A stretch of DNA of 64,000 bases from a virus (Duplodnaviria; Heunggongvirae; Uroviricota; Caudoviricetes). Where the stretch lies: IMG/VR virus record IMGVR_UViG_3300040801_001888; one strand, given 5' to 3'. The notes under the pieces were generated by a model that saw only the letters and a list, made by a program, of their open reading frames with translations, did no database searches and was not told the origin of the DNA. The position numbers were made by a program, and so were the translations under genes. Positions 1-64,000 of this stretch are shown here, in pieces; the first letter of the stretch is position 1, and every line of letters starts with the position of its first letter.

Positions 1-12
1 TGCACGGACGGC

Positions 13-1005
13 GTGGTGTGGACGCCAGCCATCGCGAACGACTCGGACACTTTGGCAGACGGCATCGTGGTTGCTGTGCTCGGGGAGAACGAGGCGTATA
101 TCCAGTACGCCGGCGAGGTGCCCTACTCGAACTCATTCACGCCGGGCAGCCTGCTGTACCTGAGCAGCGACGTCGCCGGCGAGATCGTCGAAACGCCGGG
201 CTCGATCCCGATGCTGATCGGCAAGGCGGTAAGCAGCTCGATGATCCTGCTGTCGCTGTCTCGCCTGGATGTGGTTCCGCGTAACGGGTTTCTGCAGGCG
301 GACTACCGGTTCAGCTTGGACGACACCGGCACCGATCCTGGCGTGGGCAACCTAGCCGTGAACAACACGGTGCCTTCCTCGGCGACGCGCTTGCTGGTCA
401 ACTCCATCGACGCGACAGGTTTTCAGCACATACTGTCGTGGAGGCACGTCTTCCCTGGCGACACCGTTACGATCGGCAGCGTCAGGGACAACGCCTACTA
501 CACCTACACCTTGACCGGGTATCCAATCAGTCACGGTTCTTGGTTGGAGCTTCCGGTACAGATCCTCGCTATCAGGGACACGCTGGGCGGCGGGCAACTG
601 GTCTCGTTGGAGTCCAGCCCAACGTCTGGCGCCGCCAAGCAGGTCTTGGTCCAGCGGCAAGTTGAGCAGCCGAACACGTTCACGGTTGGCACGCCAGTCT
701 ACAAAGATGCAGCGGGGTTATGGCAGCTAGCACAAGCCGATGACCTAAGCCGACTGGCTAACGGCTTCGTCATGAATCCGGGTCCGAAGATGTTCGACGT
801 CGCTAGCAGCGGCACTGTCTTAATCTCCGGTCACGGGTTCCCCGTTGGCAGCACGCTCTACCTGGACCCGACTATTCCCGGCGGGCTGACCGAGACCAGA
901 CCCGTCCTGAAGGGCACCTACGCCCAGGCGATCTTCGACGTGGTAGATGATCTTCGTCTCACCTACGTCAGCGAAGCAATAACAGACAACAGTTTGGAAC
1001 TCTAA
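13..1005 (+). CDS. virion fibre-like structural protein (may be 5'-truncated by the window edge)
   Basis: 330-aa ORF that opens the rightward late block, co-oriented and tightly packed with the fibre genes; no catalytic motif recognised. Confidence 0.4.
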   Translation: MVWTPAIANDSDTLADGIVVAVLGENEAYIQYAGEVPYSNSFTPGSLLYLSSDVAGEIVETPGSIPMLIGKAVSSSMILLSLSRLDVVPRNGFLQADYRFSLDDTGTDPGVGNLAVNNTVPSSATRLLVNSIDATGFQHILSWRHVFPGDTVTIGSVRDNAYYTYTLTGYPISHGSWLELPVQILAIRDTLGGGQLVSLESSPTSGAAKQVLVQRQVEQPNTFTVGTPVYKDAAGLWQLAQADDLSRLANGFVMNPGPKMFDVASSGTVLISGHGFPVGSTLYLDPTIPGGLTETRPVLKGTYAQAIFDVVDDLRLTYVSEAITDNSLEL

Positions 1006-1385
1006 TGCCGAACATCATTCCAGCGCGCGTTGCTCGCGTACTAGAACAAGCGAATCAGGCAGCGCACGGGTTCGCTGTTGGAGAAGCGGTAGCGTTCTCT
1101 GGCAATAAATTTGTCAAAGCAAAAGCCGATAGCTTTGCCATGCTTGCTTGGGGCGTTGTCAGCAAAGTCATTGACGTCGACAATTTTGAGTTCATTCGGT
1201 ACGGCAAGATGACCTGGCCTGCGCACGGGCTAACGCTCAATGCTTACTATTACGTCTCAGACGTTACTCCTGGTCTGCTGACACTTGTGCCACCGACAGA
1301 AGCCGGTAGGTTCCAACAAATGATGATGACCGCGATAACCGCTGACACCGTGTCAGTGTTCGACTATCCAGCTATCGAACTTTAA
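1005..1385 (+). CDS. hypothetical structural-module protein
   Basis: 126-aa ORF whose start overlaps the upstream stop (TAATG); same strand and spacing as the fibre genes. Confidence 0.4.
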   Translation: MPNIIPARVARVLEQANQAAHGFAVGEAVAFSGNKFVKAKADSFAMLAWGVVSKVIDVDNFEFIRYGKMTWPAHGLTLNAYYYVSDVTPGLLTLVPPTEAGRFQQMMMTAITADTVSVFDYPAIEL

Positions 1386-1399
1386 CGGAGAACAGATTC

Positions 1400-3052
1400 A
1401 TGCCGTGGGCAATCAAAGCTGGTGGTGGCGGACTTCGTCAAAAGGTGTCCAACATCGAGTTCGTCGAGAACGTGTGGGTCCGGATCGGCGTGCTCGCATC
1501 CGGGCAGGCAGTCGAGCTGGACGTCGAGTCTGGACACGGTCTCGTGGCGCACGGTATTACTCGTATTTCGCTCGGCAACTGGGGTGGCGCCAAGGGACCA
1601 TCGCTAGTGGTGCTTGGGCAATCCGGCGAGCCGATGCTCACTGGTGTTCGCTTGATCGATGGTGGGGCTGACTCGTCCCTCGTGGAATTGCGTGTCGGCG
1701 GTGCACCCAGTGGGTTGTCTGTCAAAAGCGTGGTCGTGACTGGCGAGTCTAGGATCAATGGGTTCACTTTCCAGTCGCCTGAGTTCATCGCGTCACCGGG
1801 GGGTACCGCGCTTGCTACATTCGCGGTAGCCTCGACCGACATGTTGATCAGCCAGTACAGCGGCGAACAACCGTTCCGCGTAGACGAAGAAGGTAGAGCG
1901 TGGTTCGGTAGTAAAACCCGGCAGATGCTCAATCTGTACGGGGACAGCTACAGCGCCGGCGTCCAATCCAGCACGCTCTACCAGCGATCTGGCGGAAACT
2001 TCAGCTGGCATAAAGGTGGCGTGCATAGTGATGCCTCACGCGATCCCGGAGCTGGTGGCGTCGAGCAGATGTGCTTGGACACGAATGGCGATTTGACAGT
2101 TGCTCGTCGCACATTGAACAAAGCTGCGCGTACCTCGCCTTCTGATCGCGAACTAATCGAATCGGCGTACTTGAACAGTCGTCTGCCGGTTGCTACCCCG
2201 CAACAAATAGTTCAATTCGATCTTGTCTCTGGTTCAAACAACAACTGGATCGAGGCTTTTCGGTTTAGGTCTGCGGGGTGGGGCAACTATTTCTTATTTT
2301 GGGTGTTTTCAGGTTACTACGGGAATTCTAGCTCACCTGTAGAATCGTGGTACGGTATAGGCTACCGTGGATCTAACCTATACGGGTGGGTATTATCTAC
2401 GCTTGCACATCACAGACGGGACGGTGCCTTCAGTCGCGTTGCGTTCAGCGGTGACGGTAATACTACCGGAACCAGTTATTTATCTCTCCAAAAAAGAGCA
2501 AGCGCGGGCTACCCTATAATCGCTGGAATGACCCAGCTTGGCGCGAGCAGGGTTGCCATGGACACAAGCGAGTCTGGTCGTGTCGTCGGTGGGTCTCCTC
2601 CTGGGACTCCAGTAGTACAGGTTGCACTTTCGTCCCGTGATAGTGATCGTTTCGGTTTTGCCAGCGAGAACCATTTCGACGGCGTCACTGACGGTGGCAA
2701 GCGCAAGATTCGAGGCTACCAGCGCGACCCGTGCGAGGTGCTCGGCGCGATTACCGATCCGACCGTTTACGACCGGCTGATGAAGGACGACCCCAGCGTG
2801 GAGGTAGGCTTCCCGCGTATGCGCGAGGACATCAACCGCTACAATGCCGAACGCGCATTGGAGGCGCTAGAGGATGCCCTGCTGCGCCGTATGGTCCGCA
2901 CACCAGGCGCAATCGTCGTGCCGAGGCAGCACGAGGCCGTGGAGTGGTTGGAGGACATCGTAGCGAACCCGCCGCGTGATCGGTACATCTCGCCAGCCGA
3001 CTACCTGGAGAAAGGCATCGACATTACCGATGAGCACCAGTTCTCGCTATGA
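1400..3052 (+). CDS. tail fibre / tailspike-like protein
   Basis: 550-aa Gly/Ser/Thr-rich beta-type composition; AGGAG-like RBS (ggagaacagattcATG); internal lower-GC patch around 2,200-2,520. Confidence 0.5.
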   Translation: MPWAIKAGGGGLRQKVSNIEFVENVWVRIGVLASGQAVELDVESGHGLVAHGITRISLGNWGGAKGPSLVVLGQSGEPMLTGVRLIDGGADSSLVELRVGGAPSGLSVKSVVVTGESRINGFTFQSPEFIASPGGTALATFAVASTDMLISQYSGEQPFRVDEEGRAWFGSKTRQMLNLYGDSYSAGVQSSTLYQRSGGNFSWHKGGVHSDASRDPGAGGVEQMCLDTNGDLTVARRTLNKAARTSPSDRELIESAYLNSRLPVATPQQIVQFDLVSGSNNNWIEAFRFRSAGWGNYFLFWVFSGYYGNSSSPVESWYGIGYRGSNLYGWVLSTLAHHRRDGAFSRVAFSGDGNTTGTSYLSLQKRASAGYPIIAGMTQLGASRVAMDTSESGRVVGGSPPGTPVVQVALSSRDSDRFGFASENHFDGVTDGGKRKIRGYQRDPCEVLGAITDPTVYDRLMKDDPSVEVGFPRMREDINRYNAERALEALEDALLRRMVRTPGAIVVPRQHEAVEWLEDIVANPPRDRYISPADYLEKGIDITDEHQFSL

Positions 3053-3648
3053 TCGTCAATATTCGCTTTTTCGATAACGACTCGCGCCGGGACATCCAAG
3101 GCAAGTGGTGGGCGGACCCGACGCGCGACGCTGTCGTTTATGATGGCATGGTAGTGTGGAAGAACGCGAAGCTCGATGCGGACTGCTCGCACGTCAATGG
3201 CGCCGCCATTCAAGACGACCGGCTGGTTTACGTAACAGCGGTCTCCAACAGCCGTCTAGCGCATGAGTGGCGCCAGAAGACCGAAAACGGTGGTGTCGTA
3301 TTTGATGTGGAGGGAAAGGTGATCCTCGGCGGTCTATCGATGCCACACTCACCGCGCATCTATGGCGATGACCTGTTGTTCTGCGAATCGGGCTACGGTG
3401 CTTTGCGGTCATTGGAGCATGGGTTTATCGCAGAGTTGCCAGGCTTTACGCGCGGGCTGCTGATAGCCGGCGACACTGCTTTTGTGGGGTTATCCGCGAT
3501 GCGATACGACGATGACTTCACACGCAATCTTCCGCTACGCGGATGGGTGCCGGAACCGGTCTGTGGGATTGCTGAAGTCGACATCGCAACGGGCGATTAC
3601 TCAGTTACGCCGATCTTGAACGAAACCGAAATCCTAGACATCTACTAA
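3049..3648 (+). CDS. hypothetical protein (fibre-associated)
   Basis: 199-aa ORF overlapping the upstream stop by 4 nt (translational coupling). Confidence 0.4.
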   Translation: MIVNIRFFDNDSRRDIQGKWWADPTRDAVVYDGMVVWKNAKLDADCSHVNGAAIQDDRLVYVTAVSNSRLAHEWRQKTENGGVVFDVEGKVILGGLSMPHSPRIYGDDLLFCESGYGALRSLEHGFIAELPGFTRGLLIAGDTAFVGLSAMRYDDDFTRNLPLRGWVPEPVCGIAEVDIATGDYSVTPILNETEILDIY

Positions 3649-3665
3649 TCCTTCGGTAACCAGAC

Positions 3666-6600
3666 ATGACCATCTTGAACAAGCCAACGTCTTCACTTAC
3701 CGAAGCCTTCTGCGGGTGCTATCGCGGGCGCATCGACGTGACGGTGCCCTACGTCGAGCCGGAGGGTGGGAACACGCAAGGTGAGTCATGGCTTGTAGCT
3801 GTGTCCGGATTGGCGGATGCGTCTTGGGCGGCGGTAGGTGTCGCTGGCAACATCGCAATCGATGACGTGCTGTTCTGGGAAGGCACAAAGTTTGTACTTA
3901 TCAAGACTGGACTGAGTGGTAGTGCTGGCACGACCGGTTGTGAAACCGCAGTAGGCGAGGTTGCCCCTCCGACCGTTTGCAACGGACGCTTTTGGATTCA
4001 GACGTTCCCGCCGGACGCCAACATCTGGTTGAACGTCTACGTTGACAGCACGTGGGTCACTCTGCAACAGATCGACCAGAACGGCAGGTTGGACCCGGCG
4101 TTCCTCGCTTTCATGCCAGCTACTTATCGCGGGCGAGTAGATGTCACGCAACCCTTCGCCATAACCGAGTCCACCGACGGCGAGTTTTGGTTTGTCGACA
4201 CGGACGGACTCGCCGATCCATCTTGGGCAGCGGTAGGCATCAGTGGCGATCTCACCGCAAACACGCTGCTCATTTGGGATGGCGCAGTCTTCATCCCAGC
4301 AGCGGGCGGCGGTGCTGGTACTCCTGGTCCGGAAGGACCGGAAGGCCCGGCTGGCGCGGCTGCAACGATCACAGCAGGCACGACCACGACAGGCGCCGCT
4401 GGTAGCGATGCCGACGTCACCAATAGTGGTACCAGCTCAGCAGCGGTTTTCGACTTTACGATTCCTCGGGGCAACACTGGCGCGAAGGGAGATCCAGGCG
4501 ATCCCGGTGCTGCTGCTACGATCACGGCAGGTACGACCACGACAGGACTCCCTGGCACTGACGCTGCCGTCACCAATAGCGGTACGTCTGCTGCGGCTGT
4601 CTTCGATTTTACGATTCCTCGTGGTGACAAGGGCGACCCTGGTTCTGGTGTCACTATCATCGGTACGGATACCTACACCAATATCATCGCAATCGGCGAT
4701 GCGAACCCAGGCGACATGTGGATAGTTAGCGCAGACAGCCCACCGGACGCGCTGGAGGGAGACGGACTGGTCTGGGATGGGGCGCAGTGGAACAACGTCG
4801 GACCTATTCGCGGTCCGGAGGGACCAATAGGACCAGAAGGCTCAGAGGGTCCAGAGGGTCCAGAGGGTCCAGAGGGTCCAGAGGGTCCAGAGGGTCCAGA
4901 AGGCCCTGCTGGCGTGGCTGCAACGATCGCGGTAGGCACCACCGTTACAGGCGCGGCTGGTAGCGATGCAGCTGTCTCGAACAGTGGCACCAGCGCGGCG
5001 GCGGTCTTCGACTTCACTATTCCTCGTGGAGATGACGGCGCCGCCGGTGTTAAAGGCGATACCGGCACGGCGGCTACGATCGCGGTTGGCAATACAAACA
5101 CGGGTATCGCGGGGTCTGATGCGTCCGTTACCAATAGCGGCACAAGTTCCGCCGCCGTCTTCAATTTTACAATTCCTCGCGGGCAGACGGGTGACAAGGG
5201 CGATGATGGCGACGCTGGACCTGCTGGTAGCGCAGCGACTATCACGGTAGGCACGACCACGACAGGCGCCGCTGGTAGCGATGCAGCTGTCTCGAATAGT
5301 GGCACCAGTGCGGCTGCAGTCTTTAACTTCACGATCCCTCGCGGTAATACCGGTGCGAAAGGCGACAAGGGCGATGCTGGTTCCGGCGTGACGATCGTAG
5401 GAACAGACACCTACGATAACATCATCGCTGTAGTAGACCCGACCGTTGGTGACATGTGGATCGTCAGCGCAGACAGCCCGCCAGACGCGATGGAGGGTGA
5501 CGGTATCGTGTGGGACGGTGCGCAGTGGAACAACGTTGGACCGATCCGTGGACCAGAAGGTCCAAAAGGTCCAGAAGGTCCAACTGGACCTCGCGTAACT
5601 CTTAAAGGTTCGGACACCTATGCCAACATCATTGCGATCACGGACGCCAATACGGGCGACCTGTGGCTCGCCAGCGAGGATAGCCCTGGTGATTCTGTGT
5701 TGCTAGGAGATGGTATCTCCTGGAACGGCACTGCGTGGATAAACGTTGGCCCTGTACGTGGTCCTGCCGGTCCTGCTGGTGCTGACGGTGCTGACGGGTC
5801 TGACGGGTCTGACGGAACAGCCGCCACCATTGTAGTAGGGACAACCACAACGGGGTCACCCGGCAGTGATGCAGCGGTCACGAATGCGGGAACCTCTACA
5901 TCCGCCGTCTTCAATTTCGTAATCCCACGTGGAGCTGTTGGCGCAAAAGGCGATCCTGGTGATGATGGGCAGACTGGACCGGAAGGTCCGGAAGGTCCGG
6001 AAGGTCCGGAAGGTCCTGAAGGTCCCGAAGGCGCCGAAGGTGCGGCGGCAACGATCACAGCGGGCACTACTACCACAGGCATTGCAGGAAGCGATGCAGC
6101 GGTATCCAACAGTGGCACCAGCGCGGCGGCAGTTTTCGACTTCACCATACCTCGCGGCGATAAGGGCGACACAGGTGACGCGGGTGTTAAAGGCGACCAA
6201 GGTGATGCTGGACCTGCTGGTAGCGCAGCGACGATCGCGGTAGGCACGACCACGACAGGCGCCGCCGGTAGCGATGCGGCGGTAGCGAATAGCGGCACCA
6301 GCGCGGCGGCAGTCTTCAACTTCACGATTCCGCGCGGCAACACGGGTGCGAAAGGTGATAAGGGTGACGCCGGCTCAGGTGTGACAATCGTAGGCACGGA
6401 CACCTATGCGAACATCATTGCTACCGCTGACCCGGCGGTTGGTGATATGTGGATCGTCAGCGTAGATAGCCCGCCGGACGCTTTAGCTGGTGACGGTTTG
6501 GTGTGGGACGGTGCGCAGTGGAACAACGTCGGACCGATCCGTGGCCCAGAAGGTCCAGAAGGTCCAGAAGGTCCAACTGGACCTCGCGTAACCCTTAAAG

Positions 6601-7679
6601 GCTCGGACACCTACGCCAACATCATTGCGATCACGGACGCCAATACCGGCGACCTATGGCTCGCAAGTGAAGATAGCCCAGGTGACTCTGTCTTGCTAGG
6701 AGACGGTATCTCTTGGAACGGGACTGCGTGGATAAATGTTGGCCCTGTACGTGGTCCTGCTGGACCAGTCGGTCCAGCTGGTACTGCCGCAACGATTACG
6801 GCGGGCACGACCACCACGGGCGCCGCAGGCACCGATGCGGCAGTGTCGAACAGCGGTACCAGTGCAGCGGCAGTCTTTGATTTCACCATCCCACAGGGTG
6901 ATCCGGGGTCTGCTGGTCCAGCCGGTGCCGATGGCGATGATGGCGCGAGCATCACCCTGAAAGGCACGGACACCTACGACAACATCACTGCCATAGTTGA
7001 TGCAGACCTAGGTGACCTCTGGATCGTCAGTGTTACGGATGGCAACGCCAATGAAGGCGACGGGCTCTCGTGGAACGGTACGGCGTGGATCAATATTGGA
7101 CCATTCCGTGGCCCGCAAGGCGGGGTCGGCCCGACTGGACCGGCTGGCTCTCCAGGACTTGTGTGGCGTGGTGCGTGGGCAACGTCAGTCGTCTATGAGG
7201 TCAACGATGTTGTGTCACATAACGGGTCTTCTTGGACTTGCATTGTCGCCAACACTGGGGCAGCGGGCGGAAACGAGCCGGAAGACGGCGCAACCGAGTG
7301 GGAGATTCTGGCCCAGAAAGGCGCGGACGGCACGGGCGGTGGGGGCGGGGTCGGCGTTGAGACCGTCGTCTCTATTGTTGACGCTACTGGCGATGTGACT
7401 ATCGATCTGGATGTTGCCCTGCAATATCGTATTAGCCAGGCTGATGCCGTTAACGTGATTCTACCGGACCCGACCGACACGGACGCCGGTGTGTCTCTTG
7501 TGGTGATCGTGGTACCGAACAACTTTGCCACCACGATCACCGGCAACGCAGTCTGGATGACACCGACTGGCGACCCACCACCGTTCAACATTGATCCTGG
7601 TCGGCGCAACATCGTCACCGCTATTTGGGATGTTGTTGAACTGGAGTGGCTCCTCATGTACCCGGCGCGAGAATTGTAA
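3666..7679 (+). CDS. collagen-like repeat fibre protein
   Basis: 1,337 aa with multiple Gly-X-Y tracts (GPEGPEGPEGPEGP, GPAGPAGADGADGSDG). The ~38-aa module AATITAGTTTTGAAGSDAAVSNSGTSAAAVFDFTIPRG recurs at least 8 times and ~65-aa blocks (GTDTY.NIIA..D...GD.W.VS.DSP.D...GDG..W.G..W.N.GP.RGP.GP) at least 5 times. The coding sequence shows ~1-kb nucleotide-level duplications. Confidence 0.75.
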   Translation: MTILNKPTSSLTEAFCGCYRGRIDVTVPYVEPEGGNTQGESWLVAVSGLADASWAAVGVAGNIAIDDVLFWEGTKFVLIKTGLSGSAGTTGCETAVGEVAPPTVCNGRFWIQTFPPDANIWLNVYVDSTWVTLQQIDQNGRLDPAFLAFMPATYRGRVDVTQPFAITESTDGEFWFVDTDGLADPSWAAVGISGDLTANTLLIWDGAVFIPAAGGGAGTPGPEGPEGPAGAAATITAGTTTTGAAGSDADVTNSGTSSAAVFDFTIPRGNTGAKGDPGDPGAAATITAGTTTTGLPGTDAAVTNSGTSAAAVFDFTIPRGDKGDPGSGVTIIGTDTYTNIIAIGDANPGDMWIVSADSPPDALEGDGLVWDGAQWNNVGPIRGPEGPIGPEGSEGPEGPEGPEGPEGPEGPEGPAGVAATIAVGTTVTGAAGSDAAVSNSGTSAAAVFDFTIPRGDDGAAGVKGDTGTAATIAVGNTNTGIAGSDASVTNSGTSSAAVFNFTIPRGQTGDKGDDGDAGPAGSAATITVGTTTTGAAGSDAAVSNSGTSAAAVFNFTIPRGNTGAKGDKGDAGSGVTIVGTDTYDNIIAVVDPTVGDMWIVSADSPPDAMEGDGIVWDGAQWNNVGPIRGPEGPKGPEGPTGPRVTLKGSDTYANIIAITDANTGDLWLASEDSPGDSVLLGDGISWNGTAWINVGPVRGPAGPAGADGADGSDGSDGTAATIVVGTTTTGSPGSDAAVTNAGTSTSAVFNFVIPRGAVGAKGDPGDDGQTGPEGPEGPEGPEGPEGPEGAEGAAATITAGTTTTGIAGSDAAVSNSGTSAAAVFDFTIPRGDKGDTGDAGVKGDQGDAGPAGSAATIAVGTTTTGAAGSDAAVANSGTSAAAVFNFTIPRGNTGAKGDKGDAGSGVTIVGTDTYANIIATADPAVGDMWIVSVDSPPDALAGDGLVWDGAQWNNVGPIRGPEGPEGPEGPTGPRVTLKGSDTYANIIAITDANTGDLWLASEDSPGDSVLLGDGISWNGTAWINVGPVRGPAGPVGPAGTAATITAGTTTTGAAGTDAAVSNSGTSAAAVFDFTIPQGDPGSAGPAGADGDDGASITLKGTDTYDNITAIVDADLGDLWIVSVTDGNANEGDGLSWNGTAWINIGPFRGPQGGVGPTGPAGSPGLVWRGAWATSVVYEVNDVVSHNGSSWTCIVANTGAAGGNEPEDGATEWEILAQKGADGTGGGGGVGVETVVSIVDATGDVTIDLDVALQYRISQADAVNVILPDPTDTDAGVSLVVIVVPNNFATTITGNAVWMTPTGDPPPFNIDPGRRNIVTAIWDVVELEWLLMYPAREL
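4845..4889. repeat. perfect 9-bp tandem repeat (GAGGGTCCA)x5 inside the collagen-like gene
   Basis: Encodes GPEGPEGPEG; similar tracts at 5,981-6,016 (GGAAGGTCC x4) and 6,541-6,575. Confidence 0.8.
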
Positions 7680-8266
7680 TGCTAGGTTATTTTCAAGCTA
7701 CGATGCTTCGTACCGACGTGGATGCGTCTACGGGCGGTCGCGGATTCCTGCTCGGCGGCGCCGAACTTGGACCACAGACGACTATGCGGACGCTGGAAAA
7801 CATGTTTGCTATTCGGTTGTTAGAAACGCCGTACCGGTGCTACGTCAATCGTATAGTGGCGCAGATCGACGATTTGTCCGCCGGTACAGAAGAAGGAGTG
7901 CGTTACTGCGGTGGCATTCTGACTGACGCAACTGGGAATACGATTCTAGAACAAACTGAGGTGAAGTTAATTCGCCGGTCTTTTCAGCGTACAGACTTCG
8001 TACTAGAACGTCCTGTCTTGCTAGACGCAGCGGTTCGATTTCGTGCAATGGTTATCGCTGACCTGGGTACGAGTGCGCCGCGTATTGCTCGATGTGACAA
8101 TGTCCCAGGCATGTTGGGGCAGACCACTGTAGCAGATGCTTCAAATGCTCCTGTTCCTCCGCCTGGTGTGTGGGCTCCAGTAGCCAACGCTAAGACTTCG
8201 ACGAATCTAAACCCTGACGAAGACTGCCCTATGATAGCTGTTTTGATCAATAGAGCACCGGATTGA
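7679..8266 (+). CDS. hypothetical protein
   Basis: ATG at 7,679 overlaps the TAA of the collagen-like gene (TAATG); GC is lower than the flanking genes. Confidence 0.4.
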   Translation: MLGYFQATMLRTDVDASTGGRGFLLGGAELGPQTTMRTLENMFAIRLLETPYRCYVNRIVAQIDDLSAGTEEGVRYCGGILTDATGNTILEQTEVKLIRRSFQRTDFVLERPVLLDAAVRFRAMVIADLGTSAPRIARCDNVPGMLGQTTVADASNAPVPPPGVWAPVANAKTSTNLNPDEDCPMIAVLINRAPD

Positions 8267-8473
8267 ATTTGGCAATACTGCCGATTAACCGTCCCGCTTG
8301 GCGACATTTACCTGACGAGGTACGATCTCATGAAGCGTTTTTCTACCATTATCCTGCGCTGCACAAGCCGGAGTGTTGTGCTACACGCCGCAGGTCTAGG
8401 TTGACTGCGGTCACGACTGGTAAAGCCCCCACAATGGTCCGCCGAGCGGCGGGCACAAATGCAGGAGATTTAG

Positions 8474-8767
8474 ATGAACGTAAAATCTACCGTAACCAAC
8501 GCATCCGTAGCCCTAGAGTGGGATTACACTGACGAAACCTACATCGATGGTTTTCGCATCTACGCCGACAACGAGCTGCGCTTGACCATCATGGACACCG
8601 CAAAGCGCAGCGTACCACTCGCCGACCTCGGGCTGAGCGTGGGTGTTCACATGCTCGTGGTCAAAGCATTCAACGTGGTCGGCGAGTCACATGTGAGTAA
8701 TCAAGTATTCCTCACCATCGTCGACGAGGAACCGGCTCCACCCACCAACTTTCGTGTCGCCTTTTAA
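8474..8767 (+). CDS. Ig/FN3-like domain protein
   Basis: 97 aa; strong RBS (gcaggagatttagATG). The pattern (EWDYTDETYIDGFRIY...LVVKAFNVVGES) resembles a fibronectin type III beta-sandwich. Confidence 0.45.
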   Translation: MNVKSTVTNASVALEWDYTDETYIDGFRIYADNELRLTIMDTAKRSVPLADLGLSVGVHMLVVKAFNVVGESHVSNQVFLTIVDEEPAPPTNFRVAF

Positions 8768-8800
8768 GCGATTCTTTCAATTATTCAAGAGACAACGATA

Positions 8801-9589
8801 ATGGCGGCACCTAATTCCTACACGCCCAATCTCGGGCGGGTAGTGACCGAATTCATCAAGCCGAAGCGGGACGTGAACACCGTGTTCATCCACTGTACCG
8901 CGACTGATAACCCAACGTTTGATGCAAAGGCTTGCCACAACCTTCACGTCGATAGTAACGGCTGGAGCGCGATTGGCTACCACATGATCATCACCAGCGA
9001 TGGGTACAAAGACGGCGTTCAGATTCAATACGGACGTGACCTGGAGAGAACCCCGGCATCCCAATCGGGCTACAACGAGGGTACTATCGCCATTTCGTTG
9101 AATGGTCTGACTCTGAGCAAGTTCGGTCCGAACCAGCTTGACCAGCTTCGCTGGATTTGCGGCGAGATCAACAGTGCCTACGGTGGCAGGATGGAGTTTC
9201 GCGGGCACCGCGAAGTTTCCGCTAAAGAATGCCCCGTCATTGACTACCGCAAAGAACTCGGCCTCGATTCCGCTGGCTTCATGACTGGCGCCGCAGCACC
9301 GGGCGAGCCGCCGAAATCGCACATCCCAATGGTCGACATCATGGTCGCCGCCGCCCAGATCGGTTTGCACGATCATCATCCGCATGTGATCGTCTTGCGC
9401 GCACTTCTGGTACGCTACGGTGCTAGCAAAGACGCCCTCTTCCCGATCCGCGATAAGGAGTACCTGATGAAGTTCGACGACATCGTAAACGACGCCACCA
9501 AAGGCTTTCAGCGCGAGCAAGGTCTCGTTGATGACGGCATTGTTGGGCGTTCCACATGGGAGCGACTCCTTGATGTCGGTGATGACTAA
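8801..9589 (+). CDS. endolysin: N-acetylmuramoyl-L-alanine amidase (Amidase_2/PGRP, T7-lysozyme type) with a C-terminal peptidoglycan-binding domain
   Basis: VFIHCTATDNP...GWSAIGYHMII...YNEGTIAISLNG...GHREVSAKECP is the Amidase_2 zinc-amidase signature; the C-terminus VLRALLVRYGASKD...DDGIVGRSTWERLL matches a PG_binding_1-like repeat. Confidence 0.8.
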   Translation: MAAPNSYTPNLGRVVTEFIKPKRDVNTVFIHCTATDNPTFDAKACHNLHVDSNGWSAIGYHMIITSDGYKDGVQIQYGRDLERTPASQSGYNEGTIAISLNGLTLSKFGPNQLDQLRWICGEINSAYGGRMEFRGHREVSAKECPVIDYRKELGLDSAGFMTGAAAPGEPPKSHIPMVDIMVAAAQIGLHDHHPHVIVLRALLVRYGASKDALFPIRDKEYLMKFDDIVNDATKGFQREQGLVDDGIVGRSTWERLLDVGDD

Positions 9590-9914
9590 AATGTTGTTCC
9601 CGGTCGGGCTCGCTGCCGCCATCGGGCTGTTCGCGTTGAGCAGCCAGGCTTGGCCTGAACTGGTCAAGCTGAAGGTGTGCGACGCCGTGTCCAACGAAAC
9701 ACTTGCACAGCTGTACGGCAGCGAGGCACTGAAAACGTCCGGGCGCTATTTTTGGGTCAATCCTGAAGACATCCAGCTGATGGTTCCGTCGGAGAATAAG
9801 GGATGCACTCGCGTCAATCTATCCAACGGTCGTCAACTGAAGGTGCAAGGCTCCCCGGATTTTGTTTATTGCGAGATGTATCACAGCCCACTGTGTAAGA
9901 GTGAACAACCATGA
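9582..9914 (+). CDS. signal-peptide/TM protein, possible lysis accessory (spanin- or holin-like)
   Basis: N-terminal hydrophobic segment MLFPVGLAAAIGLFALSSQAW, then a Cys-containing soluble part; overlaps the endolysin stop. The start is ambiguous (ATG at 9,573, 9,582 or 9,591). Confidence 0.4.
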   Translation: MTKMLFPVGLAAAIGLFALSSQAWPELVKLKVCDAVSNETLAQLYGSEALKTSGRYFWVNPEDIQLMVPSENKGCTRVNLSNGRQLKVQGSPDFVYCEMYHSPLCKSEQP

Positions 9915-10288
9915 TGAAATACAAACTCATTTGTGAGACCGGAACAGCGCGTGTCGTCCTGACTACCGCTAAAGGCGCCGAGGTTCTACAGGCCGGTTCC
10001 TCCGTTGAAAAGGAGGTCGATGACGAGAAGAAGGGCGGCACTTTGCAAGGCGCCTTCGGTATCGGCTCCATGCCCAACCAGGACGCGATGGTCGGCATCA
10101 CTCCACTGAGCGGCGACATGGTGGTCAGGGAGTACAAGGAAGTCAACCACTTCCTTTATCCGGAAGCCGAGGACTACGAGGACCACGTTGTCGAAGTAGG
10201 TGAGACCCTGGTGACACCGGCTATTCAGTCGAACGCCATCACGCTGGTTCCTTTGCGCCACAGCGACGAAGTCGTCGCGCGTCGTTAA
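9911..10288 (+). CDS. hypothetical protein
   Basis: 125-aa ORF, translationally coupled (ATGA overlap) to the upstream gene. Confidence 0.4.
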   Translation: MMKYKLICETGTARVVLTTAKGAEVLQAGSSVEKEVDDEKKGGTLQGAFGIGSMPNQDAMVGITPLSGDMVVREYKEVNHFLYPEAEDYEDHVVEVGETLVTPAIQSNAITLVPLRHSDEVVARR

Positions 10289-10378
10289 GTTCAATGCCTG
10301 GTCTGCGCCGTCCGACATTCTGTGGTGGTCTGGTCGTGCGTAGCGTAGACCGGGCGCCAAAATTCTAGTGGGGTTCTG

Positions 10379-11227
10379 GTGATGCCAATTTCAATCTGTT
10401 TTCGTGGTCAACGCGCGGACCTTTCCAGAATTCCGCTGTATCTGATCGTTCGCACGCCACCGGAGATGGACGACGTTGTCGTCAACCGACTGACCCGACA
10501 GGTGGTGACGCTTCCGAGTCTTCAAGACGCGATGCTCCTCGAGGGCTACGCTGTCCAGCAGGGCGAGATGGACGACATGGTTAACTACCCTCTCTGGGAG
10601 ATGCAGAACGAGGGTATCTGGTCCGATAACGGACCGCTGCGAGGACCGGATATCTTCAGCCGTCGCCCGTTCATCATGTCCGTTACGGTGACAGGTGGCG
10701 ACTTGAGTTTCCAGTGGCCGAATCGTCAAGGGTGGTTCTACGCCCTCATCACCTGGGGCGACGGCAGCGATTCTGAGTTCCATAAGGAAGCGATTCCAGC
10801 CCACACGTTCCCAGCCCCCGGAACGTACCAGGTCAGCATTACCGGCAATCTCCCCGGACCGAACTTCGATGGGGGCGGAGACCGCCTGAAGGTCGTTGAG
10901 ATCCACCAATGGGGCGAGTGCATTCGGGACTCGTGGAGCAATGGGTTGAGAGGCTGCTCCAACTTAATCGTCAGTGCCACCGATCCGCTGGCTCATGCAA
11001 CGGACATCTCTTCGATGTTCCAAGACTGCTCGTTGGCAAATCCGCAAGCAGGCAACTGGGACACGAGCACCGTCTTGGATATGGACTATGCGTTCATGAA
11101 CGCTACGGCATTTAACCAAGATCTGTCCGGCTGGTGTGTGTCGAACATCGCTGTAGAGCCGACTGATTTCGCCACCGGGTCCGCCCTGCAGGCGCAGAAC
11201 TTCCCCGTCTGGGGAACTTGCCCGTAA
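10379..11227 (+). CDS. DUF285 / BspA-type leucine-rich-repeat protein
   Basis: Repeated DUF285-like motif ...SSMFQDCSLANPQAGNWDTSTVLDMDYAFMNATAFNQDLSGWCVSNI...; an unusual moron-like gene inside the late block. Confidence 0.55.
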   Translation: MMPISICFRGQRADLSRIPLYLIVRTPPEMDDVVVNRLTRQVVTLPSLQDAMLLEGYAVQQGEMDDMVNYPLWEMQNEGIWSDNGPLRGPDIFSRRPFIMSVTVTGGDLSFQWPNRQGWFYALITWGDGSDSEFHKEAIPAHTFPAPGTYQVSITGNLPGPNFDGGGDRLKVVEIHQWGECIRDSWSNGLRGCSNLIVSATDPLAHATDISSMFQDCSLANPQAGNWDTSTVLDMDYAFMNATAFNQDLSGWCVSNIAVEPTDFATGSALQAQNFPVWGTCP

Positions 11228-11239
11228 CCGGAAACCGCC

Positions 11240-11764
11240 ATGCTAGAACTCGTGAGAGTCGACCTCGTCGTGCTACCGACCCAGATGCTGCCGGAGGTCA
11301 AGGCGCACTGCAGGGTGGAGTTCACCCGCGACGACGAGTACTTGACCAACGCAACAGCGCGGGCTATCGCGGAGGTCGAGACGCTGACCAACCTCAGCAT
11401 CAACCCGTCCACATGGAAGTGGGACACCACGGACGAGCGATGGGAGAACGCGCAGACCGGGCACGTCCCGAAGATGCCGGTGCGCAGCGTCTACCAGATC
11501 GATGCCGTCGGCGGCAAGCAGATCGTCAAGCTGGACTACTTCGGGTTCGAGGCGGCCTTGCCGTCCGACAACCGCCGGGGCGTCTTCTACATCGAAGCCG
11601 GCTATGAGAAGGCAGCGGACGTCACCCCCGCTGTCATCAATCCGATCCTGATGCGCGCCGCGACGCTCTACGAGTACCGCGAGTCGCTCCAGACGGGCAG
11701 CTACTCAGAACTGCCCGACATGTCCGAGCGGGTGCTCAGCGGTCTGTGGAGGCCTTCGGTTTGA
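11240..11764 (+). CDS. putative head-tail joining/connector protein
   Basis: 174 aa; first of three small genes just before the major tail gene, placed as in lambda-like modules; no motif-level support. Confidence 0.4.
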   Translation: MLELVRVDLVVLPTQMLPEVKAHCRVEFTRDDEYLTNATARAIAEVETLTNLSINPSTWKWDTTDERWENAQTGHVPKMPVRSVYQIDAVGGKQIVKLDYFGFEAALPSDNRRGVFYIEAGYEKAADVTPAVINPILMRAATLYEYRESLQTGSYSELPDMSERVLSGLWRPSV

Positions 11765-12096
11765 AAGCGGGACGGCTTCGCTATCGCGTTCTCATCGAAC
11801 GCCCGATCCGATCTGTCGATACCTACGGCGCGCCGACCAAGGTCTGGGAGACCGTCGCGGAAGTGCCCGCCGACATCAGCTACGTCAGCGGTCGGGAGTT
11901 CACGGCGGGCGAGCGTGACTTGGCGGAGGCGACCATGCGCGTCTACGTACGCATCGACCCGACGATCGCCCTGGACCCGTCCATGCGGCTGACCAACGTG
12001 GACAACCTAGCCGAGTTCGACATCGTCGCCGTACTGCCCGACCGCACCGACACGATGGCGACGCTGGTGTGTAAGAGTGGTTCGAGAAACTCATGA
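11746..12096 (+). CDS. putative head-tail joining / tail completion protein
   Basis: 116 aa; synteny only. Confidence 0.4.
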   Translation: MEAFGLKAGRLRYRVLIERPIRSVDTYGAPTKVWETVAEVPADISYVSGREFTAGERDLAEATMRVYVRIDPTIALDPSMRLTNVDNLAEFDIVAVLPDRTDTMATLVCKSGSRNS

Positions 12097-12479
12097 GCAC
12101 CGAAACCGAGATCATCGCCGCCATGAACGCCGCCGTTGCGCCAGCACCGGTCTACCGCCTGCACGCGCCACAGCTCGATGACGACCACCCCTCGCAGGTC
12201 CCGTTGGTCGTGTTCACGCGTGAGCTGTACGACGACCAGCAGTTCCAGGCGTTCTGCGTCACCGCTAGCGGGCAGACCCTGAATGCGTCCTACCTGATCG
12301 ACTGTCTTGCCTACGATTACGCGGAGGCGAGGCGTATGATGGCGGACATCATCGCAGGCTTCGAGCCGCTAAACATGATGCCGGAATCGGTGTTCGAAGA
12401 TTGGGAACCGACGACCAGGGTGTACCGGGTTAGCGGCTCCTTCACACTGTGGGAAACGGGCGCCCTTTCAGCCCCTTAA
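12093..12479 (+). CDS. putative tail terminator/completion protein
   Basis: 128 aa; 4-nt overlap with the upstream gene; synteny only. Confidence 0.4.
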   Translation: MSTETEIIAAMNAAVAPAPVYRLHAPQLDDDHPSQVPLVVFTRELYDDQQFQAFCVTASGQTLNASYLIDCLAYDYAEARRMMADIIAGFEPLNMMPESVFEDWEPTTRVYRVSGSFTLWETGALSAP

Positions 12480-12500
12480 GTCAGCCTGGAGATCAATCAA

Positions 12501-13136
12501 ATGGCAGCTTTTTCGACTCGTGGTCTCAAGACCTATCTACTCCACAAAGATGTCACCGTGGCGGCTGACCCCATCACGCTGACCGTCGGCAAGCCCGCGT
12601 CTATCGCCCCCGCCCCAGCGGAAGGCTCAATCGTCAAAGTCACCGGCACGGGGCTCGGCTCCATCGACAACCGGGTATTCAAGGTCGGCGCAACGGGGCA
12701 GCTACTCGGGTCCAACACGACCCACGAGACCGCGTCCCCGACGGCGGGCAGCGCTTACGAGTACAGCCCATCGACCGACTTTGCCGGGTTCTGCATCAAC
12801 AGCCTGGCCCGTGACGTGCCCGCTGGTGATACGATCTCGACCGCCACTTTCTGTAACCCTGACGCCCAGGTCGCGGGTGCTCCTGCAGGTGCGGGTACAC
12901 TGACCTGGGGTGGTCCGATCGACTTCTGCGATGCCGGCTTCCAGGAGATGCAGGATTGGCTGGACTACGGCGGCGAGGCGATCTTCTACGTCGAGTTCCC
13001 GAATGACGCCGGCAGCATGTCGATCCCCATCGAGATCAACAGCTACAGCGAGTCGTTCGAGCTGAACGCTGCCGGCACCTGGACCGGTGGTGCGGTTGTG
13101 AAAGCGAAGCCGAGCTACGCCCCGAACTGCCCGTAA
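12501..13136 (+). CDS. putative major tail (tube) protein
   Basis: 211 aa; located just upstream of the chaperone/tape-measure genes; RBS ctggagatcaatcaaATG. Confidence 0.45.
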   Translation: MAAFSTRGLKTYLLHKDVTVAADPITLTVGKPASIAPAPAEGSIVKVTGTGLGSIDNRVFKVGATGQLLGSNTTHETASPTAGSAYEYSPSTDFAGFCINSLARDVPAGDTISTATFCNPDAQVAGAPAGAGTLTWGGPIDFCDAGFQEMQDWLDYGGEAIFYVEFPNDAGSMSIPIEINSYSESFELNAAGTWTGGAVVKAKPSYAPNCP

Positions 13137-13210
13137 CCTACAGCGCAAGTTGCGCTCAACCATGAGCGAGCCGCCGGCGGACGCGCCGATCGGCTTTTTG
13201 GAGCATAAAA

Positions 13211-13543
13211 ATGTACAAAATCAAAAAGATAACCTTCGACCTTCCTGACCTCGGCAAAGTCGTCGAGCTGGTGGAGCTGAACGCCGATCAGTTTTTCGAC
13301 GCCAACGAGCAATCGGCGGCAGCGGGCGGCGGGCGGGCTTCACAGTTCGTGTGGCTGAGCTGGATGTTGTGGGTGGATGGGCAACAGTTCTCGGCGGAGG
13401 AGATCCGCTCGTGGGGCGCCAGCGTGACCGTGCCGATGCTGACGCGCATGACGGAGCTGTTCCCGAAGACCTTCCTCGAGGACGTCGAGGAGTTGGAGGA
13501 AGAAGCCGCCCTGACAGGCGAGGAGCCTGACCCAAACGTCTAA
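13211..13543 (+). CDS. tail assembly chaperone (G-like)
   Basis: 110-aa acidic protein ending ...EEEAALTGEEPDPNV; sits upstream of the tape-measure gene; strong RBS ggagcataaaaATG; slippery heptamer near its stop. Confidence 0.5.
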   Translation: MYKIKKITFDLPDLGKVVELVELNADQFFDANEQSAAAGGGRASQFVWLSWMLWVDGQQFSAEEIRSWGASVTVPMLTRMTELFPKTFLEDVEELEEEAALTGEEPDPNV

Positions 13544-13752
13544 ACCCCAGCGAGGAGTTCTTGCACTATCTCGGCTGGGAACTGAAGATGCTGGTCTGCG
13601 ATCTCGTGGAGATGCCGATCAGTGAGTACTACCGGTGGGCGGCTTTCATGAAAGAGAAGACCAGGCGCGAAAGTGGGGAAGCCGAAATCGGTGAAGGCGC
13701 CGGGCGGATCTCGCCAGAGGACTTCGCCCGCCGGTTCGGCGCGGACGTCTAG
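13534..13752 (+). CDS. -1 frameshift extension of the tail assembly chaperone (GT-like product)
   Basis: CCCAAAC (13,531-13,537) fits X_XXY_YYZ two codons before the stop; the -1 frame stays open for ~72 codons to the TAG at 13,750. Confidence 0.4.
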   Translation, partial: KRLNPSEEFLHYLGWELKMLVCDLVEMPISEYYRWAAFMKEKTRRESGEAEIGEGAGRISPEDFARRFGADV

Positions 13753-14576
13753 TGAATCGCAAGCCCCTATCGAATAAGGACTTCGCGACCGCGAAGGCAT
13801 TCCAGCGGGCGTTTTTCGACGGCGAGACCGCCTACAATTGGTTCCAGGACAGCGGGCGCGAGGTCGTCTACGAAGACGTGAAGTCCATTGAGGACGGACT
13901 CCCGGACACCATGAGTGGCGTCATCGGTAACAAGCGGGTCGACAACGCGCCACGACTCCAGGTAGCCAAACTGTTCCGCCTGAACATGCCCGTGGGCAAG
14001 ATCGCGTACATGGCGCGTCCTGGCGCTGCGGAGGACGTTAACGTCCGGGTGCAGGCCGAGGCGATCATGCGGTTCCTCAAGGTCGCGAGCCCCCCGTCGA
14101 GCGGAGAGCAGAAGCGGAACAACCCGTACCGCTACCGGGAGTGCTTCCGCTACGTCATCGGCGACCAGGCGTACATCACGCTGCCGTCGTCCGCCGATTT
14201 CACCGTGGTCGGTATCGCCAACGTGGCGCCGCACGCCTCCACGCTGGAGAACCCTGGCTGGGCGAGGCCATACAATAGGGCATGGCCCACGATCTCCAAG
14301 CAGGCCAAGGGGCGCTACGACGTCGCTTTCGGCTACCTTGGCAGCTCCAGCCTCAAGATGATCCGCAAGGGCGCCTATGACCACCTAGGTGTGGGGGTCT
14401 ACACCCCGTGGGGCGTATTCCTGCGTCGATCGGATGTCGGTCAGACTGGCCCCCGCCCCTACGCGGTGCCCATCATCTGGGTTGGACCACTGAATAGCAT
14501 GAGCCGCACGGGCAAACTCTACGCGAAGCACCGCACCAAGCGCCGGAAGAAGTTCGCCGGCGGCGGCAAAAGGTAA
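13752..14576 (+). CDS. hypothetical protein with a basic C-terminus (GTG start)
   Basis: 274 aa; lies between the chaperone and tape-measure genes; C-terminus KHRTKRRKKFAGGGKR. Confidence 0.4.
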   Translation: MNRKPLSNKDFATAKAFQRAFFDGETAYNWFQDSGREVVYEDVKSIEDGLPDTMSGVIGNKRVDNAPRLQVAKLFRLNMPVGKIAYMARPGAAEDVNVRVQAEAIMRFLKVASPPSSGEQKRNNPYRYRECFRYVIGDQAYITLPSSADFTVVGIANVAPHASTLENPGWARPYNRAWPTISKQAKGRYDVAFGYLGSSSLKMIRKGAYDHLGVGVYTPWGVFLRRSDVGQTGPRPYAVPIIWVGPLNSMSRTGKLYAKHRTKRRKKFAGGGKR

Positions 14577-14582
14577 CAGACC

Positions 14583-17500
14583 ATGGCAAAGACACAACGC
14601 GTCATTCGCTACATCGAAGTCAAGGCTGATACCAAAGACTTCATCGATCAGCTCAACAAGATCGACAAGTCGACGGCGGCAGCGGCGGCGGAGCTTACCA
14701 AGCTCAACAAGGCGACGGCGTCGGTGGAGAGGTCCGCAAAAGCGACGGCATCGTCCCTGGCCCGGTTTGAAGCGAGCGTCGCCAAAGCATCCCGGGCGAT
14801 CAAGGGCTTCGGCATCATCTTCCTTGTCACGCAACTCTACCGGGCAGCGGAAGCCGCCGTGCGCTTCGCGGTATCCATGGCGCAGGCGACCGAGCAACTG
14901 ACCCTGATGCAGACCAGGCTCTCCCGCTTGGGCACGGGGGCGGGTGCGTCGAACTTGTCGCGGACAGCGGACCTTGCCGACAAGCTCGGACTGTCGCTGG
15001 CGGACGCCGCCGACAACGTGGGTCTGCTCTCGCCTGCGTTCGAGCGTGTCGGTGGGACGTTCGGGCAGGTCGCCACTTTCGCTGAGAACCTAACGCAATC
15101 CCTGCGCGTCTTCGGCACGGACGCCCGGCGCGCGCAGATCGTGACGGTTCAGCTGGCGCAAGCACTCGGGTCCGGGAACCTGGCTGGTGATGAGCTGCGG
15201 TCTCTCAATGAGAACGCCGGCGGGCTCGGGCTCCAGCTCGAAAAAGCTGTGCAGGAGATCTTGAACACGACCGACGGCATCAAGGAACTCGGGTCAGCGG
15301 GCAAGCTGACATCTGAAGTCGTCATGAAGGCGTTCGACAAGGTCTTCAAGAACCTTGAGAAGAGCATAAACGCCCTGCCCCCGCTGTTGTCGCAGGCTGC
15401 CAAGCGATTCGAGAACGCGTGGACGAATGCGATTTCCGCGATCGATAAGAAGCTCGGTGCTACGGAGTTCCTGACCAGGTTCTTGGAGGGCGCGACCGCT
15501 ACTCTTGAGATCAACACGGTCGCTAACGCGCCCGACCTTGCCACCGTTGCGGCAGCGCCGTCATCGGTTCGTTCCGAGGCGTTCTCTCAAGCCCAGATTC
15601 AGTTGGACCAGTTGATCCCGAAAGTTCAGCAGTTGCAGGCGGAGCTGGACGTTGCCAGGGAGAAAGGCGGTAGATCGTCAAACCAGATTATCAAGAACAA
15701 TACGCGCGAACTTAAGGTTCTGGAAGAGCAGATCGCTTTGCTCCAGAAGACGCAGGCGCTCATTATCTCCGTCGAGTTCGACTACTCCCGATCGCAGATT
15801 CAAGACACGATAGCGAAAGCCCGCGCAGACGCCGAAGCGGCGATGAATAAGCCGTACGGCGCGGCAGCGGTATCTTTCTTTGATGAAAATAACTTTACCG
15901 GCTACGACGAGATCATCGATAGAATCGGCAAAGTCATAAAACTGACCAAGGAAGGTGAGAAGAACCTCAGGGATTTCCTGCCGTTCATCATTCAGTCTGC
16001 GAAAGAAGCAGGCGTCGCGGTAGAGACGATGATCTCGAAGTTCAGCTTCGAGTCGGGGAACTTCACCAATTTCGACGCTGGAAAGAAAAGCAGTGCTAAG
16101 GGTCCGGCGCAGATTATCGAGGGCACTGCGAAAGATCTCGCTGAGAAATACAAGCTCAGTTACGACCTTATCCGAAACGGCGCGGACGGCTGGGTCGAGA
16201 ACATAAAGGCAGGGACGCTTTACTTCGCCGAAAAAATGAAAGAGGCGAATGGGGATGTAAAAGAGGCCGTCGCCAGGTACTACCTCGGGTCAGGGAAAGT
16301 CGATAAGTACGGGATGGACTACACGACCGGGAATAACGGCGGGCTGACAGGGACCAAGTACGCGAACATGCAGTACGAGCGGTCGATCAAGCTCATGGAA
16401 GCCCTCGGCAAAGAGACCATGATGGTCGGGGCGATCCAGGAGGGCATCGACAAACAACGTGAGCAGGCTTTCCGCGATCGAGAGGCGGAGCAGGAACGCC
16501 TGCTCAAGCTGCGCGAGCGCGCCATGAGCGAGGAAGAGGTCTTCGCGGCGAAGATGAAGTCGCTGCAAGCGGACCTCGACTCCGGCGCCATCACCCCGGA
16601 CGTCTACGCCGCCAACCTGCTCAAGGACATGAAACCGGTGGTGGCTTTCTATGAGGATATCAACGAACAGCAGAAGAAGCTCGATGACGCGGTTCGGGAC
16701 TCCGCGCAGGCGTGGGCGGAATGGCTAGAGCAGTTCGAAGAAATCTCGCCAGAGGTAGAGAAGCTGCGCGAGGGGTATAGGATGCTGATCGCTGACCTTG
16801 ATGAAGAGGTGATTACCCCCGACGAGTTCGTACGGCGCGCCGAACAACTGAGGAAGGCAGTCGGCGAATCCCTGACCGAGGTGGACAAGCTGTCTCAGGC
16901 GATTGGCGGCGAGCTGACCTCGGCATTCGGCTCGTGGATCGATTCTGCCATCGACGGCACCTTCAACCTTCGCGATGCGCTGGTCGATTTGCTGAAGGAG
17001 ATCACCAAGGTGATGCTCCAGCTTGCCTTGATCAATACGCTCAAGGCCAACGGGCTCGGTGGCTTCTTCGGTGTCAGTGGAAATGCTGCGTCCGTGACGG
17101 CTACCGTGGACTCGCTGAACAAGCTCGCATCGCCGCGAGCGATCCGAGTCGATGTGCCGGAAGAGGTCTCCGTCCGGGCGGTGATGGAGCCCACGCCCTT
17201 CTCAGTGACGCCTGAGATCAACATGCCCACGGTCGACCCCGTGGTCTTCTCCGCCATCCCGGACGTTGCGCCGATGTCGGGGCTGCCGGACAGCGTTCAT
17301 GTGAAAGCCATCATGGAGCCGACTGAGATCACTCCGCCGCCCGTGACACCGACCTTCGAAGCTCCCAAGGACATCCACATCGCCACCATCCTCGACCCGG
17401 TGCGGGTCTCGCCGATGCCACAGGCGGTCCACATCAACGCCGTGCTCGACCCGGTACAGGTCGCCCCGTTGCCGGCGGCGATGATGCCCCGGATGGTAGC

Positions 17501-17876
17501 AGCGCCGGCGCCTGAAGCGTACAGCGGACCGTCTACCTTTGCGATGCCGAGCGCCGATGCGGTCCGCTCAGGCTATCTGCGCACGCCGACCACCGTGCCC
17601 ATGGCGACCATGGACACGACCGCGATGGCGGAGGCGTTCGCGAAGTCGGGGGCGACAACGTCCGCGCCGCCGGTCACGGTCAACATCACCGAGTCGAGCG
17701 ATAAACAGAAGCAAGGATCGGTCTCGCAACGACAAGGGCAAGGCGGAGAATCCATCATCGATATCGTGGTTGCGCAGGTGAAGTCTTCCATGAACTCAGA
17801 CATAGCCCGTGGCAGGGGCGTAGCCGCCGCGTTAGAGGCCCAGTACGGGCTCAGCCGCATACCCGGAGCTTTCTAA
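14583..17876 (+). CDS. tail tape measure protein with an internal lytic-transglycosylase (SLT-like) motif
   Basis: 1,097 aa; long Ala/Leu/Glu/Lys-rich coiled-coil composition; position after the chaperone; the SLT-like signature FESGNF...SAKGPAQIIEGTAKDL sits mid-protein. Confidence 0.8.
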   Translation: MAKTQRVIRYIEVKADTKDFIDQLNKIDKSTAAAAAELTKLNKATASVERSAKATASSLARFEASVAKASRAIKGFGIIFLVTQLYRAAEAAVRFAVSMAQATEQLTLMQTRLSRLGTGAGASNLSRTADLADKLGLSLADAADNVGLLSPAFERVGGTFGQVATFAENLTQSLRVFGTDARRAQIVTVQLAQALGSGNLAGDELRSLNENAGGLGLQLEKAVQEILNTTDGIKELGSAGKLTSEVVMKAFDKVFKNLEKSINALPPLLSQAAKRFENAWTNAISAIDKKLGATEFLTRFLEGATATLEINTVANAPDLATVAAAPSSVRSEAFSQAQIQLDQLIPKVQQLQAELDVAREKGGRSSNQIIKNNTRELKVLEEQIALLQKTQALIISVEFDYSRSQIQDTIAKARADAEAAMNKPYGAAAVSFFDENNFTGYDEIIDRIGKVIKLTKEGEKNLRDFLPFIIQSAKEAGVAVETMISKFSFESGNFTNFDAGKKSSAKGPAQIIEGTAKDLAEKYKLSYDLIRNGADGWVENIKAGTLYFAEKMKEANGDVKEAVARYYLGSGKVDKYGMDYTTGNNGGLTGTKYANMQYERSIKLMEALGKETMMVGAIQEGIDKQREQAFRDREAEQERLLKLRERAMSEEEVFAAKMKSLQADLDSGAITPDVYAANLLKDMKPVVAFYEDINEQQKKLDDAVRDSAQAWAEWLEQFEEISPEVEKLREGYRMLIADLDEEVITPDEFVRRAEQLRKAVGESLTEVDKLSQAIGGELTSAFGSWIDSAIDGTFNLRDALVDLLKEITKVMLQLALINTLKANGLGGFFGVSGNAASVTATVDSLNKLASPRAIRVDVPEEVSVRAVMEPTPFSVTPEINMPTVDPVVFSAIPDVAPMSGLPDSVHVKAIMEPTEITPPPVTPTFEAPKDIHIATILDPVRVSPMPQAVHINAVLDPVQVAPLPAAMMPRMVAAPAPEAYSGPSTFAMPSADAVRSGYLRTPTTVPMATMDTTAMAEAFAKSGATTSAPPVTVNITESSDKQKQGSVSQRQGQGGESIIDIVVAQVKSSMNSDIARGRGVAAALEAQYGLSRIPGAF

Positions 17877-18247
17877 TGGCAGTTCAATGGCCCGTAGAGT
17901 TTCCTGATGCAAGGGTCGAAGGCTGGGGACTGTCTCCCGCGCCTTTGGTCATTCGAAGCGAGATGGAGTCCGGCGCGGCGCGTGTGAGGCGCGTCTCTAC
18001 CCAGCGTAATGACACCGTAGCGGCTACGTTCACTTTCGGAACACGGCAAGCTTTCGCAGACTTCCGAGCTTGGTATAGCGCAACAGCGCGCGATGGTGCC
18101 GAGTGGATTATCATGACGATCTACACCGGTATGTCCGGGGACTGCGGCACGTCGCAGCAGGTGCGCTTCATCGATGGCTGGGAGGCATCGGCGAGCGCGT
18201 CCAATATCATCGAGTTGTCCGCTAACCTTGAGGTTCGAGACTTGTGA
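17876..18247 (+). CDS. minor tail protein (lambda M-like position)
   Basis: 123 aa immediately after the tape-measure gene (ATGA overlap). Confidence 0.45.
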   Translation: MAVQWPVEFPDARVEGWGLSPAPLVIRSEMESGAARVRRVSTQRNDTVAATFTFGTRQAFADFRAWYSATARDGAEWIIMTIYTGMSGDCGTSQQVRFIDGWEASASASNIIELSANLEVRDL

Positions 18248-18738
18248 CTGACACCACACTATCGCAAGCGATCAAAGAAGCCTATGCCAGTGCCCCGGTC
18301 GATGACATCATCTACCACACGCTCGAGTTCTATCACGCGACCTTCCCCACGCCGGTCTACGTCGTGCAGGGCTTCGACAGCATCACGACAGGCAACCCTG
18401 CGGTCACCTGGACCGCCATCCCGTTTAGTCTGACGTTGCCGGAGGTAACCCCCTCGGGACCGCCGCAACTCCAGCTCTCAGTCGACAACGTCTCGCGAGA
18501 CCTGATGGATGCGATCGACTCCGCCGCCGAGTCCGGGCAGCAGATCCGAGTGACCTACCGTGCCTTCCTGGCGTCGGATCTCAGTAGCGCGCAGAACGAC
18601 CCTCCGCTCACCCTCAACCTGCGGTCCATCAACGTGACGCCGACGGTCATCACGGCGACCGCTTCGCTCTACAACTTCACCAACCGCAAATGGCCGCGCG
18701 GGGTCTACCGGGACGAGCAGTTCCCTGGACTGATCTAA
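18244..18738 (+). CDS. minor tail protein (lambda L-like position)
   Basis: 164 aa; overlapping start/stop with neighbours; synteny only. Confidence 0.45.
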   Translation: MTDTTLSQAIKEAYASAPVDDIIYHTLEFYHATFPTPVYVVQGFDSITTGNPAVTWTAIPFSLTLPEVTPSGPPQLQLSVDNVSRDLMDAIDSAAESGQQIRVTYRAFLASDLSSAQNDPPLTLNLRSINVTPTVITATASLYNFTNRKWPRGVYRDEQFPGLI

Positions 18739-19118
18739 TGCACTGGGCGGTGAAGTACCTCGATCAGCAGTGGTCGCAACGGACCGACTGCTGGTGGTTC
18801 TTCCGCAAGGTGCAGATGGAGCAGTACGGCAGGATCATCCCGGAGATCGATGTTGATAGCCTGCACCTGCCGACCGTAATCCGCACGATCCGCGATCACG
18901 AGGAGCGCACCCGGTGGGCGGAGGTCCGCACTCCCATGGACGGTGACGGCGTCCTGCTCGGGCGTAGCGCCCGGCTCTCTCATGTCGGCATCTTCGTCGC
19001 GGTCGACGGCGGGAAAGTCCTGCACTGCGACCAGAAAGCTGGCACGCTACTTCAAGACCTACCAAGCCTCCGCCTCAACGGCTGGAACCACGTCCACTGG
19101 TACTCCCCATGCAACTGA
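18738..19118 (+). CDS. NlpC/P60-family tail protein (lambda K-like)
   Basis: Cys...His...His arrangement (DCWWFFRKV...SHVGIFV...VLHCD) typical of NlpC/P60 peptidases found in K-like tail assembly proteins; ATG at 18,738 overlaps the upstream TAA. Confidence 0.6.
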   Translation: MHWAVKYLDQQWSQRTDCWWFFRKVQMEQYGRIIPEIDVDSLHLPTVIRTIRDHEERTRWAEVRTPMDGDGVLLGRSARLSHVGIFVAVDGGKVLHCDQKAGTLLQDLPSLRLNGWNHVHWYSPCN

Positions 19119-22100
19119 TCACGCAATCGAACGTCTTCAACCCGTCTGAGCGCGAGATCGTTCTGTACGATGCCGGACAGACGCTGGCGGAGCTTGCGCC
19201 AGAGACCCATCAGCCGTTCATTCTGTTCCTGAACGGCGAGGTGATCCTGCGCGAGCAGTGGGATGATCTCGTTGCGTGCGAGGACGATATCGTCCATTGC
19301 GTCTACCTGCCGGCGGGCGGTGGCGGGGGCGGGGGCAACAAGGCGGCGGGCATCGCGATCGCCGTCATCGCCATCGCGGCGGCGGTCGTTGTCGGTCCAG
19401 CGGCTTTAGCGTTTGCAGGCACTCAGCTCGGTCTCGGCTCTGCGGGCGCTGCTGCTTTCAGTTCCGCAGCCGTTGCCGCGACCACAATGGCAGGCGCCGT
19501 GCTGGTCAACGCGGTCCTGCCCCCGCCGTCGCTTCCTCGGCAGCAGCAGCAAGCCGCACTCGCGGCGCCAAGCCCGACCTATGACCTCAATGCGCAGGGC
19601 AACTACAGCCGCCTCGGGCAGGTAATCCCGGTGCAGTACGGGCGGATGAAATTCTTCCCGGACTACGGTGCGAAGCCGATTTCTGAATACACCGGGCAGG
19701 CTATGAACTTGACCGAACTATTCGTGATCGGTCGCGGATACTACGATATTGAAGAAATACAGCTGGGTGGCGTACCGGTTCAGTCAGTAGGGAATGTGTA
19801 TTACTACATATACAACCCAGGCGAGACTGTCGACACTTTTCCAACTAACCGCATTTTCACGTCAGTCAATGAGTCGGGTCTTCCGTTGCCGAACGGAACG
19901 CCGACCAACGCCTATGAGACCAACCCGCCCGGGACTGTTCTGTCTGGTCGGGTCGTGCTCAATATGGTGTTCCCTAACGGGCTCTATGACATTTATGAGA
20001 GTAACTGGAATGGTGTTCCTGCTGGCGGTCTAGGCGCAGTAACCTTGGGGTGGGATATCCAAGGGCAGGGTATAGCAGACGATGGAACGGTAATAGCTGA
20101 CTGGGATTTGTTGAAAAAGGTATCAGTCCGGGGGGAGACACGCGACCGGCTCGGTGTTACGCACGAGGTAGAAATACCATCTAATTGGCCTCGCGCTCGT
20201 ATTCGCCTGAATTTTTTCCAGGAGACATCGAACACTTACCAGACGATGATGAATGATCTCGTTTGGGTCAGCACGACAGCTTACATCGTAGAGGACTCGG
20301 CGCAAGCTACTGCGTTCGACGACATGACAACGCTTGTTGTCAGGTCTAGCACCGGCGTTAATCAAACGTCAGCACCACAACAGAACCGGAAGGTGTCCGT
20401 CATAGCGACCCGCCGGGTGCCGATCTACGATTCGGGTAGCGGAACGTGGTCGGAACCACAAGCCACGAGAAGTGTTGCGTGGGCGTTCGCGGACGCTGTC
20501 CGCAACGGCACCTACGGCGCAGGGCTGGGCCCGAATGAGTATTCCATTGACGACGTTGTAAAGCTGGCGCAGGAAGCCCAAGGCTGGCGATTCGACGGTC
20601 GCTTCGACAATGCCACCGTGGTGTGGGAAGTCCTTACCCAGATACTCCGGGCGGCACGGGCGCAACCGTACATTCAGGGCGGCGTGCTGCGGATCGCGAA
20701 GGACCGTGACCAGACAACTCCGGTCGCGATGTTCGGTATGCGCAACATCATTAAGGATTCGTTCTCCATGGAGTTCGTCCCGCCTGGCGAAGAGACCGCT
20801 GACATTGTCGCTGTCCAGTACCTAGACGAGGATGTGTGGCTGCCGCGCGTCGTTGCTGCTGCATGGAACGCGGGAGATCCCGTTGACCCGGACGACACCG
20901 AGGTCTTGGTCGACTTGTTCGGCGTCGTGAACCGCGACTACGCCTACAACGAAGCCTACTACCTGGCGCGTGCCAACCGGTTCCGCCGCCGCCTGATCTC
21001 GTTCCGGACCGAGATGGAGGGCTTCATCCCGTCACTCGGCGATCTGATCTCGGTCAGCCACGAGCTACCCTCGTGGGGCGTATCAGGCGAGGTTGTGGGT
21101 ATCGACCCGGACAACAACGCCACGTTGATCCTGAGCGAGCCGCTGGACTGGGCGTCCAACCCGACGCAGTTCCTCGTGCTTCGGCAGCGTGACGGCGTTC
21201 CGCGCAACGTGATGCAGGCTACAAGAGGCGCCACCGACTATCATGCCGTCCTCCAAGCGCCTCAGTCGTTCATCGACACGGGAACAGACCGCGAGCGCAC
21301 GTATTTTGCTGCCGGCGGTACGACCGACAAGCTGGACCGATTGGCTATCGTTACGGGCGTTCGCCCGATCTCGGAGAAAGAGGTCGAGATCTCCGCCACG
21401 ATCGATAGTCTGATGGTGCGTACCTTGCCGCCGGTGGACGCGCCGACTCCCCCCGGACCGCCGCCGATCCAGGAGCCGTGCCTGGCGCCGGTCGTAACCG
21501 ACCTAAGTGTCTCGACCGACCGCGACTTCACAGTTCTCTACATCGCGTTCAGTGCGCCAGAGTGCGCGACGCTGTTCGACTACCAAATCGCGAACACGAT
21601 CACCAGCGACCCGAATGCGATCTTGGACGAAGAGTGGGAGACGATTTTGTGGCAGGACTCCCGGCGTGGTGTGACCGTGCCGAACACCTACGGCGTCGGC
21701 GTGTGGGTGCGCGTGCGTGCCTATGGAGCCACCGTGGGTCCATGGACAGAGCCGGAAGAACTGAAGTTCGTCGCGACGCCCCCAGGCGGCGGGTACGAGC
21801 CGAAGCCGCTATTGGAGCCGCCGACGCCTGTCGACATGGATGCGACTATAGAAGGGTTCCAGTTTCGTCCATTGGCTGCTGGCCTTGAGCCTCACTGGGT
21901 GGACACAGATTCAGAATATTTGAGAGGGGTCAACGTATGGATCAATACAATAGACGACCCTGATACCGCGTGGTTTGTCGCCACTGCTACGGCTACCGTA
22001 ATCGAGCAGGACGCGAACCCCGTCACTCCGGGCTTCTTCGAGGTCTATGGGCTTACCAGTAACACGACCTATTTCGTCTGGTTGCAGTCGGTCAATACAG

Positions 22101-25100
22101 ACGGCGTGGGTGGGCTGTTCTCGGCTCCCGTTATCACTGGCACGACCTATTACACCTGGGAAGACCTTCAAGGTGAGTTAGATGAGTCGTGGTTGACCGA
22201 AGAGCTAAACGACAGAATCGATAATATCGAAGACCTAATGCAAGAGGTCGACGATATACAACAGGAGATAGAAGATTCTAACAAGTTCCTCCAAGACCAG
22301 ATCGATGACCTGAACAATTCGATCGGAGATCTGGAAGGAATCAGCGACTACGACCCGGCTAGGGATTATACAGCTGGCGATCTTGTGGTCTATAACGGGT
22401 TCCTTTTCCGCGCTAATAAAGACATGACGGCGCCAGCTCCGGTGCCGGGGTCTGCTGCGGATGTCGACTCAAACTCGTGGCTCAAGCTGGGCGACTACGA
22501 CTACCTAGCTAGTGACTTGACCGCGCTGACCGCAGTCGTCACGCAGAACACTTCTGATATACAAGAAAACGAAGCTGGCATTGAGGCAAACGCCAGTCAG
22601 ATAACCAGCATACTCGCCAAAGTCGATGACCCAGACACGGGTAACGCTGCGCTCGGTAACGCGGTTGACGCCCTCGGTACGCGCGTCACTACGAACGAAG
22701 GTAACATCCAGGTCAACTCCGGAAAGATCACTGACATCGAGTCACTGGTCTACGATGGAGAGACTGGCAATGTCGCGTTGGCTAGCGTAACAGAACAGCT
22801 GACCACGGACGTCGCCCTGATCGACGGTGAGCTGACCGCGATGGGTGGGCGCCTCACTGTCGTCGAAGCCCAGGTTGGTTCAGGCAACCTAATTACCGAC
22901 GCTAACCTTTCAACCGGGTTCAACTCGTGGACAGAAACAGGCAACACGCCAGTCACTGTGAATTTCTACAGGGACGGCTCGTACGCGCTGATTTCTGACG
23001 GCGAAGAACAAACCGCCGTTATAGCGACTAATGGTGCACAAGGTAGCGATGTAAACTCGTATGGGGAGCTTTACAGCCTATCTATACCAGTCACTCCAGG
23101 CAAACACTATTGCGCTTCTGTTTACGCGATAGGCCAGTATGCAAACGCCAGGCTTCTGATAAAATACTATTCAGCGACCAACACGTACATATTTGCGTCG
23201 GGGACTCCCTCTGCGACTAAGTCTAACCTTAACGGCAATAGGTTGGAAGACTTCGATCGCGTCTTTGTGTTCGATACAGCGCCCATTAACGCTGTTAAAG
23301 CAGTAATCGCTCTTCGCTTATATGCCACGGGGACTGACTCAACGCGAGTGGGCACCGCGAAGTTCGTTCGTCCGATGTTCAACGAGATGTTGACGGACAC
23401 GGCTACCGAGCCACCACTTTGGACGTCAGGCGAAGCACCGGTCAGTGCTGAAATTCGTAAGGTTCAGATTGCTTATGCCGCTGCGGACAGCGCGATTGCC
23501 CAAGACGTCACTACACTAGAAGCCCAAGTAGACTACAACGGTAGCGGAGGTGGGCAGAGTTCTCCTCTTGGGCAGTACGTTGACAGCGTAAAGGTGACCG
23601 CTACTGCTGCTGATAATCTGTCAAAAGCGAATGCACAGTCAATAACGCAGCTTCAAGTTGGCGTTGGTCCTAGTGGCAACCTGCTACAAGACTCTACGTT
23701 CCAACTTAATCCACCGCCTGAAATACCGATGAATGGCGTTAGTACGAACACTCCATGGGAGCGATTTTATAGCAGCGGCACCGATAAAGCCAGCGACCTA
23801 CGATTTCTGAGGCAAAGTACAGACCCGTACAGTTGCTTGGATGGCTACGAAAATGAGGGCACATTTTATCAAGCGGTAGACGCCATCACCACAGGGGCGC
23901 CTTTACGTGTGGGTCTTAGGCAGAAGGTGCCAGCTACCGAAGGGCGTGCCTACATCGCGTCTGCCCACGTCATGATAACGTATAGTGCACAGTCTGCAGC
24001 TACCGTAACAGTCGGGATTAAGTTCTGGAGTTCAAGAACGGTAGAAATAGCGAACTCCACCAGTTTCACTGAAACTAGGCACTACAACAGCAATTTCCAG
24101 TCGCTGAGCGCCTATAAAAGAGCATCAGCTACTAGCCCCATGGTGGCTCCGTCCAATGTTAAATTCGTCAGCATAGAACTGCGCTACACAGCACTGAATA
24201 ATAATGAACCTTCTGGGTCGGCGAAGATAGTTCGTCCTATGTTGTCAGAAGCGACTGACATCAACCAGTCTGAACCTACGCCATGGGCAGCTGGTAGAGA
24301 CCCAGAGGTGTTCGCCGCTATCCAAGAGACCATGACGGTCTGGGCGGAAAAAGTATCAGGCACAGGCACCGGAAGTACTGATGCTGGTGCAACCTATGTA
24401 ATGAAGATCCGGGCTGGATCGCAGTTCAGCGAGGCGCAAGCCGGTTTCGGCATGTCGGCGCTTTACAATTCATCGACTGGTAAGTACGAGACGGACTTCC
24501 GCATAAAAGCTCAGCGGTTCGCGATTCTGGACAACAATTCAAATCTGAGTGGAACTAACTCGGATAACAACTACCCATTCGTGGTGACAGGTGGTGTTTG
24601 CTATATCAAGAATGCTGTCATCCAGAATGGCGCTATCACTACAGTGAAGATCGGTGATGCGCAGATAACAGAAGCGAAAATAGCCAACCTCGCTGTAACC
24701 ACTGCGAAAATAAAAGACGCCAACATAACCGAGGCAAAGATAGGGACCGCTGCTGTAACCAACGCGAAAATAAAAGACGCTCAGATAACCGCTGCGAAGG
24801 TTGCGACAGCGGCAATCGAGACATTGAAAGTGAAAGGCGCAGCGGTAACGTCTGTTTATTTCGCAGATATGGGACAACTTACTGTCACAAGCGCGGCGTG
24901 GGTGAACGGTTCTGGTATCGGCATAGACATGAAAGACAAAGATTCAACTTCAGCGGTGGTTATCACAGTGTCGTACAGTATGGGCGGTACTCAAACTGTG
25001 CAGTCTGAAGTGCGTGTCAGGCGGAACGATGGCTGGTACACCAAGACGAGATCCGCGCAGCTCAATGCTAACACTGGAGCCGTGGTAACCGTGATGCTGA

Positions 25101-25213
25101 TAGACCCGGCCCCTATAAATGGGGCTAACTACTACACATTGGAACTACACACACAGTCTGGTTCCATGACTAGCAACTGGAACTCAATAGCGGTACAAGG
25201 CGCAAAACGATGA
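19109..25213 (+). CDS. central tail fibre / host-specificity protein (lambda I-like N-terminus fused to a J-like body)
   Basis: 2,034 aa; the N-terminal ~100 aa carry a Gly run and hydrophobic stretch (GGGGGGGNKAAGIAIAVIAIAAAVV) like tail assembly protein I; large beta-rich body; the C-terminal third has lower GC and coiled-coil heptad repeats (AKIKDAQITEAKIANLAVTTAKI...). Confidence 0.75.
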   Translation: MQLITQSNVFNPSEREIVLYDAGQTLAELAPETHQPFILFLNGEVILREQWDDLVACEDDIVHCVYLPAGGGGGGGNKAAGIAIAVIAIAAAVVVGPAALAFAGTQLGLGSAGAAAFSSAAVAATTMAGAVLVNAVLPPPSLPRQQQQAALAAPSPTYDLNAQGNYSRLGQVIPVQYGRMKFFPDYGAKPISEYTGQAMNLTELFVIGRGYYDIEEIQLGGVPVQSVGNVYYYIYNPGETVDTFPTNRIFTSVNESGLPLPNGTPTNAYETNPPGTVLSGRVVLNMVFPNGLYDIYESNWNGVPAGGLGAVTLGWDIQGQGIADDGTVIADWDLLKKVSVRGETRDRLGVTHEVEIPSNWPRARIRLNFFQETSNTYQTMMNDLVWVSTTAYIVEDSAQATAFDDMTTLVVRSSTGVNQTSAPQQNRKVSVIATRRVPIYDSGSGTWSEPQATRSVAWAFADAVRNGTYGAGLGPNEYSIDDVVKLAQEAQGWRFDGRFDNATVVWEVLTQILRAARAQPYIQGGVLRIAKDRDQTTPVAMFGMRNIIKDSFSMEFVPPGEETADIVAVQYLDEDVWLPRVVAAAWNAGDPVDPDDTEVLVDLFGVVNRDYAYNEAYYLARANRFRRRLISFRTEMEGFIPSLGDLISVSHELPSWGVSGEVVGIDPDNNATLILSEPLDWASNPTQFLVLRQRDGVPRNVMQATRGATDYHAVLQAPQSFIDTGTDRERTYFAAGGTTDKLDRLAIVTGVRPISEKEVEISATIDSLMVRTLPPVDAPTPPGPPPIQEPCLAPVVTDLSVSTDRDFTVLYIAFSAPECATLFDYQIANTITSDPNAILDEEWETILWQDSRRGVTVPNTYGVGVWVRVRAYGATVGPWTEPEELKFVATPPGGGYEPKPLLEPPTPVDMDATIEGFQFRPLAAGLEPHWVDTDSEYLRGVNVWINTIDDPDTAWFVATATATVIEQDANPVTPGFFEVYGLTSNTTYFVWLQSVNTDGVGGLFSAPVITGTTYYTWEDLQGELDESWLTEELNDRIDNIEDLMQEVDDIQQEIEDSNKFLQDQIDDLNNSIGDLEGISDYDPARDYTAGDLVVYNGFLFRANKDMTAPAPVPGSAADVDSNSWLKLGDYDYLASDLTALTAVVTQNTSDIQENEAGIEANASQITSILAKVDDPDTGNAALGNAVDALGTRVTTNEGNIQVNSGKITDIESLVYDGETGNVALASVTEQLTTDVALIDGELTAMGGRLTVVEAQVGSGNLITDANLSTGFNSWTETGNTPVTVNFYRDGSYALISDGEEQTAVIATNGAQGSDVNSYGELYSLSIPVTPGKHYCASVYAIGQYANARLLIKYYSATNTYIFASGTPSATKSNLNGNRLEDFDRVFVFDTAPINAVKAVIALRLYATGTDSTRVGTAKFVRPMFNEMLTDTATEPPLWTSGEAPVSAEIRKVQIAYAAADSAIAQDVTTLEAQVDYNGSGGGQSSPLGQYVDSVKVTATAADNLSKANAQSITQLQVGVGPSGNLLQDSTFQLNPPPEIPMNGVSTNTPWERFYSSGTDKASDLRFLRQSTDPYSCLDGYENEGTFYQAVDAITTGAPLRVGLRQKVPATEGRAYIASAHVMITYSAQSAATVTVGIKFWSSRTVEIANSTSFTETRHYNSNFQSLSAYKRASATSPMVAPSNVKFVSIELRYTALNNNEPSGSAKIVRPMLSEATDINQSEPTPWAAGRDPEVFAAIQETMTVWAEKVSGTGTGSTDAGATYVMKIRAGSQFSEAQAGFGMSALYNSSTGKYETDFRIKAQRFAILDNNSNLSGTNSDNNYPFVVTGGVCYIKNAVIQNGAITTVKIGDAQITEAKIANLAVTTAKIKDANITEAKIGTAAVTNAKIKDAQITAAKVATAAIETLKVKGAAVTSVYFADMGQLTVTSAAWVNGSGIGIDMKDKDSTSAVVITVSYSMGGTQTVQSEVRVRRNDGWYTKTRSAQLNANTGAVVTVMLIDPAPINGANYYTLELHTQSGSMTSNWNSIAVQGAKR

Positions 25214-25644
25214 ACATACTCATACTTTACGACGATGTTGGGTATATTCGTTCTATTAACGTATTAGAGGATGAAAGAGGCGTTACCCCATTTCTCGATG
25301 TGATTCCACCAGAACTACACTCGTTAGTGGTAGAAGTTGACTCTATGCCAGATCGGTACACCAAGAGAGTTATCGGTAACGAACTCGTCAGTATACCGGA
25401 ACCACCGGCGACAGAAGGGTATGAGTTCAGCCTAGAAAGTATGGAGTGGGTTCCCGATTTACAATTCATGGATGTAAACAACAGGCTGTTTCGTAACCGG
25501 CTGCTTGGTGACTGCGACTGGACGCAGCTTCCTGACGTGCCGTCTGAGACTAGCGAACAGTGGATATCCTATAGACAAGCATTGAGAGATTTACCCGCAC
25601 AACCCGGCTGGCCCAATGACATAGACTGGCCCGAACAACCTTGA
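25210..25644 (+). CDS. tail fibre assembly protein (Tfa-like)
   Basis: The C-terminus DWTQLPDVPSETSEQWISYRQALRDLPAQPGWPNDIDWPEQP matches the conserved Tfa/Caudo_TAP C-terminal motif; low GC, ATGA overlap with the fibre gene. Confidence 0.55.
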   Translation: MNILILYDDVGYIRSINVLEDERGVTPFLDVIPPELHSLVVEVDSMPDRYTKRVIGNELVSIPEPPATEGYEFSLESMEWVPDLQFMDVNNRLFRNRLLGDCDWTQLPDVPSETSEQWISYRQALRDLPAQPGWPNDIDWPEQP

Positions 25645-25654
25645 GGAGATAACC

Positions 25655-26053
25655 ATGCACTTTTTTCTAGTTGATGAGAATGGCCGCATACAAGGATCTG
25701 GTCACAGCATTAACGACGACAAGCCGTTTAACTTCACAGAATCGATGAGCCTAACGATTCTGGACGTACCGTTAGACGCCGACCCGCACGCGCTGTACTC
25801 TATTGAAGGTAATCTGCACCCAAAAGAAGAGATGAACTTCAGCGTACAAGGGAGCCAGGTGATCGGATTGCCAGTCGCGTGCCTGGTGGCGATAACTGGC
25901 ACTGAAGAGATAACCGTCAATATGACAGCAGGAGACTCTATGCTGCCGATGAATAGGGCGGGGATTTACAAGATGGTCTTTCACCCCCATAGCCCCAAGT
26001 ATTATGAGGCTACGGTGGATTTGGAGGTTGGCGTTGCCGAACCGGCATCCTAA
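25655..26053 (+). CDS. hypothetical protein (last gene of the rightward block)
   Basis: 132 aa; RBS ggagataaccATG; low GC like the preceding two genes. Confidence 0.35.
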   Translation: MHFFLVDENGRIQGSGHSINDDKPFNFTESMSLTILDVPLDADPHALYSIEGNLHPKEEMNFSVQGSQVIGLPVACLVAITGTEEITVNMTAGDSMLPMNRAGIYKMVFHPHSPKYYEATVDLEVGVAEPAS

Positions 26054-26319
26054 TCGGCTAGGCTAACGGCAACTTTACCGTACAGCTTTTGCAGCTTGAT
26101 GTCGTCGTTCTCTACAACGAAACTGCCGTCAGGGCCTCGTCTGTAAACGACGACATACCCCTCGGATACGTTGAAAGCGACGCAGTTATCTTCTACGGGC
26201 TCGTCATCCAGTGACACCTTGATGCGCCCGATGAGTCCGGCGTACTCTCTGTGGCTGTCGTTCCAGACATAGCCTGGGTAGCCCGGATCTAGCGATAATT
26301 CGTTTGGCAGTTCAGTCAC
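26050..26319 (-). CDS. hypothetical protein
   Basis: 89 aa; last gene of a leftward 5-6 gene operon. Confidence 0.35.
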   Translation of the reverse strand: MTELPNELSLDPGYPGYVWNDSHREYAGLIGRIKVSLDDEPVEDNCVAFNVSEGYVVVYRRGPDGSFVVENDDIKLQKLYGKVAVSLAD

Positions 26320-26693
26320 AGTAGCACCACTTCTGCATCAACAGCTGTTTCTTCAAGGGTGTCGCCGTTCATGCTCCGCATTCCAGATTTTTCTATGGTC
26401 AAATCAGCAACAGCTAACCCGGTCGCTTTCTCGAATTCCTCCAGCTCCCCGGCGATCCGTTTCTCCATATCGCGTTTTCTGCTGATAATCTCTTGCATTG
26501 TCAGCTCTCCTCCCATCGGTGCGTTCTTCTCTTTGCTGGATTCGTCTACTACGCCTTTGAGAACGAAAACGGTCCTCCAAGGCTCGACGTTGATTTCGTA
26601 TTCAACGACTTTCGCTTCTCTTCCGTCGGCGAGTTGGAAGGCTATTTGCTCACCAGCCTGGATGAGGTCTCTAAGGTCATTGGTTGTATTCAT
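26316..26693 (-). CDS. hypothetical protein
   Basis: 125-aa acidic protein; overlapping stop/start with neighbours. Confidence 0.35.
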   Translation of the reverse strand: MNTTNDLRDLIQAGEQIAFQLADGREAKVVEYEINVEPWRTVFVLKGVVDESSKEKNAPMGGELTMQEIISRKRDMEKRIAGELEEFEKATGLAVADLTIEKSGMRSMNGDTLEETAVDAEVVLL

Positions 26694-27012
26694 CTTGATA
26701 CTCTTTGTTCTCGGGTTTGACGAAGTCCGGCGGTGCTGGGATAAATGCGGTGGTCCAATACAGAACGGCGGTCGCGTACTTCCCGATCGGCGTGCCGTCT
26801 GAATGAATCAGCCACACACGCGTCCCGTTACTGGCCCACACGTACCCGGCTGGCGGAGTTTCTGAACGGTCGTGCCATTCGGCGCCAACAACCACCTGGT
26901 GGTCGGGCCAAGACTGCTTCGCCTCTTCCAGCTCACGTTGCAGTTCAACCACTACCCCACCTAGTGCGGAGCAGTAGTTACTCATTCTTCTTATTGATTC
27001 GCTTAGCATCAT
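26677..27012 (-). CDS. hypothetical protein
   Basis: 111-aa ORF. Confidence 0.35.
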   Translation of the reverse strand: MMLSESIRRMSNYCSALGGVVVELQRELEEAKQSWPDHQVVVGAEWHDRSETPPAGYVWASNGTRVWLIHSDGTPIGKYATAVLYWTTAFIPAPPDFVKPENKEYQDEYNQ

Positions 27013-27023
27013 TGCCGGTCTCC

Positions 27024-27206
27024 TTACAGGATCGAAAGACCCAGGGCTGCCCCCAGCCAGAACCAGATGGAACCCACCTTTTGCGGGGCGGCGGCGGGCT
27101 CTTCGGTCTCGTCTGGGTCATCGGGCTCCTTCGGGCTTTGGTAGTCATCTTCGGGCCACGGCATCGGAAAGTCGACCCGGGGCGGGAACTTGATCACGTT
27201 GCTCAT
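27024..27206 (-). CDS. small membrane protein (C-terminal TM)
   Basis: 60 aa with an acidic N-terminus and C-terminal TM (SIWFWLGAALGLSIL); ATGA overlap with the upstream gene. Confidence 0.4.
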   Translation of the reverse strand: MSNVIKFPPRVDFPMPWPEDDYQSPKEPDDPDETEEPAAAPQKVGSIWFWLGAALGLSIL

Positions 27207-27382
27207 TTTCCGATCCTCCGGGCCTTGAGGGCCTCCATCATCATGTTTCGGCGGGTGCGTCTAAGCCGGAGGTATTTCTCGACTACCTCTGATACGCGTA
27301 CCAAGGCACCAAGCAGGAGTAGCACCCCGGAGATCATCAGGGTGGTCATGAGGAGCGCCTCGATCGGGGAAAGTTCTGTCAT
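27203..27382 (-). CDS. small single-TM protein (not in the ORF track, <60 aa)
   Basis: Hand-translated: MTELSPIEALLMTTLMISGVLLLLGALVRVSEVVEKYLRLRRTRRNMMMEALKARRIGK. RBS gagaggactttctgATG sits directly downstream of the consensus promoter at 27,414-27,442. Confidence 0.35.
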   Translation of the reverse strand: MTELSPIEALLMTTLMISGVLLLLGALVRVSEVVEKYLRLRRTRRNMMMEALKARRIGK

Positions 27383-27413
27383 CAGAAAGTCCTCTCAGGT
27401 TGTTGGAAGCCAG

Positions 27414-27442
27414 ACTATACGATAGCTAGCGTGTCAGTGCAA
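27414..27442 (-). promoter_or_regulatory. sigma70-consensus promoter (TTGCAC-N17-TATAGT) with conserved leader
   Basis: Read on the minus strand: TTGCACTGACACGCTAGCTATCGTATAGT, followed by ...caacctgagaggactttctgATG. Confidence 0.55.
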
Positions 27443-27448
27443 GTGGTT

Positions 27449-28963
27449 TTACTGCTTAGTGCCAAACCCGCGTTCTTTCTGATATTCCTTCATCGCGTCG
27501 CGCAGTGACTTTTGGTCCGCGCTCTTGTTGTCGATCGCGCGACGCACCAGCAGGTCCACGGTATCGTGGGCGAGGATGCGGTGAATGATGACGCTCTTGG
27601 CGGTCTGCCCGGGGCGGCGCAGGCGCCCGTTGATCTGCAGGTACATCTCCAGGTCGTAGGTCAGCCCGAAATGCACCAGCTGGTGCCCGCCGAACTGGAG
27701 GTTCAATCCATGCCCGCTCGATTGCGGACTGGTGCATAGCCCGTCATACCCGCCCGCGTTCCAGTCCTCGATGATCTTCAGCGAGTCGATGTCACTGACG
27801 CCCGGACCCAGGTAGGCAACGCGAAACTTGCCCTTGTAGCGCTTCAGGATGCGCTCGGCGTCGGGGCGGAATGCGTAACTGATGATCACGCCACTGCCCC
27901 CGGACTCCTCCAGGATCTCGTCGAGCGCCTCCAGCTTGGCGTCGTGGACCGGGATCAGGGTCTCGCGCTCCTCGTGGTGGCGCACCACGCCGTTGGCTAC
28001 CTGGCGGCACTTCGCCGTCAGTGCCGCAGCGTTGAAGACCTCCAGTTCCATCTCGTCGAACTCGGCGAACATGTTCGCTTCTAGCTCGTCGTACTGCGCC
28101 CGCGCCTTCGGCGGAAGGTCGATCATGATGTCGTTGGTCACGTAGGGCGGCAGGTCCAGGTAGTCGTCCGAGGTAAGCGACACGGTGATGTCGGCGATCC
28201 GTTGCTCGATCTCCTCCTTGGCGCCAGGGCGTAGCCAGAGGCGGCGCTCGTACTGGTTTTCCTCGAAGTACTGGCGCTTGTAGTCGGTAATGTCGACACC
28301 GAGGCGCTTGCCGCCGTCGACCGCGAGGTACTGCCCGAACAGGTCGATGTAGCCATTGGGCGCCGGCGTGCCGGTGAGCCCGACGCGGCGCGGGGAATAA
28401 TCCAGCATGCAGACGCCGCCCGTCTTGGCGTGCCACGGGCCGATCCTGGCGCCCGTGGGCTTCTTGATCCGCGTGATCTCGTCAAAGATCACCATGTCGA
28501 AGGGCGGGTATCGTCCCTGGTGCAGGAACATCGTGTTGAGGTGGTTGTAGAGCCACGGCAGGGACTCGAAGTTGGTAACCCAGACGTCGTAGGGGCGGGT
28601 CAGCTCGCGCGCCAGCAGCTTCTTGTTCGAGCTGCGCAGGATGCACACCTTCAGGTGCTGGGTGTGCGCCCACTGCCGCGCCTCGATGTGCCAGACCGCC
28701 TCTGCCACCCGCCGAGGGGCGATCACCAGGACGCCTCGGATCATGCCCCAGGCTAAGAGGTCAGTAATAGCGGTTAGGCTGATGCTAGTCTTGCCCAAGG
28801 CTAAATCGACCTGCAGCATACTACCCGGATGCGCCACAATGAAGTCAGCCGCCTTAGTTTGGTACGGGCGCAGCATGGAGCGCGGACGGATTTCGCTATT
28901 CATACTGGTCAATAATGCCCTTGCCGTCCTCGACCGAGTCGCAGACGTAGACTGCCTGCTCAT
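27449..28963 (-). CDS. SNF2-family DNA helicase/translocase
   Basis: Helicase motif I (DLALGKT), motif II DEITRIK (DEAH-like), a C-terminal helicase domain with (Q)xxGRxxRxGQ (LQINGRLRRPGQT). Confidence 0.85.
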   Translation of the reverse strand: MSRQSTSATRSRTARALLTSMNSEIRPRSMLRPYQTKAADFIVAHPGSMLQVDLALGKTSISLTAITDLLAWGMIRGVLVIAPRRVAEAVWHIEARQWAHTQHLKVCILRSSNKKLLARELTRPYDVWVTNFESLPWLYNHLNTMFLHQGRYPPFDMVIFDEITRIKKPTGARIGPWHAKTGGVCMLDYSPRRVGLTGTPAPNGYIDLFGQYLAVDGGKRLGVDITDYKRQYFEENQYERRLWLRPGAKEEIEQRIADITVSLTSDDYLDLPPYVTNDIMIDLPPKARAQYDELEANMFAEFDEMELEVFNAAALTAKCRQVANGVVRHHEERETLIPVHDAKLEALDEILEESGGSGVIISYAFRPDAERILKRYKGKFRVAYLGPGVSDIDSLKIIEDWNAGGYDGLCTSPQSSGHGLNLQFGGHQLVHFGLTYDLEMYLQINGRLRRPGQTAKSVIIHRILAHDTVDLLVRRAIDNKSADQKSLRDAMKEYQKERGFGTKQ

Positions 28964-29216
28964 AGCCGCGCAGCTTGGCGATCTCGCGGTTCTGCGCGTC
29001 GGTCGGTTTTTCGCCTTCCCGCTTGAACTCGATGAAGAACACCACGCCGTCGGGGCTGACGAACACCCGGTCGGGCACGCTGCGGTGGTTGGGCGACTGG
29101 AACTTGTAGACCAGGAAGTCCTTCTTCCTGGCGTACATGCACACGGCTGCCTCGATGTAGCGCTCCAGGGGGCGCTTGTCCGGGGCGCGGAGCTTCTTTG
29201 GCGCGGGTAACGCCAT
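28896..29216 (-). CDS. VRR-NUC domain nuclease
   Basis: ...VFVSPDGVVFFIEFKREGEKPTDAQ... is the D...E.K core of the VRR-NUC PD-(D/E)XK family; commonly paired with SNF2 helicases in phage replication modules. Confidence 0.7.
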   Translation of the reverse strand: MALPAPKKLRAPDKRPLERYIEAAVCMYARKKDFLVYKFQSPNHRSVPDRVFVSPDGVVFFIEFKREGEKPTDAQNREIAKLRGYEQAVYVCDSVEDGKGIIDQYE

Positions 29217-29218
29217 GG

Positions 29219-29776
29219 TCAGAACCGCTTGCCGTGCTTGTGCGGGCGCTCGGCGTTGTAGGCGAGCTTGGCTTCGATCGCCTCGCCGACCTCGTAGACG
29301 AACCCAGCGGACATGTCCATGATGCGGATGACTGCGTCCGCCAACTCCTCCTCGACGCCGCTGAAGTCCGGGATATGCTCGCTCGGCGGATTGCCGTGAC
29401 GCATCGACTCCAGCGCCTCGGACAGCTCAGAGTGGATCAGCGCGATCATCTCTCCTTTGTTTCGCTCGTCGCCTTCGCCCCAGAACCCCTTCTCAATGTT
29501 GCCGCCGTAAATCACGGTCGACAGATCGTTCCACGCGTTCACAAACTGCCTGGCGACGCTCAGCTGCACGGGAGGGTTATCCGTGAGCGTAGAAGCGGGC
29601 AGGAACTCCTCCTCTTTATCGCCGGTCATCACGCGCAGGTGACCGACCAGCAGTCCGACATCCAGCAAGGCGTCTTCGAAGGACTTATCATCGCGGGCGA
29701 GCATCGCCTGGCTCATCCGGTAGATGTTCGCCGCGAGCTGGTCGACGGTGGACTTGGTTTCGTCGTTGAAGTTCAT
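29219..29776 (-). CDS. MazG-like nucleoside triphosphate pyrophosphohydrolase
   Basis: EEELADAVIRIMDM and ELSEALE motifs typical of MazG/HisE all-alpha NTP pyrophosphatases. Confidence 0.65.
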   Translation of the reverse strand: MNFNDETKSTVDQLAANIYRMSQAMLARDDKSFEDALLDVGLLVGHLRVMTGDKEEEFLPASTLTDNPPVQLSVARQFVNAWNDLSTVIYGGNIEKGFWGEGDERNKGEMIALIHSELSEALESMRHGNPPSEHIPDFSGVEEELADAVIRIMDMSAGFVYEVGEAIEAKLAYNAERPHKHGKRF

Positions 29777-30150
29777 ACAGGGTCTCCGTTTACTTTCAGT
29801 TGTTTTTCGATCTCTTGTACGAGCTTTTTGGCGATATCTTCAGCGATCATGCGATTAGCCACCTCTGTAGACTCGAAGTACAGATCGTTGAGTATCTCTA
29901 ACCTCGAATATACCGGCGATAGCCGAACTTCGATAGACGAGGGTCTAGTGGGGTGCGCCGATACTCTTATCTCAGGCGGATCCCATAAGGACGCGATTTG
30001 TTGCGCGCGTTCAATCGCGATCTTCCGCAGATCCTGGCGTAGGCTGTAGTTTTCACTCGCGATCTTCCGCAGCTCATGGCGTAGGCGGTAGTTTTCGTCG
30101 GTTAGCCCGCCTATTTGACTGAGCAAGTCTTGTTCTCTTTCGGGTGTCAT
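29773..30150 (-). CDS. hypothetical coiled-coil protein
   Basis: 125 aa with a repeated LRHELRKIASENYSLRQDLRKIAIERAQ segment. Confidence 0.35.
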   Translation of the reverse strand: MTPEREQDLLSQIGGLTDENYRLRHELRKIASENYSLRQDLRKIAIERAQQIASLWDPPEIRVSAHPTRPSSIEVRLSPVYSRLEILNDLYFESTEVANRMIAEDIAKKLVQEIEKQLKVNGDPV

Positions 30151-30359
30151 GCGTCCATCTCCGCTGTTGGTCTGAAAACGGCGCCGAGTGTCGCTCTGTA
30201 CAGAATCCGCCCGACTTGGATTCTACCCGTAAGGCGGATACCGGCGGCAAATGCGCGATTTAAGTCTTCACGGACAAAAGGCAGCATTTCCTCGACTAGC
30301 TCGTCTTCTGAATCGCCGACCAATAAGGTGCGGTACGGCTCGCTCAGGGCTACAGGCAT
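30147..30359 (-). CDS. hypothetical protein
   Basis: 70 aa; overlapping stop/start. Confidence 0.3.
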   Translation of the reverse strand: MPVALSEPYRTLLVGDSEDELVEEMLPFVREDLNRAFAAGIRLTGRIQVGRILYRATLGAVFRPTAEMDA

Positions 30360-30452
30360 CGGGATCTCCGGTCAAAATAGGTGGCGCTCTAGGTGCTTCC
30401 GGTACGCAGATTGTTAATCGTGCAAACCCCTAGAGCGCCGTGGGAAAGGTAG

Positions 30453-31022
30453 TTAGGGAACGTACCCTCGGTCGAAGGCGCAGACCACGCGCTGCTGGAG
30501 CTGGTCCAGGGAACCGTCGTTCAGGACCACGCGGGTGCGGACGCCTCGCAGCGATATCCAAGAACGCGAGTCACCCGAAAAGTCGCATCCAGGACGCGTG
30601 ACGTGCCACAAATTGATCTCCCAGCCTGGCAGATTTTTACAGCACGCTTCGACTTCAGAAACGAACCCGGCGTCAGTCACGACCGCGAGCCGGGGCGCCG
30701 CCGTGGCGATCGATTGCCCCAGCATGTGACCAAACCAGTCCATGCCCAGGCGGGGCTTTATCAGGTCTTCTGATAGGGCGATCAACAGGTCGCGCCCGGT
30801 GGTGCCGGTGGGGGCGGAGCGCCATGCCCACAGCCGAATGGGCGTGGACTTCAACTGCTCGATCTCGCTGTCCTCGCAGCCGATCAGGGCGCTCATCGCC
30901 TGACGCAACGGCGTCGCTGCCTTAAACAGTTGCGCGCCGTACCGCTCGGCGAGCATCCTGCCGACGGTGTCTTTGCCACATCCCGGCGGACCGTTCAGGA
31001 AAACGATTTTATGCGGAGGCAT
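30453..31022 (-). CDS. P-loop deoxynucleoside monophosphate kinase-like protein
   Basis: Walker A FLNGPPGCGKDTVGRMLAE at the N-terminus, 189 aa, like T4-type dNMP kinases. Confidence 0.6.
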   Translation of the reverse strand: MPPHKIVFLNGPPGCGKDTVGRMLAERYGAQLFKAATPLRQAMSALIGCEDSEIEQLKSTPIRLWAWRSAPTGTTGRDLLIALSEDLIKPRLGMDWFGHMLGQSIATAAPRLAVVTDAGFVSEVEACCKNLPGWEINLWHVTRPGCDFSGDSRSWISLRGVRTRVVLNDGSLDQLQQRVVCAFDRGYVP

Positions 31023-31233
31023 CGTCGTCCTCCTCGAAATAGAAAGACTCGACTAAGAATTCAGTCCAGTCGTGCGATAACCATCCCCTGGGTCCATCAA
31101 GGTCGAGATTATCGAATTGGGCCAGCACTACCCCCTGGGTAGGCGTGAAGCGTACCAGCGCCGTTTCCCCTTTCAGGACTTCATCTGAGCCAATATATGT
31201 TCCGCGTTTCACTGCTTGTCCAACTCCCGCCAA
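31009..31233 (-). CDS. hypothetical acidic protein
   Basis: 74 aa, C-terminus EEDDDASA. Confidence 0.3.
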   Translation of the reverse strand: MAGVGQAVKRGTYIGSDEVLKGETALVRFTPTQGVVLAQFDNLDLDGPRGWLSHDWTEFLVESFYFEEDDDASA

Positions 31234-31418
31234 TGGCGCACGCAGACCGGTTCGTTGCCGACCAGCAGCGCCGCCGGCATGTCGCAGTGGGCACAGGATC
31301 GGTCGCGCCGCTTGGCCCGATACTCGCCCTTCTTGATGGGCACCAGATCGATCTCAGACGCCGCCAGCGCGGCGCGCAGTTGATCGGCGTAGATGTCACT
31401 ATCGAAATGTACAATCAT
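31209..31418 (-). CDS. hypothetical protein (Cys/His-containing)
   Basis: 69 aa, contains CAHCDM...CVRHW. Confidence 0.3.
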   Translation of the reverse strand: MIVHFDSDIYADQLRAALAASEIDLVPIKKGEYRAKRRDRSCAHCDMPAALLVGNEPVCVRHWRELDKQ

Positions 31419-31612
31419 CAGTCGTCGTCCAGCGGTTCGGGGTTATCCCGCGAGTTGGCGCGGGCGATTAGGTTGTTGCATCGGGCTACTGCGTCAGTGC
31501 AGGCGCACCACAGCTGGTTCGGGGCTTCGGTGAAGTGGTCGCAATCCCGTTGCTTCTTGACGCTGTTGGCAGTGCAGACCCAACGGCGGTTACGCTTGGC
31601 GCAGTAGTTCAT
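31418..31612 (-). CDS. small Cys-rich (zinc-ribbon-like) protein
   Basis: 64 aa with CAKRNRRWVC...C...C...C. Confidence 0.3.
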   Translation of the reverse strand: MNYCAKRNRRWVCTANSVKKQRDCDHFTEAPNQLWCACTDAVARCNNLIARANSRDNPEPLDDD

Positions 31613-32481
31613 ACCGCCATCTCCATCTTGATTGCTGGGTGCGGGGAGTACCCTTGAAGCGAGAACGCCTGAGCGATGTCTTCGGCGGTCCGCAGATCCC
31701 CGATGTCGTCCAGGGTCTTGATCCGGTCATCGATGATCAGTTGCGGAGGCAACAGCGGAAGCCGATTAAGCTGTTCCTCAAGGGCTTCGATGTGGTTCTC
31801 GTAGACGTGCGCGTCGAAGGCGAAGTAGTGGAGCGTGCCGGGGACGTGCCCGGTAATCTGCGCCATCAACTGCAGCAGCATGCCGTACTGCGCCAGGTTG
31901 AACGGGGCGCCAAGTCCCAGGTCGTTGGAACGGATGTAGACGCTCATATCCAGCATGTCGCCAATCGCCCCGAACTGCATCATCATGTGGCACGGCGGGA
32001 GCGACATCAGGTGAAGCTCCGCTGGGTTCCATGCCGTGACGATCTCGCGGCGGGAGCCGGTGCCGGCGGAGAGGCTGTCAACGACTCTGCGTAGTTGATC
32101 GATCGCCGTGCCGTACTGAGTCCGCCAATTGCGCCACTGAACTCCGTACACGCGTCCGAGATCGTCCGGTCCTTTCCGGTGCTCATTGGAAAGCCACTCT
32201 CGGTTGTCATTGGCGTTGGCGTTCCAGACTTGGCAGCCCAGCTTGCGGAAGTCGGCAGCGTTGTCGAGACCCTGCATGAAGCCGATCATCTCGGCGTAGG
32301 CGGACATCCACGCGACCCGCTTGGTAGTCAGCACCGGGGCGCCTGCGGCGAGGTCGGCGGTCAGGTAGGCGCCATGAACCTCTAGCGCGTCGACGCCGGT
32401 GCGGTTGGTCGTGCATACCCCTTCGGTGAGCACTCGGTTAACGAGATGCAGGTATTGATGTTCTACGGGAACGTGGATCAT
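31609..32481 (-). CDS. thyA: thymidylate synthase family enzyme (ThyA-like; dUMP methylase or hydroxymethylase)
   Basis: TNRTGVDAL...PVLTTKR...LPPCHMMMQFG (catalytic Cys)...RSNDLGLGAPFNLAQY (Asn retained at the ThyA-N177 position). Start trimmed to the MIHVPVEHQYL methionine, which aligns with the ThyA N-terminus. Confidence 0.85.
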   Translation of the reverse strand: MIHVPVEHQYLHLVNRVLTEGVCTTNRTGVDALEVHGAYLTADLAAGAPVLTTKRVAWMSAYAEMIGFMQGLDNAADFRKLGCQVWNANANDNREWLSNEHRKGPDDLGRVYGVQWRNWRTQYGTAIDQLRRVVDSLSAGTGSRREIVTAWNPAELHLMSLPPCHMMMQFGAIGDMLDMSVYIRSNDLGLGAPFNLAQYGMLLQLMAQITGHVPGTLHYFAFDAHVYENHIEALEEQLNRLPLLPPQLIIDDRIKTLDDIGDLRTAEDIAQAFSLQGYSPHPAIKMEMAV

Positions 32482-32669
32482 TTTTCTGGTCCCATCACTT
32501 TCAGAATTCGGTTTAGAAGGGCGATCCGCTCCATGTTCCAGCCCCGTTGCTTCTCCGCCATGCGGCGGTTTCCGATGCGGTCGCAACGCTCAGCGTGGCG
32601 CTCCTGCACGGAGATCATCCCTTCCAGCAGTTCGATCTCGCGTTCTGTGAGTCGGTCGGACTTTTTCAC
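32478..32669 (-). CDS. hypothetical protein
   Basis: 63 aa, ATGA overlap. Confidence 0.3.
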   Translation of the reverse strand: MKKSDRLTEREIELLEGMISVQERHAERCDRIGNRRMAEKQRGWNMERIALLNRILKVMGPEK

Positions 32670-32890
32670 CTTTTCTTCCTCATCTTGATGGACGCTGCGC
32701 CCACCACGACCAGCGTAACGACGAGCGTCGGTATAGTCGCGTCGTGCGGGCCGTTGCCGAGTAGCGTTACCGATAGCGGAAGCGTGATAGGAAGCAGCAC
32801 TAAGGCTAGCAGAAACAGTCTGATTTGGTCTTTCGGTGTCACGATCAGTCCTTCTTGTAGCGTTTTGACGTGGTTGGAGGTATTAAGCAT
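32666..32890 (-). CDS. small membrane protein
   Basis: 74 aa with two hydrophobic segments. Confidence 0.3.
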   Translation of the reverse strand: MLNTSNHVKTLQEGLIVTPKDQIRLFLLALVLLPITLPLSVTLLGNGPHDATIPTLVVTLVVVGAASIKMRKKR

Positions 32891-33489
32891 CGGCGCGTTG
32901 GCCAGCCCCGATTAACCCGCGTTCGCAGGGTCTTCTCATTGATACCGAAGGCTTTTGCGGCGTCCGTAACCGTCATACGGCCTTTCGGGGTATCAAGAAA
33001 ATTATTGTCGCGGCGGTTCCTGTTTTGCGTCTGTCGACTCACCCACCTACAGTTCTCGGGAGAGTAATCTTTGTTATTGTCGATCCTATCTATCGTCATC
33101 CCGCCCTCGTAAGAGCTGGCCATGTCCGTAAAGAACTCCGCAAAATGAGACCACCGCGCGCAAACACTGATACCCCTACCACCGTAGTCGTCAAACTGAG
33201 CGTTATTTGGGTTAAAACAGCGTTGCCTGAGCTGTTTCCACACCCATCTGAGTTTCTTTTGCGTTGATGCCGTACTGTTGGCACCATGAGCGCAGTCTGG
33301 ACACGCCGCCTTTATCCCCTTTTTCTCGTGATTCCGTAGATATGACGCCGCCCTGACTACCTCAGCGCCACATTGACATGTACACCGCCACAACACGCCT
33401 TGCCCATTTGGACACGAGCCTACTTTCTCGGTAACAGCTAATAGCCCGAATGTTTGTCCTAGAATGTCAATAGCTTCAGCCATGCTCAA
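32845..33489 (-). CDS. HNH-type homing endonuclease-like protein
   Basis: Cys cluster (CTCQCG...CPDC) plus YGGRGISVCARW...IDRIDNNKDYSPENCRWVSRQTQNRN, characteristic of phage HNH_3/AP2-type free-standing endonucleases; inserted between thyA-like and the DNA polymerase. Confidence 0.45.
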   Translation of the reverse strand: MSMAEAIDILGQTFGLLAVTEKVGSCPNGQGVLWRCTCQCGAEVVRAASYLRNHEKKGIKAACPDCAHGANSTASTQKKLRWVWKQLRQRCFNPNNAQFDDYGGRGISVCARWSHFAEFFTDMASSYEGGMTIDRIDNNKDYSPENCRWVSRQTQNRNRRDNNFLDTPKGRMTVTDAAKAFGINEKTLRTRVNRGWPTRRCLIPPTTSKRYKKD

Positions 33490-35573
33490 TCCTTACGATA
33501 TCTCTTTGATGTGTAGCCCGATGCACCCAAGAAGAAGCGGTCATCAAGCCAGTCAGGTAATGTTGTCATGTATCCGATTAGCCTGTCAAGTGCTTTAGTG
33601 TCTGTTTCATCACACATTGAGAATATTTCATCGTAGCAGTCTCCGACCACCTCCAAACCTGGATCGGCGTTCGCCTGTTTGAGACCGACCCACAGAATGT
33701 CTCGGCATAACCCCTGAACCAAATTCTCAAAAAATTTCGGCCCTCGGGTATCTACTCGCCGCCAAGCATTGCCCGGGGCGTTCTGGTCAATGCCCATGTA
33801 GCTGATCGAATCCGCTGTGAACGGGTCTTTGTCGGGTAGGTGGATGACCCGCCCATACTCAATCTCAGGCCGGTAGTAACTGAGGTAGCGCCCGGACGGC
33901 AGCTTCATGAACAGGAAAGTACCGTCATAGCGGAACGTCGTGCAGCGGTGTCTGTGATAGTCATACTCTCGATAGGTAACGCCGAAACGTCCTTCAGTCT
34001 CCCCCCGTACCGCTTTTGCGGCGAGGGCGTGGAACTCTCGACCGGGGTTCTCGATGGCGGCAATGGCCGCGCTCTGGAGTTGTTTCCAATAGTGCGGGAT
34101 CTCGTGGTAGAGGGTTCTGAAGGTGCGTATTTGTCGTTCCGCTTCTTCTAGTTCAATCTCAACGCCCATGCCGGCGCCATACCCGACAAGCCCGCGCCCA
34201 GAGAGGCCATAAGATGCGCCGAGAACACTTGGTTTATAGTAAGTCCGTTGCGCCTTGGTCACTTCTTCATAATCAATGCCTTCCGCTTCAGCGGCGAAGC
34301 TCTTGTAGGTATCCCTGCCAGCGAAGAAGATGTCCAGGATCGTGTCACAACCCGCTACCCAAGCCGCCCCCACGGACTCGATCGACGACAAGTCAGCCAC
34401 ACACCACAACTTACCCTCGGGTGCCTTAAGCATTGCCCGGATGCAGCTGGACAGCGTGTCGAGCACCGATCCTGGAAACATGATCTCCAGCAAGTCTTTG
34501 TCGCCGAACCGAAGCCATTCGGCGGTGGCTTCCGGATAAGGTATTGCGGGCCTGGGCAGGTTCGCCGGGTTCAGCGTTCGCCCGGCGACGCGCCCGGTGC
34601 GGCTGGCGCCGTAGAACTGCCAACCGCCGCGCAGGTTCCCGTCGTCGCTGGTGGCGGCGTTCAATGCAGCGTACTTCTTGACGGAGGACTTGTTCAGCGC
34701 TTGGCGCAGCTCAAGCACCTCGCGGACGGCAACGGGCGTCTCGGGATCATCGACGGCGTCGCGGACCGTTGCCTTGGTCAGATCCGGGAGCGGCGCATAG
34801 GGCATCTTCTGGTTGACCCATCCCAGCATCTGATCGCGGCTGTTCGGGTTGGGCAGGCCCGTCTTATGGCGCAGGGTCTCCATCAGCTCTTCCTGCTCCT
34901 GCGCGATGATCTCCAGCGCGCCGGTGACCGCTTGCTTATCGATCGGGATGCCCCGGCGGTTGATCTCACGATAGATCAGCTCCTGCTCGAGGACTTTCCG
35001 GACGCTCGGCACACGCCATCCCTGAGTCAACCACTGCATGCACCAGCGCAGCAGGTCGCGCTCAACGCGCACGTCATTACCGCAGTAGCGGACGAACTCG
35101 TCCCACAGATCCGGGGATTCATGCCACGCCTTTTTCAGGGAGGAGAACGTGCTGATGCACAGTGATCCCTTGGGGTTCTTCTCGACTTCCAGCGGGGTCT
35201 GCGACAGGACGTCCGCCAGGCGACCGGCAAAGCCCAGCTGGTACGCGCAGACGAGCACGTCGATCCAGCGTTCCGACGGCGTCGGGTAGCCCATGCGCGC
35301 CAGTCCCGCGCGGTCGAACTCGCAGTTGGCGGCGGCGAGCATGACGGACGGGTCAGTGAGGGCGTCCTCGACCCATGCCGGGAGGCGCTCACCCGCCGCC
35401 TCGTGGTCGAAGACGTGGACGTCATCGGTGCCGTGGAGCCAACCAACGCCAGTCATGAAGACTCGCGTGCCGGGGTCGTCCCAGTACCTGAACTGACCTT
35501 CCTTTTTGATGTCGCAGGGAGACCCCGTCTCGATGTCCACGACGAGTATGCGGGGTAGGTTGGTCGGGCTCAT
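33486..35573 (-). CDS. DNA polymerase I (family A) with 3'-5' exonuclease domain
   Basis: Exo I motif ILVVDIETGS; Pol A motifs (...RTYYKPSVLGASYG..., ...YMGIDQNAP...); 695 aa. Confidence 0.9.
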   Translation of the reverse strand: MSPTNLPRILVVDIETGSPCDIKKEGQFRYWDDPGTRVFMTGVGWLHGTDDVHVFDHEAAGERLPAWVEDALTDPSVMLAAANCEFDRAGLARMGYPTPSERWIDVLVCAYQLGFAGRLADVLSQTPLEVEKNPKGSLCISTFSSLKKAWHESPDLWDEFVRYCGNDVRVERDLLRWCMQWLTQGWRVPSVRKVLEQELIYREINRRGIPIDKQAVTGALEIIAQEQEELMETLRHKTGLPNPNSRDQMLGWVNQKMPYAPLPDLTKATVRDAVDDPETPVAVREVLELRQALNKSSVKKYAALNAATSDDGNLRGGWQFYGASRTGRVAGRTLNPANLPRPAIPYPEATAEWLRFGDKDLLEIMFPGSVLDTLSSCIRAMLKAPEGKLWCVADLSSIESVGAAWVAGCDTILDIFFAGRDTYKSFAAEAEGIDYEEVTKAQRTYYKPSVLGASYGLSGRGLVGYGAGMGVEIELEEAERQIRTFRTLYHEIPHYWKQLQSAAIAAIENPGREFHALAAKAVRGETEGRFGVTYREYDYHRHRCTTFRYDGTFLFMKLPSGRYLSYYRPEIEYGRVIHLPDKDPFTADSISYMGIDQNAPGNAWRRVDTRGPKFFENLVQGLCRDILWVGLKQANADPGLEVVGDCYDEIFSMCDETDTKALDRLIGYMTTLPDWLDDRFFLGASGYTSKRYRKD

Positions 35574-35824
35574 CGGTTGTAGTAGTAGTCCGTGCGAGAC
35601 TGGCTGCCGTCCGGATAGGTCGTCACCAGCGAGCTGGTAGGGCGATCGCCGTCGTCACTGAGGGCGGCGAGCCCGCCGACGAGAATGGCAGCGAACAAGA
35701 TGCCCACGACGGCTCGCCCGCCGTCGGTCAGTTCGGTCCGGGTGCCGCCGTTGCCATCAGGCACAGTGGCGCAACCGACCAGCGCCACGGACAGCGCCAG
35801 GGCGGGTAGAAGTCGAGATTTCAT
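35570..35824 (-). CDS. lipoprotein
   Basis: Signal peptide with lipobox MKSRLLPALALSVALVGC; 4-nt overlap with the polA start. Confidence 0.5.
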   Translation of the reverse strand: MKSRLLPALALSVALVGCATVPDGNGGTRTELTDGGRAVVGILFAAILVGGLAALSDDGDRPTSSLVTTYPDGSQSRTDYYYNR

Positions 35825-35857
35825 GTGGTGGTCCTCTCAGGTGTAGGTTCGCGTCGG

Positions 35858-36070
35858 CTACCGGTTGCCGCGATTATCGCGCGGGCGTTCCCGGTTCTCG
35901 TTTTCGGGCAGGGGGTCGCGGATGATCTTCACCGATTTGGCACAGGTGAAGTTGACTTGGCACCGAGACGCGGAGTGGAAGGCGATCTCGATCTCGATGT
36001 CTTCCTGACCGGGGATCTGCAGGTGAATCTTGTCACCCTTGCTTGCCATAATCTTTAACATTGTTTTACC
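35858..36070 (-). CDS. small beta-rich protein (weak CsrA- or AbrB/MazE-like pattern)
   Basis: MLKIMASKGDKIHLQIPGQEDIEIEIA... resembles the swapped-hairpin / CsrA N-terminal strand pattern, but the conservation is weak. Confidence 0.3.
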   Translation of the reverse strand, partial: GKTMLKIMASKGDKIHLQIPGQEDIEIEIAFHSASRCQVNFTCAKSVKIIRDPLPENENRERPRDNRGNR

Positions 36071-36176
36071 CTCTAAGGTGTGTCGTTTCGTAAGAAGCTG
36101 CAGCATCGCATATCGTAGCTACGGTGTCAACAGCTTTGATTGATCGATAGTGCCGTCCCTGGCACATACTTAGCCG

Positions 36177-36890
36177 TTAGAAGGCGTCCCAGGGCACATC
36201 AGCTGCCGCAGGAGGAGCAGCGGGCGGCGGCGGCGGGGCAGCCACGGCACCGGGCGGGGGCGGCGGGGGCGCAGCGGACATTCCCTCGAACGGGTTGGCG
36301 GCATCGTCCGCCTCGGCGATATCACCGAACGCGCCCTCAGCCGAGACGCGCGAATCGAAGCGCCCGACATCGCGCTGCGTCACGTAGACCGCGTTCAGCC
36401 CGACCGCGATGCCGCCGTCAGCGGGCGTGTTGAGGTAGGAGTACAGCGCGATCGACGCGTAGACCTCCATGCCGGAGAAGACCAGCGCCCGATCGGTATG
36501 TGGGTCGACGGGGATCGGTTTGCCCTTGATCGGACCCGCCTTGACGACGATCGGCGGCGAGGACGCGGCGCTCTTGGCGTTCAGCACAAAGCAGTCCTTG
36601 ATGTTCGCGTCTTGCGGGTACGCCCGGTTGGCGTCCTTCAGCGGGGTCTCGAACTTCATCGGCAAGACGCCGTCGGCCCATGCCTCATTCTTGACCTCCT
36701 CGATCAGGCGGTTGATCTCGGCAAGCAGTTGCGTATTGCTCGCCGGGATCACGATCCGCGCCGAGAACTTCGGATCACCGGACGGCTTCCCGTTGATCAC
36801 CGGCACGCGGGGCTCGAACAGCTCGGGGAAGCTCAAGCGGACCGGTGTGCTGGTGCGCTTGATTTGACGGTTTGCCTTCTTGTACGGCAT
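36177..36890 (-). CDS. DUF2815-like ssDNA-binding protein candidate
   Basis: N-terminus MPYKKANRQIKRTSTPVRLSFPELFEP; Pro/Ala-rich linker; acidic C-terminal tip DVPWDAF reminiscent of SSB C-terminal tails; adjacent to the DUF2800-like nuclease and polA. Confidence 0.55.
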   Translation of the reverse strand: MPYKKANRQIKRTSTPVRLSFPELFEPRVPVINGKPSGDPKFSARIVIPASNTQLLAEINRLIEEVKNEAWADGVLPMKFETPLKDANRAYPQDANIKDCFVLNAKSAASSPPIVVKAGPIKGKPIPVDPHTDRALVFSGMEVYASIALYSYLNTPADGGIAVGLNAVYVTQRDVGRFDSRVSAEGAFGDIAEADDAANPFEGMSAAPPPPPPGAVAAPPPPPAAPPAAADVPWDAF

Positions 36891-36936
36891 TCGATTTCTC
36901 CAGTTTCACAGTTTCACAGTTTTGGCTTTCGCCGTT

Positions 36937-38343
36937 CTACAGGTCGCCGAACGCATCTTCCGCGCTGGCGGTCTGATTCTTGATTGCCTCACGAGGGTCT
37001 TCGATCGGCGCGATGGTCACTTTGCCGGGTGGTTTGACGATCAACCGCTGGAACGCCTTAAAGCGCGTGCTCATGGCATCCACCCCGTTGCTCTTCAGGA
37101 TCTTCTCCACCTGCGTCGGGCTCTTGAGCTTTTCCTCGTAGAGGTCTCGCTTACCCAGCCCCCGATCCTTCCCTTTCTCGGCGTCGTGGATCTTGACCTT
37201 CTTCAACTCGGCGAACATGTCCGCCTCGTCGTCGTACATCCACTTACGGTTCGAGCGCCCGCGCACCACCTTGTACCGGGCAGCGATCTCGTCCGGGGGC
37301 GAGTCGCTCTGCAGCTTGGCGAGCGCATACGCCTCAACTGCCTGCAGCATTCCGCTGATCGCCTCACGGGCGTCCAGCAGCCCGACGATCTGCCCGTCTG
37401 TCAGCGTGCGGGTATCCTGCGCCGCGAAGTCGAAGGCGGCTTGCGCCATCTCTAGCGTGGTGGCAGGCAGGTCCGCGCCCTCGTCAACGATGCCCATGGC
37501 GGTGAGCTGACTGCGGCTGTACTCCCCGCAGATCGGGCGCTCGTCGTACCCACCTTGCCCGCCGATCGGACAGAACCGACACCAGTCGCCCGCGACGAGC
37601 ACCGGGTCGTCGGTCACGACTCGGTACTCCGCCTCCGCGACCTCCGCCAGGAACTGGTCCATCCAGACCGCTGTGTTGGGAATCTCGATCCAGCGGATGC
37701 GCGGGTCGACCTTGTCGCAGCGGGGCTGGACGATGGTCAGACGGGACTGCACTGTATTCAGGTCGAAGTCCCTGTGAAGACCTTCCGCGCAGAGGGTGCC
37801 CACCAGGTAGAACGCGTTCTGAGGATCTTCCGGCGGCACCGGTACGCCGGCGCCGTGCTTGTAATCCACATGCTCGATGAAGACCACGCGGCCACCGATG
37901 GAGAGCAGCAGCGCAATGTCGCTGGTGCCATCGCACTCGGTATGCCCCAGCACCGGCTCCAGGCTGACCGGGCGTTCAGCTCGCACATCTACCTGGGCGT
38001 TGGGCACCCCGTCCTTGATCGTCTGCGCCTTCAGCGCGACTACTCGCTCCTCGACGTAGTCGAGGCACTCCTGCACGGCGATTGCGTCGTTGTCGGTAAA
38101 GAGCACCATGCGGGGCGGCAGCGCAGGCTCGGGGTACTCCTCGGCTATCCGGACTGACGGTGCGCAGTTCATCCACCGTTTGGCGCCGGACGGACTGCGC
38201 CGGGAGTGCGGACCATCCTCGACCCTGATCATCTGCCCTTCGAAGTCACTCGCGGCGGCGTCCAGCCCGTACTCGTAGATCATCAGCAGGCACTGCTCAA
38301 GCACCCAGTGCGCCGCCGTGCCTTGATCGGCGAAAACGCTCAT
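36937..38343 (-). CDS. DUF2800-like PD-(D/E)XK (Cas4-like) nuclease
   Basis: 468 aa with a C-terminal Cys cluster (DWCRFCPIGGQGGYDERPICGEY) typical of Cas4/DUF2800 FeS nuclease domains; conserved partner of DUF2815 + family-A polymerase. Confidence 0.6.
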   Translation of the reverse strand: MSVFADQGTAAHWVLEQCLLMIYEYGLDAAASDFEGQMIRVEDGPHSRRSPSGAKRWMNCAPSVRIAEEYPEPALPPRMVLFTDNDAIAVQECLDYVEERVVALKAQTIKDGVPNAQVDVRAERPVSLEPVLGHTECDGTSDIALLLSIGGRVVFIEHVDYKHGAGVPVPPEDPQNAFYLVGTLCAEGLHRDFDLNTVQSRLTIVQPRCDKVDPRIRWIEIPNTAVWMDQFLAEVAEAEYRVVTDDPVLVAGDWCRFCPIGGQGGYDERPICGEYSRSQLTAMGIVDEGADLPATTLEMAQAAFDFAAQDTRTLTDGQIVGLLDAREAISGMLQAVEAYALAKLQSDSPPDEIAARYKVVRGRSNRKWMYDDEADMFAELKKVKIHDAEKGKDRGLGKRDLYEEKLKSPTQVEKILKSNGVDAMSTRFKAFQRLIVKPPGKVTIAPIEDPREAIKNQTASAEDAFGDL

Positions 38344-38825
38344 TACGCGGCTCCAGCAGCAGCGGCGAGGGCGTTCAGCTCATTCAGGAAGTTGCCGTAC
38401 TGAACCGGGTCGATATTCGCCGCACCACCTTTCCCGGCGGTGTAGCGCAGCATCAGCGTCTTGATCGGTGGCGCGCCATCAGGACCAGGCGTTTTCAGGT
38501 AGGCGCCAGCCGGCCCTGCGAGCACGTTGACCACCGTCGCGTTGAACTGGTCGAAGCTGAGCTGCCCAGCGGGCTGTTGCGCGGGCGGCGCGGTCTGCTG
38601 GGCAGGTTGCTCAGCGGGCGGCGGCGGGGGCGGCGGAGCAGCGGGCTCGGCAGCGGCAGCGGGCGGGGCAACAGGCTGTTCAGCCACCGGCGCGGGCGTC
38701 TCGGTCTGCGCTGGCGCGGACGTCAGCATGGTGCGCAGCGCCACGTAAGCCTCCGCCTCGGCGACCTTGGCGGCGGTCACGCGCTGGACGAAATCGGTAA
38801 TCTGTTCAGGAGTGAGATTGATCAT
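38343..38825 (-). CDS. hypothetical Pro/Ala-rich protein
   Basis: 160 aa with PPPPPPP/AAA low-complexity centre; ATGA overlap. Confidence 0.35.
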   Translation of the reverse strand: MINLTPEQITDFVQRVTAAKVAEAEAYVALRTMLTSAPAQTETPAPVAEQPVAPPAAAAEPAAPPPPPPPAEQPAQQTAPPAQQPAGQLSFDQFNATVVNVLAGPAGAYLKTPGPDGAPPIKTLMLRYTAGKGGAANIDPVQYGNFLNELNALAAAAGAA

Positions 38826-38879
38826 AGGAACCCCGTCGGGTGGTTGGTTTGAAAGTGGGGCGTCGCCGCCCCGGTTGGT

Positions 38880-40457
38880 CTACAGCACGATGGTCAGGTG
38901 CTTCTTCGCCCGCGTCATGGCGACGTAGGTCAGTGCCTGTCCCATGATGCCTCTGGTCGCGAGCAGGCTTTTCGGCGCGCAATAGGCGTAGTCGCAGGTC
39001 TGCCCCTGCGAGCGATGCACGGTGCTCGCGTAGGTGTAGGCCACGCGGACATAGTCGTTTTGCAGACGGCGCCAGTAGCCCCAATCGCCGTGCTCCTTGC
39101 CGTAGGCACGGGCAGCGGCGAGTGCTTTGCCGAACTCGGCGGCGCCTAGCTTGGACTGATCGAGCGAGGACTCAGTGGCACCGAAGATCAGACGCACCGG
39201 CATCTCGCCCTCTCTCAGGGTCGCCTGGTAGTGCGGGATCTGGAACGTCTCGCCGCCGATGTAGATCTGGTGCGTGGAGCGCTGGACGTCAGCGGCGTGA
39301 AAGCTCTGCCCTGAGTAGTATCGAATCCCGCCCATCTCGCGGGACAGGCCCGAAGGGTAGTCGGTGGTGGCGAGGATCATCAGCTGCTCGTCCTCGATGA
39401 CGACCGACTCAGCTGCCTGCTCGGCGCCGAACAGCTTCTCGCGGATCGAGTTGTTCGCCTGGACCACGCCGGCGCGCGTGAACAGCATCATGCGGTGCAG
39501 AGCACCAGGGTCAGCCTTGAACCGCATGACGAAGTCATCGATCAGGGCGTCGACGCTGGTTACCGCGCGGACCTCCGGGCTTTCCTTGACGTCGGCAGCG
39601 GACCAGCCCCAGGCGCTGTTCGGGTTGTTACGCACGGCTTGTTCATAGCTGAACAGGTGACTGTCGCGGGAGTACCGCATCGGTTCGGTCAGGGTCGCCG
39701 CCCGGTCGATGTTGCAGCAGCGGCTAATGGTCGCCTGCTTGACTGGGGGCAGCTGGTGATCGTCACCGACCAGGATCAGACGCCCGCCGCGACGCTCAGC
39801 GGTCGAGATCAGACGGTCAGCCATGGCGTCGTCGATCATACTTGCTTCGTCGACGATGAGCGCCTGCCCCTCGGTCAGCAGTTCGTTCAGCTGGTCCTGG
39901 CTATCACCGGTGAAGACGTAGGCCTCCTGGTCGTCGTTCCAGACCTTCTCCAGCTTCACGGTCCGGGCGACGGTCCCGGTCTCGACGCCGAACGGATCGA
40001 GTTGCGCCGCCAGCACCTGGCTCGCGACGTAAGAGACCGCCATGGCTCGGGTGGTGTAGCCCAGCTTCGCCAGCTCGGTAACGAGACCAGCGGTCACGTA
40101 GGACTTCCCATAGCCGGCGCCGCCGTAGAGGGCTGCCACGCGGTTGTCGTCATCGAAGTGGGAAAGCACCTCGCCAACCGCGCCCTGCTGGTGCGGGGTC
40201 AGGGTAAGAGCACGGGACGCCTCAACAGCCTTCCCAGACTTCACGTCCTGGATGACGTCGCGGATCGCGTCAGCGTTATCGGCGACCCACGGGTGCTCAG
40301 CGTTGGACAGCATCCAGGAGAGGTAGTCCGGTGCGATCTCCGCAAGCTCGCGAACGTCGGTTCCGCGATGCTTACCGAATGGCACAACAAGGCGCTCATC
40401 AGCGTTATCGAGGGAGTCAATAATGTCGAAAACGCCGGAAAAGTCGAAAGAAGGCAT
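38880..40457 (-). CDS. RecD/Pif1-like superfamily 1 DNA helicase
   Basis: Walker A ALYGGAGYGKSYV, motif II LIVDEASMI, motif III ILVGDDHQLPPV. Confidence 0.8.
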   Translation of the reverse strand: MPSFDFSGVFDIIDSLDNADERLVVPFGKHRGTDVRELAEIAPDYLSWMLSNAEHPWVADNADAIRDVIQDVKSGKAVEASRALTLTPHQQGAVGEVLSHFDDDNRVAALYGGAGYGKSYVTAGLVTELAKLGYTTRAMAVSYVASQVLAAQLDPFGVETGTVARTVKLEKVWNDDQEAYVFTGDSQDQLNELLTEGQALIVDEASMIDDAMADRLISTAERRGGRLILVGDDHQLPPVKQATISRCCNIDRAATLTEPMRYSRDSHLFSYEQAVRNNPNSAWGWSAADVKESPEVRAVTSVDALIDDFVMRFKADPGALHRMMLFTRAGVVQANNSIREKLFGAEQAAESVVIEDEQLMILATTDYPSGLSREMGGIRYYSGQSFHAADVQRSTHQIYIGGETFQIPHYQATLREGEMPVRLIFGATESSLDQSKLGAAEFGKALAAARAYGKEHGDWGYWRRLQNDYVRVAYTYASTVHRSQGQTCDYAYCAPKSLLATRGIMGQALTYVAMTRAKKHLTIVL

Positions 40458-40546
40458 TGGCGGACCTCTCAGGGTTTAATCGTTAATCTCGATTCGCAGG
40501 TATTTAAGCATCCCTGCGAATAAGGTGTCAAGCGATTTTTTGTCGC

Positions 40547-40990
40547 TTAAAGCTTGCTCAGTGCCCTGGCGCGACACTTCGGACCCATGCCGACGGCAAT
40601 CGATTCCGGCACTGTGAGCAGCCGCCCGCAAGAGGAACACTCGCCTGAGGTATAAAACGACAACTTTTCAGGCAGTTGCTCGCGTGTCTGTAACACGCCC
40701 AGGAGCCACTCGATCACCGCGTCTCTGCCGCCACCACGCGCGCACCGGTAGGCGAACTTGTGCTCGTGGGGCTGCCCGGGGACGATGCTGCCAACGTACT
40801 CGTAGTCGGTTCCGTTCTCGGGTCCGACCAGGCGGTTGACCCAGTAGATTGCTTCGCCATTGCGGCCCTCGCGCTCGATCACGCGGTAGGTCCGACGGTC
40901 GCCCGTGGCGTGCGAGACCAGGGTGAAGGTCGCCTTCTTGCCGAGCATGTAGGCAAGCCCGTCCCGGCAGTTGGTGAGTTCGGCGGTCAT
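40547..40990 (-). CDS. hypothetical protein with a C-terminal zinc-ribbon-like CxxC...C pair
   Basis: 147 aa; ...GECSSCGRLL...GPKCRA; its own consensus promoter lies upstream. Confidence 0.35.
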   Translation of the reverse strand: MTAELTNCRDGLAYMLGKKATFTLVSHATGDRRTYRVIEREGRNGEAIYWVNRLVGPENGTDYEYVGSIVPGQPHEHKFAYRCARGGGRDAVIEWLLGVLQTREQLPEKLSFYTSGECSSCGRLLTVPESIAVGMGPKCRARALSKL

Positions 40991-41019
40991 CGTGATGTCC
41001 TCTTAGGTTGCGTCGCTGC

Positions 41020-41047
41020 GATGAAGGTCATTATACGCGCCTTAGAT
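41020..41047 (-). promoter_or_regulatory. sigma70-consensus promoter (TTGCGT-N16-TATAAT)
   Basis: Minus-strand read TTGCGTGTCAATCTAAGGCGCGTATAAT, then the leader gcaacctaagaggacatcacgATG. Confidence 0.55.
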
Positions 41048-41198
41048 TGACACGCAAGCTTAAATTTAGTCGAGAGTGGCGAGGTCGTGTCTCTCGTAGT
41101 GCGTGACCATACCGCCGACGCAACCGCAACGACTGCCGAGATAACATCGGCCCTGGTTTTGCGCGCTGGGCCGGTTAGAGCCGGCCCAGGCTCCTCTA

Positions 41199-42065
41199 CT
41201 ACGGGTTGGTGATGTGGCCCATATTCATGGGCGTAGACAGGGTCTGAAACGGCATGTAGACCACGTCGGTCTCGTCCGGTCTGATGTTGTTCATCGTGCT
41301 TTCGGCTACCTGCAATCGCCGATGTTCCAGCAGCAATGGTGTCAGCGATTCTGCGATGATCTTGTTGCCGTCGGCAATGGCGTTAGCCTCGGCGATCTTG
41401 GCTTTATATTCAGCCGCCGCGACTTTTTCCCGTGCTTCTGCTTTGGTCACGTCAATCTCAGCTTGCGCCAATGCCTCCGCTACCTGCATCTGCCGCGCGG
41501 ACGCCTTGTCGATGGCGTCCTTCACCACCTGGGGGTAGTCCATTTTTCCGACAGAGACCGATTCCAGAACGATCGGCAAGTTTTCGGTGCGAGCCTTGAT
41601 CTCTTCGGTCACAGACGCGGCGAGGGCTTGGTAATTCGCCGGCACCTCCATCGCGTTGAACTTCGAGACGGCGGCGCGCGTGCCTTCGCGTATCTCCGGC
41701 AGCATGTAAATGCTGTAGATTTGGTCGTAACTCAGCACGTCGTTGTCGGGCAAGCTGATCGTATTGAACATGGCATTGAGCACGTCCTCACTGCCTTCGA
41801 TTCGCCCACGGGTGCGGACGTCCACGGTGAGGTCTTGACCGTCGCTGAGCTTTGCCGGGATGTCTTCCGTCACGGTGTTCGTACTGGTCTCCAGGAAGAC
41901 CAGCTTGCCGCGCCATCCAGGCCAATGCCGCCCGACCCCGAGGATCTCCTCGGTGTACCCACCAGGCGTCAGGACTTTCGCCTGGAATCCAGGCTGAACG
42001 ACTTCGCCGCACCCTTGCAAGGTAAATGCTGCCGCGCAGCACAACAGGACCGCTTTAATTCTCAT
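41199..42065 (-). CDS. SPFH/band-7 (prohibitin/stomatin-like) lipoprotein
   Basis: Lipobox AAAFTLQGC; SPFH-like core then a C-terminal coiled coil (AEALAQAEIDVTKAEAREKVAAAEYKAKIAEANAI). Confidence 0.65.
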   Translation of the reverse strand: MRIKAVLLCCAAAFTLQGCGEVVQPGFQAKVLTPGGYTEEILGVGRHWPGWRGKLVFLETSTNTVTEDIPAKLSDGQDLTVDVRTRGRIEGSEDVLNAMFNTISLPDNDVLSYDQIYSIYMLPEIREGTRAAVSKFNAMEVPANYQALAASVTEEIKARTENLPIVLESVSVGKMDYPQVVKDAIDKASARQMQVAEALAQAEIDVTKAEAREKVAAAEYKAKIAEANAIADGNKIIAESLTPLLLEHRRLQVAESTMNNIRPDETDVVYMPFQTLSTPMNMGHITNP

Positions 42066-42378
42066 TGATGATTCTCCAGTTTTCTTCAGTTTTGGCTTCC
42101 AGCGCCTTCATCCGGTCTTTACCGGCGGGCACATGGACGCGTTCTACGGGGGGTTCTTCTGTGAGAGGCTGCCGCCACGATGCTGCCGGGTCTGGCCTAA
42201 TTTCGGCGTACCGTAACGGTGTGAATATTAGTTGCAGAACATACAACACGATTATGAGTAGTGAAAGGTCATACCTCTTATGGTTGATGGAAAGATACAG
42301 TAATGCGATAGCTATTACTGTGATCATGACGCTGACGTATAGGTGAACGCCAGCCAGGGTGAACGGTGTATCAAGCAT
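42055..42378 (-). CDS. small integral membrane protein (possible partner of the SPFH protein)
   Basis: 107 aa with two TM helices (VHLYVSVMITVIAIALLYL / LSLLIIVLYVLQLIF); 11-nt overlap with the SPFH gene. Confidence 0.45.
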   Translation of the reverse strand: MLDTPFTLAGVHLYVSVMITVIAIALLYLSINHKRYDLSLLIIVLYVLQLIFTPLRYAEIRPDPAASWRQPLTEEPPVERVHVPAGKDRMKALEAKTEENWRIINEN

Positions 42379-42384
42379 GCTGCT

Positions 42385-42699
42385 CTACTGCCAATCCAGA
42401 CCGGGGAGATATTCCGCCGAGGTGCGCGACGCGCAGACCAAGCATCGCGAGTTATCTTGCGCTGCTTTACTCGCCAGAGCACGCAACGCGCAAGCGGGGC
42501 AGGATGCACACGCGTTGGAAACAACAGCTAAAAGGTAACGCTCCAAGAGGACGCCGGCCGATTGCTCAACAGGCAGTTCGGAAATAGCGGCGACTTGCGC
42601 CAGCGCGGTGACTTGCGCCAGCGCGGTGACGGTGACCTCCGCCATGCCGTCGATTGTGCGAAGAAGCTCTTCAGAGATATGGTCTTCTCTCTTGTTCAT
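42385..42699 (-). CDS. hypothetical Cys-rich protein
   Basis: Probable start at the MNKRED methionine; contains CASCPAC...CLVCASR. Confidence 0.3.
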   Translation of the reverse strand: MNKREDHISEELLRTIDGMAEVTVTALAQVTALAQVAAISELPVEQSAGVLLERYLLAVVSNACASCPACALRALASKAAQDNSRCLVCASRTSAEYLPGLDWQ

Positions 42700-42754
42700 G
42701 ATGGTGTCTTCTAGTAGTGGACGTGCGGGGCGTCCATTCCCCCTGAAACGGCGC

Positions 42755-43066
42755 CTAGGAAAGGAGGTTGGTTCTCGGCGGCATGCTGGTGGGTCCACCG
42801 GTGTCCCTTTCCTCCTCGAACCGGGGCTCGGGCTCTACCTCGATCAGGTTCGGCTCATCAAAGTGCTCCGTAGACATTGGCGTGCCGTCGTCCTTCAGCT
42901 TCTGCGGTTTGACGCCGTATGTGTTGCAGTTCGTCAGCCACTGCGACCGGCAGACGATGACGCCTTCGAACCCGGTTATCTGGTCTCGCACGACATGCCC
43001 CAGCTTGAACTTAAAGTCTCGGCCCGGCTCAGCATCCGTTGATTTGTTGAATAGTTTGTTCATCAT
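42755..43066 (-). CDS. hypothetical protein
   Basis: 103-aa ORF. Confidence 0.35.
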   Translation of the reverse strand: MMNKLFNKSTDAEPGRDFKFKLGHVVRDQITGFEGVIVCRSQWLTNCNTYGVKPQKLKDDGTPMSTEHFDEPNLIEVEPEPRFEEERDTGGPTSMPPRTNLLS

Positions 43067-43122
43067 TGAAATAGCCTCTCGGGGTTGAATGCGTGCGCGT
43101 TGCCGCGCACGGGTTGGGCTGA

Positions 43123-43509
43123 TTACTGCTCCAGCTCGGCGATCCGCGCTTCCAGTTGCTCAGCGGTCATGCCGCGCATCTCCTCGGCTTTCTTGTCGCG
43201 CAGGATCTCGCGCAGCTCAGCGGCTTTGCTGCGGCGCAGCTCGGCTTGCGTGCGTGCGTCCTGCTCAGCCAGGCGCACCTCGATGATGTGCTTGACGATC
43301 TCCAGCTTCTCGGCAGCCTCCGCCGCCTTTGGGTTCGGCTTGCGCCGCAGGAAGCTTGACTCGTTCAGGGTCTCAACCTCGTTGCGCAGGCGGATACCGG
43401 TCGAGTCCAGGGTCTCCAGCTGCAGTTGCCAGAGATCCTCGAGGGTGACCGAGCCCACGCCCGGGGCCATGAAGCGGTATTGCCGGCGGATTGCGTTTTC
43501 GTAGTTCAT
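43123..43509 (-). CDS. hypothetical coiled-coil protein
   Basis: 128 aa, highly charged helical composition. Confidence 0.35.
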   Translation of the reverse strand: MNYENAIRRQYRFMAPGVGSVTLEDLWQLQLETLDSTGIRLRNEVETLNESSFLRRKPNPKAAEAAEKLEIVKHIIEVRLAEQDARTQAELRRSKAAELREILRDKKAEEMRGMTAEQLEARIAELEQ

Positions 43510-43545
43510 CGTTCTCGTCTCTCGTGGTTGTGGTTAGGTAGCGGG

Positions 43546-45609
43546 CTAGACCGCTTGTTTCGGGTCGACAATGACGGTCAGCGGTCGACCATCGGTCCGC
43601 AGGTGGATCGTCGCATCACGCGTCTCGGCGAAGCCCAGTCCGCTAAGCTGCTCCGCAGTGGGCTGGATCGCCATCCGCCCGGCGAGCACCTCGAATACCT
43701 TGCGATGCTCTCGGAGGTCCGGGCGCAGGAACTCGTTATAGAATCCCGGCACGGTCTCGTCGGTCCGGCACTTGTCGATCAGCAGCATCCAGTGCTTGTT
43801 GCCACTGGCTTTCCCGCGCCAGTAGTTCGGGCTCAACGTGATGATGTTGACCTCGTGGTAGGCGTCGAGGGCGAGACCCCACTGTTCCGCTACCGCCGGA
43901 CCACTGGTCTCGGAGACGCCTCGCTCAACCCGGAAGTCCGTGACCTCACCGCCTTTGATGGTCATCACGGCTACTTTGGCGGTCGCTCCTGACGTCCTTG
44001 GCGACTCGACCATCGACAGGTGGCGCGTCTGCCCATCGATCTCGATCTCGATCTCGAAGCCGGAGTCGATGCGCTCGCGACGCGTGAAGTTGACGACCGC
44101 GATGCGGTAGTCGCCATCGGGCATGACCTTCTGCCAAGTGACGTTCTCGACAGCATTCCTGACGGGCTTGGCTACGTTCATGTCGACGTCTAACTCGCCT
44201 TTGCTCAACTCCCCCCGCTTGTCGTGGTAGAAGATGTGCTCTTGCCTCCCGGAATTATTCGCCGGAAAGTAGAGAACGTGCAGGTCCAGGTCGTCGGTGT
44301 TGTGCCACGACAAGCTGACCCGTCCCCAGCCGGTGACGTTACCTCCGGCACGCTTCACGCGCTCCTTGATCGAGTCCGTGACGCCGCCCCGGTAGGACCA
44401 CGCGATGGGCGAGCCCCATGCCAGCAGCGACGGCGCCTCCGGGTTCTGGGCGGTGGTCAACGTGACCAGGTTGCTGACCAACGGCGGTTGGAACAGCACC
44501 TCCAGCTTCCGGCACTCGCGCTCCTGGAGCACCTGCGGCAGGTGCTGGATCGGCACGATCTCTCCGTGCGTGGCAGTCGGGCGGCGCCGACGCGGAGCAG
44601 CGATATCGCCGGCGAGAATGTCATCGATCGTCTGGCGCATCTTAGGCGCGGTCGAGCGATTGACGAACAGCACGTCGGCGACGCTCAGGTCCGCCTCAGT
44701 CGCTAGGCGGCGCGGCAGGCTATCCAGCAGGCCAAGCTCGGTGATCGTGTCTTGCGCCTTGCTGACCATCATTGCGCTGATCGCTGCCGACGAGCGCTGA
44801 TAGTTGCCCGGTGCGACGATCCGCTCATAGACCCGGACGGCGTCGTCGAGGTTCACGGCTTCCGAGATGCTCACGAGCAGCGTGCCGATCGAGCTGTTGC
44901 GCAGTAGCAGACGGTGGTCGAACACGCGGCTCCAGACGTAGCGCTCACGCTGCCAAGAGCCCGACGGCAACGCCTCGTAGGCGATGCTAGCGTCGAGTAG
45001 CGCCTGCACAGAGTCTCTGTTCTGTGCGCCACGGTACAGTCCGTTGTCGATCAGCTCGAGCAGCGTGCGGATGTGCGTGCTGTTGATCTCCGCCAGCGTC
45101 CGCGCGATGACTCCAGCATTGGTCTCGATCGGCCCCTGCTTGTTGCGCGGGATAGGCGCGAACCGTGCGCGCGGGATCTCACAATGGAAGTGATGCCATG
45201 CGATCTCGCCGCCGTCGGCTGCCTCGTACGTGACCTCCGCGCCGGCCTTGCGCTCCTTCGAGAAGAACACCGTGCGGATCGCCGCCTGGGAGACGAGATC
45301 ATGCAGCGCCTTCGCGACGGTACGGTAGGGCTCGGGCAGACGATCGTAGCCGGACCAGATGGTCTCCAGGGTCAAGGCAGGCGTGATCGCAACAACGTTG
45401 CCCATCTGCTTGATGAAGCCCCTGCAGCAGGAGCAATCGTGCTCGGTACGCTCGCGGAACAGCGGGTCAGTACCGGGCGGGAACGCACCGAGGTAGGTGG
45501 TCCAAAGATCGTCACCGGACACGTCAGCGACGTAGGGCGTACCGCTCATAATGCGGTCGGCGGATCGGCGGACGTTATCGGCGAACAGCGTGAATTGATC
45601 GGTAGACAT
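43546..45609 (-). CDS. large early protein of unknown function
   Basis: 687 aa with HDCSCCRGF near the N-terminus; no P-loop or other recognisable catalytic signature; strong coding-like composition. Confidence 0.5.
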   Translation of the reverse strand: MSTDQFTLFADNVRRSADRIMSGTPYVADVSGDDLWTTYLGAFPPGTDPLFRERTEHDCSCCRGFIKQMGNVVAITPALTLETIWSGYDRLPEPYRTVAKALHDLVSQAAIRTVFFSKERKAGAEVTYEAADGGEIAWHHFHCEIPRARFAPIPRNKQGPIETNAGVIARTLAEINSTHIRTLLELIDNGLYRGAQNRDSVQALLDASIAYEALPSGSWQRERYVWSRVFDHRLLLRNSSIGTLLVSISEAVNLDDAVRVYERIVAPGNYQRSSAAISAMMVSKAQDTITELGLLDSLPRRLATEADLSVADVLFVNRSTAPKMRQTIDDILAGDIAAPRRRRPTATHGEIVPIQHLPQVLQERECRKLEVLFQPPLVSNLVTLTTAQNPEAPSLLAWGSPIAWSYRGGVTDSIKERVKRAGGNVTGWGRVSLSWHNTDDLDLHVLYFPANNSGRQEHIFYHDKRGELSKGELDVDMNVAKPVRNAVENVTWQKVMPDGDYRIAVVNFTRRERIDSGFEIEIEIDGQTRHLSMVESPRTSGATAKVAVMTIKGGEVTDFRVERGVSETSGPAVAEQWGLALDAYHEVNIITLSPNYWRGKASGNKHWMLLIDKCRTDETVPGFYNEFLRPDLREHRKVFEVLAGRMAIQPTAEQLSGLGFAETRDATIHLRTDGRPLTVIVDPKQAV

Positions 45610-45645
45610 GGGAGTCCTCTCAGGTCTGGCGGAATTGATGGGTGA

Positions 45646-45885
45646 CTACTTCAGCACCGTAGCGCTGCGCAGCTCGATGCTGAAGTTCGGGTTCGGGGCG
45701 ATCTTGACCGCTCGGGTGACGATGTCGCCGATCGCTTCGGCGACCTGCTCCGGGGTAGGACGGTCCGGTAGCTCAATCGACCCGGCGCCCACTCGGGTGA
45801 CGCCGACATCGACGGTGAAATCCAGGCGCCCGTCCTTTTGGGCGATAGTGATGTCGGTTTCGATGAAGCCGTGAAGGTTTGTCAT
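45646..45885 (-). CDS. hypothetical protein
   Basis: 79 aa. Confidence 0.35.
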   Translation of the reverse strand: MTNLHGFIETDITIAQKDGRLDFTVDVGVTRVGAGSIELPDRPTPEQVAEAIGDIVTRAVKIAPNPNFSIELRSATVLK

Positions 45886-46000
45886 TGTGGTGGTCTCGTG
45901 TGGTGGTTTTGAAAGTAGGGCGCAGCGCTAAAGGCAGTGATCACGGCTTTTCTGGTACTGCCGGGCTGATGGAGCCGAGCCCGCGCTGCGCTTTATCGTT

Positions 46001-46321
46001 TTACGCCTTCTTGGTGTGAGCCTTGACGGTCACCCGGTCAGAGACCGAAACGGTCGTGCAGGCGTCGATAAGATCCTGCGGCGCTTTGAGGTACTCGGCG
46101 ACCGTCTTCCAATTGGTTCGCGACGTCTCGACATCGTAGCTGATCGCCACCCGGAAGCGCTTGCCTTCGGCGACCTTGACGCGCTTCTCCTTGAGCATTC
46201 CTTCCAGTTCCTTCATTCGGTCTCCGATGGCTTTCGCCTTAGCGCGCAGTTCGCCGAGGCTGTCGGCGATGTCGCCGTCGGTGGTGACATCAAAAACGAC
46301 GGGGGATTGGAGCTTTAACAT
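46001..46321 (-). CDS. hypothetical protein
   Basis: 106 aa, first gene after the consensus promoter at 46,385-46,412. Confidence 0.35.
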   Translation of the reverse strand: MLKLQSPVVFDVTTDGDIADSLGELRAKAKAIGDRMKELEGMLKEKRVKVAEGKRFRVAISYDVETSRTNWKTVAEYLKAPQDLIDACTTVSVSDRVTVKAHTKKA

Positions 46322-46384
46322 GGTCTTTCCTCTCAGGTTGCGGTTGTGGTTGATGGTCCGGGTTGCTCCCTGACCATGGAAAGT

Positions 46385-46412
46385 ATTATACAGTAGCTAA
46401 CGTGTCAGTCAA
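46385..46412 (-). promoter_or_regulatory. sigma70-consensus promoter (TTGACT-N16-TATAAT) + conserved 60-nt leader
   Basis: Minus-strand TTGACTGACACGTTAGCTACTGTATAAT; leader ...ggtcagggagcaacccggaccatcaaccacaaccgcaacctgagaggaaagaccATG. Confidence 0.6.
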
Positions 46413-46520
46413 GCGTTTATTTCGATTTATTTTGCTTTCCTGTTGCGCCGCTTTTCGGCGGCGTTTCCGTTTAGTGTGGTCGGTACCCAATACCAACCGC
46501 GTTCAGGATCTCGGCGTCGA

Positions 46521-47222
46521 TCAGCGGCGGCTAATCGGAGAGGCCGCTGGCGTTGACCTGCGCTGCCCAATCATGGACTTACGTTTGTTTGAACGCTCGC
46601 GCGCTAAGCCAGGGTTGCCTTTCCAGGAGGATTCGTAGCTCTCCGGCAAACGGGCTTTTTTGACCTTTATGGCGTAAATCAGCTTCGGAACCACTGTCTT
46701 GCGCGTGTGCTTAGCTTTTAGCCCGCCGCTCCCTTTCTCCTGGGCGTGTTGTTTCGTGTTCCCCTTGGTGACCCCGAGAAAGGTCCAGTTGTCCGCGAGG
46801 TAGAGCGTACCTAGTCGATCGGATTGCCCGTCGCGGCGTTCCTCAATAATGAAGGTCTCGAACCCGGCGACCTTCACGCCGTAAAGGTACTCCCAGTCCC
46901 ACGCGATCCGCTTGCGCCAAGCGGACAAGATGCGCGTGGCTCTGTTTGGCGCGGGCACCTCGAGCCTGAAAACGTTGTTACTGATGATCCCGTTCAGCTG
47001 CACTTGCTTGACCGCTTTGCTTTTGCTGAGACCGAAAAAACGATCGCGCGGACCGACGTCGTACGTTGCGCTGGCGCCGCTGATGATGCCGACCAGCTCG
47101 CCGCTGTCAAACGCCAGGTAATGCAGTTGCTGACCGTGGCATCCGCTGTTAGGGATGTAGTGTCGGTCTCGGATCGACTTATAGCGCGGGTCGGTGCGCT
47201 TAACACATTCAAGTTCAATCAT
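46521..47222 (-). CDS. R-M-operon-associated protein of unknown function (basic C-terminal tail)
   Basis: 233 aa; 4-nt overlap with the REase-like gene; C-terminal ~80 aa are Lys/Arg-rich; no DPPY/NPPY motif. Confidence 0.45.
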   Translation of the reverse strand: MIELECVKRTDPRYKSIRDRHYIPNSGCHGQQLHYLAFDSGELVGIISGASATYDVGPRDRFFGLSKSKAVKQVQLNGIISNNVFRLEVPAPNRATRILSAWRKRIAWDWEYLYGVKVAGFETFIIEERRDGQSDRLGTLYLADNWTFLGVTKGNTKQHAQEKGSGGLKAKHTRKTVVPKLIYAIKVKKARLPESYESSWKGNPGLARERSNKRKSMIGQRRSTPAASPISRR

Positions 47223-48100
47223 TGTTGCTCTCGATAGAACCCTGTCGGTACGCTCCTAACTGTCAGCGACCCACCAAACGCGCCGGGTTTTATATTGCTT
47301 TTCATGTGGCTACGCCACTGCAACGTAAACCCAGAGGAGGTCAAAGAGATAATGTGCAACGGCTTCTGAACGCTGCCGCGCGTCTCTATAACTACGTCCT
47401 GTTGCGGCAGGGGGATTTTGCGGCAGTTGAGGGAGCCGTGAAAGTTGTACCCGTCTATCATAGCGCCGTCGCTTCCCCCTATGAGTAGGTAGTGGTCGGT
47501 ATGCCCTAACGCGGCACGGAATATCTGAATGAGGTCTTGGCGCCTCCTCAGTTCTTTCTCTATGATAGTGACCGCTACGATCTCCGCTATCGTGCGTTGG
47601 GGCGGGACGTTTTTGGAGTAGCGCCCCTTTTGGTCTTCCAAGAACCAGAGAATCGACTGTATGTCGTTTCGATATTGGGGGCTGGTTTCCAACTCGCCAG
47701 GGAACGGGAGATAATCAATGTTCTCTTGACGTATTCGGTGCCCCGCCACTTCGCGGCTGTTGTGCTTGACCGAGCACGGTACTTCGCGTCCCCCGCTGCC
47801 GTAGCAAGTGATGTCGGCGAAATTGTGGTTTTGCCCTGTCAGCTTCACAGTGTGAATATCAGGCTCTTTATTCAATAGCTTTTCAGCAAGCCATTTCGCC
47901 TGTTCACGCATCCGTCTACGGCGAGCAAACGCCGCCTTGACGCCCTTGTCGTCTTTTGCCAACCCTGGCATTGATCTCACGGCGTAAAGAACCGACGATA
48001 GCCTAGCATCGCGGATTAGCTTGACCCCGGGTTGCTTGCTAATTGCAAACGCTACTGCGTACTCCATTGCCAGTCCGTTCGATACTCTTATCTGGTTCAT
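47219..48100 (-). CDS. candidate type II restriction endonuclease
   Basis: ~293 aa from MNQIRV; its ATG overlaps the TGA of the Dam-like MTase (ATGA); lower GC than neighbours; size and position consistent with a DpnII/MboI-like partner of a GATC methylase, but no motif proves nuclease identity. Confidence 0.5.
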   Translation of the reverse strand: MNQIRVSNGLAMEYAVAFAISKQPGVKLIRDARLSSVLYAVRSMPGLAKDDKGVKAAFARRRRMREQAKWLAEKLLNKEPDIHTVKLTGQNHNFADITCYGSGGREVPCSVKHNSREVAGHRIRQENIDYLPFPGELETSPQYRNDIQSILWFLEDQKGRYSKNVPPQRTIAEIVAVTIIEKELRRRQDLIQIFRAALGHTDHYLLIGGSDGAMIDGYNFHGSLNCRKIPLPQQDVVIETRGSVQKPLHIISLTSSGFTLQWRSHMKSNIKPGAFGGSLTVRSVPTGFYREQQ

Positions 48101-48903
48101 TCTTCTGCGCCTCTGCTGAGGATGATAACCTCGGCGCCGTCTTTCTCCGCGCTCATGCCGTACTTCCACTCCTTCGGGATCGAACGCAGACCCGCGTACA
48201 GCTTACGGACTTGCTCGCAGTCGTTGTAGCTCAGCACCCAACGCACGCCGTGCATGTCGAGCTTGCGCAAGATGTTGCTGAGCTTTAGGTGGTTGAAGTC
48301 GTCCCCGTGGGCGCTGCCCTTGTCACCATACAGCTTGTTCTTGCCGTTGGTCAGCAGATAGGGCGGGTCCAGGTAGATCGTCGCTGGGGCGGCGAACCGA
48401 AGCGGGCGGCGGCGCAGGCTATCGAACGCATCGGCTGACCCGAACGACAACCCCGGCGGCGGGACAAAGTCGGCGAGGCGCTCCAGCGCGCTTTCGGTAT
48501 AACGGTCAGCAGACCCCATGCCGCCTGATAGCGTCGTGCCGGAAAAGGAACTGCGGTTGACGGCGTAGAACCAGCACGCTTGCTGGAATGGCGTCCCGTA
48601 TCCAGCGCGCAGTTGATTCTGCGCCAATGCGAACATGTCCTTGTCCATGGGGAAGAAGCGCCGGCGCAGGTAGCTCGCCATCGCCGGTCCCTGCCCAGCG
48701 AAGACCTGCTTCCAGAAGTTGACGAGGGGCTGGAAGGCGTCGCGAGCGACAACCTTGCCGTTGGGGTTTGCCGCAAGCCAGGCAAACTCAACCGCGCCGC
48801 CACCAAAGAAGGGGCTGTAGAGCGTCGTCGTGTCTACGGGAATCAGTGGTAGGATCTTGGTCGTGGCGCGTTGCTTGCCGCCGGGGTAGCGTAGAAGGCA
48901 CAT
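48097..48903 (-). CDS. Dam-like (D12-class) DNA N6-adenine methyltransferase
   Basis: N-terminus MCLLRYPGGKQR (RYPGGK AdoMet motif of the Dam/DpnM family) and catalytic DPPY (IYLDPPYLL); 268 aa. Confidence 0.85.
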   Translation of the reverse strand: MCLLRYPGGKQRATTKILPLIPVDTTTLYSPFFGGGAVEFAWLAANPNGKVVARDAFQPLVNFWKQVFAGQGPAMASYLRRRFFPMDKDMFALAQNQLRAGYGTPFQQACWFYAVNRSSFSGTTLSGGMGSADRYTESALERLADFVPPPGLSFGSADAFDSLRRRPLRFAAPATIYLDPPYLLTNGKNKLYGDKGSAHGDDFNHLKLSNILRKLDMHGVRWVLSYNDCEQVRKLYAGLRSIPKEWKYGMSAEKDGAEVIILSRGAEE

Positions 48904-48969
48904 AGTGCGGAATCCTCTCAGGTTGCGGTTGTGGTTGATGGTCCGGGTTGCTCCCTGACCATGGAGAGT

Positions 48970-48997
48970 ATTATACAGTAGCTAGCGTGTCAGTCAA
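48970..48997 (-). promoter_or_regulatory. sigma70-consensus promoter (TTGACT-N16-TATAAT) driving the MTase/REase operon
   Basis: Near-identical copy of the 46,385 element, including the same long leader and the RBS gagaggattccgcactATG. Confidence 0.6.
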
Positions 48998-49167
48998 GCC
49001 TCTTTTTTTTTCTTTTTTACCTTATCGTAAGCTTCCAGAGCTTGCGGCATTGTCGTGTTGATACCTTCACGCGCTTGCGTCGCGACAATGGCTCTCGCGA
49101 ACAGTTCGCGCCGCAATTGGGCGCTTTTAAGGATTCTCGGTAAGAGTGCGCGCCGGCTGCTCTTCAC

Positions 49168-49371
49168 CTAGGTCATCCTCTCATTGTGCGGGTTGACTCC
49201 TGGAACGGGGACAGCGCCGTTGTTGCGGATATCTGCCCATGACCACGACTCCGCGCCGTCGACGTGCAACAGGAAAGAGATCTCGCCCTCGGGCAGTTCC
49301 GGGTGCGCCGTGTCCCGGAGGATCTTCTGCACCGCTTCGGAGATCTCGCGTTTTTGTCTTACTGAAAACAT
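49168..49371 (-). CDS. hypothetical protein
   Basis: 67 aa. Confidence 0.3.
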   Translation of the reverse strand: MFSVRQKREISEAVQKILRDTAHPELPEGEISFLLHVDGAESWSWADIRNNGAVPVPGVNPHNERMT

Positions 49372-49381
49372 TGATCTAGTC

Positions 49382-49768
49382 CTATCGCTTGGACGCCCAG
49401 ATGGCGTCGCTGAGCTGCTTGTGGATAGGGTCCGAAGGCGCGTACCAGTTCAGGGCGCGCTGAGCCTGGACGCCGTTGCAATCCAGCTTGCCATCGCTCA
49501 GAGTGCAGTTCTCGACCTCGATGGCGTACTCGATCAGCTCGGCGCGCTCGGCGGCGGTGTGCTCTGGCCAGCCGCACTGCAGGGCGGTGTACTCGCCTTG
49601 GTTCATCCACTGACCGTTGTGCTCGATGTAGCAGGCCGATGCGCCGCAGTTGCCGCCGGCATACAGGAAGGACTCGACGTTGTCGCGGCACTCCTCCCAC
49701 TGGCCGGCTACGGCGACGTTGGCGACAAGGGCGAAAGCGAGCGGGGCGATGATGGTGGTGATCTTCAT
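49382..49768 (-). CDS. secreted Cys-rich protein
   Basis: Signal peptide MKITTIIAPLAFALVANVAVAGQ then 8 Cys in ~100 aa. Confidence 0.45.
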   Translation of the reverse strand: MKITTIIAPLAFALVANVAVAGQWEECRDNVESFLYAGGNCGASACYIEHNGQWMNQGEYTALQCGWPEHTAAERAELIEYAIEVENCTLSDGKLDCNGVQAQRALNWYAPSDPIHKQLSDAIWASKR

Positions 49769-49857
49769 GGCGTCCTCAGTAGGCTAGGTTAGGTTGCGGT
49801 GCTTGGTCTCGCCGCGCTTGGCGGCGCGCTTGCGGTCCCGGTGGACCGCCGCCCGGT

Positions 49858-50154
49858 TTACTCGCCGAGCGTGCTTTGCGACTGGGTTTCGCATTGGTTC
49901 AGTGCTCCTAAGATCTTGAAGGCGGTCTGCTGGCTCCACGTCATCACGCCGGGGTTGAAGGTCGCGATCATGGCGTTGCTCGTAGTGCGGGTGGGTCCGC
50001 GCAGGACCATCTGGTGGACGTCGCCGTTGCGGTCGTTCTCCAGGTAGTACGGACCCGGCGGCACCGTGTCGATGCGATCGACGTGGAAGCGTGCGACGCT
50101 GGCTTCCAGATCGATGCCTTCAGGGGCGTAGTAGTTCAGTGTTTCGGATGACAT
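49858..50154 (-). CDS. hypothetical protein
   Basis: 98 aa. Confidence 0.35.
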   Translation of the reverse strand: MSSETLNYYAPEGIDLEASVARFHVDRIDTVPPGPYYLENDRNGDVHQMVLRGPTRTTSNAMIATFNPGVMTWSQQTAFKILGALNQCETQSQSTLGE

Positions 50155-50199
50155 GGTCGTTCCTCTTAGGTTGCGCCCAGCCGAGACCGGGCGTCTGGG

Positions 50200-50493
50200 T
50201 TAAATGCTCGTGTAAAGTCCGGTCTTGTCGGTGAAGATTTCCTGCAGCTGGTCGCAGTAGACTCTTTCGATCACCGGCTGGGGCTTGTAAGTCGTGCCGC
50301 GAATGTAGCCGAACTCGAGGTTATAGGTATCGCTCGGGTCGAGCGTGACCTTGAGATAATTCAGCTTGTTGCTGGTCGGGAAGCGAAAGCTTAGCCCGTC
50401 GCCATGGCTGACGAAGTTCTTGGCGCCAGTCATGGCGCGGAAGCGGTTACCGCCAAGCTGCTCTAGGATAGTGGTGGCGATTGTCATGGACAT
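50200..50493 (-). CDS. hypothetical protein
   Basis: Start set at the MSMTIATT methionine, which has the RBS gaggaacgcatcATG; a 32-bp palindrome lies just upstream. Confidence 0.4.
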   Translation of the reverse strand: MSMTIATTILEQLGGNRFRAMTGAKNFVSHGDGLSFRFPTSNKLNYLKVTLDPSDTYNLEFGYIRGTTYKPQPVIERVYCDQLQEIFTDKTGLYTSI

Positions 50494-50522
50494 GATGCGT
50501 TCCTCATTAGGTTGCGGTGTCT

Positions 50523-50554
50523 GTGTCAGTGAGGATATTCTCTCACACTGACAC
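50523..50554. promoter_or_regulatory. 32-bp imperfect palindrome (operator-like) in the leader of the 50,493 gene
   Basis: GTGTCAGTGAGgatattctCTCACACTGACAC. Confidence 0.4.
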
Positions 50555-50579
50555 TTTAGGGTATAGTACCGTTCGTCGG

Positions 50580-50807
50580 TTAGCTTTCGGCGCAGTAGAC
50601 CGCGCCCAGCTCTGGCATCTCGAGCCGCTCGACGGCGTAGCGCGCCAGCGCTCGACCGGTGGCAGGGTCGTGGTCTTCGATCTCGCCCAGCTTGGTATCG
50701 GGCGTGATCAGCATGCCCTGGAAGCTGTTCGGGACGCCGCAACCGTTGAGCACCTTCCAGGTGCCCCAGTCGACGGCGCGACCGTAAGTTGAGAGTTGAT
50801 AAATCAT
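50580..50807 (-). CDS. hypothetical protein
   Basis: 75 aa from MIYQLSTYG. Confidence 0.35.
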   Translation of the reverse strand: MIYQLSTYGRAVDWGTWKVLNGCGVPNSFQGMLITPDTKLGEIEDHDPATGRALARYAVERLEMPELGAVYCAES

Positions 50808-51001
50808 TGGTCTGCTCCGGAGGCGATGCGAAGGCGGTTCTTGTTGAAGTCGTGACGCAGTTGGGTCAGCCTGGACATCATGAAGTAGTCGGTCCATGCC
50901 GGGTTGGAAAGACGACTTTCCTCGGTGCTGGTGGTCTCTCGCAGGCGCCGGGACTGCCCCAGGATGATTCGGGCGTCCTCGTCGGTGAGCATGATTCTCA
51001 T
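50804..51001 (-). CDS. hypothetical protein
   Basis: 65 aa, first gene after the promoter at 51,046-51,073. Confidence 0.35.
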   Translation of the reverse strand: MRIMLTDEDARIILGQSRRLRETTSTEESRLSNPAWTDYFMMSRLTQLRHDFNKNRLRIASGADQ

Positions 51002-51045
51002 ATCGGCGTTCCTCTTAGGTTGCGTTTGTTGCTGCGATGGAGAGT

Positions 51046-51073
51046 ATTATACATGGCTTGCGTGTCAGTGCAA
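51046..51073 (-). promoter_or_regulatory. sigma70-consensus promoter (TTGCAC-N16-TATAAT)
   Basis: Minus-strand TTGCACTGACACGCAAGCCATGTATAAT + leader catcgcagcaacaaacgcaacctaagaggaacgccgatATG. Confidence 0.6.
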
Positions 51074-51107
51074 GCCTTTTTAGCTCTCTTATCGACTAAC
51101 GAGTGAT

Positions 51108-51572
51108 CTACTCGGCGAGCACCAGGCGCAGCTTTCCGAGGGTGCCTTCGCGGTCGCTTTGGAGATAGCGCTTCGGCAGCGACGCAACGAACGCCTGCCC
51201 TGGGTGGCGATGGTACGCCCGGATGACCCGCTCACCGACTTTGAGCAAGTACTTCGGCTTCGGGGGCTCGCCCGTGAACGCCCGGCGCGACGCCGGACGC
51301 CGGACACCGATTGATCGGGCTATCGATTGCCACACGCGGTCGTGCTTGTGCTCCGGTCCGGCGATGGCGTGCGCTATTTCGTGCAGGATGGTCTGCTCGG
51401 TGGCGTCGCCCGACTCGGTGGCGGTGAGAACGCGGGAGAGCTGGATCTCGCGCGTAACGTAGCGGCACAGTCCGAAGCTGGTCTTGCGGTTGTTCCAGCT
51501 GAAGGCCCAGCTGGAGTCCAGGTGCTTAGCGATCAGGGCGCGGGCCAGGGTCTGGGCGGCGTTCAGGTCCAT
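51108..51572 (-). CDS. SprT-like zinc metalloprotease domain protein
   Basis: HEIAHAIAGPEHKHDRVW (HExxH) in a SprT-like context (WAFSWNNRKTSFGLC). Confidence 0.6.
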   Translation of the reverse strand: MDLNAAQTLARALIAKHLDSSWAFSWNNRKTSFGLCRYVTREIQLSRVLTATESGDATEQTILHEIAHAIAGPEHKHDRVWQSIARSIGVRRPASRRAFTGEPPKPKYLLKVGERVIRAYHRHPGQAFVASLPKRYLQSDREGTLGKLRLVLAE

Positions 51573-51653
51573 GGGCGTTCCTCTCAGGAGGCTGTTGGGT
51601 TGGCTGGTTGGTGGGTTGGTAGGTTGGCGCCCGGCTGCCCCGGGCGGCGCTGG

Positions 51654-51884
51654 CTACATCGTAGCGTTGATCACGGGAGCCATGCTGTACCGTCCCAGGG
51701 GCATCGCCCACTCGCGTCCCGTGGTCCGTTCGGTGTGGATGCCGACGCGCTTGGTCTTGCCGCCGTACTCGACGGTGATGAACTTCGCCGTCCGCTTGGT
51801 GACCTTGAACGAGAAGACGCACGAGTAGTCGCAGATGCTGCGGGTGGTGTAGGTCTCGCCGACTTTGAAGGTTGCGGTGTTCAT
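51654..51884 (-). CDS. hypothetical protein
   Basis: 76 aa, first gene after the promoter at 51,928-51,955. Confidence 0.35.
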   Translation of the reverse strand: MNTATFKVGETYTTRSICDYSCVFSFKVTKRTAKFITVEYGGKTKRVGIHTERTTGREWAMPLGRYSMAPVINATM

Positions 51885-51927
51885 GATGCGTTCCTCTTAG
51901 GTTGCGTTCGTTGCTGCGATGGAGAGT

Positions 51928-51955
51928 ATTATACAGGGCTTGCGTGTCAGTGCAA
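51928..51955 (-). promoter_or_regulatory. sigma70-consensus promoter (TTGCAC-N16-TATAAT)
   Basis: Identical core to 51,046 and 54,876; same CATCGCAGCAACGAACGCAACCTAAGAGGAACG leader. Confidence 0.6.
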
Positions 51956-52014
51956 GCCCTTTCTTCGATTTATTTTGATTCTTTCAGGGCGCCGTCCATG
52001 GCGTGGCGCGGCGG

Positions 52015-52239
52015 TTAGTCGAGGCGGGCCGCGTCGCGTGGGACTTTACGCGGACCTCCGAGGCCGACCTGCTCGTTACGGATCTTGACCTCGCGCGGGG
52101 CGCTGAACAGCAGCTGAAGATGACCGCGCTCGGCCATGCGGACATAGACGCCGACGGGGTCCGCTTGACCGGGGATGTCCATGCGGACGTAGTCCCAACC
52201 AGCGGGGCGGCGGTAAAGGTCGACTTTCAAGTTACCCAT
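52015..52239 (-). CDS. hypothetical protein
   Basis: 74 aa. Confidence 0.35.
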   Translation of the reverse strand: MGNLKVDLYRRPAGWDYVRMDIPGQADPVGVYVRMAERGHLQLLFSAPREVKIRNEQVGLGGPRKVPRDAARLD

Positions 52240-53368
52240 GTGCGTTCTCCTGGAAAGGGTTAGCCGCTCGTGGTATCGGTTTCGGGGTACGGTTCAGACA
52301 AGGCGACACGTACTGCCGCAGGATCTGCACAGCTTCGTTGAGCCGAGCCTGGAACTCCTCCGGGTAGCGATCCGGGTGTATCAAGCGGATCAGTTTACTG
52401 AACGTCTCCACCGGCATGATCGCGGTCATGCCCTCACGGATCTGGCGCGCTCGGCGAGCCTCGGCCATCCTTTGCCGTTCGAGATCCGACGCAGCGTCGA
52501 GCTTCACCTGCCACTGGGCGCGGAGCTTTTCCATCTCGACGCGCAGTTCGGCGTTACCGACCGCGCGGATGCGGGCGACCTCCTTCTGCACGAGCTGGTC
52601 GAACTCGCGCTGCTTACGCTGGCTCAGCGTTTCCTTCTGCTGTTGGATCTCCGCCTTAACAGTATCGGGCTCGCGCGCGGCTTTAAGCTGGTAGGCGATC
52701 TCTTGGTGCCGCTGGATTTGTTCCGGCGTGCAGCCTCCTTGCGGGAACTGCGCGTCAGGAGCGATCTCCAGGATGGATTGCTTCAGGGCGGTCTTCTGTA
52801 CCGAGCTTAGGTTCGATCGCGGGCACAGTTCGGCGTCGCCATAGGGCAGCGTCCAGGACTGGCGCACGGGCTTGCTTTCCGTCTTCGGCTTGCTCTCGGT
52901 CTTCAGCTTGCTCTCGGTCTTCAGCTTGCTCTCGGTCTTCGGCTTGCTCTCGGTCTTCGGCTTGCGTGCCTTCACCTCCTTACGTACTTGGTTCACGGTC
53001 CAGTCCTCTTTAGCGGCTCGCTCCAGTACCTCGGCGCGTTCCTCGGGGGTGGGCAGGCTGGCGGCGACTTCGTGAGCCCTAAAGCAGATGTCAGTCCGAA
53101 CTGACATTTGGTATTTCTGGCTTACGCTTGCGTAATTACGGGCTACTGCGTAGTTCAGCCCCGCCTTCTCACACGCCGCCTTCTTGTCGCCCCAGGGGAT
53201 GCCGTTGTACCAGTCGCCGATCAGCCACTGGAGGGACTTGTCCGCGCGTCCGAGTGCGGTGCCCATGTCGAGCCACTCTTGCTCGGTTGGGTCGCCATGG
53301 ACCTCCAACCCCGTCAGGGTTGCGCGCAGGTTCGGGGTTGAGTCGATTTCGATCATTTCGTTATCCAT
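52232..53368 (-). CDS. J-domain (DnaJ-like) protein with a central KPKTES tandem-repeat tract
   Basis: C-terminal FSKLIRLIHPDRYPEEFQARLNEAVQIL carries the HPD tripeptide in J-domain helix context; the centre has (KPKTES)n encoded by an 18-bp tandem repeat. Confidence 0.5.
   Translation of the reverse strand: MDNEMIEIDSTPNLRATLTGLEVHGDPTEQEWLDMGTALGRADKSLQWLIGDWYNGIPWGDKKAACEKAGLNYAVARNYASVSQKYQMSVRTDICFRAHEVAASLPTPEERAEVLERAAKEDWTVNQVRKEVKARKPKTESKPKTESKLKTESKLKTESKPKTESKPVRQSWTLPYGDAELCPRSNLSSVQKTALKQSILEIAPDAQFPQGGCTPEQIQRHQEIAYQLKAAREPDTVKAEIQQQKETLSQRKQREFDQLVQKEVARIRAVGNAELRVEMEKLRAQWQVKLDAASDLERQRMAEARRARQIREGMTAIMPVETFSKLIRLIHPDRYPEEFQARLNEAVQILRQYVSPCLNRTPKPIPRAANPFQENAHG
52871..52960. 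repeat. 18-bp tandem repeat x5 (cttgctctcggtcttcRg) encoding (KPKTES)n on the minus strand
   Basis: Direct reading of the sequence; four perfect and one degenerate copies. Confidence 0.8.
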
Positions 53369-53411
53369 CGTTCTTGCCTCTTAGGTCGTAGCCGTCCCTG
53401 GCTTGTGCTGA

Positions 53412-53909
53412 CTATTCCGTGCGCTGGCGCTGTCCGGTGACGACCATGGAACGCGGCGCGAACGTCATGCCCTCGCTCAGCACGTCGCGGATCGTCTTAC
53501 CCACCAACTGCGCGGTGATGCCGTCCACCCGTGCGTGCTTCGGCACGCGGGTGCGCAGCAACAGGTTGTCGCCGTTGGGTCCACTGTCCATCTGGATGAA
53601 GCGGTCGCCGATGATGGCCTCGTTCGCGGCCAGGTTGCCGTGGGTCACGTGACCGTCCAAGACCGGGCGGATGACGTCCGAGTACAAGGTGGCGTAGCCG
53701 TTGCGCAGTCCCACCTTAACGGCGGTGCGCAGGGGCATCAGTCCGCCGTCACCCGTGGGGCGCAAAGCCTCGAACTCGGCGAAGGTGCCGGGCGCGTGAA
53801 AGCCGACCTCCTGCCCGGTGCCCTCGACGGGCGTGTCGTCGACCTCGTAGTCGGCGTCGGTGAGCGGCTCGTCGTGGATGGGGTTCTGGGTGTTGGTCTC
53901 GTCGTTCAT
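53412..53909 (-). CDS. hypothetical protein with an acidic N-terminus
   Basis: 165 aa. Confidence 0.35.
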   Translation of the reverse strand: MNDETNTQNPIHDEPLTDADYEVDDTPVEGTGQEVGFHAPGTFAEFEALRPTGDGGLMPLRTAVKVGLRNGYATLYSDVIRPVLDGHVTHGNLAANEAIIGDRFIQMDSGPNGDNLLLRTRVPKHARVDGITAQLVGKTIRDVLSEGMTFAPRSMVVTGQRQRTE

Positions 53910-54112
53910 TGTGATGTATGCCTCGATTGATCCGCTGCGGTGATGTAGCGCTCGAGCTGTTCAGCGGTATAGCCAGCATCGAGCAGACGTCGCGCCAGTA
54001 GCGCGAACAGGTCTCGGTCGAGGGTCTCCCGATGGGCGTCGAGCCCCGGGAATACCGTGCGAAAGAGGAAGTCTTGCTCCTCAGTAGTCAATGGTTGCGG
54101 GGTGCGTGACAT
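53906..54112 (-). CDS. hypothetical protein
   Basis: 68 aa. Confidence 0.3.
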   Translation of the reverse strand: MSRTPQPLTTEEQDFLFRTVFPGLDAHRETLDRDLFALLARRLLDAGYTAEQLERYITAADQSRHTSQ

Positions 54113-54395
54113 AGTTGCCGTCTCCGATGTGCTCCATCAGCTCGCCCATGTCCGGCTCGAAGAAGGTCGGCGCACGCATCTGAACCTGCTCCATCAGCGC
54201 GTAGATCTCGTCGAGCGCGGTTGCCTGCGCGGCGTTGCCGCCAGCGGCGTGTGCGTTCATCCTCTGGACCCTGTAGGCGTGTTCCGTGAGCAGGTCCATG
54301 GTGGCTTCGTAGTCGCTACCGCCAAGGTGGAACCTAGAGACGGCGTTGCGTGCGCGATTGACGAACTGAGTGGAGCGGTTGATCGTGGTGGTCAT
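54081..54395 (-). CDS. hypothetical protein
   Basis: 104 aa. Confidence 0.35.
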   Translation of the reverse strand: MTTTINRSTQFVNRARNAVSRFHLGGSDYEATMDLLTEHAYRVQRMNAHAAGGNAAQATALDEIYALMEQVQMRAPTFFEPDMGELMEHIGDGNYVTHPATIDY

Positions 54396-54580
54396 TGGTT
54401 TGCCTCATGTTGTGTTTCGGCCCTGCTAGGCCATCATCAGCACCGCAGCGTTAGCGGTGGACACTGCGCAGGTGGTACTCCCCTGCGCTTTGCCCCGGTT
54501 TACGGTCGTGGGTACTTGACGTCCGACCGAGAGATTGTTGGTCTCTCACCCTTATAGCGTTTCTGGCCTAAAGCCTTGAT

Positions 54581-54826
54581 TCAAAAGAAGGGTTTGATGC
54601 CCCTGGCATGACACTCGATGCAGTGCGCAATCTTCAAGTCGGTCTCGAAGTGCCGCACCGGCGCATCTCCACGTGCCATGCCGTGCACGTAGGTGAACAC
54701 GTTCCCACCGATCTCGTAGGTGTGCTTCACTTCTTTGCCGCTGGTGTCCGGCTGACGCGAGACTTTGGCCCCATGCGAGGTCAGCACGTGGATAACGTGT
54801 TTTTGTTCTGCTGTTCGTTTGCTCAT
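54581..54826 (-). CDS. hypothetical protein (Cys/His-containing)
   Basis: 81 aa, first gene after the promoter at 54,876-54,903; contains HCIECHARG. Confidence 0.35.
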   Translation of the reverse strand: MSKRTAEQKHVIHVLTSHGAKVSRQPDTSGKEVKHTYEIGGNVFTYVHGMARGDAPVRHFETDLKIAHCIECHARGIKPFF

Positions 54827-54875
54827 GTCGTTTTACCTCATGTTTGCCGCAGCGGTTGTTGCTGCGATGGAGAGT

Positions 54876-54903
54876 ATTATACAGGGCTTGCGTGTCAGTG
54901 CAA
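54876..54903 (-). promoter_or_regulatory. sigma70-consensus promoter (TTGCAC-N16-TATAAT)
   Basis: Identical core; located between the terminator at 54,936-54,972 and the gene starting at 54,826. Confidence 0.6.
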
Positions 54904-54935
54904 GCCTTTTTCGATACTATTTTTCTTCAGACAAA

Positions 54936-54972
54936 GAAAAAGCCCCCGCCAGTTTCCCGGTGGGGGCTTTCT
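54936..54972 (-). terminator. rho-independent terminator (leftward)
   Basis: GCCCCCGCC...GGTGGGGGC hairpin followed on the minus strand by TTTTTCTTTGTCT; sits between the gene ending at 55,000 and the next promoter. Confidence 0.55.
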
Positions 54973-54999
54973 ATCGGGTCGCGCTCTATCTAACGAGCG

Positions 55000-55419
55000 T
55001 TACGCCATGCCAGCAAACTGGGTTGGGGCCGGCGGCGGCGGGGGAGGAGGGGCTGCCTGGACTGCCGGGGCTGCCTGGGCGGCGGCTGCCTGGGCGGCTG
55101 CCTTGGCTGCCTGCTTCTCCTGCTCAGCCTTGGCGGCTTCGTCGGCATAGAACTGATCGGACAGTTGCCTGGCAGCCGGCGACAGCAGGCCCTCGGCTTC
55201 CAGCCAGCTGAGCAGCGGCAGGCCGATGGTTTCGACGCGTGTCATCTGAGCACGCACGGCGCGGTCGGACATGTCAGCCGGATACTCGACAGTCTGCAGG
55301 AACAGCTGAATAAGTCCGCCGTGGGAAGCTCGGGCCTCGTGGGCGATCATCGCGGACTGACTCAGGAACTCGGTGCCGTCGGCGGCAATCCAGACTTCGC
55401 GTTGTACTTTCTGACCCAT
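55000..55419 (-). CDS. hypothetical protein with an Ala/Pro-rich C-terminus
   Basis: 139 aa, followed by the terminator at 54,936-54,972. Confidence 0.35.
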   Translation of the reverse strand: MGQKVQREVWIAADGTEFLSQSAMIAHEARASHGGLIQLFLQTVEYPADMSDRAVRAQMTRVETIGLPLLSWLEAEGLLSPAARQLSDQFYADEAAKAEQEKQAAKAAAQAAAAQAAPAVQAAPPPPPPPAPTQFAGMA

Positions 55420-55666
55420 AGTGGGATTCTCCGTGGTGTGTTGTGGGGGTTTAGCGGGGTTAACGTGTCTGCACTAGCGCACACCGGTTAGTATACGGCG
55501 CGCCGTGAGATTGTCAAACCGTTGATTCTACTGGTACGCCGTTCCAGACCGACGAACGGCTGTCTGGTGCGCTTGTGCCGACTTATCTGGTGCGGCTATC
55601 CTGGAAAGTCCGGCTGCCGTTCGGGCGGTCCTTAACCACAATGAGAATCAGTTATGAAACTACCAA

Positions 55667-55710
55667 CAAAAAAAACCCCGGGGCAGGGTATGACTGCGCC
55701 GGGGCTTGGT
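55667..55710 (-). terminator. rho-independent terminator (leftward), upstream of the rightward primase gene
   Basis: CCCCGGGGC...GCGCCGGGG hairpin; on the minus strand it is followed by T8. Confidence 0.5.
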
Positions 55711-55771
55711 TCATCCATCAACCGAGGGTACTACGCTACAGGCACTCGAAACACGCTAGGAGACGTGCAAG

Positions 55772-58700
55772 GTGGATAATATAGACAACACATCACCCGC
55801 GCAACCCCCTTTTTCCTTTGTCCCGCCAAACGGTCCGATCTCGAATCGCTCCTTCCTTGAAACCATTGCCCGATTCGTGCCTGAGAGGACCGAGAGCGGG
55901 GAAGTTATCTATCTCTGGATGACATCCTTCTTCGGCGATCCTAACGACGCCGGGCGGACTGAGTGGCGCGGTCGACCTCTCTTCCGCCCGCTGAGCAAGA
56001 GCATCACCGAGATCGATGAACGGGCGGTGTCGAATCGGTTCTTCACCGTCTCGGCCTTCGCGCCGTCTGACCGGGGGTCCATGACCCGATCGCAGGCAAC
56101 GTTCCGCCTGTGGTTCGTGCTGGTGATCGATGATGTCGGCGACGGGCTTGGTGCGAAGGTGCCTTGGTCGAAGCTGCAGGGTCATAGTGAGCCGACCTAC
56201 GTGATGGAGACCTCGCCGGGTAACTTCCAGGTCGGGTACGTGCTGAGTGAGCCCGTGGAAGATCGGGCAACAGCGGACGCCGCGCTCGATGCGATGATCT
56301 ACCAGGGGCTCGGGCTCGAGTCAGACCCCGGGATGATCAGCGTGACGCGCAACGTGCGCCTGCAGGGCTACAACGGCAAGGCGAAGTATCGGGCGGATGA
56401 CATGGGGCTCGGTTTCACGCTGCCGCTGTCCGAGGCGCCACGCGTTCGGCTGGTCCACTGGCGTCCGGAGGTTTGCTACGCCTTGGATGAGATCGTTGAT
56501 GGCTTCGGGCTCGACCTGGAGAAGGCGCGGGTCGGGGCTGGTGCTGGCGCCGGGAACATGGGTAGACCGGGGATGGCTGTCGAGGACGATCCCTGGGTCG
56601 AGGTGTGGCACCGTGCCGGCTTTGTTAAGGGCGGCGTTGTGGACAAGGGGCATGGCGGGTCATGGCTGGAGGTGACATGTCCGCAGGTGGCGGAGCATAC
56701 GGGCGGGGTGGACGATGGGTCCGCCTACGCCATCGGCGGCGGCATGCGCTGCCATCACGGTCACTGCGAGACGCTGAACTGGCCCCAGGTGCGGGACATG
56801 TTCCTGCGGGGCGAGCACGGCGAGGATGCCCGGCGGGCGGCGATCGATGCCTACGCGGTCGAGTTGCTCGGTGGTGGCGGCGATGGTGGGCGCGAGGGTT
56901 TGGTTGCGCTCGAGAATGAGATCGAGCGGCTGAAGGACGAGCCGCTGGAGCGCCCTAAGATGGTCATTGCGGACCGGGGGGACGGTGGGGGCTCCGGGGA
57001 TGGTGGGGGCGGGCTCGCTGGTGCCGGCGGGGAGGGCGGGGTCGCGGGGATTGTGGTGGACGTGCCGCAGGCGTTCAGCTTCGAGACACTGCTCAAGCGA
57101 GCCTCAGAGTTCAAGCATCCCACCGGGGATAGTGCCGCCATAGCGGAGGCACACCGGGAGATCCAAGCCTTCCTGCGGGACGTGGCGATGTCCGGCTTTG
57201 GTCCCGGGCGTCTGACCAAGTCGGAAGACAAGGCGGTCATCGATGAGCTTGCGGACAAGCTCGGGGACGGCTTTGGCTCGCGGCAGCTTGCCAGCGACCT
57301 CAAGGCCGCGCGCGAGAAGATCCAGAACGAACTGGAACGGGCGCAGCGGGAGCAGCACCGGGCCGAGTTGCTGGCGGAGACCGAGGCCCTGGCGGCAGCG
57401 GGGGAAGTTGGCGCCTGGAAGCCGCGCGCGGTCGTCCAGGACACGGACCTGTTCAAGGATAACTCCGGCGATCCTGATAACCCTACCTACCTGCTCACCG
57501 CCAACAACACCAAGGTGATCCTGGACGCCATGCGGGTGTCGGTCTGGTTCGACTTGATGGTGAAGACGGAACGGTTCGACAACATCCCGGAAGGGACGTC
57601 GGCCATGGAGGTGCTGAACCATATCCACGACAACTGCATGCTCAACGAGCTGAACAAGGGCAAGGTCTCGCTCGGGCAGGTGCGGGAGAAGGTCCGGGCG
57701 ATCGGCGCCAGGAACGCCCGGCACCCGTTCGAGGAGTACCTCAAGCAGCTGCCCGCCTGGGATGGCGACGATCGCATGCCCAAGCTGTTCAACGCGATCA
57801 AGGTGCCCAGCGGCGACGACGCCGAGATCAAACGGCGGAACCTGATCCTGGAGCGGTGGCTGTTCAGCATCATCGGCGCGGCGCTGTTCCTTTATAAGGG
57901 CGTGCCAGGCGCTCAGCCGAGGCTGGTGCTGGCGCTGAGCGGCGGGCAGCACATCGGCAAGACTACCTGGGCGGCGAAGCTGTTCCGGGGGATCTTTCCC
58001 GGAAGCGACCAGTGCTATATGGGCGGCAGCCGGTTCGGCACGGACAAGGACTCGATCGAGAAGCTGATCAAGCACCTTGTCTGCGAGCTGGGCGAGCTGG
58101 AGACCAGCACGGGCAAGACCGGGGAGCTGAAGCAGTTCCTGTCCGCTGACGTCGATGAGTACCGCCGGCCTTACGATGCGGAGGTGTCGACGTTCTATCG
58201 GCGCTCGGTTTATCTCGGCACCGTCAACCCGGACGGGAATGGCTTCCTACCCGACCAGACGGGCAACAGCCGGTTCGGCGTGGTCAACGTCTCCAAGGTC
58301 GACCTCAACGCCATCGACGACCTGCTGGAAGGCGAGGGAGTCCATCAGCTGTGGTCGGAGATCCAGACCAAGTGCCTGGAGGCGTGGCGGGAGTGCCATG
58401 CCTACGTGGGCAAGGTGGTCCCGGGGAAGCCCTACGCGCCGTGGCTGCTGACTGCGGAGGAGATTGAGCTGATCGGAGTGGGTAATGAGGCGCATCGGGA
58501 GGTGCCGGAGATCGAGGAACTGCTCGACGACGTCTTCGACTGGGATGACGAGTTCTGGAGAAAGGCGTTAGACGACGACGATCATCTGCTGGCGCTACGG
58601 TTCAACCCGATGACGCGGGCGCAGGTCGTCGGGCATCTGCGCTCCTACACGACAGGGGCGCCGCGCGGGCTCAGCCTGATGCTGCGTAAGCGTATCGGTT

Positions 58701-58870
58701 GCGGAACGCCGGTACCGACCGAGGTGAAGGCATTATCCGGCATCGTTCACAAGGGGCGCCTTTGGCCGATGCCGCCGTTCACCGCGAACACGCAACGGGC
58801 TACAGCTGAGGAGATCGCGGCGGCGGTGACGCCTCCGGAGGACTCTCCCGGAAGCGTCAAACCGAACTAA
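55772..58870 (+). CDS. prim-pol / P4-type primase-helicase (D5-like NTPase)
   Basis: 1,032 aa; the N-terminal prim-pol-like domain includes the VLVIDDVGDG acidic motif; C-terminal Walker A LALSGGQHIGKTTWAAKLF typical of P4-alpha/D5 family helicases; the only large rightward gene inside the leftward early block. Confidence 0.8.
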   Translation: MDNIDNTSPAQPPFSFVPPNGPISNRSFLETIARFVPERTESGEVIYLWMTSFFGDPNDAGRTEWRGRPLFRPLSKSITEIDERAVSNRFFTVSAFAPSDRGSMTRSQATFRLWFVLVIDDVGDGLGAKVPWSKLQGHSEPTYVMETSPGNFQVGYVLSEPVEDRATADAALDAMIYQGLGLESDPGMISVTRNVRLQGYNGKAKYRADDMGLGFTLPLSEAPRVRLVHWRPEVCYALDEIVDGFGLDLEKARVGAGAGAGNMGRPGMAVEDDPWVEVWHRAGFVKGGVVDKGHGGSWLEVTCPQVAEHTGGVDDGSAYAIGGGMRCHHGHCETLNWPQVRDMFLRGEHGEDARRAAIDAYAVELLGGGGDGGREGLVALENEIERLKDEPLERPKMVIADRGDGGGSGDGGGGLAGAGGEGGVAGIVVDVPQAFSFETLLKRASEFKHPTGDSAAIAEAHREIQAFLRDVAMSGFGPGRLTKSEDKAVIDELADKLGDGFGSRQLASDLKAAREKIQNELERAQREQHRAELLAETEALAAAGEVGAWKPRAVVQDTDLFKDNSGDPDNPTYLLTANNTKVILDAMRVSVWFDLMVKTERFDNIPEGTSAMEVLNHIHDNCMLNELNKGKVSLGQVREKVRAIGARNARHPFEEYLKQLPAWDGDDRMPKLFNAIKVPSGDDAEIKRRNLILERWLFSIIGAALFLYKGVPGAQPRLVLALSGGQHIGKTTWAAKLFRGIFPGSDQCYMGGSRFGTDKDSIEKLIKHLVCELGELETSTGKTGELKQFLSADVDEYRRPYDAEVSTFYRRSVYLGTVNPDGNGFLPDQTGNSRFGVVNVSKVDLNAIDDLLEGEGVHQLWSEIQTKCLEAWRECHAYVGKVVPGKPYAPWLLTAEEIELIGVGNEAHREVPEIEELLDDVFDWDDEFWRKALDDDDHLLALRFNPMTRAQVVGHLRSYTTGAPRGLSLMLRKRIGCGTPVPTEVKALSGIVHKGRLWPMPPFTANTQRATAEEIAAAVTPPEDSPGSVKPN

Positions 58871-58909
58871 AAGCGTAGTGGCGACTTAGCCCCCTGAAAC
58901 GTAGGGACA

Positions 58910-58950
58910 GGCGAGACTTTCGGGGAGATCCCGGGTCTCGCCTTTTTTTT
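58910..58950 (+). terminator. rho-independent terminator of the primase-helicase gene
   Basis: GGCGAGAC...GTCTCGCC 8-bp stem (with inner GAGATCCCGGGTCTC palindrome) followed by T9. Confidence 0.7.
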
Positions 58951-58967
58951 TCAGCGCAATTTTTTTC

Positions 58968-59038
58968 TTGCGAAAGTTTTTTTGCGAAAGTTTTTTTTGC
59001 GAAAGTTTTTCGCGCTGTTTCTTTTGCGAAAATTTTTT
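58968..59038. repeat. four direct iterons TTGCGAAAGTTTTT, origin-like
   Basis: cttgcgaaagttttttt / ttgcgaaagttttttt / ttgcgaaagttttt / ttgcgaaaatttttt at 14-15-bp (then 27-bp) spacing immediately after the primase terminator. Confidence 0.6.
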
Positions 59039-59039
59039 G

Positions 59040-59300
59040 TACGAGAAAAAAAGCGTGAAGGCCCCGACGTTTTGGAACGCCATTTTCAAAACGTATGGTA
59101 AAACGTAGGGGAGAAAAATATGCCTATTTTCAATGCTTTAACTGTCTATAAACTACATAACTACGTTACTACGTTTAGTTTGGAAAACTCTATATAGGAA
59201 TTCTCTTTTTGGAATGTGTATGAATTAGGGCAAAAGTACACGTTCCCAAAATACAAACTGAAATGTATATAATGTTTGGGAGGGCCACGTAGGGCGTAGA
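59040..59300. other. AT-rich island (about 30-35% GC against ~60% background) with repeated AACGTAGGG / ACTACGTT motifs
   Basis: Visibly A/T-dominated sequence with no convincing ORF; motifs aaacgtaggga, aaacgtatgg, aaacgtagggg, cacgtagggcgtagaaacgttgg. Confidence 0.55.
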
Positions 59301-59377
59301 AACGTTGGTTCAGCCGCCTTGCGGCGGTCTGTTCCGGGAGGGCGCGATTTGTACACGAAAGCGCGGTGCTTGACAAC

Positions 59378-59416
59378 GAAAAGCCCCGACCGCATCGCTG
59401 CGGTCGGGGCTTGGTT
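59378..59416 (-). terminator. hairpin terminator downstream of the MTase-nuclease cassette
   Basis: GCCCCGACCGCATCGCTGCGGTCGGGGC perfect 11-bp stem; minus-strand tail TTTTCGTT. Confidence 0.5.
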
Positions 59417-59423
59417 TGGTGCG

Positions 59424-59924
59424 TTAGATTGTGGACATGTACGCGCGGAGGGATTTTGTTGATGTCAGGACGCGGACCTCGCGTTTCGTGGTGTGGCACC
59501 ACGTTAACGCGCCATCGCGCACGCCATCCCCCAGAACTACCAAAACAGGCTCCATTGTCGGCGCGATGGCTTCCAGTGACAGTAGCCAGAACGGGAGCTT
59601 CTCATCAACGCTTCCCGATGTCCCCTGGTACTTCATTTCGATCAGCACTGGGCGGTTCCCCGCCTTGAACGGCGCGACGACGAAGTCCGCCTTGAACGGC
59701 GCTTTGTAGATCGATTGGTATGCTGGGATTTGCGTGTAGAAGAAACCCGGCTTGACTAGTAGCACCGGGTCAGCGCCGGCGTTGCACGCCAGAACCACGC
59801 TGGTGCGGTCTTTTCCCTCCGCCTCTTGGTACCCTCGGGCAAGCAGGTGGTCGTGGATGATCTGCTCGCCGAGGCGCCCTGATGTGTTGGCATGCACGCC
59901 TCCGTCTGGTTTTTGGCGGCTCAT
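59424..59924 (-). CDS. small PD-(D/E)XK-like nuclease candidate
   Basis: ...KADFVVAPFKAGNRPVLIEMKYQ... fits the D-x(n)-E-x-K core; 4-nt overlap with the upstream MTase gene. Confidence 0.45.
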   Translation of the reverse strand: MSRQKPDGGVHANTSGRLGEQIIHDHLLARGYQEAEGKDRTSVVLACNAGADPVLLVKPGFFYTQIPAYQSIYKAPFKADFVVAPFKAGNRPVLIEMKYQGTSGSVDEKLPFWLLSLEAIAPTMEPVLVVLGDGVRDGALTWCHTTKREVRVLTSTKSLRAYMSTI

Positions 59925-60574
59925 CGGTTGGCGCTCCTGTCGCGCTTCTGGATTGAGTCCACGTAACCCATGAATGGGAAGTGGGCTTTGCCCCGCGTGC
60001 CTGTTGCACCCTCAAACGCTTCGCGGGCGCGTCGTTGCGAGTCCCTTCTGTCAAGGCTTCTGTCGAAGAACAGTATCGATTGGCCCCTCGTGTTGCCCGA
60101 GACCTTTTTGCCGTCGACGTTCTCGAAAGCGATGCGTCCGAAGGGCATACAAACCGCAGTCAGGTACTCACAGTCGCGCAAGGATTTGTACCAAACCGTT
60201 TCCGTAGCGTTGTTGACTAGGACCACACCACGTTCGAAGTGTCCTGATTCCAGGTGTGCTACGAACGCCTGGATGGCGCCGTGCACCACGCCCCGCCCAT
60301 AAGGAGGGTTCATAAAGACGGTCCGCGCATGCGGCCATGGGGTGCGGATGGCGTCGTCGTCCTTGGTGTAGAACTGTTCAGCGTGAACGCCCCCTGGACG
60401 ATTGTTGGCGGCGATGCTGGAGAACGGGTCGAAGTCAATCGACCCGCGCTTCCTATCCAGCGCCCACCGAACGCGGGCGATGATGTCGGCTGGCGTGAAC
60501 CAGGAGTCGCTGTCCCGATTTTCGCCAGGCTTAGCGCCGATGTAGGCGAGTTTGTTTTTGTCTGCGATGTTCAA
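59921..60574 (-). CDS. phage-type DNA N6-adenine methyltransferase (T1/Dam PF05869-like), TTG start
   Basis: SWFTP and NPPYG (motif IV) in a 217-aa protein; RBS aagagg 8 nt upstream of the TTG. Confidence 0.7.
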   Translation of the reverse strand: MNIADKNKLAYIGAKPGENRDSDSWFTPADIIARVRWALDRKRGSIDFDPFSSIAANNRPGGVHAEQFYTKDDDAIRTPWPHARTVFMNPPYGRGVVHGAIQAFVAHLESGHFERGVVLVNNATETVWYKSLRDCEYLTAVCMPFGRIAFENVDGKKVSGNTRGQSILFFDRSLDRRDSQRRAREAFEGATGTRGKAHFPFMGYVDSIQKRDRSANR

Positions 60575-60597
60575 TGGCTAACCTCTTGAAAAGTAAA

Positions 60598-60632
60598 GTT
60601 CACATTTGTGAACAGACACAAACTGATGTGTC
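60598..60632. promoter_or_regulatory. two adjacent palindromic operator-like sites upstream of the TTG start of the phage Dam gene
   Basis: GTTCACATTTGTGAAC (perfect 7-2-7) and GACACAaactgatGTGTC (6-6-6). Confidence 0.45.
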
Positions 60633-60671
60633 GAGACAAGCATAGTGTAACGAAGACAAAGAACGCAAGCA

Positions 60672-60708
60672 GCAAAAAAGCCCCGATCGCATCGCTGCGA
60701 TCGGGGCT
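60672..60708 (-). terminator. rho-independent terminator (leftward) upstream of the MTase-nuclease cassette
   Basis: GCCCCGATCGCATCGCTGCGATCGGGGC (near-identical to the 59,383-59,410 hairpin) followed on the minus strand by T6; a second hairpin (CCCCGGTGC...GCGACCGGGG) lies at 60,731-60,760. Confidence 0.55.
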
Positions 60709-60793
60709 TGATCTGGTGCTACAATGCGAAACCCCGGTGCACTACGAATGCGACCGGGGCTTCTCCCTCAACACCTCACAGACAGGTATCAAG

Positions 60794-61459
60794 ATGCTTC
60801 CCATCTTAGCAGACACGTCAGTCTCCATGAACAGCCGCGAGATCGCGGAGCTGGTCGATTCTCGCCATGACAGCGTTAAGCGTGCTGTTGAGCGCCTCGC
60901 CGAAAGAGGAGTTATCACCCAGCCACCGACGGTGGATGGGATGAAATCAGCAAACGGCGTGATCGAAAAGCTCTACGTCTTCGACCAGGCGCACAAACGC
61001 GATTCCATCGTGGTGGTGGCACAGCTAAGCCCTGAGTTCACCGGCAAGCTGGTGGATCGCTGGCAAGAGTTAGAGGCGGGGGCTAAGCCGGTCGCCCTCT
61101 CAACCGGCGCTTTTCTGCTCCAGCAGGCGCAGATGCTCTACGAGATGGAACAGCGCCAGGCAGCAGCTGAGCAGCGCCAGGCGGCGACCGAGCAGCAGGT
61201 TGCGAAGATCACGGAGCGGGTCCAGCAGACGGAGACGGCGGTCGACTACTTCAGCGTGATTGGTTACCACCGTTACGTGCGGCGTGACGGTGATCTGACG
61301 CTGCCCCAGGCACAAGCCATGGGTAAGACGGCGACCGGATATTGCCGGGACCACGGCGTGCCTATGGCCGAGACCCCGGACCCCCGCTTCGGACGGGTCA
61401 ATACCTATCCGAAGTGGGTTCTTGACCACCTGTTCGGACCTGAGCAGTCCGCGCTGTAG
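60794..61459 (+). CDS. Rha-family phage regulatory protein
   Basis: MNSREIAELVDSRHDSVKRAVERL matches the conserved Rha N-terminal motif; start chosen downstream of the tandem minus-strand terminators that lie in the annotated 5' extension. Confidence 0.5.
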   Translation: MLPILADTSVSMNSREIAELVDSRHDSVKRAVERLAERGVITQPPTVDGMKSANGVIEKLYVFDQAHKRDSIVVVAQLSPEFTGKLVDRWQELEAGAKPVALSTGAFLLQQAQMLYEMEQRQAAAEQRQAATEQQVAKITERVQQTETAVDYFSVIGYHRYVRRDGDLTLPQAQAMGKTATGYCRDHGVPMAETPDPRFGRVNTYPKWVLDHLFGPEQSAL

Positions 61460-61461
61460 CC

Positions 61462-61488
61462 ACAAAAAAAGCCCCGCATCGCGGGGCT
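61462..61488 (-). terminator. rho-independent terminator of the 61,517-62,101 gene
   Basis: GCCCCGCGATGCGGGGC hairpin + T7 on the minus strand. Confidence 0.6.
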
Positions 61489-61516
61489 CAGCCATCCCTC
61501 CCTCGGACCCTTCCGG

Positions 61517-62101
61517 CTAGATCCTGGTCGGCATCAGCAGGCTGTGGATGTCGGCGCAGCCCTTGCCGCACCACTCGACCTTGATCGGGTCACTCGCGTC
61601 CCTCGCGAAGTGCAAGATCGACGTGGCGTTCAGTGCCTCGGCAACGCCGGACAGCTTGGTGAAGTCAAGCCCGACCCGGTCGATGGCGCCAGCTCGGTGC
61701 ACCTGCATGGCGATTCGGCGCCAGTCGGGGAACGCATGCACTCCCCTATCCTCCACGCGCGGCAGGACCACTTGTCGCGCCTTGCGGTTGCTCAGGATGT
61801 CAGCCTTGCCCGTCGCGGTGTCCAGGCGCACCAAGACATTGTGCGGGTCTACACGGGGCGCCAGGTTGATCGGCGCAAAGTTGGTCGACTCGTGCGCGGC
61901 GTCACTTAAGTCGACAATGCCGCTGATGAATACCTCTGCCCAGGTCATCTGGGAGCCGTCGGTGGCGACGAGCGTAACCTTGCCGTCTGCGGCCGTAGTC
62001 GTGTCGACGTGCAGGTTGTGCAGGTACGGGCGCACATCGCCCGGGGCGGCGCAAGCGGCGAACAGGGCACGCAGGATGTGGTAGTGGACTTCAATGATCA
62101 T
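61517..62101 (-). CDS. small protein with sliding-clamp (DnaN N-terminal domain)-like pattern
   Basis: MIIEVHYHILRALFAACAAPGDVRPYLHNLHVD...DGKVTLVATDG loosely parallels the beta-clamp domain I pattern; weak evidence. Confidence 0.35.
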   Translation of the reverse strand: MIIEVHYHILRALFAACAAPGDVRPYLHNLHVDTTTAADGKVTLVATDGSQMTWAEVFISGIVDLSDAAHESTNFAPINLAPRVDPHNVLVRLDTATGKADILSNRKARQVVLPRVEDRGVHAFPDWRRIAMQVHRAGAIDRVGLDFTKLSGVAEALNATSILHFARDASDPIKVEWCGKGCADIHSLLMPTRI

Positions 62102-62130
62102 TTGAAAAGCCTCTCAGGTTAAGTGGGCAG

Positions 62131-62193
62131 GATAGGTTGACACCTAAGCTCAAGCCCTTGATAGTCAAAGATAGGTTGGTGCCTAAGCTCAAG
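62131..62193. repeat. two 24-bp direct repeats (GATAGGTTGACACCTAAGCTCAAG / GATAGGTTGGTGCCTAAGCTCAAG) upstream of the clamp-like gene
   Basis: 21/24 identical, 39-bp periodicity, in the promoter region of the 62,101 start. Confidence 0.5.
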
Positions 62194-62305
62194 GCACCCG
62201 CCGCGATCTCGGTTGTGGGATAATAGGACTCCGGACCTTGGCCTGGCGCTGAGATGAGGACGGGTAGTCATCTCGCCTGAGCGCCGGACCGGGGTCCGAC
62301 CAGTT

Positions 62306-62488
62306 TTAGAGGGGGCCGAGCAGCTCGCCCTCTTCGTCGAAGCACTCGACGACCCAGCGCGGCGGGTTCAGGTTCGAGCGGCGGACCTCGAAGGCCCAGC
62401 CGTCGGCGTCGCGGTTGTTGGCATCGGCGCAGGCTTGCGCTTCATTCCGGTCGGTGAACTGCGTTGCGGGAATGTTGTCGATCGTCAT
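62306..62488 (-). CDS. hypothetical small protein
   Basis: 60 aa, directly downstream of the promoter at 62,524-62,551. Confidence 0.3.
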   Translation of the reverse strand: MTIDNIPATQFTDRNEAQACADANNRDADGWAFEVRRSNLNPPRWVVECFDEEGELLGPL

Positions 62489-62523
62489 CTAAGTATCTCC
62501 GGGCTGGCTAGACTGTGAAAACG

Positions 62524-62551
62524 ATTATACAGGGCTAGCGTGTCAATGCAA
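62524..62551 (-). promoter_or_regulatory. sigma70-consensus promoter (TTGCAT-N16-TATAAT)
   Basis: Minus-strand TTGCATTGACACGCTAGCCCTGTATAAT upstream of the 62,488 start. Confidence 0.55.
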
Positions 62552-62763
62552 GCACTTTTTCGATAGATTCAAGAAATGCGTAACGACTGCAACACCGACA
62601 AGCCACAGAAGCACCCCTGGCACCCGATCGCCGATGTGGCGTGCGGCTACGATGAACGGATGACGGCAGCGGGCTGTTCCGGTTGCCATCGGCAGCGCGA
62701 GGAGTCGGCACTTGAGCAGTTGCAGCGGCTGGACGCCCGGCACACCGTCGATGGAATCGTGAA

Positions 62764-63102
62764 GTGACATCGAGATGGCAGGCCCAGCGCTCCCAGAAGC
62801 GCGTTGACCCGTTCTACCGGTCGAGTTCATGGGCACGACTGCGCAACGCGGTCCTGCGGGCGCAGGGGCGCCGCTGTAGCGTCTGCGGGGCGACTGAAGG
62901 GCAGATGCACGTCGACCACATCATCAGCCGCAAGACGCGCCCAGACCTCGCCCTAGCGGCGGACAATTGCGTGGTGCTCTGCCACGCGTGCCATTCGCGC
63001 AAGACGGCGCGTCATGATGGTGGCTTCGGGAACAGGCAGCGGGCTGGACCGCTCGGATGTGATGCCTCCGGCGAGCCGGAAGGAGAACGGGAAGGATGGT
63101 GA
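62764..63102 (+). CDS. HNH endonuclease
   Basis: CSVCG...HVDHIISRK...NCVVLCHACHSRK is a canonical HNH ββα-Me motif with two CxxC pairs. Confidence 0.6.
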   Translation: MTSRWQAQRSQKRVDPFYRSSSWARLRNAVLRAQGRRCSVCGATEGQMHVDHIISRKTRPDLALAADNCVVLCHACHSRKTARHDGGFGNRQRAGPLGCDASGEPEGEREGW

Positions 63103-63111
63103 GGCAGCCGG

Positions 63112-63375
63112 TCAGGCGTTAACGCGTCGATAGTTGCGTATCTTACTCGGTCCTTTTGCGAAGACTTCCCGGATATTCAACGGACGACCCACCTTGGTCA
63201 TAGCATCCAGGAAAAGGGCATAGTCCCGATCTTCCTCTAAATAGACGAAACGTCCGTTTTCGTAGGAGAAAGAGGAAATATTCTCGTAAATTCCGAGGCT
63301 CAAAACCAGCGTTTTAGAGACTCTGAGCCAACCGTGCGATGGATCAGAGAAAGCAGTGCAATTGTAAGTCTTCAT
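63112..63375 (-). CDS. hypothetical protein (first leftward early gene)
   Basis: 87 aa, immediately downstream of the rightmost consensus promoter. Confidence 0.35.
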   Translation of the reverse strand: MKTYNCTAFSDPSHGWLRVSKTLVLSLGIYENISSFSYENGRFVYLEEDRDYALFLDAMTKVGRPLNIREVFAKGPSKIRNYRRVNA

Positions 63376-63426
63376 GGGGATACCTCTCAGGATTTGGCTG
63401 TTGTTGCGAACTGCGACGATGGATGC

Positions 63427-63455
63427 ATTATGCGGGAGTGTAGCTAGCGTGTCAA
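63427..63455 (-). promoter_or_regulatory. sigma70-like promoter (TTGACA-N17-CATAAT), rightmost early promoter
   Basis: Minus-strand TTGACACGCTAGCTACACTCCCGCATAATG upstream of the 63,375 start. Confidence 0.5.
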
Positions 63456-63479
63456 GCTTTTATTTCATCGATTTGAAAG

Positions 63480-64000
63480 AAAAAGATCGAAAGATAGGAT
63501 GGTCCCACCCTTCAGGTGGTTGCGGTAGGTTTTTGTATTGCCTCAGACGGTTGTAGCGGCAAAGCCGTAAGATAAGTTGGTTCCAGACCTTGACACCCTA
63601 GGGTAGATTTTTCGGTAGAATTTCGGGTTGCCTCAGGTGGATGTTCGCTAAGTCGTTGAAAACAAAGTCGAACGATAAGACGACCTTTACCCTCAAGAGG
63701 TTGCGGTAGAATTTTCGGTAGATTCGAGGCTTCGTTCGCTAAGTCGTTGATTTCAAAGGCGAACGATAAGACGACCTTTACCCTCAAGAGGTTGCGGTAG
63801 GTTTTCGCAAAGCCTCGAGCCGATCTATGGGGTCGTCCACGATTTGGCGTGTCCACATTTCGTGACCTTGACTGAGAAGCAGTCGCATTTGCAAGTGCTT
63901 GATTTTTGGTAGAATTTTCTGAAACCACGGGAAGCCGAGCCCGCTGTTCCGTCTCGCAGACGGCATCGGGAAGCCGAGCCCGCTGTTCCGTCTCGCAGAC
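63480..64000. repeat. non-coding repeat-rich region to the right of the early block
   Basis: Perfect 41-bp direct repeat cgaacgataagacgacctttaccctcaagaggttgcggtag at 63,669-63,709 and 63,760-63,800; at least 6 copies of GGTAG(A/G)(A/T)TTT(T/C)G; a 33-bp duplicate gggaagccgagcccgctgttccgtctcgcagac at 63,929-63,961 and 63,968-64,000. Confidence 0.6.

Follow-up and report, generated by a model that had tools for sequence, protein, structure and literature searches.

A phage-borne SPFH lipoprotein gene and a conserved upstream gene for a small two-TM partner

The window analysed is a 64-kb (64,000-nucleotide) stretch of IMG/VR virus record IMGVR_UViG_3300040801_001888 (Caudoviricetes). Exactly as the initial annotation had it, a 107-aa two-TM ORF on the minus strand overlaps the start of a 288-aa ORF by 11 nt (Table 1). 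Genes for tail, tape-measure, endolysin, DNA polymerase and helicase functions surround the pair and bear out the claim that it is phage-encoded. The pair sits in a replication/nucleotide-metabolism arm (DNA polymerase, helicase, exonuclease and ssDNA-binding genes), outside the structural module of the window. The 288-aa ORF is the only Band_7 gene at the locus, and its neighbour is not an SPFH gene.

Table 1. Positions of the gene pair, its signals and domains, and the endolysin gene in the 64-kb window
Feature	Position	Strand	Basis and remarks
Partner gene, 107 aa, two-TM	42055..42378	-	ORF list; TM hairpin and predicted periplasmic tail of ~50 aa ending in a helix
SPFH/Band-7 lipoprotein gene, 288 aa	41199..42065	-	Pfam Band_7, PHROG 200, AF2, Foldseek
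Overlap of partner and SPFH ORFs, 11 nt	42055-42065	-	ORF coordinates
GGAG Shine-Dalgarno for SPFH gene	42074..42077	-	Read from the sequence; within the partner 3' end, 8 nt upstream of the SPFH ATG
Partner TM hairpin, residues 8-51	42226..42357	-	Predicted N-out/C-out; predicted cytoplasmic K/R loop H33-K34-R35
Partner tail, predicted periplasmic, residues 59-107	42058..42204	-	Invariant R69, near-invariant V83, terminal amphipathic helix
Partner R69 codon	42172-42174	-	Only invariant residue of the family
Lipoprotein signal peptide, residues 1-19	42009..42065	-	+2 residue is Gly
Lipobox L16-Q17-G18-C19 of SPFH protein	42009-42020	-	Sequence
SPFH domain, residues 21-176	41538..42005	-	AF2 secondary structure; begins 2 residues past the predicted lipidated Cys
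Long helices CC1 (179-240) and CC2 (243-259)	41289..41531	-	AF2; conserved VVYMP motif after CC2
GC-rich 9-bp perfect hairpin, no U-tract	41166..41189		10 nt past the SPFH stop codon
Amidase endolysin	8801..9589	+	32 kb from the pair, opposite strand

The GGAG inside the 3' end of the partner gene and the overlap of the two ORFs together indicate that the SPFH gene is translationally coupled to its partner. The hairpin past the SPFH stop codon, with 208 nt of intergenic sequence beyond it, probably sits where the transcription unit ends; annotated terminators lie directly 3' of the SPFH gene in phage pf16 and Klebsiella phage Miami. Terminator-like sites occurred in the region at no higher frequency than in shuffled sequence, and a sigma-70 promoter scan of the region returned no match. 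Both proteins were also found on independent metagenome contigs (identical or 69-78% identical), and the architecture recurred in 22 distinct loci, so the ORFs are not a chance pair. A 284-aa ORF on the opposite strand (41214..42068, +) was rejected as a shadow of the SPFH gene, which is high in GC.

The 288-aa protein was matched by Pfam Band_7 over residues 22-210 (PF01145; E=3.2e-16, 60.3 bits; curated cutoff 23.6 bits). In its AF2 model (pLDDT 89.4) an SPFH alpha/beta domain at residues 21-176 leads into a continuous 62-residue helix (179-240) and a second helix (243-259). Full-length Foldseek matches were to prohibitin (best, E=5e-15), stomatin, HflK/C, erlin, QmcA and flotillin, the range for these SPFH structures being E=5e-15 to 3e-9 over 260-317 columns. 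The SPFH-CC1-CC2 layout of cage-forming members is present by both AF2 and Foldseek. A profile alignment to prohibitin ran through the coiled coil as far as the prohibitin C-terminal 'vvylP'; P272 of the phage protein is invariant in the family alignment, and an invariant P25 lies 6 residues past C19. The LQGC lipobox, SPFH-like domain and long coiled coil proposed from the sequence were all recovered.

The N-terminus of the SPFH protein (MRIKAVLLCCAAAFTLQGC), which we take to fit the PROSITE lipobox pattern, contains a positive n-region, a hydrophobic h-region and a lipobox (MRIK-AVLLCCAAAFT-LQGC). A lipobox (pattern [LVI][ASTVIQ][GAS]C) is a family trait, present in 117/119 relatives and in 118 of the 129 full-length representatives of the wider clade, and C19 was invariant in both family alignments. 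Cys19 is presumably lipidated. Since the first SPFH strand in the AF2 model occupies residues 21-23, the predicted tether from Cys19 is very short (two residues). Judged from sequence, the membrane anchor would be a variant of the usual SPFH N-terminus, with the lipobox in place of the TM helix or hairpin.

Prohibitin PHB1/PHB2 (PDB 8rrh, 9o9z, 9unl, 9urz) was the best profile and Foldseek match over SPFH domain, CC1, CC2 and C-terminal motif. Prohibitin faces the intermembrane space, the topological equivalent of the periplasm. Sequence identity was 17-20%, and prohibitins form TM-anchored hetero-oligomers from two paralogues, whereas the phage locus encodes one SPFH subunit, predicted to be lipid-anchored, and a non-SPFH partner. 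Similarity over the full length was also found to the periplasm-facing SPFH cage of E. coli HflK/HflC in its FtsH complexes (7vhq, 7wi3, 9cz2), at ~15-16% identity. Such a likeness could mean that host FtsH, or some other membrane protease, is captured or displaced by the phage ring, with altered turnover of host or phage membrane proteins as the result. The compartment that the phage protein is predicted to face is also that of HflK/C, JGI's automatic annotation is 'regulator of protease activity HflC', and control of lambda CII by HflKC-FtsH (PMC4936722) provides a precedent. This mimicry is nevertheless quite improbable: prohibitin is a better match than HflK/C (15-20% identity), HflK/C is a heteromer of two TM-anchored tandem paralogues with no lipobox, no FtsH-related gene is linked to the pair, and many carriers are virulent phages, for which there is no choice of lysogeny.

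The partner protein was modelled by AF2 as helices at residues 8-32 and 36-51 (pLDDT 84-89), a disordered stretch (59-88) and a helix at 89-106. Two TM helices were found in all 38 family members. Across these homologues the N-terminal segment contains zero K/R and the inter-TM loop on average 4 K/R with at most 2 D/E, so by the positive-inside rule the loop is predicted to be cytoplasmic and the topology N-out/C-out in 38/38 members. The tail (~51 aa) is charge-balanced in every member, and in the 38-homologue alignment the invariant residue (R69) lies in this predicted periplasmic tail and not in the TM helices; V83 is near-invariant. Partner homologues are barely alignable (~18% identity). 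Because tblastn with the partner against phage genomes gave no match even at E<=1, homologues could be traced solely by synteny and then by profile.

Searches of the partner against Pfam, NfeD, NCBIfam and PADLOC returned no match, nor did PF01957 (NfeD) match any of 14 partners at E<=1. The AF2 model contains helices and a disordered linker with no beta structure and hence no OB-fold. Two NfeD features are shared, namely N-terminal TM helices and strict adjacency to an SPFH gene. The small two-TM partner of the initial annotation was therefore confirmed as NfeD-like in gene context but not as a member of the NfeD family. In known SPFH-NfeD operons (QmcA-YbbJ of E. coli, PDB 8z5g; FloT-YuaF/NfeD of B. 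subtilis; FloA-NfeD of S. aureus) a small membrane protein gene likewise lies directly upstream and is co-transcribed with the SPFH gene, and YbbJ is reported to assemble with the QmcA cage 1:1 (Tan et al. 2024). The QmcA cage, however, is cytoplasmic and TM-anchored, whereas the phage SPFH protein is predicted to be periplasmic and lipid-anchored.

A lysis function was considered for the pair, either as a spanin-like bridge from inner to outer membrane or as a holin/antiholin pair setting lysis timing. The arrangement superficially recalls two-component spanins (lambda Rz/Rz1), with an inner-membrane protein carrying a periplasmic C-terminal region whose gene overlaps that of an outer-membrane-type lipoprotein. 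In its small size, its two TM helices and its charged C-terminus the partner also resembles class II holins, and UniRef labels the RVTF4 partner 'Holin'. o-Spanins are Pro-rich and ~60 aa long, as against 288 aa and a bona fide SPFH fold in the phage lipoprotein; i-spanins have a single N-terminal TMD and a periplasmic coiled coil where the partner has two TM helices; and the predicted N-out/C-out topology is the opposite of the class II holin N-in/C-in, in which the charged C-terminus is cytoplasmic. Spanin genes belong to the lysis cassette, and class II holin genes adjoin the endolysin gene. The PHROGs of the partner are of 'unknown function' and not holin, and the pair had no spanin or holin match in PHROG or Pfam. 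The pair lies within the replication module, and the amidase endolysin gene is 32 kb away on the other strand, which makes spanin and holin roles unlikely. On size, fold, topology and genomic position both were rejected, and a lysis role is very improbable.

The phage SPFH lipoprotein itself is already known. It was matched over residues 2-265 by the PHROG 200 'lipoprotein' HMM (E=2.9e-46), a family annotated 'lipoprotein' or 'SPFH protein' in ~70 phage records and including PAK_P3 gp41, pf16 gp165, Erwinia phage Joad gp132 and Klebsiella phage Miami gp157. The protein as a tblastn query matched 70 phage records, and in 62 the match took in at least 80% of the query. Like the members of PHROG 200 it belongs to a family of 280-298-aa proteins with a lipobox, Band_7 domain, long helix, C-terminal [VI][FY][VM]P motif and upstream two-TM partner; unlike them it is a divergent member, 30-37% identical to sequenced phage homologues, from a phage without a close sequenced relative. 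The DNA polymerase of this phage is at most 34% identical to that in any phage record, and megablast of the locus against phage genomes gave no match.

The partner gene, proposed here and lying outside the definition of PHROG 200, appears to be the new element. A same-strand gene for a 100-125-aa two-TM protein was located upstream of the SPFH gene in each of the 22 distinct loci whose sequence extends upstream, with one tiny ORF between the two genes in 2 of these. Overlaps or short gaps (-17 to +64 nt) were the rule, and in the reverse look-up a Band_7 gene always followed the partner homologues. The two proteins co-diverge (r=0.74, Mantel p ~2e-4). A Band_7 match and conservation of the pair in related phages had been named beforehand as the points on which the proposal would stand or fall, and both were found. 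Carriers span jumbo myoviruses, PAK_P3-like and pf16-like phages and the present siphovirus-like phage, on Pseudomonas, Erwinia, Klebsiella, Aeromonas, Stenotrophomonas and marine hosts. Among 185,579 species-representative genomes of bacteria and archaea, two scans by sequence pattern, limited to relatives that fit the patterns, returned no relative. One Pseudomonas luteola assembly carries the pair among hypothetical genes, with a RecD2-like helicase gene and umuDC adjoining; given this copy and the pattern-limited scans, the clade is described as 'almost only' phage-borne and not as exclusively so.

Membrane scaffolds of the SPFH type (prohibitin, stomatin, flotillin, HflK/C) are universal, and structures of their cages date only from 2022 onwards. 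Our leading, still tentative, explanation of the pair is a two-gene envelope module in which a periplasm-facing SPFH cage and a membrane adaptor acting in trans stabilise the envelope of the infected cell until lysis. The partner would form a helical hairpin in the inner membrane and extend its tail of ~50 residues, with the invariant Arg and the terminal helix, into the periplasm. The translationally coupled SPFH protein would be exported and lipid-anchored at Cys19, which would place its prohibitin/HflK/C-like domain directly on the membrane surface. By analogy with all full-length SPFH structures available to date it would oligomerise through its long helices, probably into a ring or cage on a periplasm-facing leaflet. 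The transmembrane element absent from the SPFH protein would then come in trans from the partner, which in function would correspond to NfeD or to the HflK/C TM ring and may dock on the SPFH protein, probably through the conserved tail. Expressed alongside replication and not lysis genes, the module would likely fence off and stabilise a patch of envelope, so that the membrane stays intact and energised up to the time of programmed lysis.

We infer a physiological role in the envelope, be it stabilisation, superinfection exclusion or FtsH mimicry. Exclusion, in which the lipoprotein cage and its partner would block DNA entry or envelope penetration by a secondary phage in the manner of T4 Imm/Sp or T5 Llp, had been suggested at the outset together with a defence or anti-defence function. 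Small inner-membrane proteins and lipoproteins make up the known exclusion proteins, and the members of this pair are predicted to be of these kinds; the pair is moreover predicted to face the periplasm, and it lies outside the late lysis cassette. Exclusion proteins are, on the other hand, as a rule particular to a lineage and matched to one receptor or route of injection, and this module spans many hosts and virion types. Its spread over differing phage groups is easier to reconcile with a generic envelope function than with a receptor-specific one. No homology to known Sie proteins was found, nor any literature connecting the family with exclusion. Neither protein had a match in NCBIfam or PADLOC, which means that the pair does not belong to the recognised components of defence systems. 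No functional study of any family member was found in the literature, which terms the function 'poorly understood' or 'unclear'. The suggestion of exclusion or defence thus went unsupported, and we hold exclusion to be fairly unlikely.

As an envelope module, the pair would differ from known SPFH systems in having a lipid anchor for a TM helix, a tiny non-NfeD partner for NfeD and a predicted periplasmic orientation. Compact and nearly confined to phages, it offers a tractable minimal system for the effects of an SPFH cage on a bacterial membrane, and it raises the question of why many large virulent phages invest in such a cage. It also provides a testable annotation for hundreds of 'hypothetical' small genes beside phage SPFH genes. 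If the module does keep membranes from collapsing too early, it becomes relevant to how phages counter abortive-infection systems that target the membrane.

The residue following Cys19 bears on where the lipoprotein would reside. At the +2 position the 119 relatives have G in 50 cases, S in 47 and D in only 5, and Gly is also found in the SPFH lipoproteins of Erwinia phage Joad and Klebsiella phage Miami. Under the enterobacterial rule, Gly or Ser at +2 predicts Lol-dependent sorting to the outer membrane. By this canonical rule the SPFH protein would be parted from its inner-membrane partner unless the tail bridges the two, an observation that runs against the envelope module as set out above. 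A bridging arrangement was considered in its own right: with the SPFH lipoprotein on the inner leaflet of the outer membrane and its cage cap engaged by the partner tail, the pair would form a trans-envelope tether that reorganises or holds the envelope while infection proceeds. We regard this as clearly unlikely; if true, a bacterial outer membrane would for the first time be known to bear an SPFH scaffold, and the tether would be a new type of envelope-spanning viral structure.

A place in or on the virion, with the SPFH protein acting in adsorption or DNA entry as hypothesised for phage GIB1 (PMC13239085), was judged extremely unlikely. The Sec/Lsp signal and lipobox would target the protein to the host envelope and not to cytoplasmic virion assembly, and the structural module of the window does not include its gene. 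For RisingSun, MS of a crude lysate yielded a single high-confidence peptide of the homologue gp131. SPFH proteins have also been found in Eneladusvirus particle preparations, although the Eneladusvirus protein is not established as a member of the phage SPFH lipoprotein clade. The weak RisingSun signal from a crude phage preparation is compatible with virion association and is a separate point against the envelope module. The P. multocida prophage protein PM0222 (HflK/C-like, 25-35 kDa, in OMVs) was set aside as a precedent, its clade membership not being established; Pasteurellaceae phages were absent from the SPFH tblastn matches.

The original placement of the pair in an 'early region' holds approximately. 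It agrees with the replication/nucleotide-metabolism arm of the window and not with PAK_P3, for which the published text names only gp34, 37, 38, 45 and 46 as early in that region, gp40/gp41 not being among them. Also at variance with the envelope module, the PAK_P3 gp40/gp41 pair sits at the margin of the structural region.

The initial annotation had described a 107-aa ORF with two transmembrane (TM) helices overlapping by 11 nt a 288-aa ORF with a lipobox, and every particular of this description was correct when compared with the ORF list and the sequence. Both ORFs lie on the minus strand; the shorter (the partner) has two strongly hydrophobic segments, and the N-terminus of the longer (the SPFH protein; MRIKAVLLCCAAAFTLQGC) comprises a positively charged n-region, an h-region and the lipobox. 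A GGAG inside the partner gene, 8 nt 5' of the SPFH ATG, suggests that the two genes are probably translationally coupled. They are the final two genes of a minus-strand run headed by a 687-aa DUF8224 protein and are followed by a 208-nt gap and a hairpin (perfect 9-bp GC-rich inverted repeat CTGGGCCGG / CCGGCCCAG, 6-nt loop) placed 10 nt past the SPFH stop codon. A U-tract is absent from the hairpin on both strands; in pf16 and Klebsiella phage Miami, the corresponding position carries an annotated terminator.

Coordinates of the gene pair and other features in the window
Feature	Position	Strand	Basis
Endolysin, Amidase_2/PG_binding_1	8801..9589	+	domain matches
Lysis region (endolysin and overlapping 128-aa ORF)	8801..9914	+	
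84-aa lipobox ORF	35570..35824	-	
GC-rich hairpin	41166..41189		
SPFH gene, 288 aa	41199..42065	-	ORF list and sequence
Partner gene, 107 aa	42055..42378	-	ORF list and sequence
Repeat-bearing ORF	42385..42798	-	
DUF8224 protein, 687 aa	43546..45609	-	
DruA-domain protein, 233 aa	46521..47222	-	
Two DNA methyltransferases, Ant-like anti-repressor, RusA-like resolvase	48097..48903, 59921..60574, 60608..61459, 61517..62101	-, -, +, -	

The proposed Band_7 domain was recovered in the SPFH protein by Pfam search (PF01145; E=3.2e-16, well over the gathering score), and the protein also matched PHROG 200 ('lipoprotein'; E=2.9e-46). Homologues with 30–37% identity were found by tblastn in 70 phage records, including PAK_P3-like Nankokuvirus, pf16 and the ~300-kb jumbo phages RVTF4, Psa21 and PA1C on the Pseudomonas side, and Erwinia phages Joad and RisingSun, Klebsiella phage Miami and Aeromonas phages. 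Their database labels vary (lipoprotein, SPFH/band 7 protein, prohibitin family protein, hypothetical), and the window gene is a new, divergent addition to a family that phage genome annotation has recognised for more than a decade. Searching 5.8 billion proteins with a profile yielded 119 relatives, 260–298 aa long and nearly all on phage-sized contigs. The clade is small: an exhaustive HMMER search through 1.84 billion cluster representatives gave no more than 176 clusters at E<=1e-30 and 1,836 at E<=1e-3. No relatives emerged from either of two pattern-based scans over 185,579 species-representative genomes of bacteria and archaea; a single Pseudomonas luteola assembly carries the pair, amid hypothetical genes. 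Judged from these sequences, the lipobox is a clade-wide character: it occurs in 117 of the 119 profile-search relatives and in 118/129 full-length representatives, and its Cys is invariant in both alignments of the SPFH protein with its relatives (A1 and A4).

The SPFH protein was modelled confidently by AlphaFold2 with a 60-sequence alignment (pLDDT 89.4). The SPFH domain (residues 21–176) begins two residues past the lipobox Cys19, and is followed by a 62-residue helix (179–240), a second helix (243–259) and a conserved VVYMP motif. Foldseek matched the model, over its full length, to every structurally characterised cage-forming SPFH protein in the PDB, with the human prohibitin complex at the top (E=5e-15), then stomatin, HflK/C with FtsH, erlin, QmcA-YbbJ, flotillin and major vault protein. 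Prohibitin was also the top match in a profile search of PDB sequences (E=1.8e-8), in an alignment spanning the coiled coil as far as the prohibitin C-terminal 'vvylP'. In the model the protein shows the complete architecture of the cage formers, with a near-zero tether between the lipobox Cys and the SPFH domain. The structural similarity to HflK/C would also suit mimicry of that complex, acting on FtsH, but the phage protein is a single subunit with a predicted lipid anchor, and virulent phages are numerous among the carriers.

BLAST gave no relatives of the 107-aa partner. Nevertheless, a 100–121-aa product with a charged tail and a pair of TM helices is encoded directly 5' of the SPFH gene in PAK_P3, RVTF4, Joad and pf16. 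All fetched loci, the P. luteola locus and phage Miami were then surveyed, counting distinct sequences. Recurrence of the pair in related phages, which the initial annotation had called for, was borne out: a two-TM, partner-type gene was present at 22/22 distinct loci with upstream DNA. It immediately adjoins the SPFH gene at 20 of these (distance from partner end to SPFH start, -17 to +64 nt), and at two a single tiny ORF (67 aa or 47 aa) intervenes. Conversely, contigs found through partner homologues always have a Band_7 gene just 3' of the partner. Mean identity over 18 paired loci is 18% for the partner as against 46% for SPFH, and the two distance matrices correlate (r=0.74, Mantel p about 2e-4), which shows that the genes have been inherited together and not shuffled. 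The comparison shows a gene pair that is strictly conserved, runs in one orientation and often overlaps. The 67-aa ORF (2747..2950 of IMGVR_UViG_3300026484_000001) has a type IV prepilin-like N-terminus (KGFTLMELV...). The 47-aa ORF lies between the pair in a marine phage lineage (marine/Tara contigs L032–L035; e.g. L032, 2817..2960), so a third component may exist in some lineages.

Searching with a profile built from 14 partners brought up 38 proteins, 91–115 aa in length. None has a Pfam domain, the partners had no NfeD match even at E<=1, their PHROGs are labelled 'unknown function', and one UniRef label reads 'Holin'. All 38 have two TM helices, a ~10-residue N-terminus without any Lys or Arg, a short inter-TM loop (mean 4 Lys/Arg) and a charge-balanced tail of ~51 residues. 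By the positive-inside rule, the Lys/Arg-bearing loop is predicted to be cytoplasmic and the tail periplasmic, in the compartment of the lipoprotein. The tail holds R69, the sole invariant residue, and the near-invariant V83. The AlphaFold2 model has a TM hairpin at high confidence, then a disordered linker and a helix at the end, and lacks beta structure.

The pair is a variant of the operon combining SPFH with a small membrane partner and is not categorically new. NfeD operons share this composition, but here a tail-bearing hairpin stands in place of NfeD; known SPFH-partner operons have a TM helix and a cytoplasmic orientation, whereas a lipid anchor and a periplasmic orientation are predicted here. 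No functional study of the phage SPFH lipoprotein family, and no description of the invariant two-TM partner, was found in the literature. The two genes form a coherent and experimentally tractable module.

The window is an arm of a phage genome. Tail fibre, tape-measure and central-fibre genes and the endolysin occupy the plus strand (~1–26 kb); the minus strand (~27–54 kb) encodes helicases, a MazG-like pyrophosphatase, dNMP kinase, thymidylate synthase, HNH endonuclease, family-A DNA polymerase, ssDNA-binding protein, exonuclease, Dda-like helicase and methyltransferases. Its surroundings place the pair in the module for replication and nucleotide metabolism, at a distance of 32 kb from the endolysin, which is on the other strand. 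A lysis role, as spanin or holin/antiholin, is contradicted by this position and by size, fold and predicted topology. Megablast found no close sequenced relative of the phage. Its DNA polymerase shares <=34% identity with the polymerases of Chi-like and BcepNazgul-like siphoviruses, and the locus recurs in identical copies on metagenome contigs as long as 76 kb.

Most economically, the SPFH protein would be lipidated and oligomerised as a periplasm-facing ring or cage, with the partner docking to it and providing its membrane-integral component in trans. The partner would be a functional analogue of NfeD in QmcA-YbbJ or of the HflK/C TM ring, belonging to neither family. Gly or Ser at +2 (50 and 47 of the profile-search relatives, with Asp in only 5), also found in phages of Enterobacterales, the order for which the +2 Asp rule has been established, predicts sorting to the outer membrane. 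So anchored, the complex could span the envelope. The spread over very different phages and hosts, and the site among replication rather than lysis genes, lead us to favour a generic envelope role, in which the module would fence off and stabilise membrane in the productive phase, over a receptor-specific one. Superinfection exclusion is plausible and fits the location of the pair, but draws no support from the distribution of the module. The case for a virion or entry role of the SPFH protein consists of weak MS detection in crude preparations.

Several other genes were noted. The DUF8224 protein matches phrog_1735 (E=8e-187) and is widely conserved in phages. The ORF immediately 5' of the partner has a tandem peptide repeat (VTALAQVTALAQV) and no family match; the JGI call is shorter (104 aa). 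In several lineages of myoviruses (PAK_P3, pf16 and the metagenomic relatives L032 and L036), an Rnl2-type RNA ligase gene recurs within ~2 kb of the pair; its neighbours in pf16, L036 and Miami include NAD and PRPP salvage genes. This arrangement is probably lineage synteny. The 84-aa ORF (MKSRLLPALALSVALVGC...) shares 4 nt with the DNA polymerase gene start and has a lipobox and a second hydrophobic helix (~residues 38–54), an architecture like that of a unimolecular spanin or exclusion lipoprotein; neither Pfam nor PHROG gave a match. The 128-aa ORF that follows and overlaps the endolysin gene has an internal Met and a hydrophobic segment at its N-terminus, and is a possible holin or spanin; near the endolysin, a clear o-spanin lipoprotein was not seen. 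The 233-aa protein matches Pfam DruA (Druantia defence protein; E=2.7e-14, 53 bits vs cutoff 27) and no PHROG; in a phage replication arm it could be a decoy, an anti-defence gene or an ancestral form. The two methyltransferases, Ant-like anti-repressor and RusA-like resolvase hint at a temperate phage, or at least one with anti-restriction functions.

What the first reader, a model, noticed from the sequence alone, without database searches (positions are those of the whole stretch)
46521..49000. Phage-borne candidate type II restriction-modification operon under its own consensus promoter
A three-gene leftward operon runs promoter(48,970-48,997) -> Dam-like MTase -> REase-sized ORF -> 233-aa protein. 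The MTase carries the RYPGGK and DPPY motifs. The MTase stop and the REase start share ATGA, and the 4-nt overlap repeats at the next junction, so the genes are translationally coupled. The two downstream genes have visibly lower GC (~52-55%) than the flanking genes, which suggests horizontal acquisition. RYPGGK-type Dam enzymes typically pair with GATC-cutting DpnII/MboI-like nucleases. A virion carrying a complete R-M system, rather than only an orphan protective methylase, would be notable. The 233-aa third gene, with its basic disordered tail, does not match the known second methylase of DpnII-type systems because it has no (D/N/S)PP(Y/F) motif. Its role is open: a specificity/controller subunit, a second nuclease subunit or an anti-restriction factor.
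Basis: partly seen in the sequence, partly recalled or inferred. Interest (0 to 1): 0.75.

Follow-up and report, generated by a model that had tools for sequence, protein, structure and literature searches.

The report
Phage restriction-modification operon with Mom-like enzyme
An uncultured tailed phage carries a complete restriction-modification gene pair of the HaeIII/CbeI kind (probably cutting GGCC, not GATC), tightly joined to a third gene that resembles the DNA-modifying enzyme Mom of phage Mu; this three-gene cassette recurs in other phage contigs and has apparently not been described.

Summary
The three leftward genes, the consensus promoter and both ATGA overlaps are real. The reading as a restriction-modification (R-M) system holds, but the predicted type is wrong.

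- **Methyltransferase:** it is D12-class. Its only strong solved relative is M.CbeI, a DPPY enzyme that makes m4C at GGCC (94 bits, against 16-18 bits for DpnM and T4 Dam).
- **Middle ORF:** it has no direct database hit. A profile of it and its two relatives recovers the HaeIII endonuclease family (57 of 58 aligned members hit PF09556; hhalign 99.9%, E 5e-31), and the family's conserved D...SxK motif is intact.
- **Site counts:** GGCC is the most depleted of all 256 tetramers (112 observed, 387 expected). GATC is at expectation.
- **Third gene:** it is a GNAT-fold protein of Pfam family DruA (DUF4338). Its nearest structure by two methods is phage Mu Mom, so it is not a specificity, controller or nuclease subunit.
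- **Cassette:** the order methyltransferase, fast-evolving middle gene, GNAT recurs in 15 other metagenomic loci. Most other homologues of the GNAT are solitary phage genes.

Best reading: a phage-borne CbeI-type R-M pair coupled to a Mom-like second DNA-modifying enzyme. The GGCC specificity and the GNAT chemistry are inferred, not shown.

The parts
48970..48997 (-). Sigma70-type promoter, TTGACT-16-TATAAT, driving the operon
   Evidence: 11 of 12 consensus positions; the same 31-nt core occurs only twice in the window (0 expected by chance).
48904..48969 (-). 5' leader with a short hairpin (CCATGGTC...GGACCATC) and the ribosome-binding region CCTGAGAGGA. It is shared with the next transcription unit.
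   Evidence: repeat families D9 and D12. The hairpin is not statistically unusual (z -0.5 to -1.0).
48097..48903 (-). Alpha-class D12 DNA methyltransferase, M.CbeI-like (motifs RYPGGK, FGGG, DPPY). Predicted to make m4C at GGCC.
   Evidence: PF02086, E 2.8e-23. PADLOC MTase_II, E 1.7e-36. Dam TIGR00571 below its cut-off. PDB 7M6B (M.CbeI) at 94 bits, against 16-18 bits for DpnM and T4 Dam. M.CbeI biochemistry from PMC3425538.
47219..48100 (-). Divergent HaeIII-family (PF09556) type II restriction endonuclease, 293 aa. Candidate catalytic residues D96 and S110-x-K112. Its start overlaps the methyltransferase stop (ATGA).
   Evidence: No direct Pfam, PHROG, PADLOC, NCBIfam or PDB hit. Only 3 close relatives among 5.8 billion proteins. 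The profile search found 60 relatives, and 57 of 58 aligned members hit RE_HaeIII. hhalign against 46 distant members: 99.86%, E 5.3e-31, 276 columns. All invariant and near-invariant family columns are kept.
46521..47222 (-). GNAT-fold protein of the DruA/DUF4338 family, structurally Mom-like, 233 aa, with a basic C-terminus. Its start overlaps the endonuclease stop (ATGA).
46445..46464 (-). GC-rich hairpin downstream of the last stop codon; a possible end of the transcript (no U-run on the minus strand)
46385..46412 (-). Second copy of the same promoter, starting the next leftward unit. It marks the downstream boundary of the operon.
   Evidence: family D12: 46328-46438 against 48913-49023, 89% identity.

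Best explanation
The three genes form one early transcription unit of a lytic-type siphovirus.

**Genes 1 and 2** are a CbeI/HaeIII-type type II R-M pair. Gene 1 is an alpha-class D12 methyltransferase related to M.CbeI. Gene 2 is a very divergent HaeIII-family endonuclease.

**Inferred mode of action of the pair:**
- The methyltransferase marks the target site, most likely GGCC as m4C, on replicating phage DNA, so that packaged genomes arrive pre-protected.
- The endonuclease is made only after and through translation of the methyltransferase (ATGA coupling). It cuts unmodified DNA of the host or of competing phages.
- The same methylation also shields the 112 residual GGCC sites from GGCC-cutting host enzymes.

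**Gene 3** is a Mom-like GNAT of the DruA family, translationally coupled to the endonuclease. I infer that it is a second, independent nucleic-acid-modifying enzyme. It would transfer an acyl or aminoacyl group to DNA bases, as Mom does with Gly-tRNA, and so give broader protection.

**What is shown:** gene structure; family membership of genes 1 and 2; the fold and family of gene 3; recurrence of the cassette.

**What is inferred:** GGCC specificity; m4C chemistry; early timing; the substrate and donor of the GNAT.
For: **Genes 1 and 2 as a CbeI-type R-M pair**
- Methyltransferase: PF02086. It is far closer to M.CbeI than to the GATC enzymes.
- M.CbeI is the cognate of CbeI, a HaeIII-like endonuclease, and makes m4C at GGCC (PMC3425538).
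- Endonuclease: the chain window protein, then A1 profile, then 60 relatives, then PF09556. hhalign gives 99.86%. The family-invariant residues, including D96, S110 and K112, are retained.
- The same methyltransferase-then-endonuclease order with a 4-nt overlap occurs in independent contigs L089 and L090.
- GGCC is the most depleted of all 256 tetramers (O/E 0.29, z -18.8), uniformly along the window. GATC has O/E 0.99.

**Gene 3 as a Mom-like modifying enzyme**
- Confident AlphaFold2 model.
- Mom is the top hit in three structure searches.
- Residues aligning with functionally important Mom residues:

| Mom residue (published numbering) | Window protein |
|---|---|
| H58/Y59 | H21/Y22 |
| S124 | T96 (Ser/Thr across the family) |
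| Y159 | Y141 |

- Both proteins carry the loop P-x-N-x-x-(S/T)-R where ordinary GNATs bind CoA. Residue roles are from PMC13219725.

**The cassette**
- Fifteen other loci have methyltransferase, middle gene, GNAT in that order.
- In them the methyltransferases are 49-72% identical and the GNATs 54-68% identical to the window's.

**Precedent**
- Mom domains fused to endonuclease domains are reported in jumbo phages (PMC7824862).
Against: **Specificity**
- It is extrapolated from about 31% identity to M.CbeI and about 19% identity to typical HaeIII-family members. Enzymes this divergent can recognise other sites.
- GGCC depletion is not specific evidence. Other phage contigs that carry the GNAT but no R-M pair are equally or more depleted (median O/E 0.43, n = 44).
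- This genome also lacks CCGCGG and GAGCTC entirely. General avoidance of host enzymes therefore explains the depletion as well.

**The endonuclease**
- It has no direct hit to PF09556 even at E 10.
- Its AlphaFold2 model is unusable (pLDDT 46).

**The GNAT**
- It fails the Pfam Mom threshold (14.4 bits against 27.1).
- The profile-profile match to the Mom family is weak (45%, E 2e-4).
- The Mom-essential residues R111, D149 and R151 have no aligned equivalent.
- Nothing here shows that its substrate is DNA.
- In 5 loci representing two versions of the cassette (L092-L094, L096, L097), the middle gene is an unrelated, hypervariable 183-aa protein. The endonuclease is therefore not an obligatory partner of the other two genes.
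Confidence: 0.6

Rival explanations
1. One reading: a Dam-type GATC methyltransferase paired with a DpnII/MboI-like endonuclease that cuts GATC.
For: The RYPGGK and DPPY motifs and D12-class membership are shared with Dam and DpnM. There is a weak match to the Dam TIGRFAM (72 bits).
Against: - The Dam match is below the family cut-off of 114.85.
- DpnM and T4 Dam score only 16-18 bits, against 94 bits for M.CbeI.
- The endonuclease is in the HaeIII family, not the DpnII/MboI family.
- GATC occurs at its expected frequency, 434 against 440.
- A separate PF05869 'Dam' methyltransferase at 59921-60574 is a better candidate for any GATC methylation.
Confidence: 0.03
2. The unit is essentially protective. 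The methyltransferase and the GNAT are the selected functions (two anti-restriction modifications). The middle gene is a decaying or inactive endonuclease remnant carried over from a captured R-M module.
For: - The methyltransferase and GNAT are well conserved across cassettes (49-72% and 54-68% identity), whereas the middle gene evolves very fast (44-48% identity in the closest relatives).
- In L092-L097 and L096 the middle gene is replaced by unrelated 183-aa proteins.
- The genome is already GGCC-depleted, like many phages that lack the endonuclease.
Against: - The window's endonuclease keeps every invariant and near-invariant column of the HaeIII family, including D96, S110 and K112.
- It is full length and aligned end to end.
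- It stays translationally coupled on both sides.
- Fast divergence is normal for active restriction enzymes.
Confidence: 0.15
3. The GNAT does not modify DNA. It acetylates a protein or a charged tRNA. Possible roles are tuning or delaying the endonuclease, inactivating a host defence protein, or shutting off host translation as GNAT toxins such as TacT and AtaT do.
For: - Mom residues R111, D149 and R151 are not matched.
- The operon has no C-protein, so some other control of the endonuclease would be useful.
- Most homologues are solitary phage genes with heterogeneous neighbours.
Against: - Mom is the top hit in all three structure searches, with roughly twice the sequence identity of any other GNAT.
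- The canonical CoA pyrophosphate loop is replaced by the Mom-like P-x-N-x-x-S/T-R motif.
- The family has many invariant Arg, Lys and aromatic residues and a basic C-terminus, as Mom does.
- Its recurrent position inside an R-M operon points to DNA.
Confidence: 0.25
4. All three proteins work as one pathway that builds a single complex base modification. The HaeIII-like protein would serve as the sequence-recognition or base-flipping module rather than as a nuclease.
For: Tight coupling of the three genes and recurrence of the gene order. Mom-endonuclease fusions exist in jumbo phages.
Against: - The methyltransferase-endonuclease pair occurs as a compact two-gene unit elsewhere (L089, L090), although those contigs end too soon after the endonuclease to show whether a GNAT follows.
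- The same pairing matches the biochemically characterised CbeI system.
- The GNAT family is mostly solitary.
- The nuclease motif is intact.
Confidence: 0.05

Closest known systems
CbeI / M.CbeI R-M system of Caldicellulosiruptor (Anaerocellum) bescii (GGCC; PMC3425538; PDB 7M6B)
   Same: - A D12-annotated alpha-class methyltransferase with DPPY sits next to a HaeIII-family endonuclease.
- M.CbeI is the only strong solved relative of the window's methyltransferase (94 bits).
   Different: - Identity to M.CbeI is only about 31%.
- The endonuclease is so divergent that PF09556 does not detect it directly.
- The system is carried by a phage rather than a thermophile chromosome.
- It has a third, coupled gene.
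- Specificity and m4C chemistry are untested here.
HaeIII restriction endonuclease family (Pfam PF09556)
   Same: - Full-length profile-profile match (99.86%, 276 columns).
- The conserved motifs G-K-A-F-E-Y-A, D...S-x-K, D-x-Y and N-F-x-G-T/S-L are retained.
   Different: - About 19% identity to typical members.
- The classical HaeIII partner is an m5C methyltransferase, whereas here it is a D12-class enzyme.
Mom of phage Mu (Gly-tRNA-dependent N6-carbamoylmethyl-adenine formation; PMC13219725; PDB 8BV8)
   Same: - GNAT core without the CoA P-loop.
- Shared HY motif, shared Ser/Thr at the position of essential S124, and shared Tyr at the position of Y159.
- Basic C-terminus.
- Phage-encoded and works as a single gene.
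   Different: - Different Pfam family: DruA at 53 bits, Mom at 14 bits (below its cut-off).
- No equivalents of Mom R111, D149 or R151 in the alignment.
- No com-like translational activator.
- Embedded in an R-M operon rather than at the end of a late operon.
- Product unknown.
DruA (DUF4338) of type I Druantia, and the DruA-like proteins noted in Synechococcus phages (bioRxiv 10.1101/2025.08.05.668817)
   Same: Above-threshold match to PF14236 over residues 13-161. Aravind's group classes DUF4338 as a GNAT domain (PMC10853773).
   Different: - Covers only profile positions 64-226 of 297.
- A stand-alone ~230-aa phage protein with no DruB-E neighbours.
- No PADLOC hit.
- The function of DruA itself is unknown.
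Mom-endonuclease fusion proteins of jumbo phages (Iyer et al. 2021, PMC7824862)
   Same: - A Mom-type GNAT is physically linked to a restriction-type nuclease in a phage.
- BFVD hits include many 500-700-aa 'endonuclease-like' proteins.
   Different: - Here they are separate, translationally coupled genes.
- The nuclease is HaeIII-family and has its own cognate methyltransferase.
- The host phage is a ~60-kb siphovirus, not a jumbo phage.

Membership tests
Type II restriction-modification system | Adjacent genes for a DNA methyltransferase and a separate endonuclease | tested here: met
   PF02086 methyltransferase and a HaeIII-family endonuclease, joined by an ATGA overlap.
Type II restriction-modification system | Both enzymes act on the same DNA sequence, and methylation blocks cleavage | not testable with these tools
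   Needs cloning, cleavage assays and methylome sequencing.
HaeIII endonuclease family (PF09556) | Match to the family profile at or above Pfam's gathering score (25 bits) | tested here: not met
   The window protein has no hit even at E 10. Its relatives P0002 and P0003 score 22.8 and 20.6 bits; P0125 scores 52.7 bits.
HaeIII endonuclease family (PF09556) | Homology over the full length to bona fide members, with the conserved family residues retained | tested here: met
   hhalign 99.86%, E 5.3e-31, 276 columns against 46 members that hit PF09556. S110, R122 and N219 are invariant. G9, E13, G89, D96, K112, D202 and Y204 are near-invariant and present.
HaeIII endonuclease family (PF09556) | Cleavage at GG^CC | not testable with these tools
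   Indirect evidence only: an M.CbeI-like partner and GGCC depletion, which is not specific.
Dam / DpnM-type GATC m6A methyltransferases | Match to TIGR00571 above its cut-off, and closest similarity to GATC enzymes | tested here: not met
   72.4 bits against a cut-off of 114.85. DpnM 17.9 bits and T4 Dam 16 bits, against M.CbeI 94 bits.
M.CbeI / DmtB-type alpha-class GGCC m4C methyltransferases | D12 fold with the FxGxG and DPPY motifs, and closest similarity to M.CbeI | tested here: met
   alignment over residues 3-255, with RYPGGK, GGGAV and LDPPY shared.
M.CbeI / DmtB-type alpha-class GGCC m4C methyltransferases | Produces N4-methylcytosine at GGCC | not testable with these tools
   Requires methylome sequencing or a HaeIII/CbeI protection assay.
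Mom family (PF25680) | Match above Pfam's gathering score (27.1 bits) | tested here: not met
   14.4 bits, E 0.029. PHROG Mom-like family, E 0.0094.
Mom family (PF25680) | Residues essential for Mom activity: R111, S124, D149 and R151 (published numbering) | tested here: inconclusive
   S124 aligns with T96 (Ser/Thr across the family). H58/Y59 and Y159 are conserved. R111, D149 and R151 have no aligned equivalent, although R86, E127 and R136 are invariant close by. The alignment itself is weak (residue roles).
Mom family (PF25680) | Transfers glycine from Gly-tRNA to N6 of adenine in double-stranded DNA | not testable with these tools
   Biochemistry is needed.
DruA / DUF4338 (PF14236) | Match above Pfam's gathering score (27 bits) | tested here: met
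   53.4 bits, E 2.7e-14, residues 13-161. The listed homologues carry PF14236.
Type I Druantia defence system | DruA encoded together with DruB-DruE (the DruE helicase in particular) | tested here: not met
   No PADLOC hit for the protein. The neighbours are a methyltransferase, an endonuclease and small phage genes.

The most novel reading that the evidence does not exclude
The cassette is a previously unrecognised three-component phage system in which a DruA-family, Mom-like GNAT installs a new DNA base modification. That modification could be an acyl or aminoacyl group on the exocyclic amine of adenine or cytosine, possibly tRNA-dependent. The GNAT is genetically wired to a GGCC-type R-M pair, so one operon gives the phage an offensive nuclease, self-protection by methylation, and a broad-spectrum protective hypermodification. 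If true, it would also give the first functional handle on DruA of type I Druantia, as a DNA-modifying enzyme.
Probability: 0.3. Interest if true: 0.8.

Novelty: new variant of a known kind. Interest (0 to 1): 0.6.

Why it matters
**Complete R-M systems are unusual in virulent-type phages.**
- No HaeIII-family endonuclease was found by tblastn in 50,697 deposited phage genomes, using two family members as queries.
- The window's own endonuclease has only three close relatives among 5.8 billion proteins.

**It corrects the predicted specificity.** A DPPY/RYPGGK 'Dam-like' signature does not imply GATC. The closest characterised enzyme makes m4C at GGCC.

**It links a widespread uncharacterised phage family to DNA chemistry.**
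- The stand-alone DruA/DUF4338 GNATs have 268 or more 90%-identity clusters.
- They are almost absent from 185,579 bacterial and archaeal species genomes (7 loci).
- They are now tied to DNA modification in two ways: structurally to Mom and genomically to an R-M operon.
- That gives a concrete three-gene construct in which to look for a new DNA modification and to probe what DruA does in Druantia.

Tried and rejected
**Direct annotation of the middle ORF.** Pfam, PHROGs, PADLOC, NCBIfam and PDB sequence searches all found nothing.

**Structure of the middle ORF.** AlphaFold2 with a 3-sequence alignment gave pLDDT 46, too poor for a fold search.

**Searches that found nothing.**
- Megablast of the operon against deposited phages.
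- tblastn of the GNAT and of the endonuclease against deposited phages.
- An IMG/VR scan with the endonuclease alignment A1.

**Searches that could not run.**
- The afdb50 fold library was unavailable.
- Two Aravind-lab papers on Mom contexts (PMC2995806, PMC3763556) are not held.

**Ideas tested and dropped.**
- GGCC depletion as proof of the endonuclease's specificity. Control contigs without the R-M pair are equally depleted.
- The GC dip as evidence of horizontal transfer. It falls only at the 10th and 31st percentiles.
- A structured regulatory leader RNA. The hairpin is no more stable than in shuffled sequences.
- A single origin of the cassette within the GNAT family. A crude neighbour-joining tree puts the cassette GNATs in four separate pure clades; this tree is too rough to distinguish ancient linkage with losses from repeated capture.
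- L092's 183-aa middle protein as a HaeIII-family member. hhalign gives 2%, with only a 34-residue C-terminal resemblance to the L091/L095 proteins.


Full report

The three minus-strand ORFs exist as described: 48097-48903 (268 aa), 47219-48100 (293 aa) and 46521-47222 (233 aa).

Reading the minus strand shows the following:
- The methyltransferase stop and the next start share ATGA (48100-48097). The same 4-nt overlap recurs at 47222-47219.
- A longer GTG-initiated version of the middle ORF (from 48169) is not supported. The family alignment starts at MNQIRV.
- A TTGACT-16-TATAAT promoter lies at 48997-48970, matching 11 of 12 consensus positions. The scanned 4.5-kb region holds 5 promoter-like sites against 1.4 expected.
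- The promoter plus a ~90-nt leader is repeated almost exactly at 46412-46322, immediately downstream of the third gene. A GC-rich hairpin follows the last stop codon (46464-46445). The three genes are therefore one bracketed transcription unit.

The window as a whole is a siphovirus genome. It encodes a tape measure protein, tail protein J, a collagen-like tail fibre, an endolysin, DNA polymerase A, helicases, a primase and a thymidylate synthase. The DNA polymerase is only about 34% identical to those of Chi-like and BcepNazgul-like phages.

The GC argument is weak:

| Gene | GC | Percentile among same-size windows |
|---|---|---|
| Methyltransferase | 0.621 | 70th |
| Endonuclease | 0.533 | 10th |
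| Third gene | 0.575 | 31st |

**2. The methyltransferase**

It is a D12-class enzyme (PF02086, E 2.8e-23). It falls below the Dam equivalog cut-off (72 bits against 114.85).

Against all PDB sequences the only strong match is 7M6B at 94 bits, E 7e-26, aligned over residues 3-255. DpnM scores 17.9 bits and T4 Dam about 16 bits.

7M6B is M.CbeI. It was annotated as a D12 adenine methyltransferase and carries DPPY, but was shown experimentally to make N4-methylcytosine at GGCC. It is the cognate of CbeI, a HaeIII-like endonuclease (PMC8616854; PMC3425538).

The RYPGGK/DPPY signature therefore does not imply GATC. The nearest methyltransferases in deposited phages are cyanophage enzymes at about 30% identity.

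**3. The middle ORF**

It gives no hit in Pfam, PHROGs, PADLOC, NCBIfam or PDB sequences, even at E 10 in Pfam. It has only three close relatives among 5.8 billion proteins, one of which is itself.

Homology to the HaeIII family was established in steps:
- A profile of the three sequences (A1) was searched against 1.84 billion representatives. It found 60 proteins of about 280-330 aa, matched end to end.
- Of the 58 sequences then aligned (A3), 57 hit PF09556, the HaeIII restriction endonuclease family (best E 8e-109). The exception is the window protein itself.
- The 48%- and 44%-identical relatives score 22.8 and 20.6 bits, just under the 25-bit cut-off. P0125 scores 52.7 bits.
- Profile-profile comparison of A1 with 46 distant members gives 99.86% probability, E 5.3e-31, over 276 columns.
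- The window protein keeps every invariant or near-invariant column. These include the D96 / S110-x-K112 pair, which aligns with the family's GDVRDI / GISxK motif.

By sequence inspection and general knowledge of these enzymes, D96 and S110-x-K112 look like the PD-(D/E)xK-type catalytic core in its 'SxK' variant. No structure confirmed this here, because the AlphaFold2 model from three sequences is unusable (pLDDT 46).

Independent contigs L089 and L090 carry a D12 methyltransferase (39-44% identical to the window's) overlapping a HaeIII-family endonuclease by 4 nt. The pair is therefore a recurrent two-gene module of the CbeI type.

**4. Site statistics**

- GGCC occurs 112 times against 387 expected from a second-order Markov model (O/E 0.29, z -18.8). 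It is the most under-represented of all 256 tetramers, and the depletion is uniform along the window.
- GATC occurs 434 times against 440 expected.

This fits a GGCC-centred conflict, but it is not proof of the endonuclease's specificity:
- Phage contigs that carry the GNAT but lack the R-M pair are as depleted or more so. L003 has 2 sites against 35 expected, L004 has 1 against 35, and the median O/E is 0.43 over 44 loci.
- This genome also has no CCGCGG (31 expected) and no GAGCTC (13 expected).

**5. The third gene**

It matches PF14236 (DruA, formerly DUF4338) at 53.4 bits. It matches Pfam Mom only at 14.4 bits, below the cut-off, and a PHROG 'Mom-like' family at E 0.009. DUF4338 is regarded as a GNAT domain (PMC10853773).

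With 44 homologues AlphaFold2 gives a confident model (pLDDT 87, pTM 0.85). Three structure searches all rank Mom first:

| Search | Top hit | Score | Next best |
|---|---|---|---|
| Foldseek, PDB | Mom | E 5.5e-7 | About 60-fold worse |
| Foldseek, BFVD viral models | 'Mom' of a Salmonella phage | E 1.8e-8 | Many 500-700-aa 'endonuclease-like' proteins |

Those 500-700-aa 'endonuclease-like' proteins resemble the Mom-endonuclease fusions that Iyer and colleagues described in jumbo phages (PMC7824862); their domain composition was not checked here.

Mom transfers glycine from Gly-tRNA(Gly) to N6 of adenine in double-stranded DNA. The glycyl group then rearranges to N6-carbamoylmethyl-adenine (PMC13219725).

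Alignment to Mu Mom and to a 36-member Mom family profile is weak: E 0.011 against the single sequence, and 45% probability with E 2e-4 against the profile. It is nevertheless consistent:

| Mom residue (published numbering) | Window protein |
|---|---|
| H58/Y59 | H21/Y22, invariant |
| S124, essential | T96, Ser/Thr across the family |
| Y159 | Y141 |
| R111, D149, R151, essential | No aligned counterpart (invariant R86, E127 and R136 lie close by) |

Both proteins also have P-x-N-x-x-(S/T)-R where ordinary GNATs carry the CoA-binding loop.

I therefore file the protein as a DruA-family, Mom-like GNAT and not as a Mom family member. That it modifies DNA is an inference.

**6. The cassette**

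The family is large: 268 clusters at E <= 1e-3, all stand-alone proteins of about 200-300 aa. It is viral:
- 113 confirmed relatives in IMG/VR.
- 348 or more in metagenomes.
- Only 7 loci in 185,579 bacterial and archaeal species genomes.

Most copies are solitary, with heterogeneous neighbours: 208 neighbour clusters among 326 neighbours. None of the 80 IMG/VR loci has the methyltransferase or the endonuclease.

The closest relatives of the window's GNAT, however, sit in the same order, D12 methyltransferase then middle gene then GNAT, usually with overlapping stop and start codons. Fifteen loci show this:
- L001 and L002.
- L091 and L092-L094.
- L095 and L096.
- L097 and L099-L104.

Conservation within these cassettes is uneven:
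- The methyltransferases are 49-72% identical to the window's, and the GNATs 54-68%.
- The middle gene evolves fast. It is detectably HaeIII-family in 10 loci, sometimes only at E 1e-12.
- In L092-L094, L096 and L097 the middle gene is a hypervariable 183-aa protein of unknown nature.

Among 110 GNAT loci with enough upstream sequence to judge, 9 have the cassette. In a crude neighbour-joining tree the cassette GNATs form four pure clades.

The linkage is therefore recurrent and conserved, but not universal for the family.

**7. How it most likely works**

*Shown:*
- One promoter drives three translationally coupled genes.
- Gene 1 is an M.CbeI-like methyltransferase.
- Gene 2 is a HaeIII-family endonuclease with intact conserved residues.
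- Gene 3 is a Mom-like GNAT.

*Inferred:*
- The unit is expressed by host RNA polymerase from a near-consensus promoter. That promoter belongs to a family of repeated promoters serving the leftward block of small genes, which suggests early expression.
- The methyltransferase modifies GGCC, probably as m4C, on replicating phage DNA.
- The gene order and coupling ensure that methyltransferase is made before or together with the endonuclease. Packaged DNA enters the next host already protected.
- The endonuclease degrades unmodified host or rival-phage DNA.
- The GNAT adds a second, broader protective mark to DNA.

*My probabilities:*

| Claim | Probability |
|---|---|
| R-M pair of the HaeIII/CbeI type | 0.85 |
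| GGCC specificity | 0.6 |
| Endonuclease active | 0.75 |
| GNAT acts on DNA | 0.45 |

**8. Comparison with what is known, and novelty**

- Genes 1 and 2 are a divergent new member of the CbeI-type R-M kind, in an unusual carrier (a phage).
- Gene 3 belongs to an uncharacterised family. Similar proteins have been noted in passing as 'DruA-like' or 'Mom-like' in cyanophages.
- I found no description of the three-gene cassette in the searchable literature. Two relevant papers could not be read.
- The nearest precedent is the Mom-endonuclease fusion of jumbo phages.

I rate the finding a new variant of a known kind, with interest 0.6.

Noticed in passing
window 46322-46412 and 48905-48997 (minus strand); also 50152-50190, 51001-51039, 51570-51608, 63373-63411: A near-identical promoter-plus-leader module (TTGACTGACACG.TAGCTACTGTATAATACT, then a short hairpin, then CAACCTGAGAGGA and the start codon) is duplicated 2.6 kb apart. 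The ribosome-binding part of the leader recurs before at least six leftward genes (repeat families D9 and D12).
   Followed up: partly
window 51046-51080, 51928-51962, 54876-54910, 62524-62558, 27415-27449: A second family of repeated promoter-like elements (on the minus strand: AAAGGCTTGCACTGACACGCAAGCC.TGTATAAT), related to the first. The phage appears to use a set of stereotyped sigma70-type promoters (repeat families D10 and D11).
   Followed up: no
whole window: Several six-base palindromes are absent or nearly absent: CCGCGG 0 (31-43 expected), GAGCTC 0 (13-20 expected), GGATCC 1 (11-20 expected), GGGCCC 1, CGGCCG 2. CTAG has O/E 0.57. This suggests selection by several host restriction systems.
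   Followed up: partly
window 59921-60574 (minus strand): A second, unrelated DNA methyltransferase: PF05869 'Dam' family at 57.7 bits, and phrog_111. It appears to be an orphan, next to an anti-repressor-like gene at 60608-61459. If the virion DNA carries GATC m6A, this gene is the more likely source.
   Followed up: partly
loci L003, L004, L008, L011, L024 and others (IMG/VR and metagenome contigs carrying the DruA-like gene): Strong GGCC avoidance is common in phage contigs that carry the stand-alone DruA-like GNAT but no R-M pair (median O/E 0.43 over 44 loci, several at 0-0.06). No control set of phage contigs without the GNAT was examined, so a real link between the GNAT family and GGCC avoidance is untested.
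   Followed up: no
L092 405-1076 (minus strand), also L093: In the cassette version with the 183-aa middle gene, a winged-helix regulator (TrmB/IclR-type HTH, 223 aa) is transcribed divergently from the methyltransferase. It could be a controller of that cassette. No counterpart exists in the window.
   Followed up: no
window 3666-7679 (plus strand): A 1337-aa tail-fibre protein with collagen-like GGTCCAGAG (G-P-E) repeats and large internal duplications of 147-300 nt (repeat families D1-D7; PHROG tail-fibre hits).
   Followed up: no
window 52852-52983, inside ORF 52232-53368 (minus strand): Six tandem 18-nt repeats (GCTTGCTCTCGGTCTTCA/G) within a 378-aa ORF that has no PHROG match.
   Followed up: no
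window 43546-45609 (minus strand): A 687-aa protein two genes downstream of the operon matches phrog_1735 end to end (E 8e-187). This is a widespread phage family of unknown function with no Pfam domain.
   Followed up: no
window 63488-64000: A cluster of direct repeats of 57-91 nt, and an exact 34-nt repeat at 63928-63961 / 63967-64000, at the right edge of the window (repeat families D13, D14 and D20). It could be an origin or a regulatory iteron region.
   Followed up: no
window 31609-32586 (minus strand): A thymidylate-synthase homologue (phrog_160, E 1.5e-93) whose match begins at residue 35. Whether it is a plain ThyA or a pyrimidine hydroxymethylase feeding a base modification was not examined.
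   Followed up: no

Follow-up and report, generated by a model that had tools for sequence, protein, structure and literature searches.

A candidate replication origin directly 3′ of a fused primase-helicase gene in a tailed phage

A stretch of 64,000 nt of tailed-phage DNA (the window, below) contains a large plus-strand gene for a primase-helicase, followed by AT-rich, repeat-bearing DNA. The locus raises two questions: whether this DNA is the origin at which the protein acts, and whether gene and origin amount to a second replication system. A sequence-only reading of the window had said yes to both; our analysis supports the first answer and does not support the second. Judged from the sequence, the region at ~58,9xx-59,31x is quite likely a phage origin in the style of SaPI, P4 and pRN1, with a self-loading primase-helicase as its reader. 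Its initiator would be the product of the gene immediately upstream. Support comes from a layout that recurs among relatives, from co-variation of a protein domain with the repeats, and from homology to SaPI1 Rep1.

The primase-helicase gene and the divergent junction

The features of the left side and of the gene are as follows.

55490-55517, minus strand: sigma-70-like promoter of the leftward gene block (TTGACA-16-TATACT, 11/12 positions match)
55667-55710, minus strand: intrinsic terminator, hairpin followed by U8 (-23.9 kcal/mol, z -3.7)
55772-58870, plus strand: gene of the primase-helicase and putative initiator, an open reading frame of 1032 aa with GTG start
55772-56806, plus strand: N-terminal RepB′-like archaeo-eukaryotic primase (AEP) domain with zinc motif (Pfam, phrog_4861)
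57449-58552, plus strand: VapE-like/SF3-type helicase core, ~aa 560-927 (Pfam, PDB 7PDS)
58553-58867, plus strand: putative winged-helix C-terminal domain, ~aa 928-1032

The divergent junction is bounded on its left by the promoter at 55490-55517, whose sequence is kept in two relatives, L115 and L116. The minus-strand terminator, proposed earlier and confirmed here by its fold energy and U8 tract, sits 60 nt before the start of the primase-helicase gene. An A-run followed by a hairpin of different stem sequence is found at the equivalent place in L115, L116, L002 and L003, and the terminator probably insulates the divergent promoter region against antisense transcription. The primase-helicase gene has no recognisable consensus promoter. 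Its GTG is preceded by 8 nt by a Shine-Dalgarno sequence, AGGAG (55759-55763), and the residues N-terminal to the ATG called by JGI are kept in the proteins P0002 and P0003 and in that of L116. The gene had been taken for the only large plus-strand gene of its block; the large gene is there, and a smaller Rha-like ORF (60608-61459, plus strand) lies nearby.

The N-terminal part of the protein matches Pfam RepB_primase over aa 116-243 marginally (26.3 bits against a gathering cut-off of 24.3) and the DNA primase family phrog_4861 over aa 105-319. RepB_primase is also matched in the homologues of L004, L037, L095, L107 and L111. The zinc motif reads C303...H309...C327-H-H-G-H-C332, and the alignment columns CHHGHC and VIDDxGDG are invariant. 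The Pfam VapE-like match covers aa 657-865 (E 1.5e-30), and the sole significant PDB match of the protein is 7PDS, the SaPI1 Rep1-DNA structure (E 1.5e-13, aa 644-863). The Pfam scan at E <= 0.1 returned these two families, two sub-threshold matches and nothing else. The alpha protein of P4 joins a DnaG-like Toprim primase with zinc ribbon to a D5_N/P4-type SF3 helicase, and its C-terminus is a winged helix that binds the origin. None of Toprim, Prim_Zn_Ribbon and D5_N was detected in the scan, so the primase is not homologous to that of P4 alpha, and by its domain content the protein is an analogue of P4 alpha and not a member of its family. Of the earlier label, prim-pol/P4-alpha-like, the primase-helicase part holds, with a primase of RepB′-type AEP and a helicase of VapE type, and the P4-alpha homology does not.

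Iterons, T-rich array and AT-rich spacers

The intergenic DNA 3′ of the gene carries the following elements, in order.

58898-58905, plus strand: outlying iteron copy
58909-58951, plus strand: intrinsic terminator of the primase-helicase gene, stem of at least 9 pairs followed by U9 (-24.9 kcal/mol, z -3.5)
58962-59038, plus strand: T-rich 14-15-mer array, TTGCGAAAG with T5-8, four units and one degenerate unit
59064-59071 (minus), 59090-59097 (plus) and 59102-59109 (plus): iteron set A
59110-59159: AT-rich spacer 1, ~50 bp
59160-59175, minus strand: iteron set B, two tandem copies ACTACGTT ACTACGTT, opposite to set A
59176-59285: AT-rich spacer 2, ~110 bp
59286-59293 and 59301-59308, plus strand: iteron set C, oriented like the direct copies of set A
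59381-59412, minus strand: terminator with a 14-bp stem, end of the leftward Dam/PD-(D/E)XK operon (-30.2 kcal/mol, z -6.4)

Both the plus-strand terminator and the AT-rich patch of the sequence-only reading were found again. GC content is 34.2% over 58951-59280 against 59.3% for the window, and the patch is by far its lowest-GC 300-bp stretch (34%, the runner-up having 44%). The least stable 50-bp duplex in the 64 kb, at 59147-59196, overlaps iteron set B (-54.7 kcal/mol vs -74.8 +/- 5.0). The right boundary of the region is the terminator at 59381-59412, which is kept in L116. Cumulative GC skew, the check recommended earlier, was run and is uninformative: it climbs through the candidate origin with no extremum there.

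Near-matches to AACGTAGG (<=1 mismatch) number 45 in the window, and eight of them fall within 411 bp (58898-59308), against ~0.3 expected at that density. The same interval holds both exact copies and all three AAACGTAG 8-mers (3/3). Of the eight iterons, one is the outlying copy, which has equivalents close to the stop codons of L115, L116 and L002, and the others are grouped in three sets separated by two AT-rich spacers. Sets A (+,+) and B (-,-) are opposed across spacer 1, and sets B and C lie on either side of spacer 2. Spacer 1 holds an IHF-like site, TTTCAATGCTTTA, with one mismatch (59128-59140). A TCAATAG-type stretch was noticed by eye at the spacer-1 position in L002 and L037. Spacer 2, a candidate melting or priming region as judged from its sequence, contains a conserved island (59206-59278) with an inverted repeat, GTGTA (59216-59220) and TACAC (59237-59241), and TGTATATAAT at 59264-59273. 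The island is 83.6% identical to that of L115, and its flanks are unalignable. In each of L002, L037 and L004 the sole copy of GTATATA (plus strand) lies ~13-31 nt before the right-hand iterons. No DnaA box (<=1 mismatch) is present in the candidate origin of the window.

The T-rich array had been read as four initiator iterons at 58,968-59,038. The repeats are present: TTGCGAAAGTTTT occurs in three exact copies and one with a single mismatch at 58968-59036, with no further match in 64 kb, and TRF gives a period of 14-15. The TTGCGAAAGTTTTT repeats are, however, probably not the iterons of the initiator: in L115 and L116 their core fails to vary in step with the C-terminal domain, as the AACGTAGG repeats, in their SaPI-like opposed arrangement, do. 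Arrays stand at the equivalent position in L115, L116, L002 (inverted) and L037, and by analogy the array may be an auxiliary origin element, either with a role like that of the 13-mers of unwinding elements or as a second class of binding site.

The same DNA might instead serve transcriptional control, with terminators, a promoter and operators for autoregulation of the primase-helicase or for another regulator. Terminators do flank the region on both sides, the units of the T-array resemble small terminators, and a weak promoter-like TTCCCA-17-TATATA / TGTATATAAT in spacer 2 resembles the TGTATAAT -10 boxes of the phage. However, the promoter scan of the region gave no consensus promoter, and the repeats lie 3′ of the gene, past its terminator and not at its promoter; the upstream region 55420-55771 has zero iteron copies. 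Moreover, no adjacent gene starts there on either strand, the neighbouring gene ending there instead, and iteron sets of opposite orientation around the least stable DNA fit the architecture of an origin. We therefore regard transcriptional control as unlikely.

Relatives: a matched domain and iteron pair in a single replication system

Four relatives share the origin layout of the window with different iterons. The iterons of individual lineages are CTACAG/TGTAGCA in L002, GTGACA in L115 and TGTAGTC in L116, and the order in these three is stop codon, T-array, direct iterons, AT-rich DNA, inverted iterons, AT-rich DNA and direct iterons. In two phages ~86-90% identical in the primase-helicase gene, similarity ends where the C-terminal domain begins. 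The DNA of L115 is 92-100% identical to the window until ~58500, falls to 35-63% over the coding sequence of the C-terminal domain and the origin, and returns to ~83% in spacer 2. The similarity of L116 to the window breaks at 58501, and the comparison of L115 with L116 breaks at the same point. Since similarity is lost at the C-terminal domain and regained, in one phage, only in spacer 2, the domain and the iterons change together. They appear to be matched halves of a specificity pair, and the pair varies between phages that are nearly identical elsewhere; we propose the C-terminal winged-helix domain as the iteron reader, the variable half of a specificity cassette. The close family is tiny (window/L001, L115, L116, L002 and L003), so the co-variation is drawn from four independent pairs of domain and iterons, and the assembly behind L115 and L116 has apparent frameshifts.

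The return of similarity in spacer 2 is compatible with a more speculative proposition, to which we give rather little weight: an origin of two layers, one exchangeable (winged helix and iterons, swapped among phages ~86-93% identical in the gene) and one conserved (the spacer-2 island with GTGTA...TACAC and TGTATATAAT, possibly also the T-array). The conserved layer would then be a fixed priming or ssDNA-capture site for the shared RepB′-like primase/helicase core. If true, origin specificity would diversify, for example to avoid cross-activation, incompatibility or hijacking by satellites, while a common start site of the AEP primase would be retained; no such site is known so far for phage primases of this family.

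The pattern extends beyond the close family. The primase domain is widespread, stand-alone or fused to four different helicase families. At 9 of 22 primase-helicase fusion loci the lowest GC content of the whole locus is reached within ~0-600 bp 3′ of the gene, against ~1.7 loci expected, and copies of a 7-mer 3′ of the gene number 7-11 in seven loci and 4 in L004 (background median 3). The 3′ pattern is independent of helicase type, be it VapE, DUF5906, AAA_25 or DUF3987. L037 carries three perfect DnaA boxes, and 3′ iterons are absent at some fused-helicase loci, e.g., L011, L023 and L088.

These comparisons also bear on whether the repeats could be a packaging site (pac or cos) bound by the small terminase subunit. 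Repeats and bends are frequent in such sites, and in L002 an HNH endonuclease gene, 54% identical to 62764-63102 of the window, follows the repeat region directly; such HNH genes accompany terminases at cos sites. In the window, however, 3.4 kb separate the HNH gene from the region, and a low-GC flank with repeats of its own adjoins that gene (63201-63807). What the repeats of the region co-vary with is the C-terminal domain of the primase-helicase and not any packaging gene. Primase-helicase genes in unrelated genomic settings are also followed by this layout. A packaging site is accordingly most improbable.

The same has to be said of a recent separate acquisition of gene and origin, for example from a satellite or P4-like element, which would give the phage two independent replication systems, as the sequence-only reading had it. 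The gene is indeed oriented against its neighbours, its C-terminal domain and iteron segment are clearly swappable between relatives, and the primase domain is promiscuous, with different helicase partners across phages. Nevertheless, the mosaicism is limited to the last ~100 codons and the origin and spares the rest of the gene. Nor does the gene itself show the compositional break claimed for the module: its GC content (64.6%) is in line with that of the replication block (61-66% in the PolA-helicase block), and AT-richness is confined to intergenic DNA. The relatives keep the block together. L003, with a protein 38% identical, has the same divergent junction along with homologues of 55000-55419, of 40547-40990 and of the RecD-like helicase; in L115 the SSB, DUF2800 and RecD-like genes are followed by the divergent junction and the primase-helicase. 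The junction is thus retained beside the same replication genes in L003, L115 and L116, and in L014 DUF2800, PolA and primase-helicase are all on one strand. The window encodes PolA, SSB, DUF2800 and SF1 and SNF2 helicases, and no other primase or hexameric helicase was found in its 64 kb. By gene content, the primase-helicase would complete the PolA set and not duplicate it.

Putative mechanism and comparison with known replication systems

For an origin of this kind, the winged-helix domain would bind the eight AACGTAGG-type iterons, and hexamers formed on the iteron sets would melt the unstable spacer DNA at ~59147-59196. The helicase would load itself, needing no separate loader, and the first primers would come from the primase tethered to it. 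Elongation and processing could then fall to the PolA of the phage, its gp2.5/Enc34-type SSB, the DUF2800 nuclease and the RecD-like helicase of the leftward block, with the T-rich array and the spacer-2 conserved island as putative auxiliary elements.

In P4, TGTTCACC iterons are divided between ori and crr, ~4.5 kb apart; the region described here is, unlike these, a single compact 3′ origin region. The protein shares the logic of AEP primase, SF3 helicase and winged helix with pRN1 ORF904 and Bordetella phage BIP-1. RepB_primase and Prim-Pol are both AEP-like folds, and unlike ORF904, the protein belongs to the Pfam family RepB_primase, with no Prim-Pol (PF09250-type) match. In pRN1 and BIP-1 an essential cis element or putative origin also lies directly downstream of the replication gene, after a terminator, and that of pRN1 is a ~100-nt stem-loop without iterons (PMC4234260). 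Here, unlike in pRN1, discrete iterons are found, and the stem-loop potential is a by-product of their inversion; the fold of the origin as ssDNA gives z -2.3 for the window, which is weak, -3.0 for L002 and -3.7 for L037.

The unwinding elements of RK2 oriV and oriC contain repeated 13-mers (PMC4980987), and T-rich 13-15-mer direct repeats likewise adjoin putative initiator sites and AT-rich DNA here. Unlike in those origins, the putative initiator itself is a helicase-primase, and the origin of the window is without a DnaA box. With RSF1010 RepB′ the protein shares an N-terminal domain that passes the Pfam RepB_primase threshold, marginally (26.3 vs 24.3 bits). RepB′ is a stand-alone primase acting on two specific ssDNA hairpins on opposite strands (ssiA/ssiB), next to a separate RepA helicase and a RepC iteron binder, whereas the three functions would here reside in one protein.

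The closest parallel is with SaPI and PICI. SaPI origins lie directly 3′ of rep and comprise 6-12 short iterons and a central AT-rich region, with at least two iterons per side in opposite orientation that are read by a C-terminal winged helix; their specificity is matched to the type of Rep, and PriRep5 of SaPI5 is a fused primase-Rep (PMC9371898). In the phage, the helicase core is homologous to Rep1, the fusion is as in SaPI5, and the iterons are opposed around AT-rich DNA (GC 34%) just 3′ of the gene. ATP-independent origin binding and melting, together with self-loading, are properties of the SaPI/PICI-type Rep class. The differences are that the primase is a RepB′-type AEP, that iterons of 8-10 bp form three sets with two spacers in place of penta- or hexamers around one AT region, and that an extra array of T-rich 14-15-mers is present. 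Moreover, the module resides not in a satellite but in a tailed phage of full size that encodes PolA, SSB and nucleases of its own; the window also encodes thymidylate synthase, and its long plus-strand ORFs at 1-26 kb are putative structural genes. The probable origin of the phage is thus constructed on the plan known from staphylococcal pathogenicity islands, which it illustrates well, and does not amount to a second replication system.

The primase-helicase gene and the candidate origin 3' of it

Judged from the sequence, the DNA directly 3' of the primase-helicase gene is well supported as a candidate origin, its cognate primase-helicase being presumably self-loading, and we regard the origin reading as quite probable. 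The elements are listed below.

Features of the primase-helicase gene and the candidate origin
55667-55710, minus strand: terminator upstream of the primase-helicase
55772-58870, plus strand: primase-helicase ORF, 1032 aa, GTG start with AGGAG 8 nt upstream
58898-58905: single outlying iteron, first element after the gene and ahead of the terminator
58909-58951, plus strand: terminator 3' of the primase-helicase
58962-59038: T-rich array, after the plus-strand terminator
59064-59109: iteron set A, after the T-rich array
~50 bp between sets A and B: AT spacer 1
59160-59175: iteron set B, in orientation opposite to set A
~110 bp between sets B and C: AT spacer 2
59286-59308: iteron set C, the right-hand set and last element
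59381-59412, minus strand: 14-bp-stem terminator, end of the adjacent leftward operon (Dam, PD-(D/E)XK nuclease)

For the identical protein P0001, the public gene call (JGI) gives 983 aa, starting at an ATG at 55919, 49 codons later. The residues ahead of this ATG (55772-55918) are conserved in the homologous proteins P0002 and P0003, and L116, a contig with a full-length homologue, has the same GTG start and similar first codons. Together with the AGGAG-GTG at 55772, this conservation indicates that the true protein is 49 residues longer than the public call. Pfam places RepB_primase at aa 116-243, barely over threshold, and a VapE-like domain at aa 657-865 (E 1.5e-30); primase and helicase families of PHROGs are assigned to the same two parts. 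The invariant motifs of the primase end include VIDDxGDG, ETSPG and a C...H...CHHGHC zinc motif, and aa ~345-560 are glycine-rich and coiled-coil linkers. The P4-alpha-like primase-helicase of the sequence-only reading stands as a primase-helicase, but P4 alpha primase or D5 domains were not detected by Pfam.

The terminators, iterons and AT-rich patch proposed in the same reading were borne out. Both terminators flanking the gene are strong hairpins with U-runs, and the structure of that at 55667-55710 is conserved, with differing stem sequences, in L115, L116, L002 and L003, all contigs with full-length homologues. The window contains just four copies of TTGCGAAAGTTTT, the core unit of the T-rich array, all of them at 58968-59036. 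Eight of the window's 45 near-matches to the iteron motif AACGTAGG fall within 411 bp, which also hold both exact copies and all three copies of AAACGTAG. With 34% GC against 59% for the window, 58951-59280 contains the 300 bp with the lowest GC, by a margin of ten percentage points, and the least stable 50-bp duplex of the window is found at 59147-59196 (-54.7 kcal/mol; window mean -74.8, sd 5.0). The GC-skew check was uninformative since the cumulative skew climbs monotonically through the site.

One IHF-like site with one mismatch and no DnaA box within one mismatch were found in the window's origin. No consensus sigma-70 promoter was revealed by the promoter scan, either within the origin or ahead of the primase-helicase gene, and there were no hits in the tRNA and Rfam scans. 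An island in spacer 2 holds a GTGTA/TACAC inverted repeat and TGTATATAAT. In L002 and in two wider fused primase loci, L037 and L004, a sole GTATATA occurs in the same orientation ~13-31 nt before the right-hand iterons. The TGTATATAAT/GTATATA element may serve as a site of priming or as a weak promoter.

No gene starts between the primase-helicase and the end of the leftward Dam/PD-(D/E)XK operon. One minus-strand ORF, 58886-59089 (65-67 aa), has a gene call in the identical sibling contig L001 but none in the equivalent interval of L002, L115 and L116, and it overlaps both the terminator and the T-rich array. It was rejected as a real gene and is probably a gene-caller artefact. The hairpin at 59381-59412 has a near-identical minus-strand partner with a 14-bp stem at 60678-60709, the two following AAGCCCCGA(C/T)CGCAGCGATGCG(G/A)TCGGGGCTT. 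Since the latter falls within the 5' portion of the Rha-like ORF called at 60608-61459, the start of this ORF is probably called too early.

Co-variation of the C-terminal domain and the iterons

The full-length protein is rare. Apart from L001, two homologues of 38-39% identity (L002, L003) and two closer ones with 70-80% identity across the C-terminal half (L115, L116) were found. None of 50,697 phage records was matched by megablast of the origin region or of 1-25000. A helicase-alignment search yielded only two further loci, each 25% identical, in metagenome contigs and none in viral contigs; an exact search of viral contigs for the spacer-2 island also found none.

Downstream sequence is present for L002, L115 and L116, the L115 contig ending just short of the expected right-hand iteron set. 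As far as each contig reaches, the window's layout is matched element for element with different iterons: TGTAGCA / CTACAG in L002, GTGACA in L115 and TGTAGTC in L116. A four-way MAFFT alignment of the origins was convincing for the window and L002 only. Each of the three contigs has a T-run array of its own. The T-rich array was considered as the initiator's iterons and rejected, as L115 and L116 share the array core TGTGCAGA yet differ in C-terminal domain and iterons. The position of the array is conserved, and its core does not track the C-terminal domain. Its role may be analogous to that of the repeated 13-mers in the oriC and RK2 unwinding elements, to which initiators bind on one strand (PMC4980987).

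L115 is 89.6% identical to the window at the DNA level over 54873-58552. In 60-nt blocks, the identity is 92-100% over 57,900-58,500, drops to 35-63% from ~58,560 to 59,220 and is back to at least 83% at 59,220-59,280, where the L115 contig ends. The similarity between L116 and the window breaks at 58501, and that between L115 and L116 at the same place. The break corresponds to codons 910-927, where the C-terminal domain (a putative winged helix, ~aa 928-1032) starts, and protein identity collapses from there onward. Because the similarity breaks at this point, the putative DNA-reading domain and the repeats are seen to change together, with the helicase core and the spacer-2 island constant. 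This co-change is the strongest evidence that the primase-helicase would read the repeats.

Replication genes and other features of the window

The leftward block carries the following replication and accessory genes.

Genes of the leftward block
33486-35573: PolA
36177-36890: SSB, gp2.5/Enc34-type
36937-38343: DUF2800 nuclease
38880-40457: RecD-like SF1 helicase
Also in the block: SNF2 helicase; thymidylate synthase; dNMP kinase (weak, sub-threshold match)

The opposing orientation had been read as separate acquisition of the module, leaving the phage with two replication systems. This is very improbable. The leftward block has neither a primase nor a hexameric helicase of its own, and the primase-helicase is kept with the same replication genes in relatives. 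In L003, the divergent junction is retained with homologues of 55000-55419, 40547-40990 and the RecD-like helicase; in L115, the SSB, DUF2800 and RecD-like genes are followed by the junction and the primase-helicase; in L014, a wider fused primase locus, DUF2800, PolA and the primase-helicase are on one strand. A similar cluster of AEP primase-SF3 helicase with DUF2800, DUF2815 and DNA polymerase was annotated in another phage (PMC7996906). Moreover, the GC content of the gene (64.6%) matches that of the leftward replication block, and mosaicism is confined to the last ~100 codons and the origin. A single replication set that includes the primase-helicase is therefore favoured.

Several other features of the window were observed. 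Exact TGTATAAT boxes number seven against 0.37 expected, all on the minus strand (46385-46392, 48970-48977, 51046-51053, 51928-51935, 54876-54883 and 62524-62531; also 22365-22372). Six of them lie within a repeated 60-100 bp leftward promoter cassette, composed of an A/T-rich upstream stretch, a TTGACT or TTGCAC -35, a 16-17 nt spacer and TGTATAAT. The -35 is placed inside the palindrome GGCTTGC-N8-GCAAGCC, which could be an operator. The early region also encodes a 233-aa protein (46521-47222, minus strand) with a Druantia DruA domain match (Pfam E 2.7e-14), which may be defence-related or counter-defence. Within the replication/early block lies a gene for a large, conserved phage protein of 687 aa (43546-45609, minus strand). 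It has no hit in Pfam and matches PHROG 1735, a family of unknown function, over nearly its entire length (E 7.6e-187). An HNH endonuclease gene (62764-63102, plus strand), whose homologue in L002 directly follows the origin, is succeeded by a low-GC stretch (63201-63807) with a 91-bp tandem repeat at 63643-63807, a candidate cos/pac region. Several 9-nt repeat arrays (e.g. 4843-4900, 5979-6045) in the 1337-aa ORF 3666-7679 (plus strand) suggest collagen-like Gly-X-Y tracts of a tail fibre.

The wider primase family and known replicons

The N-terminal primase domain (aa ~23-342) occurs frequently, both in viral contigs and in proteobacterial genomes, either alone (~310-350 aa) or fused to a helicase that belongs to VapE, DUF5906, AAA_25, DUF3987 or no detected family. 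Downstream sequence is available for 22 fused loci; nine of these, against ~1.7 expected, reach the lowest GC of the whole locus within ~0-600 bp of the gene's 3' end. Iteron clusters in the order direct, AT, inverted, AT, direct are clear in L004, L014, L037, L081 and L107, and dense 7-mer clusters directly follow the gene in L102 and L111, as read from cluster counts rather than arrangement. Some fused loci are without such clusters, and stand-alone primase loci have no iterons in the interval directly after the primase gene. The origin-like region of L037 contains three perfect DnaA boxes (TGTGGATAA; 8560-8590 and ~8905), and relatives may differ in dependence on host DnaA. Second arrays past the iteron/AT region were observed in L081 (~8760-8960, four tandem repeats of ~50 bp) and L014 (~8765-8860, three of ~30 bp).

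These results provide a concrete, testable candidate origin and initiator for uncultivated PolA-encoding phages of roughly 76 kb or more. In the SaPI-style design, a self-loading primase-helicase is paired with an origin that lies directly 3' of its gene, and winged helix and iterons match each other. This design would extend to full-size phages of Gram-negative-type lineages and hold for the one primase domain in fusion with four different helicase families. The sharp domain/iteron swap, as it occurs between near-identical phages, offers a natural experiment from which the rules of DNA recognition could be mapped, and could be used for building orthogonal replicons. Current concepts of replication initiation are unchanged.

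Among known systems, P4 alpha is a functional analogue only. The pRN1 ORF904 and phage BIP-1 systems share the domain logic and likewise have a cis element downstream of the gene; the element there is a stem-loop (PMC4234260), whereas the window has iterons, and its weak stem-loop potential derives from the inverted ones. In SaPIs, the origin lies immediately downstream of rep, with six to twelve short iterons, at least two per side in opposite directions, around an AT-rich centre; the iterons are recognised by the winged helix at the C-terminus of Rep, which loads itself, and Pri and Rep are fused in SaPI5 (PMC9371898). The window shows each of these origin features at sequence level, its helicase is homologous to Rep1, and the sole solved structure with sequence similarity to the primase-helicase is the SaPI1 Rep1-DNA complex (7PDS, E 1.5e-13). 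The window is, however, no satellite, and would therefore be a SaPI-like replicon in its working, not itself a SaPI.
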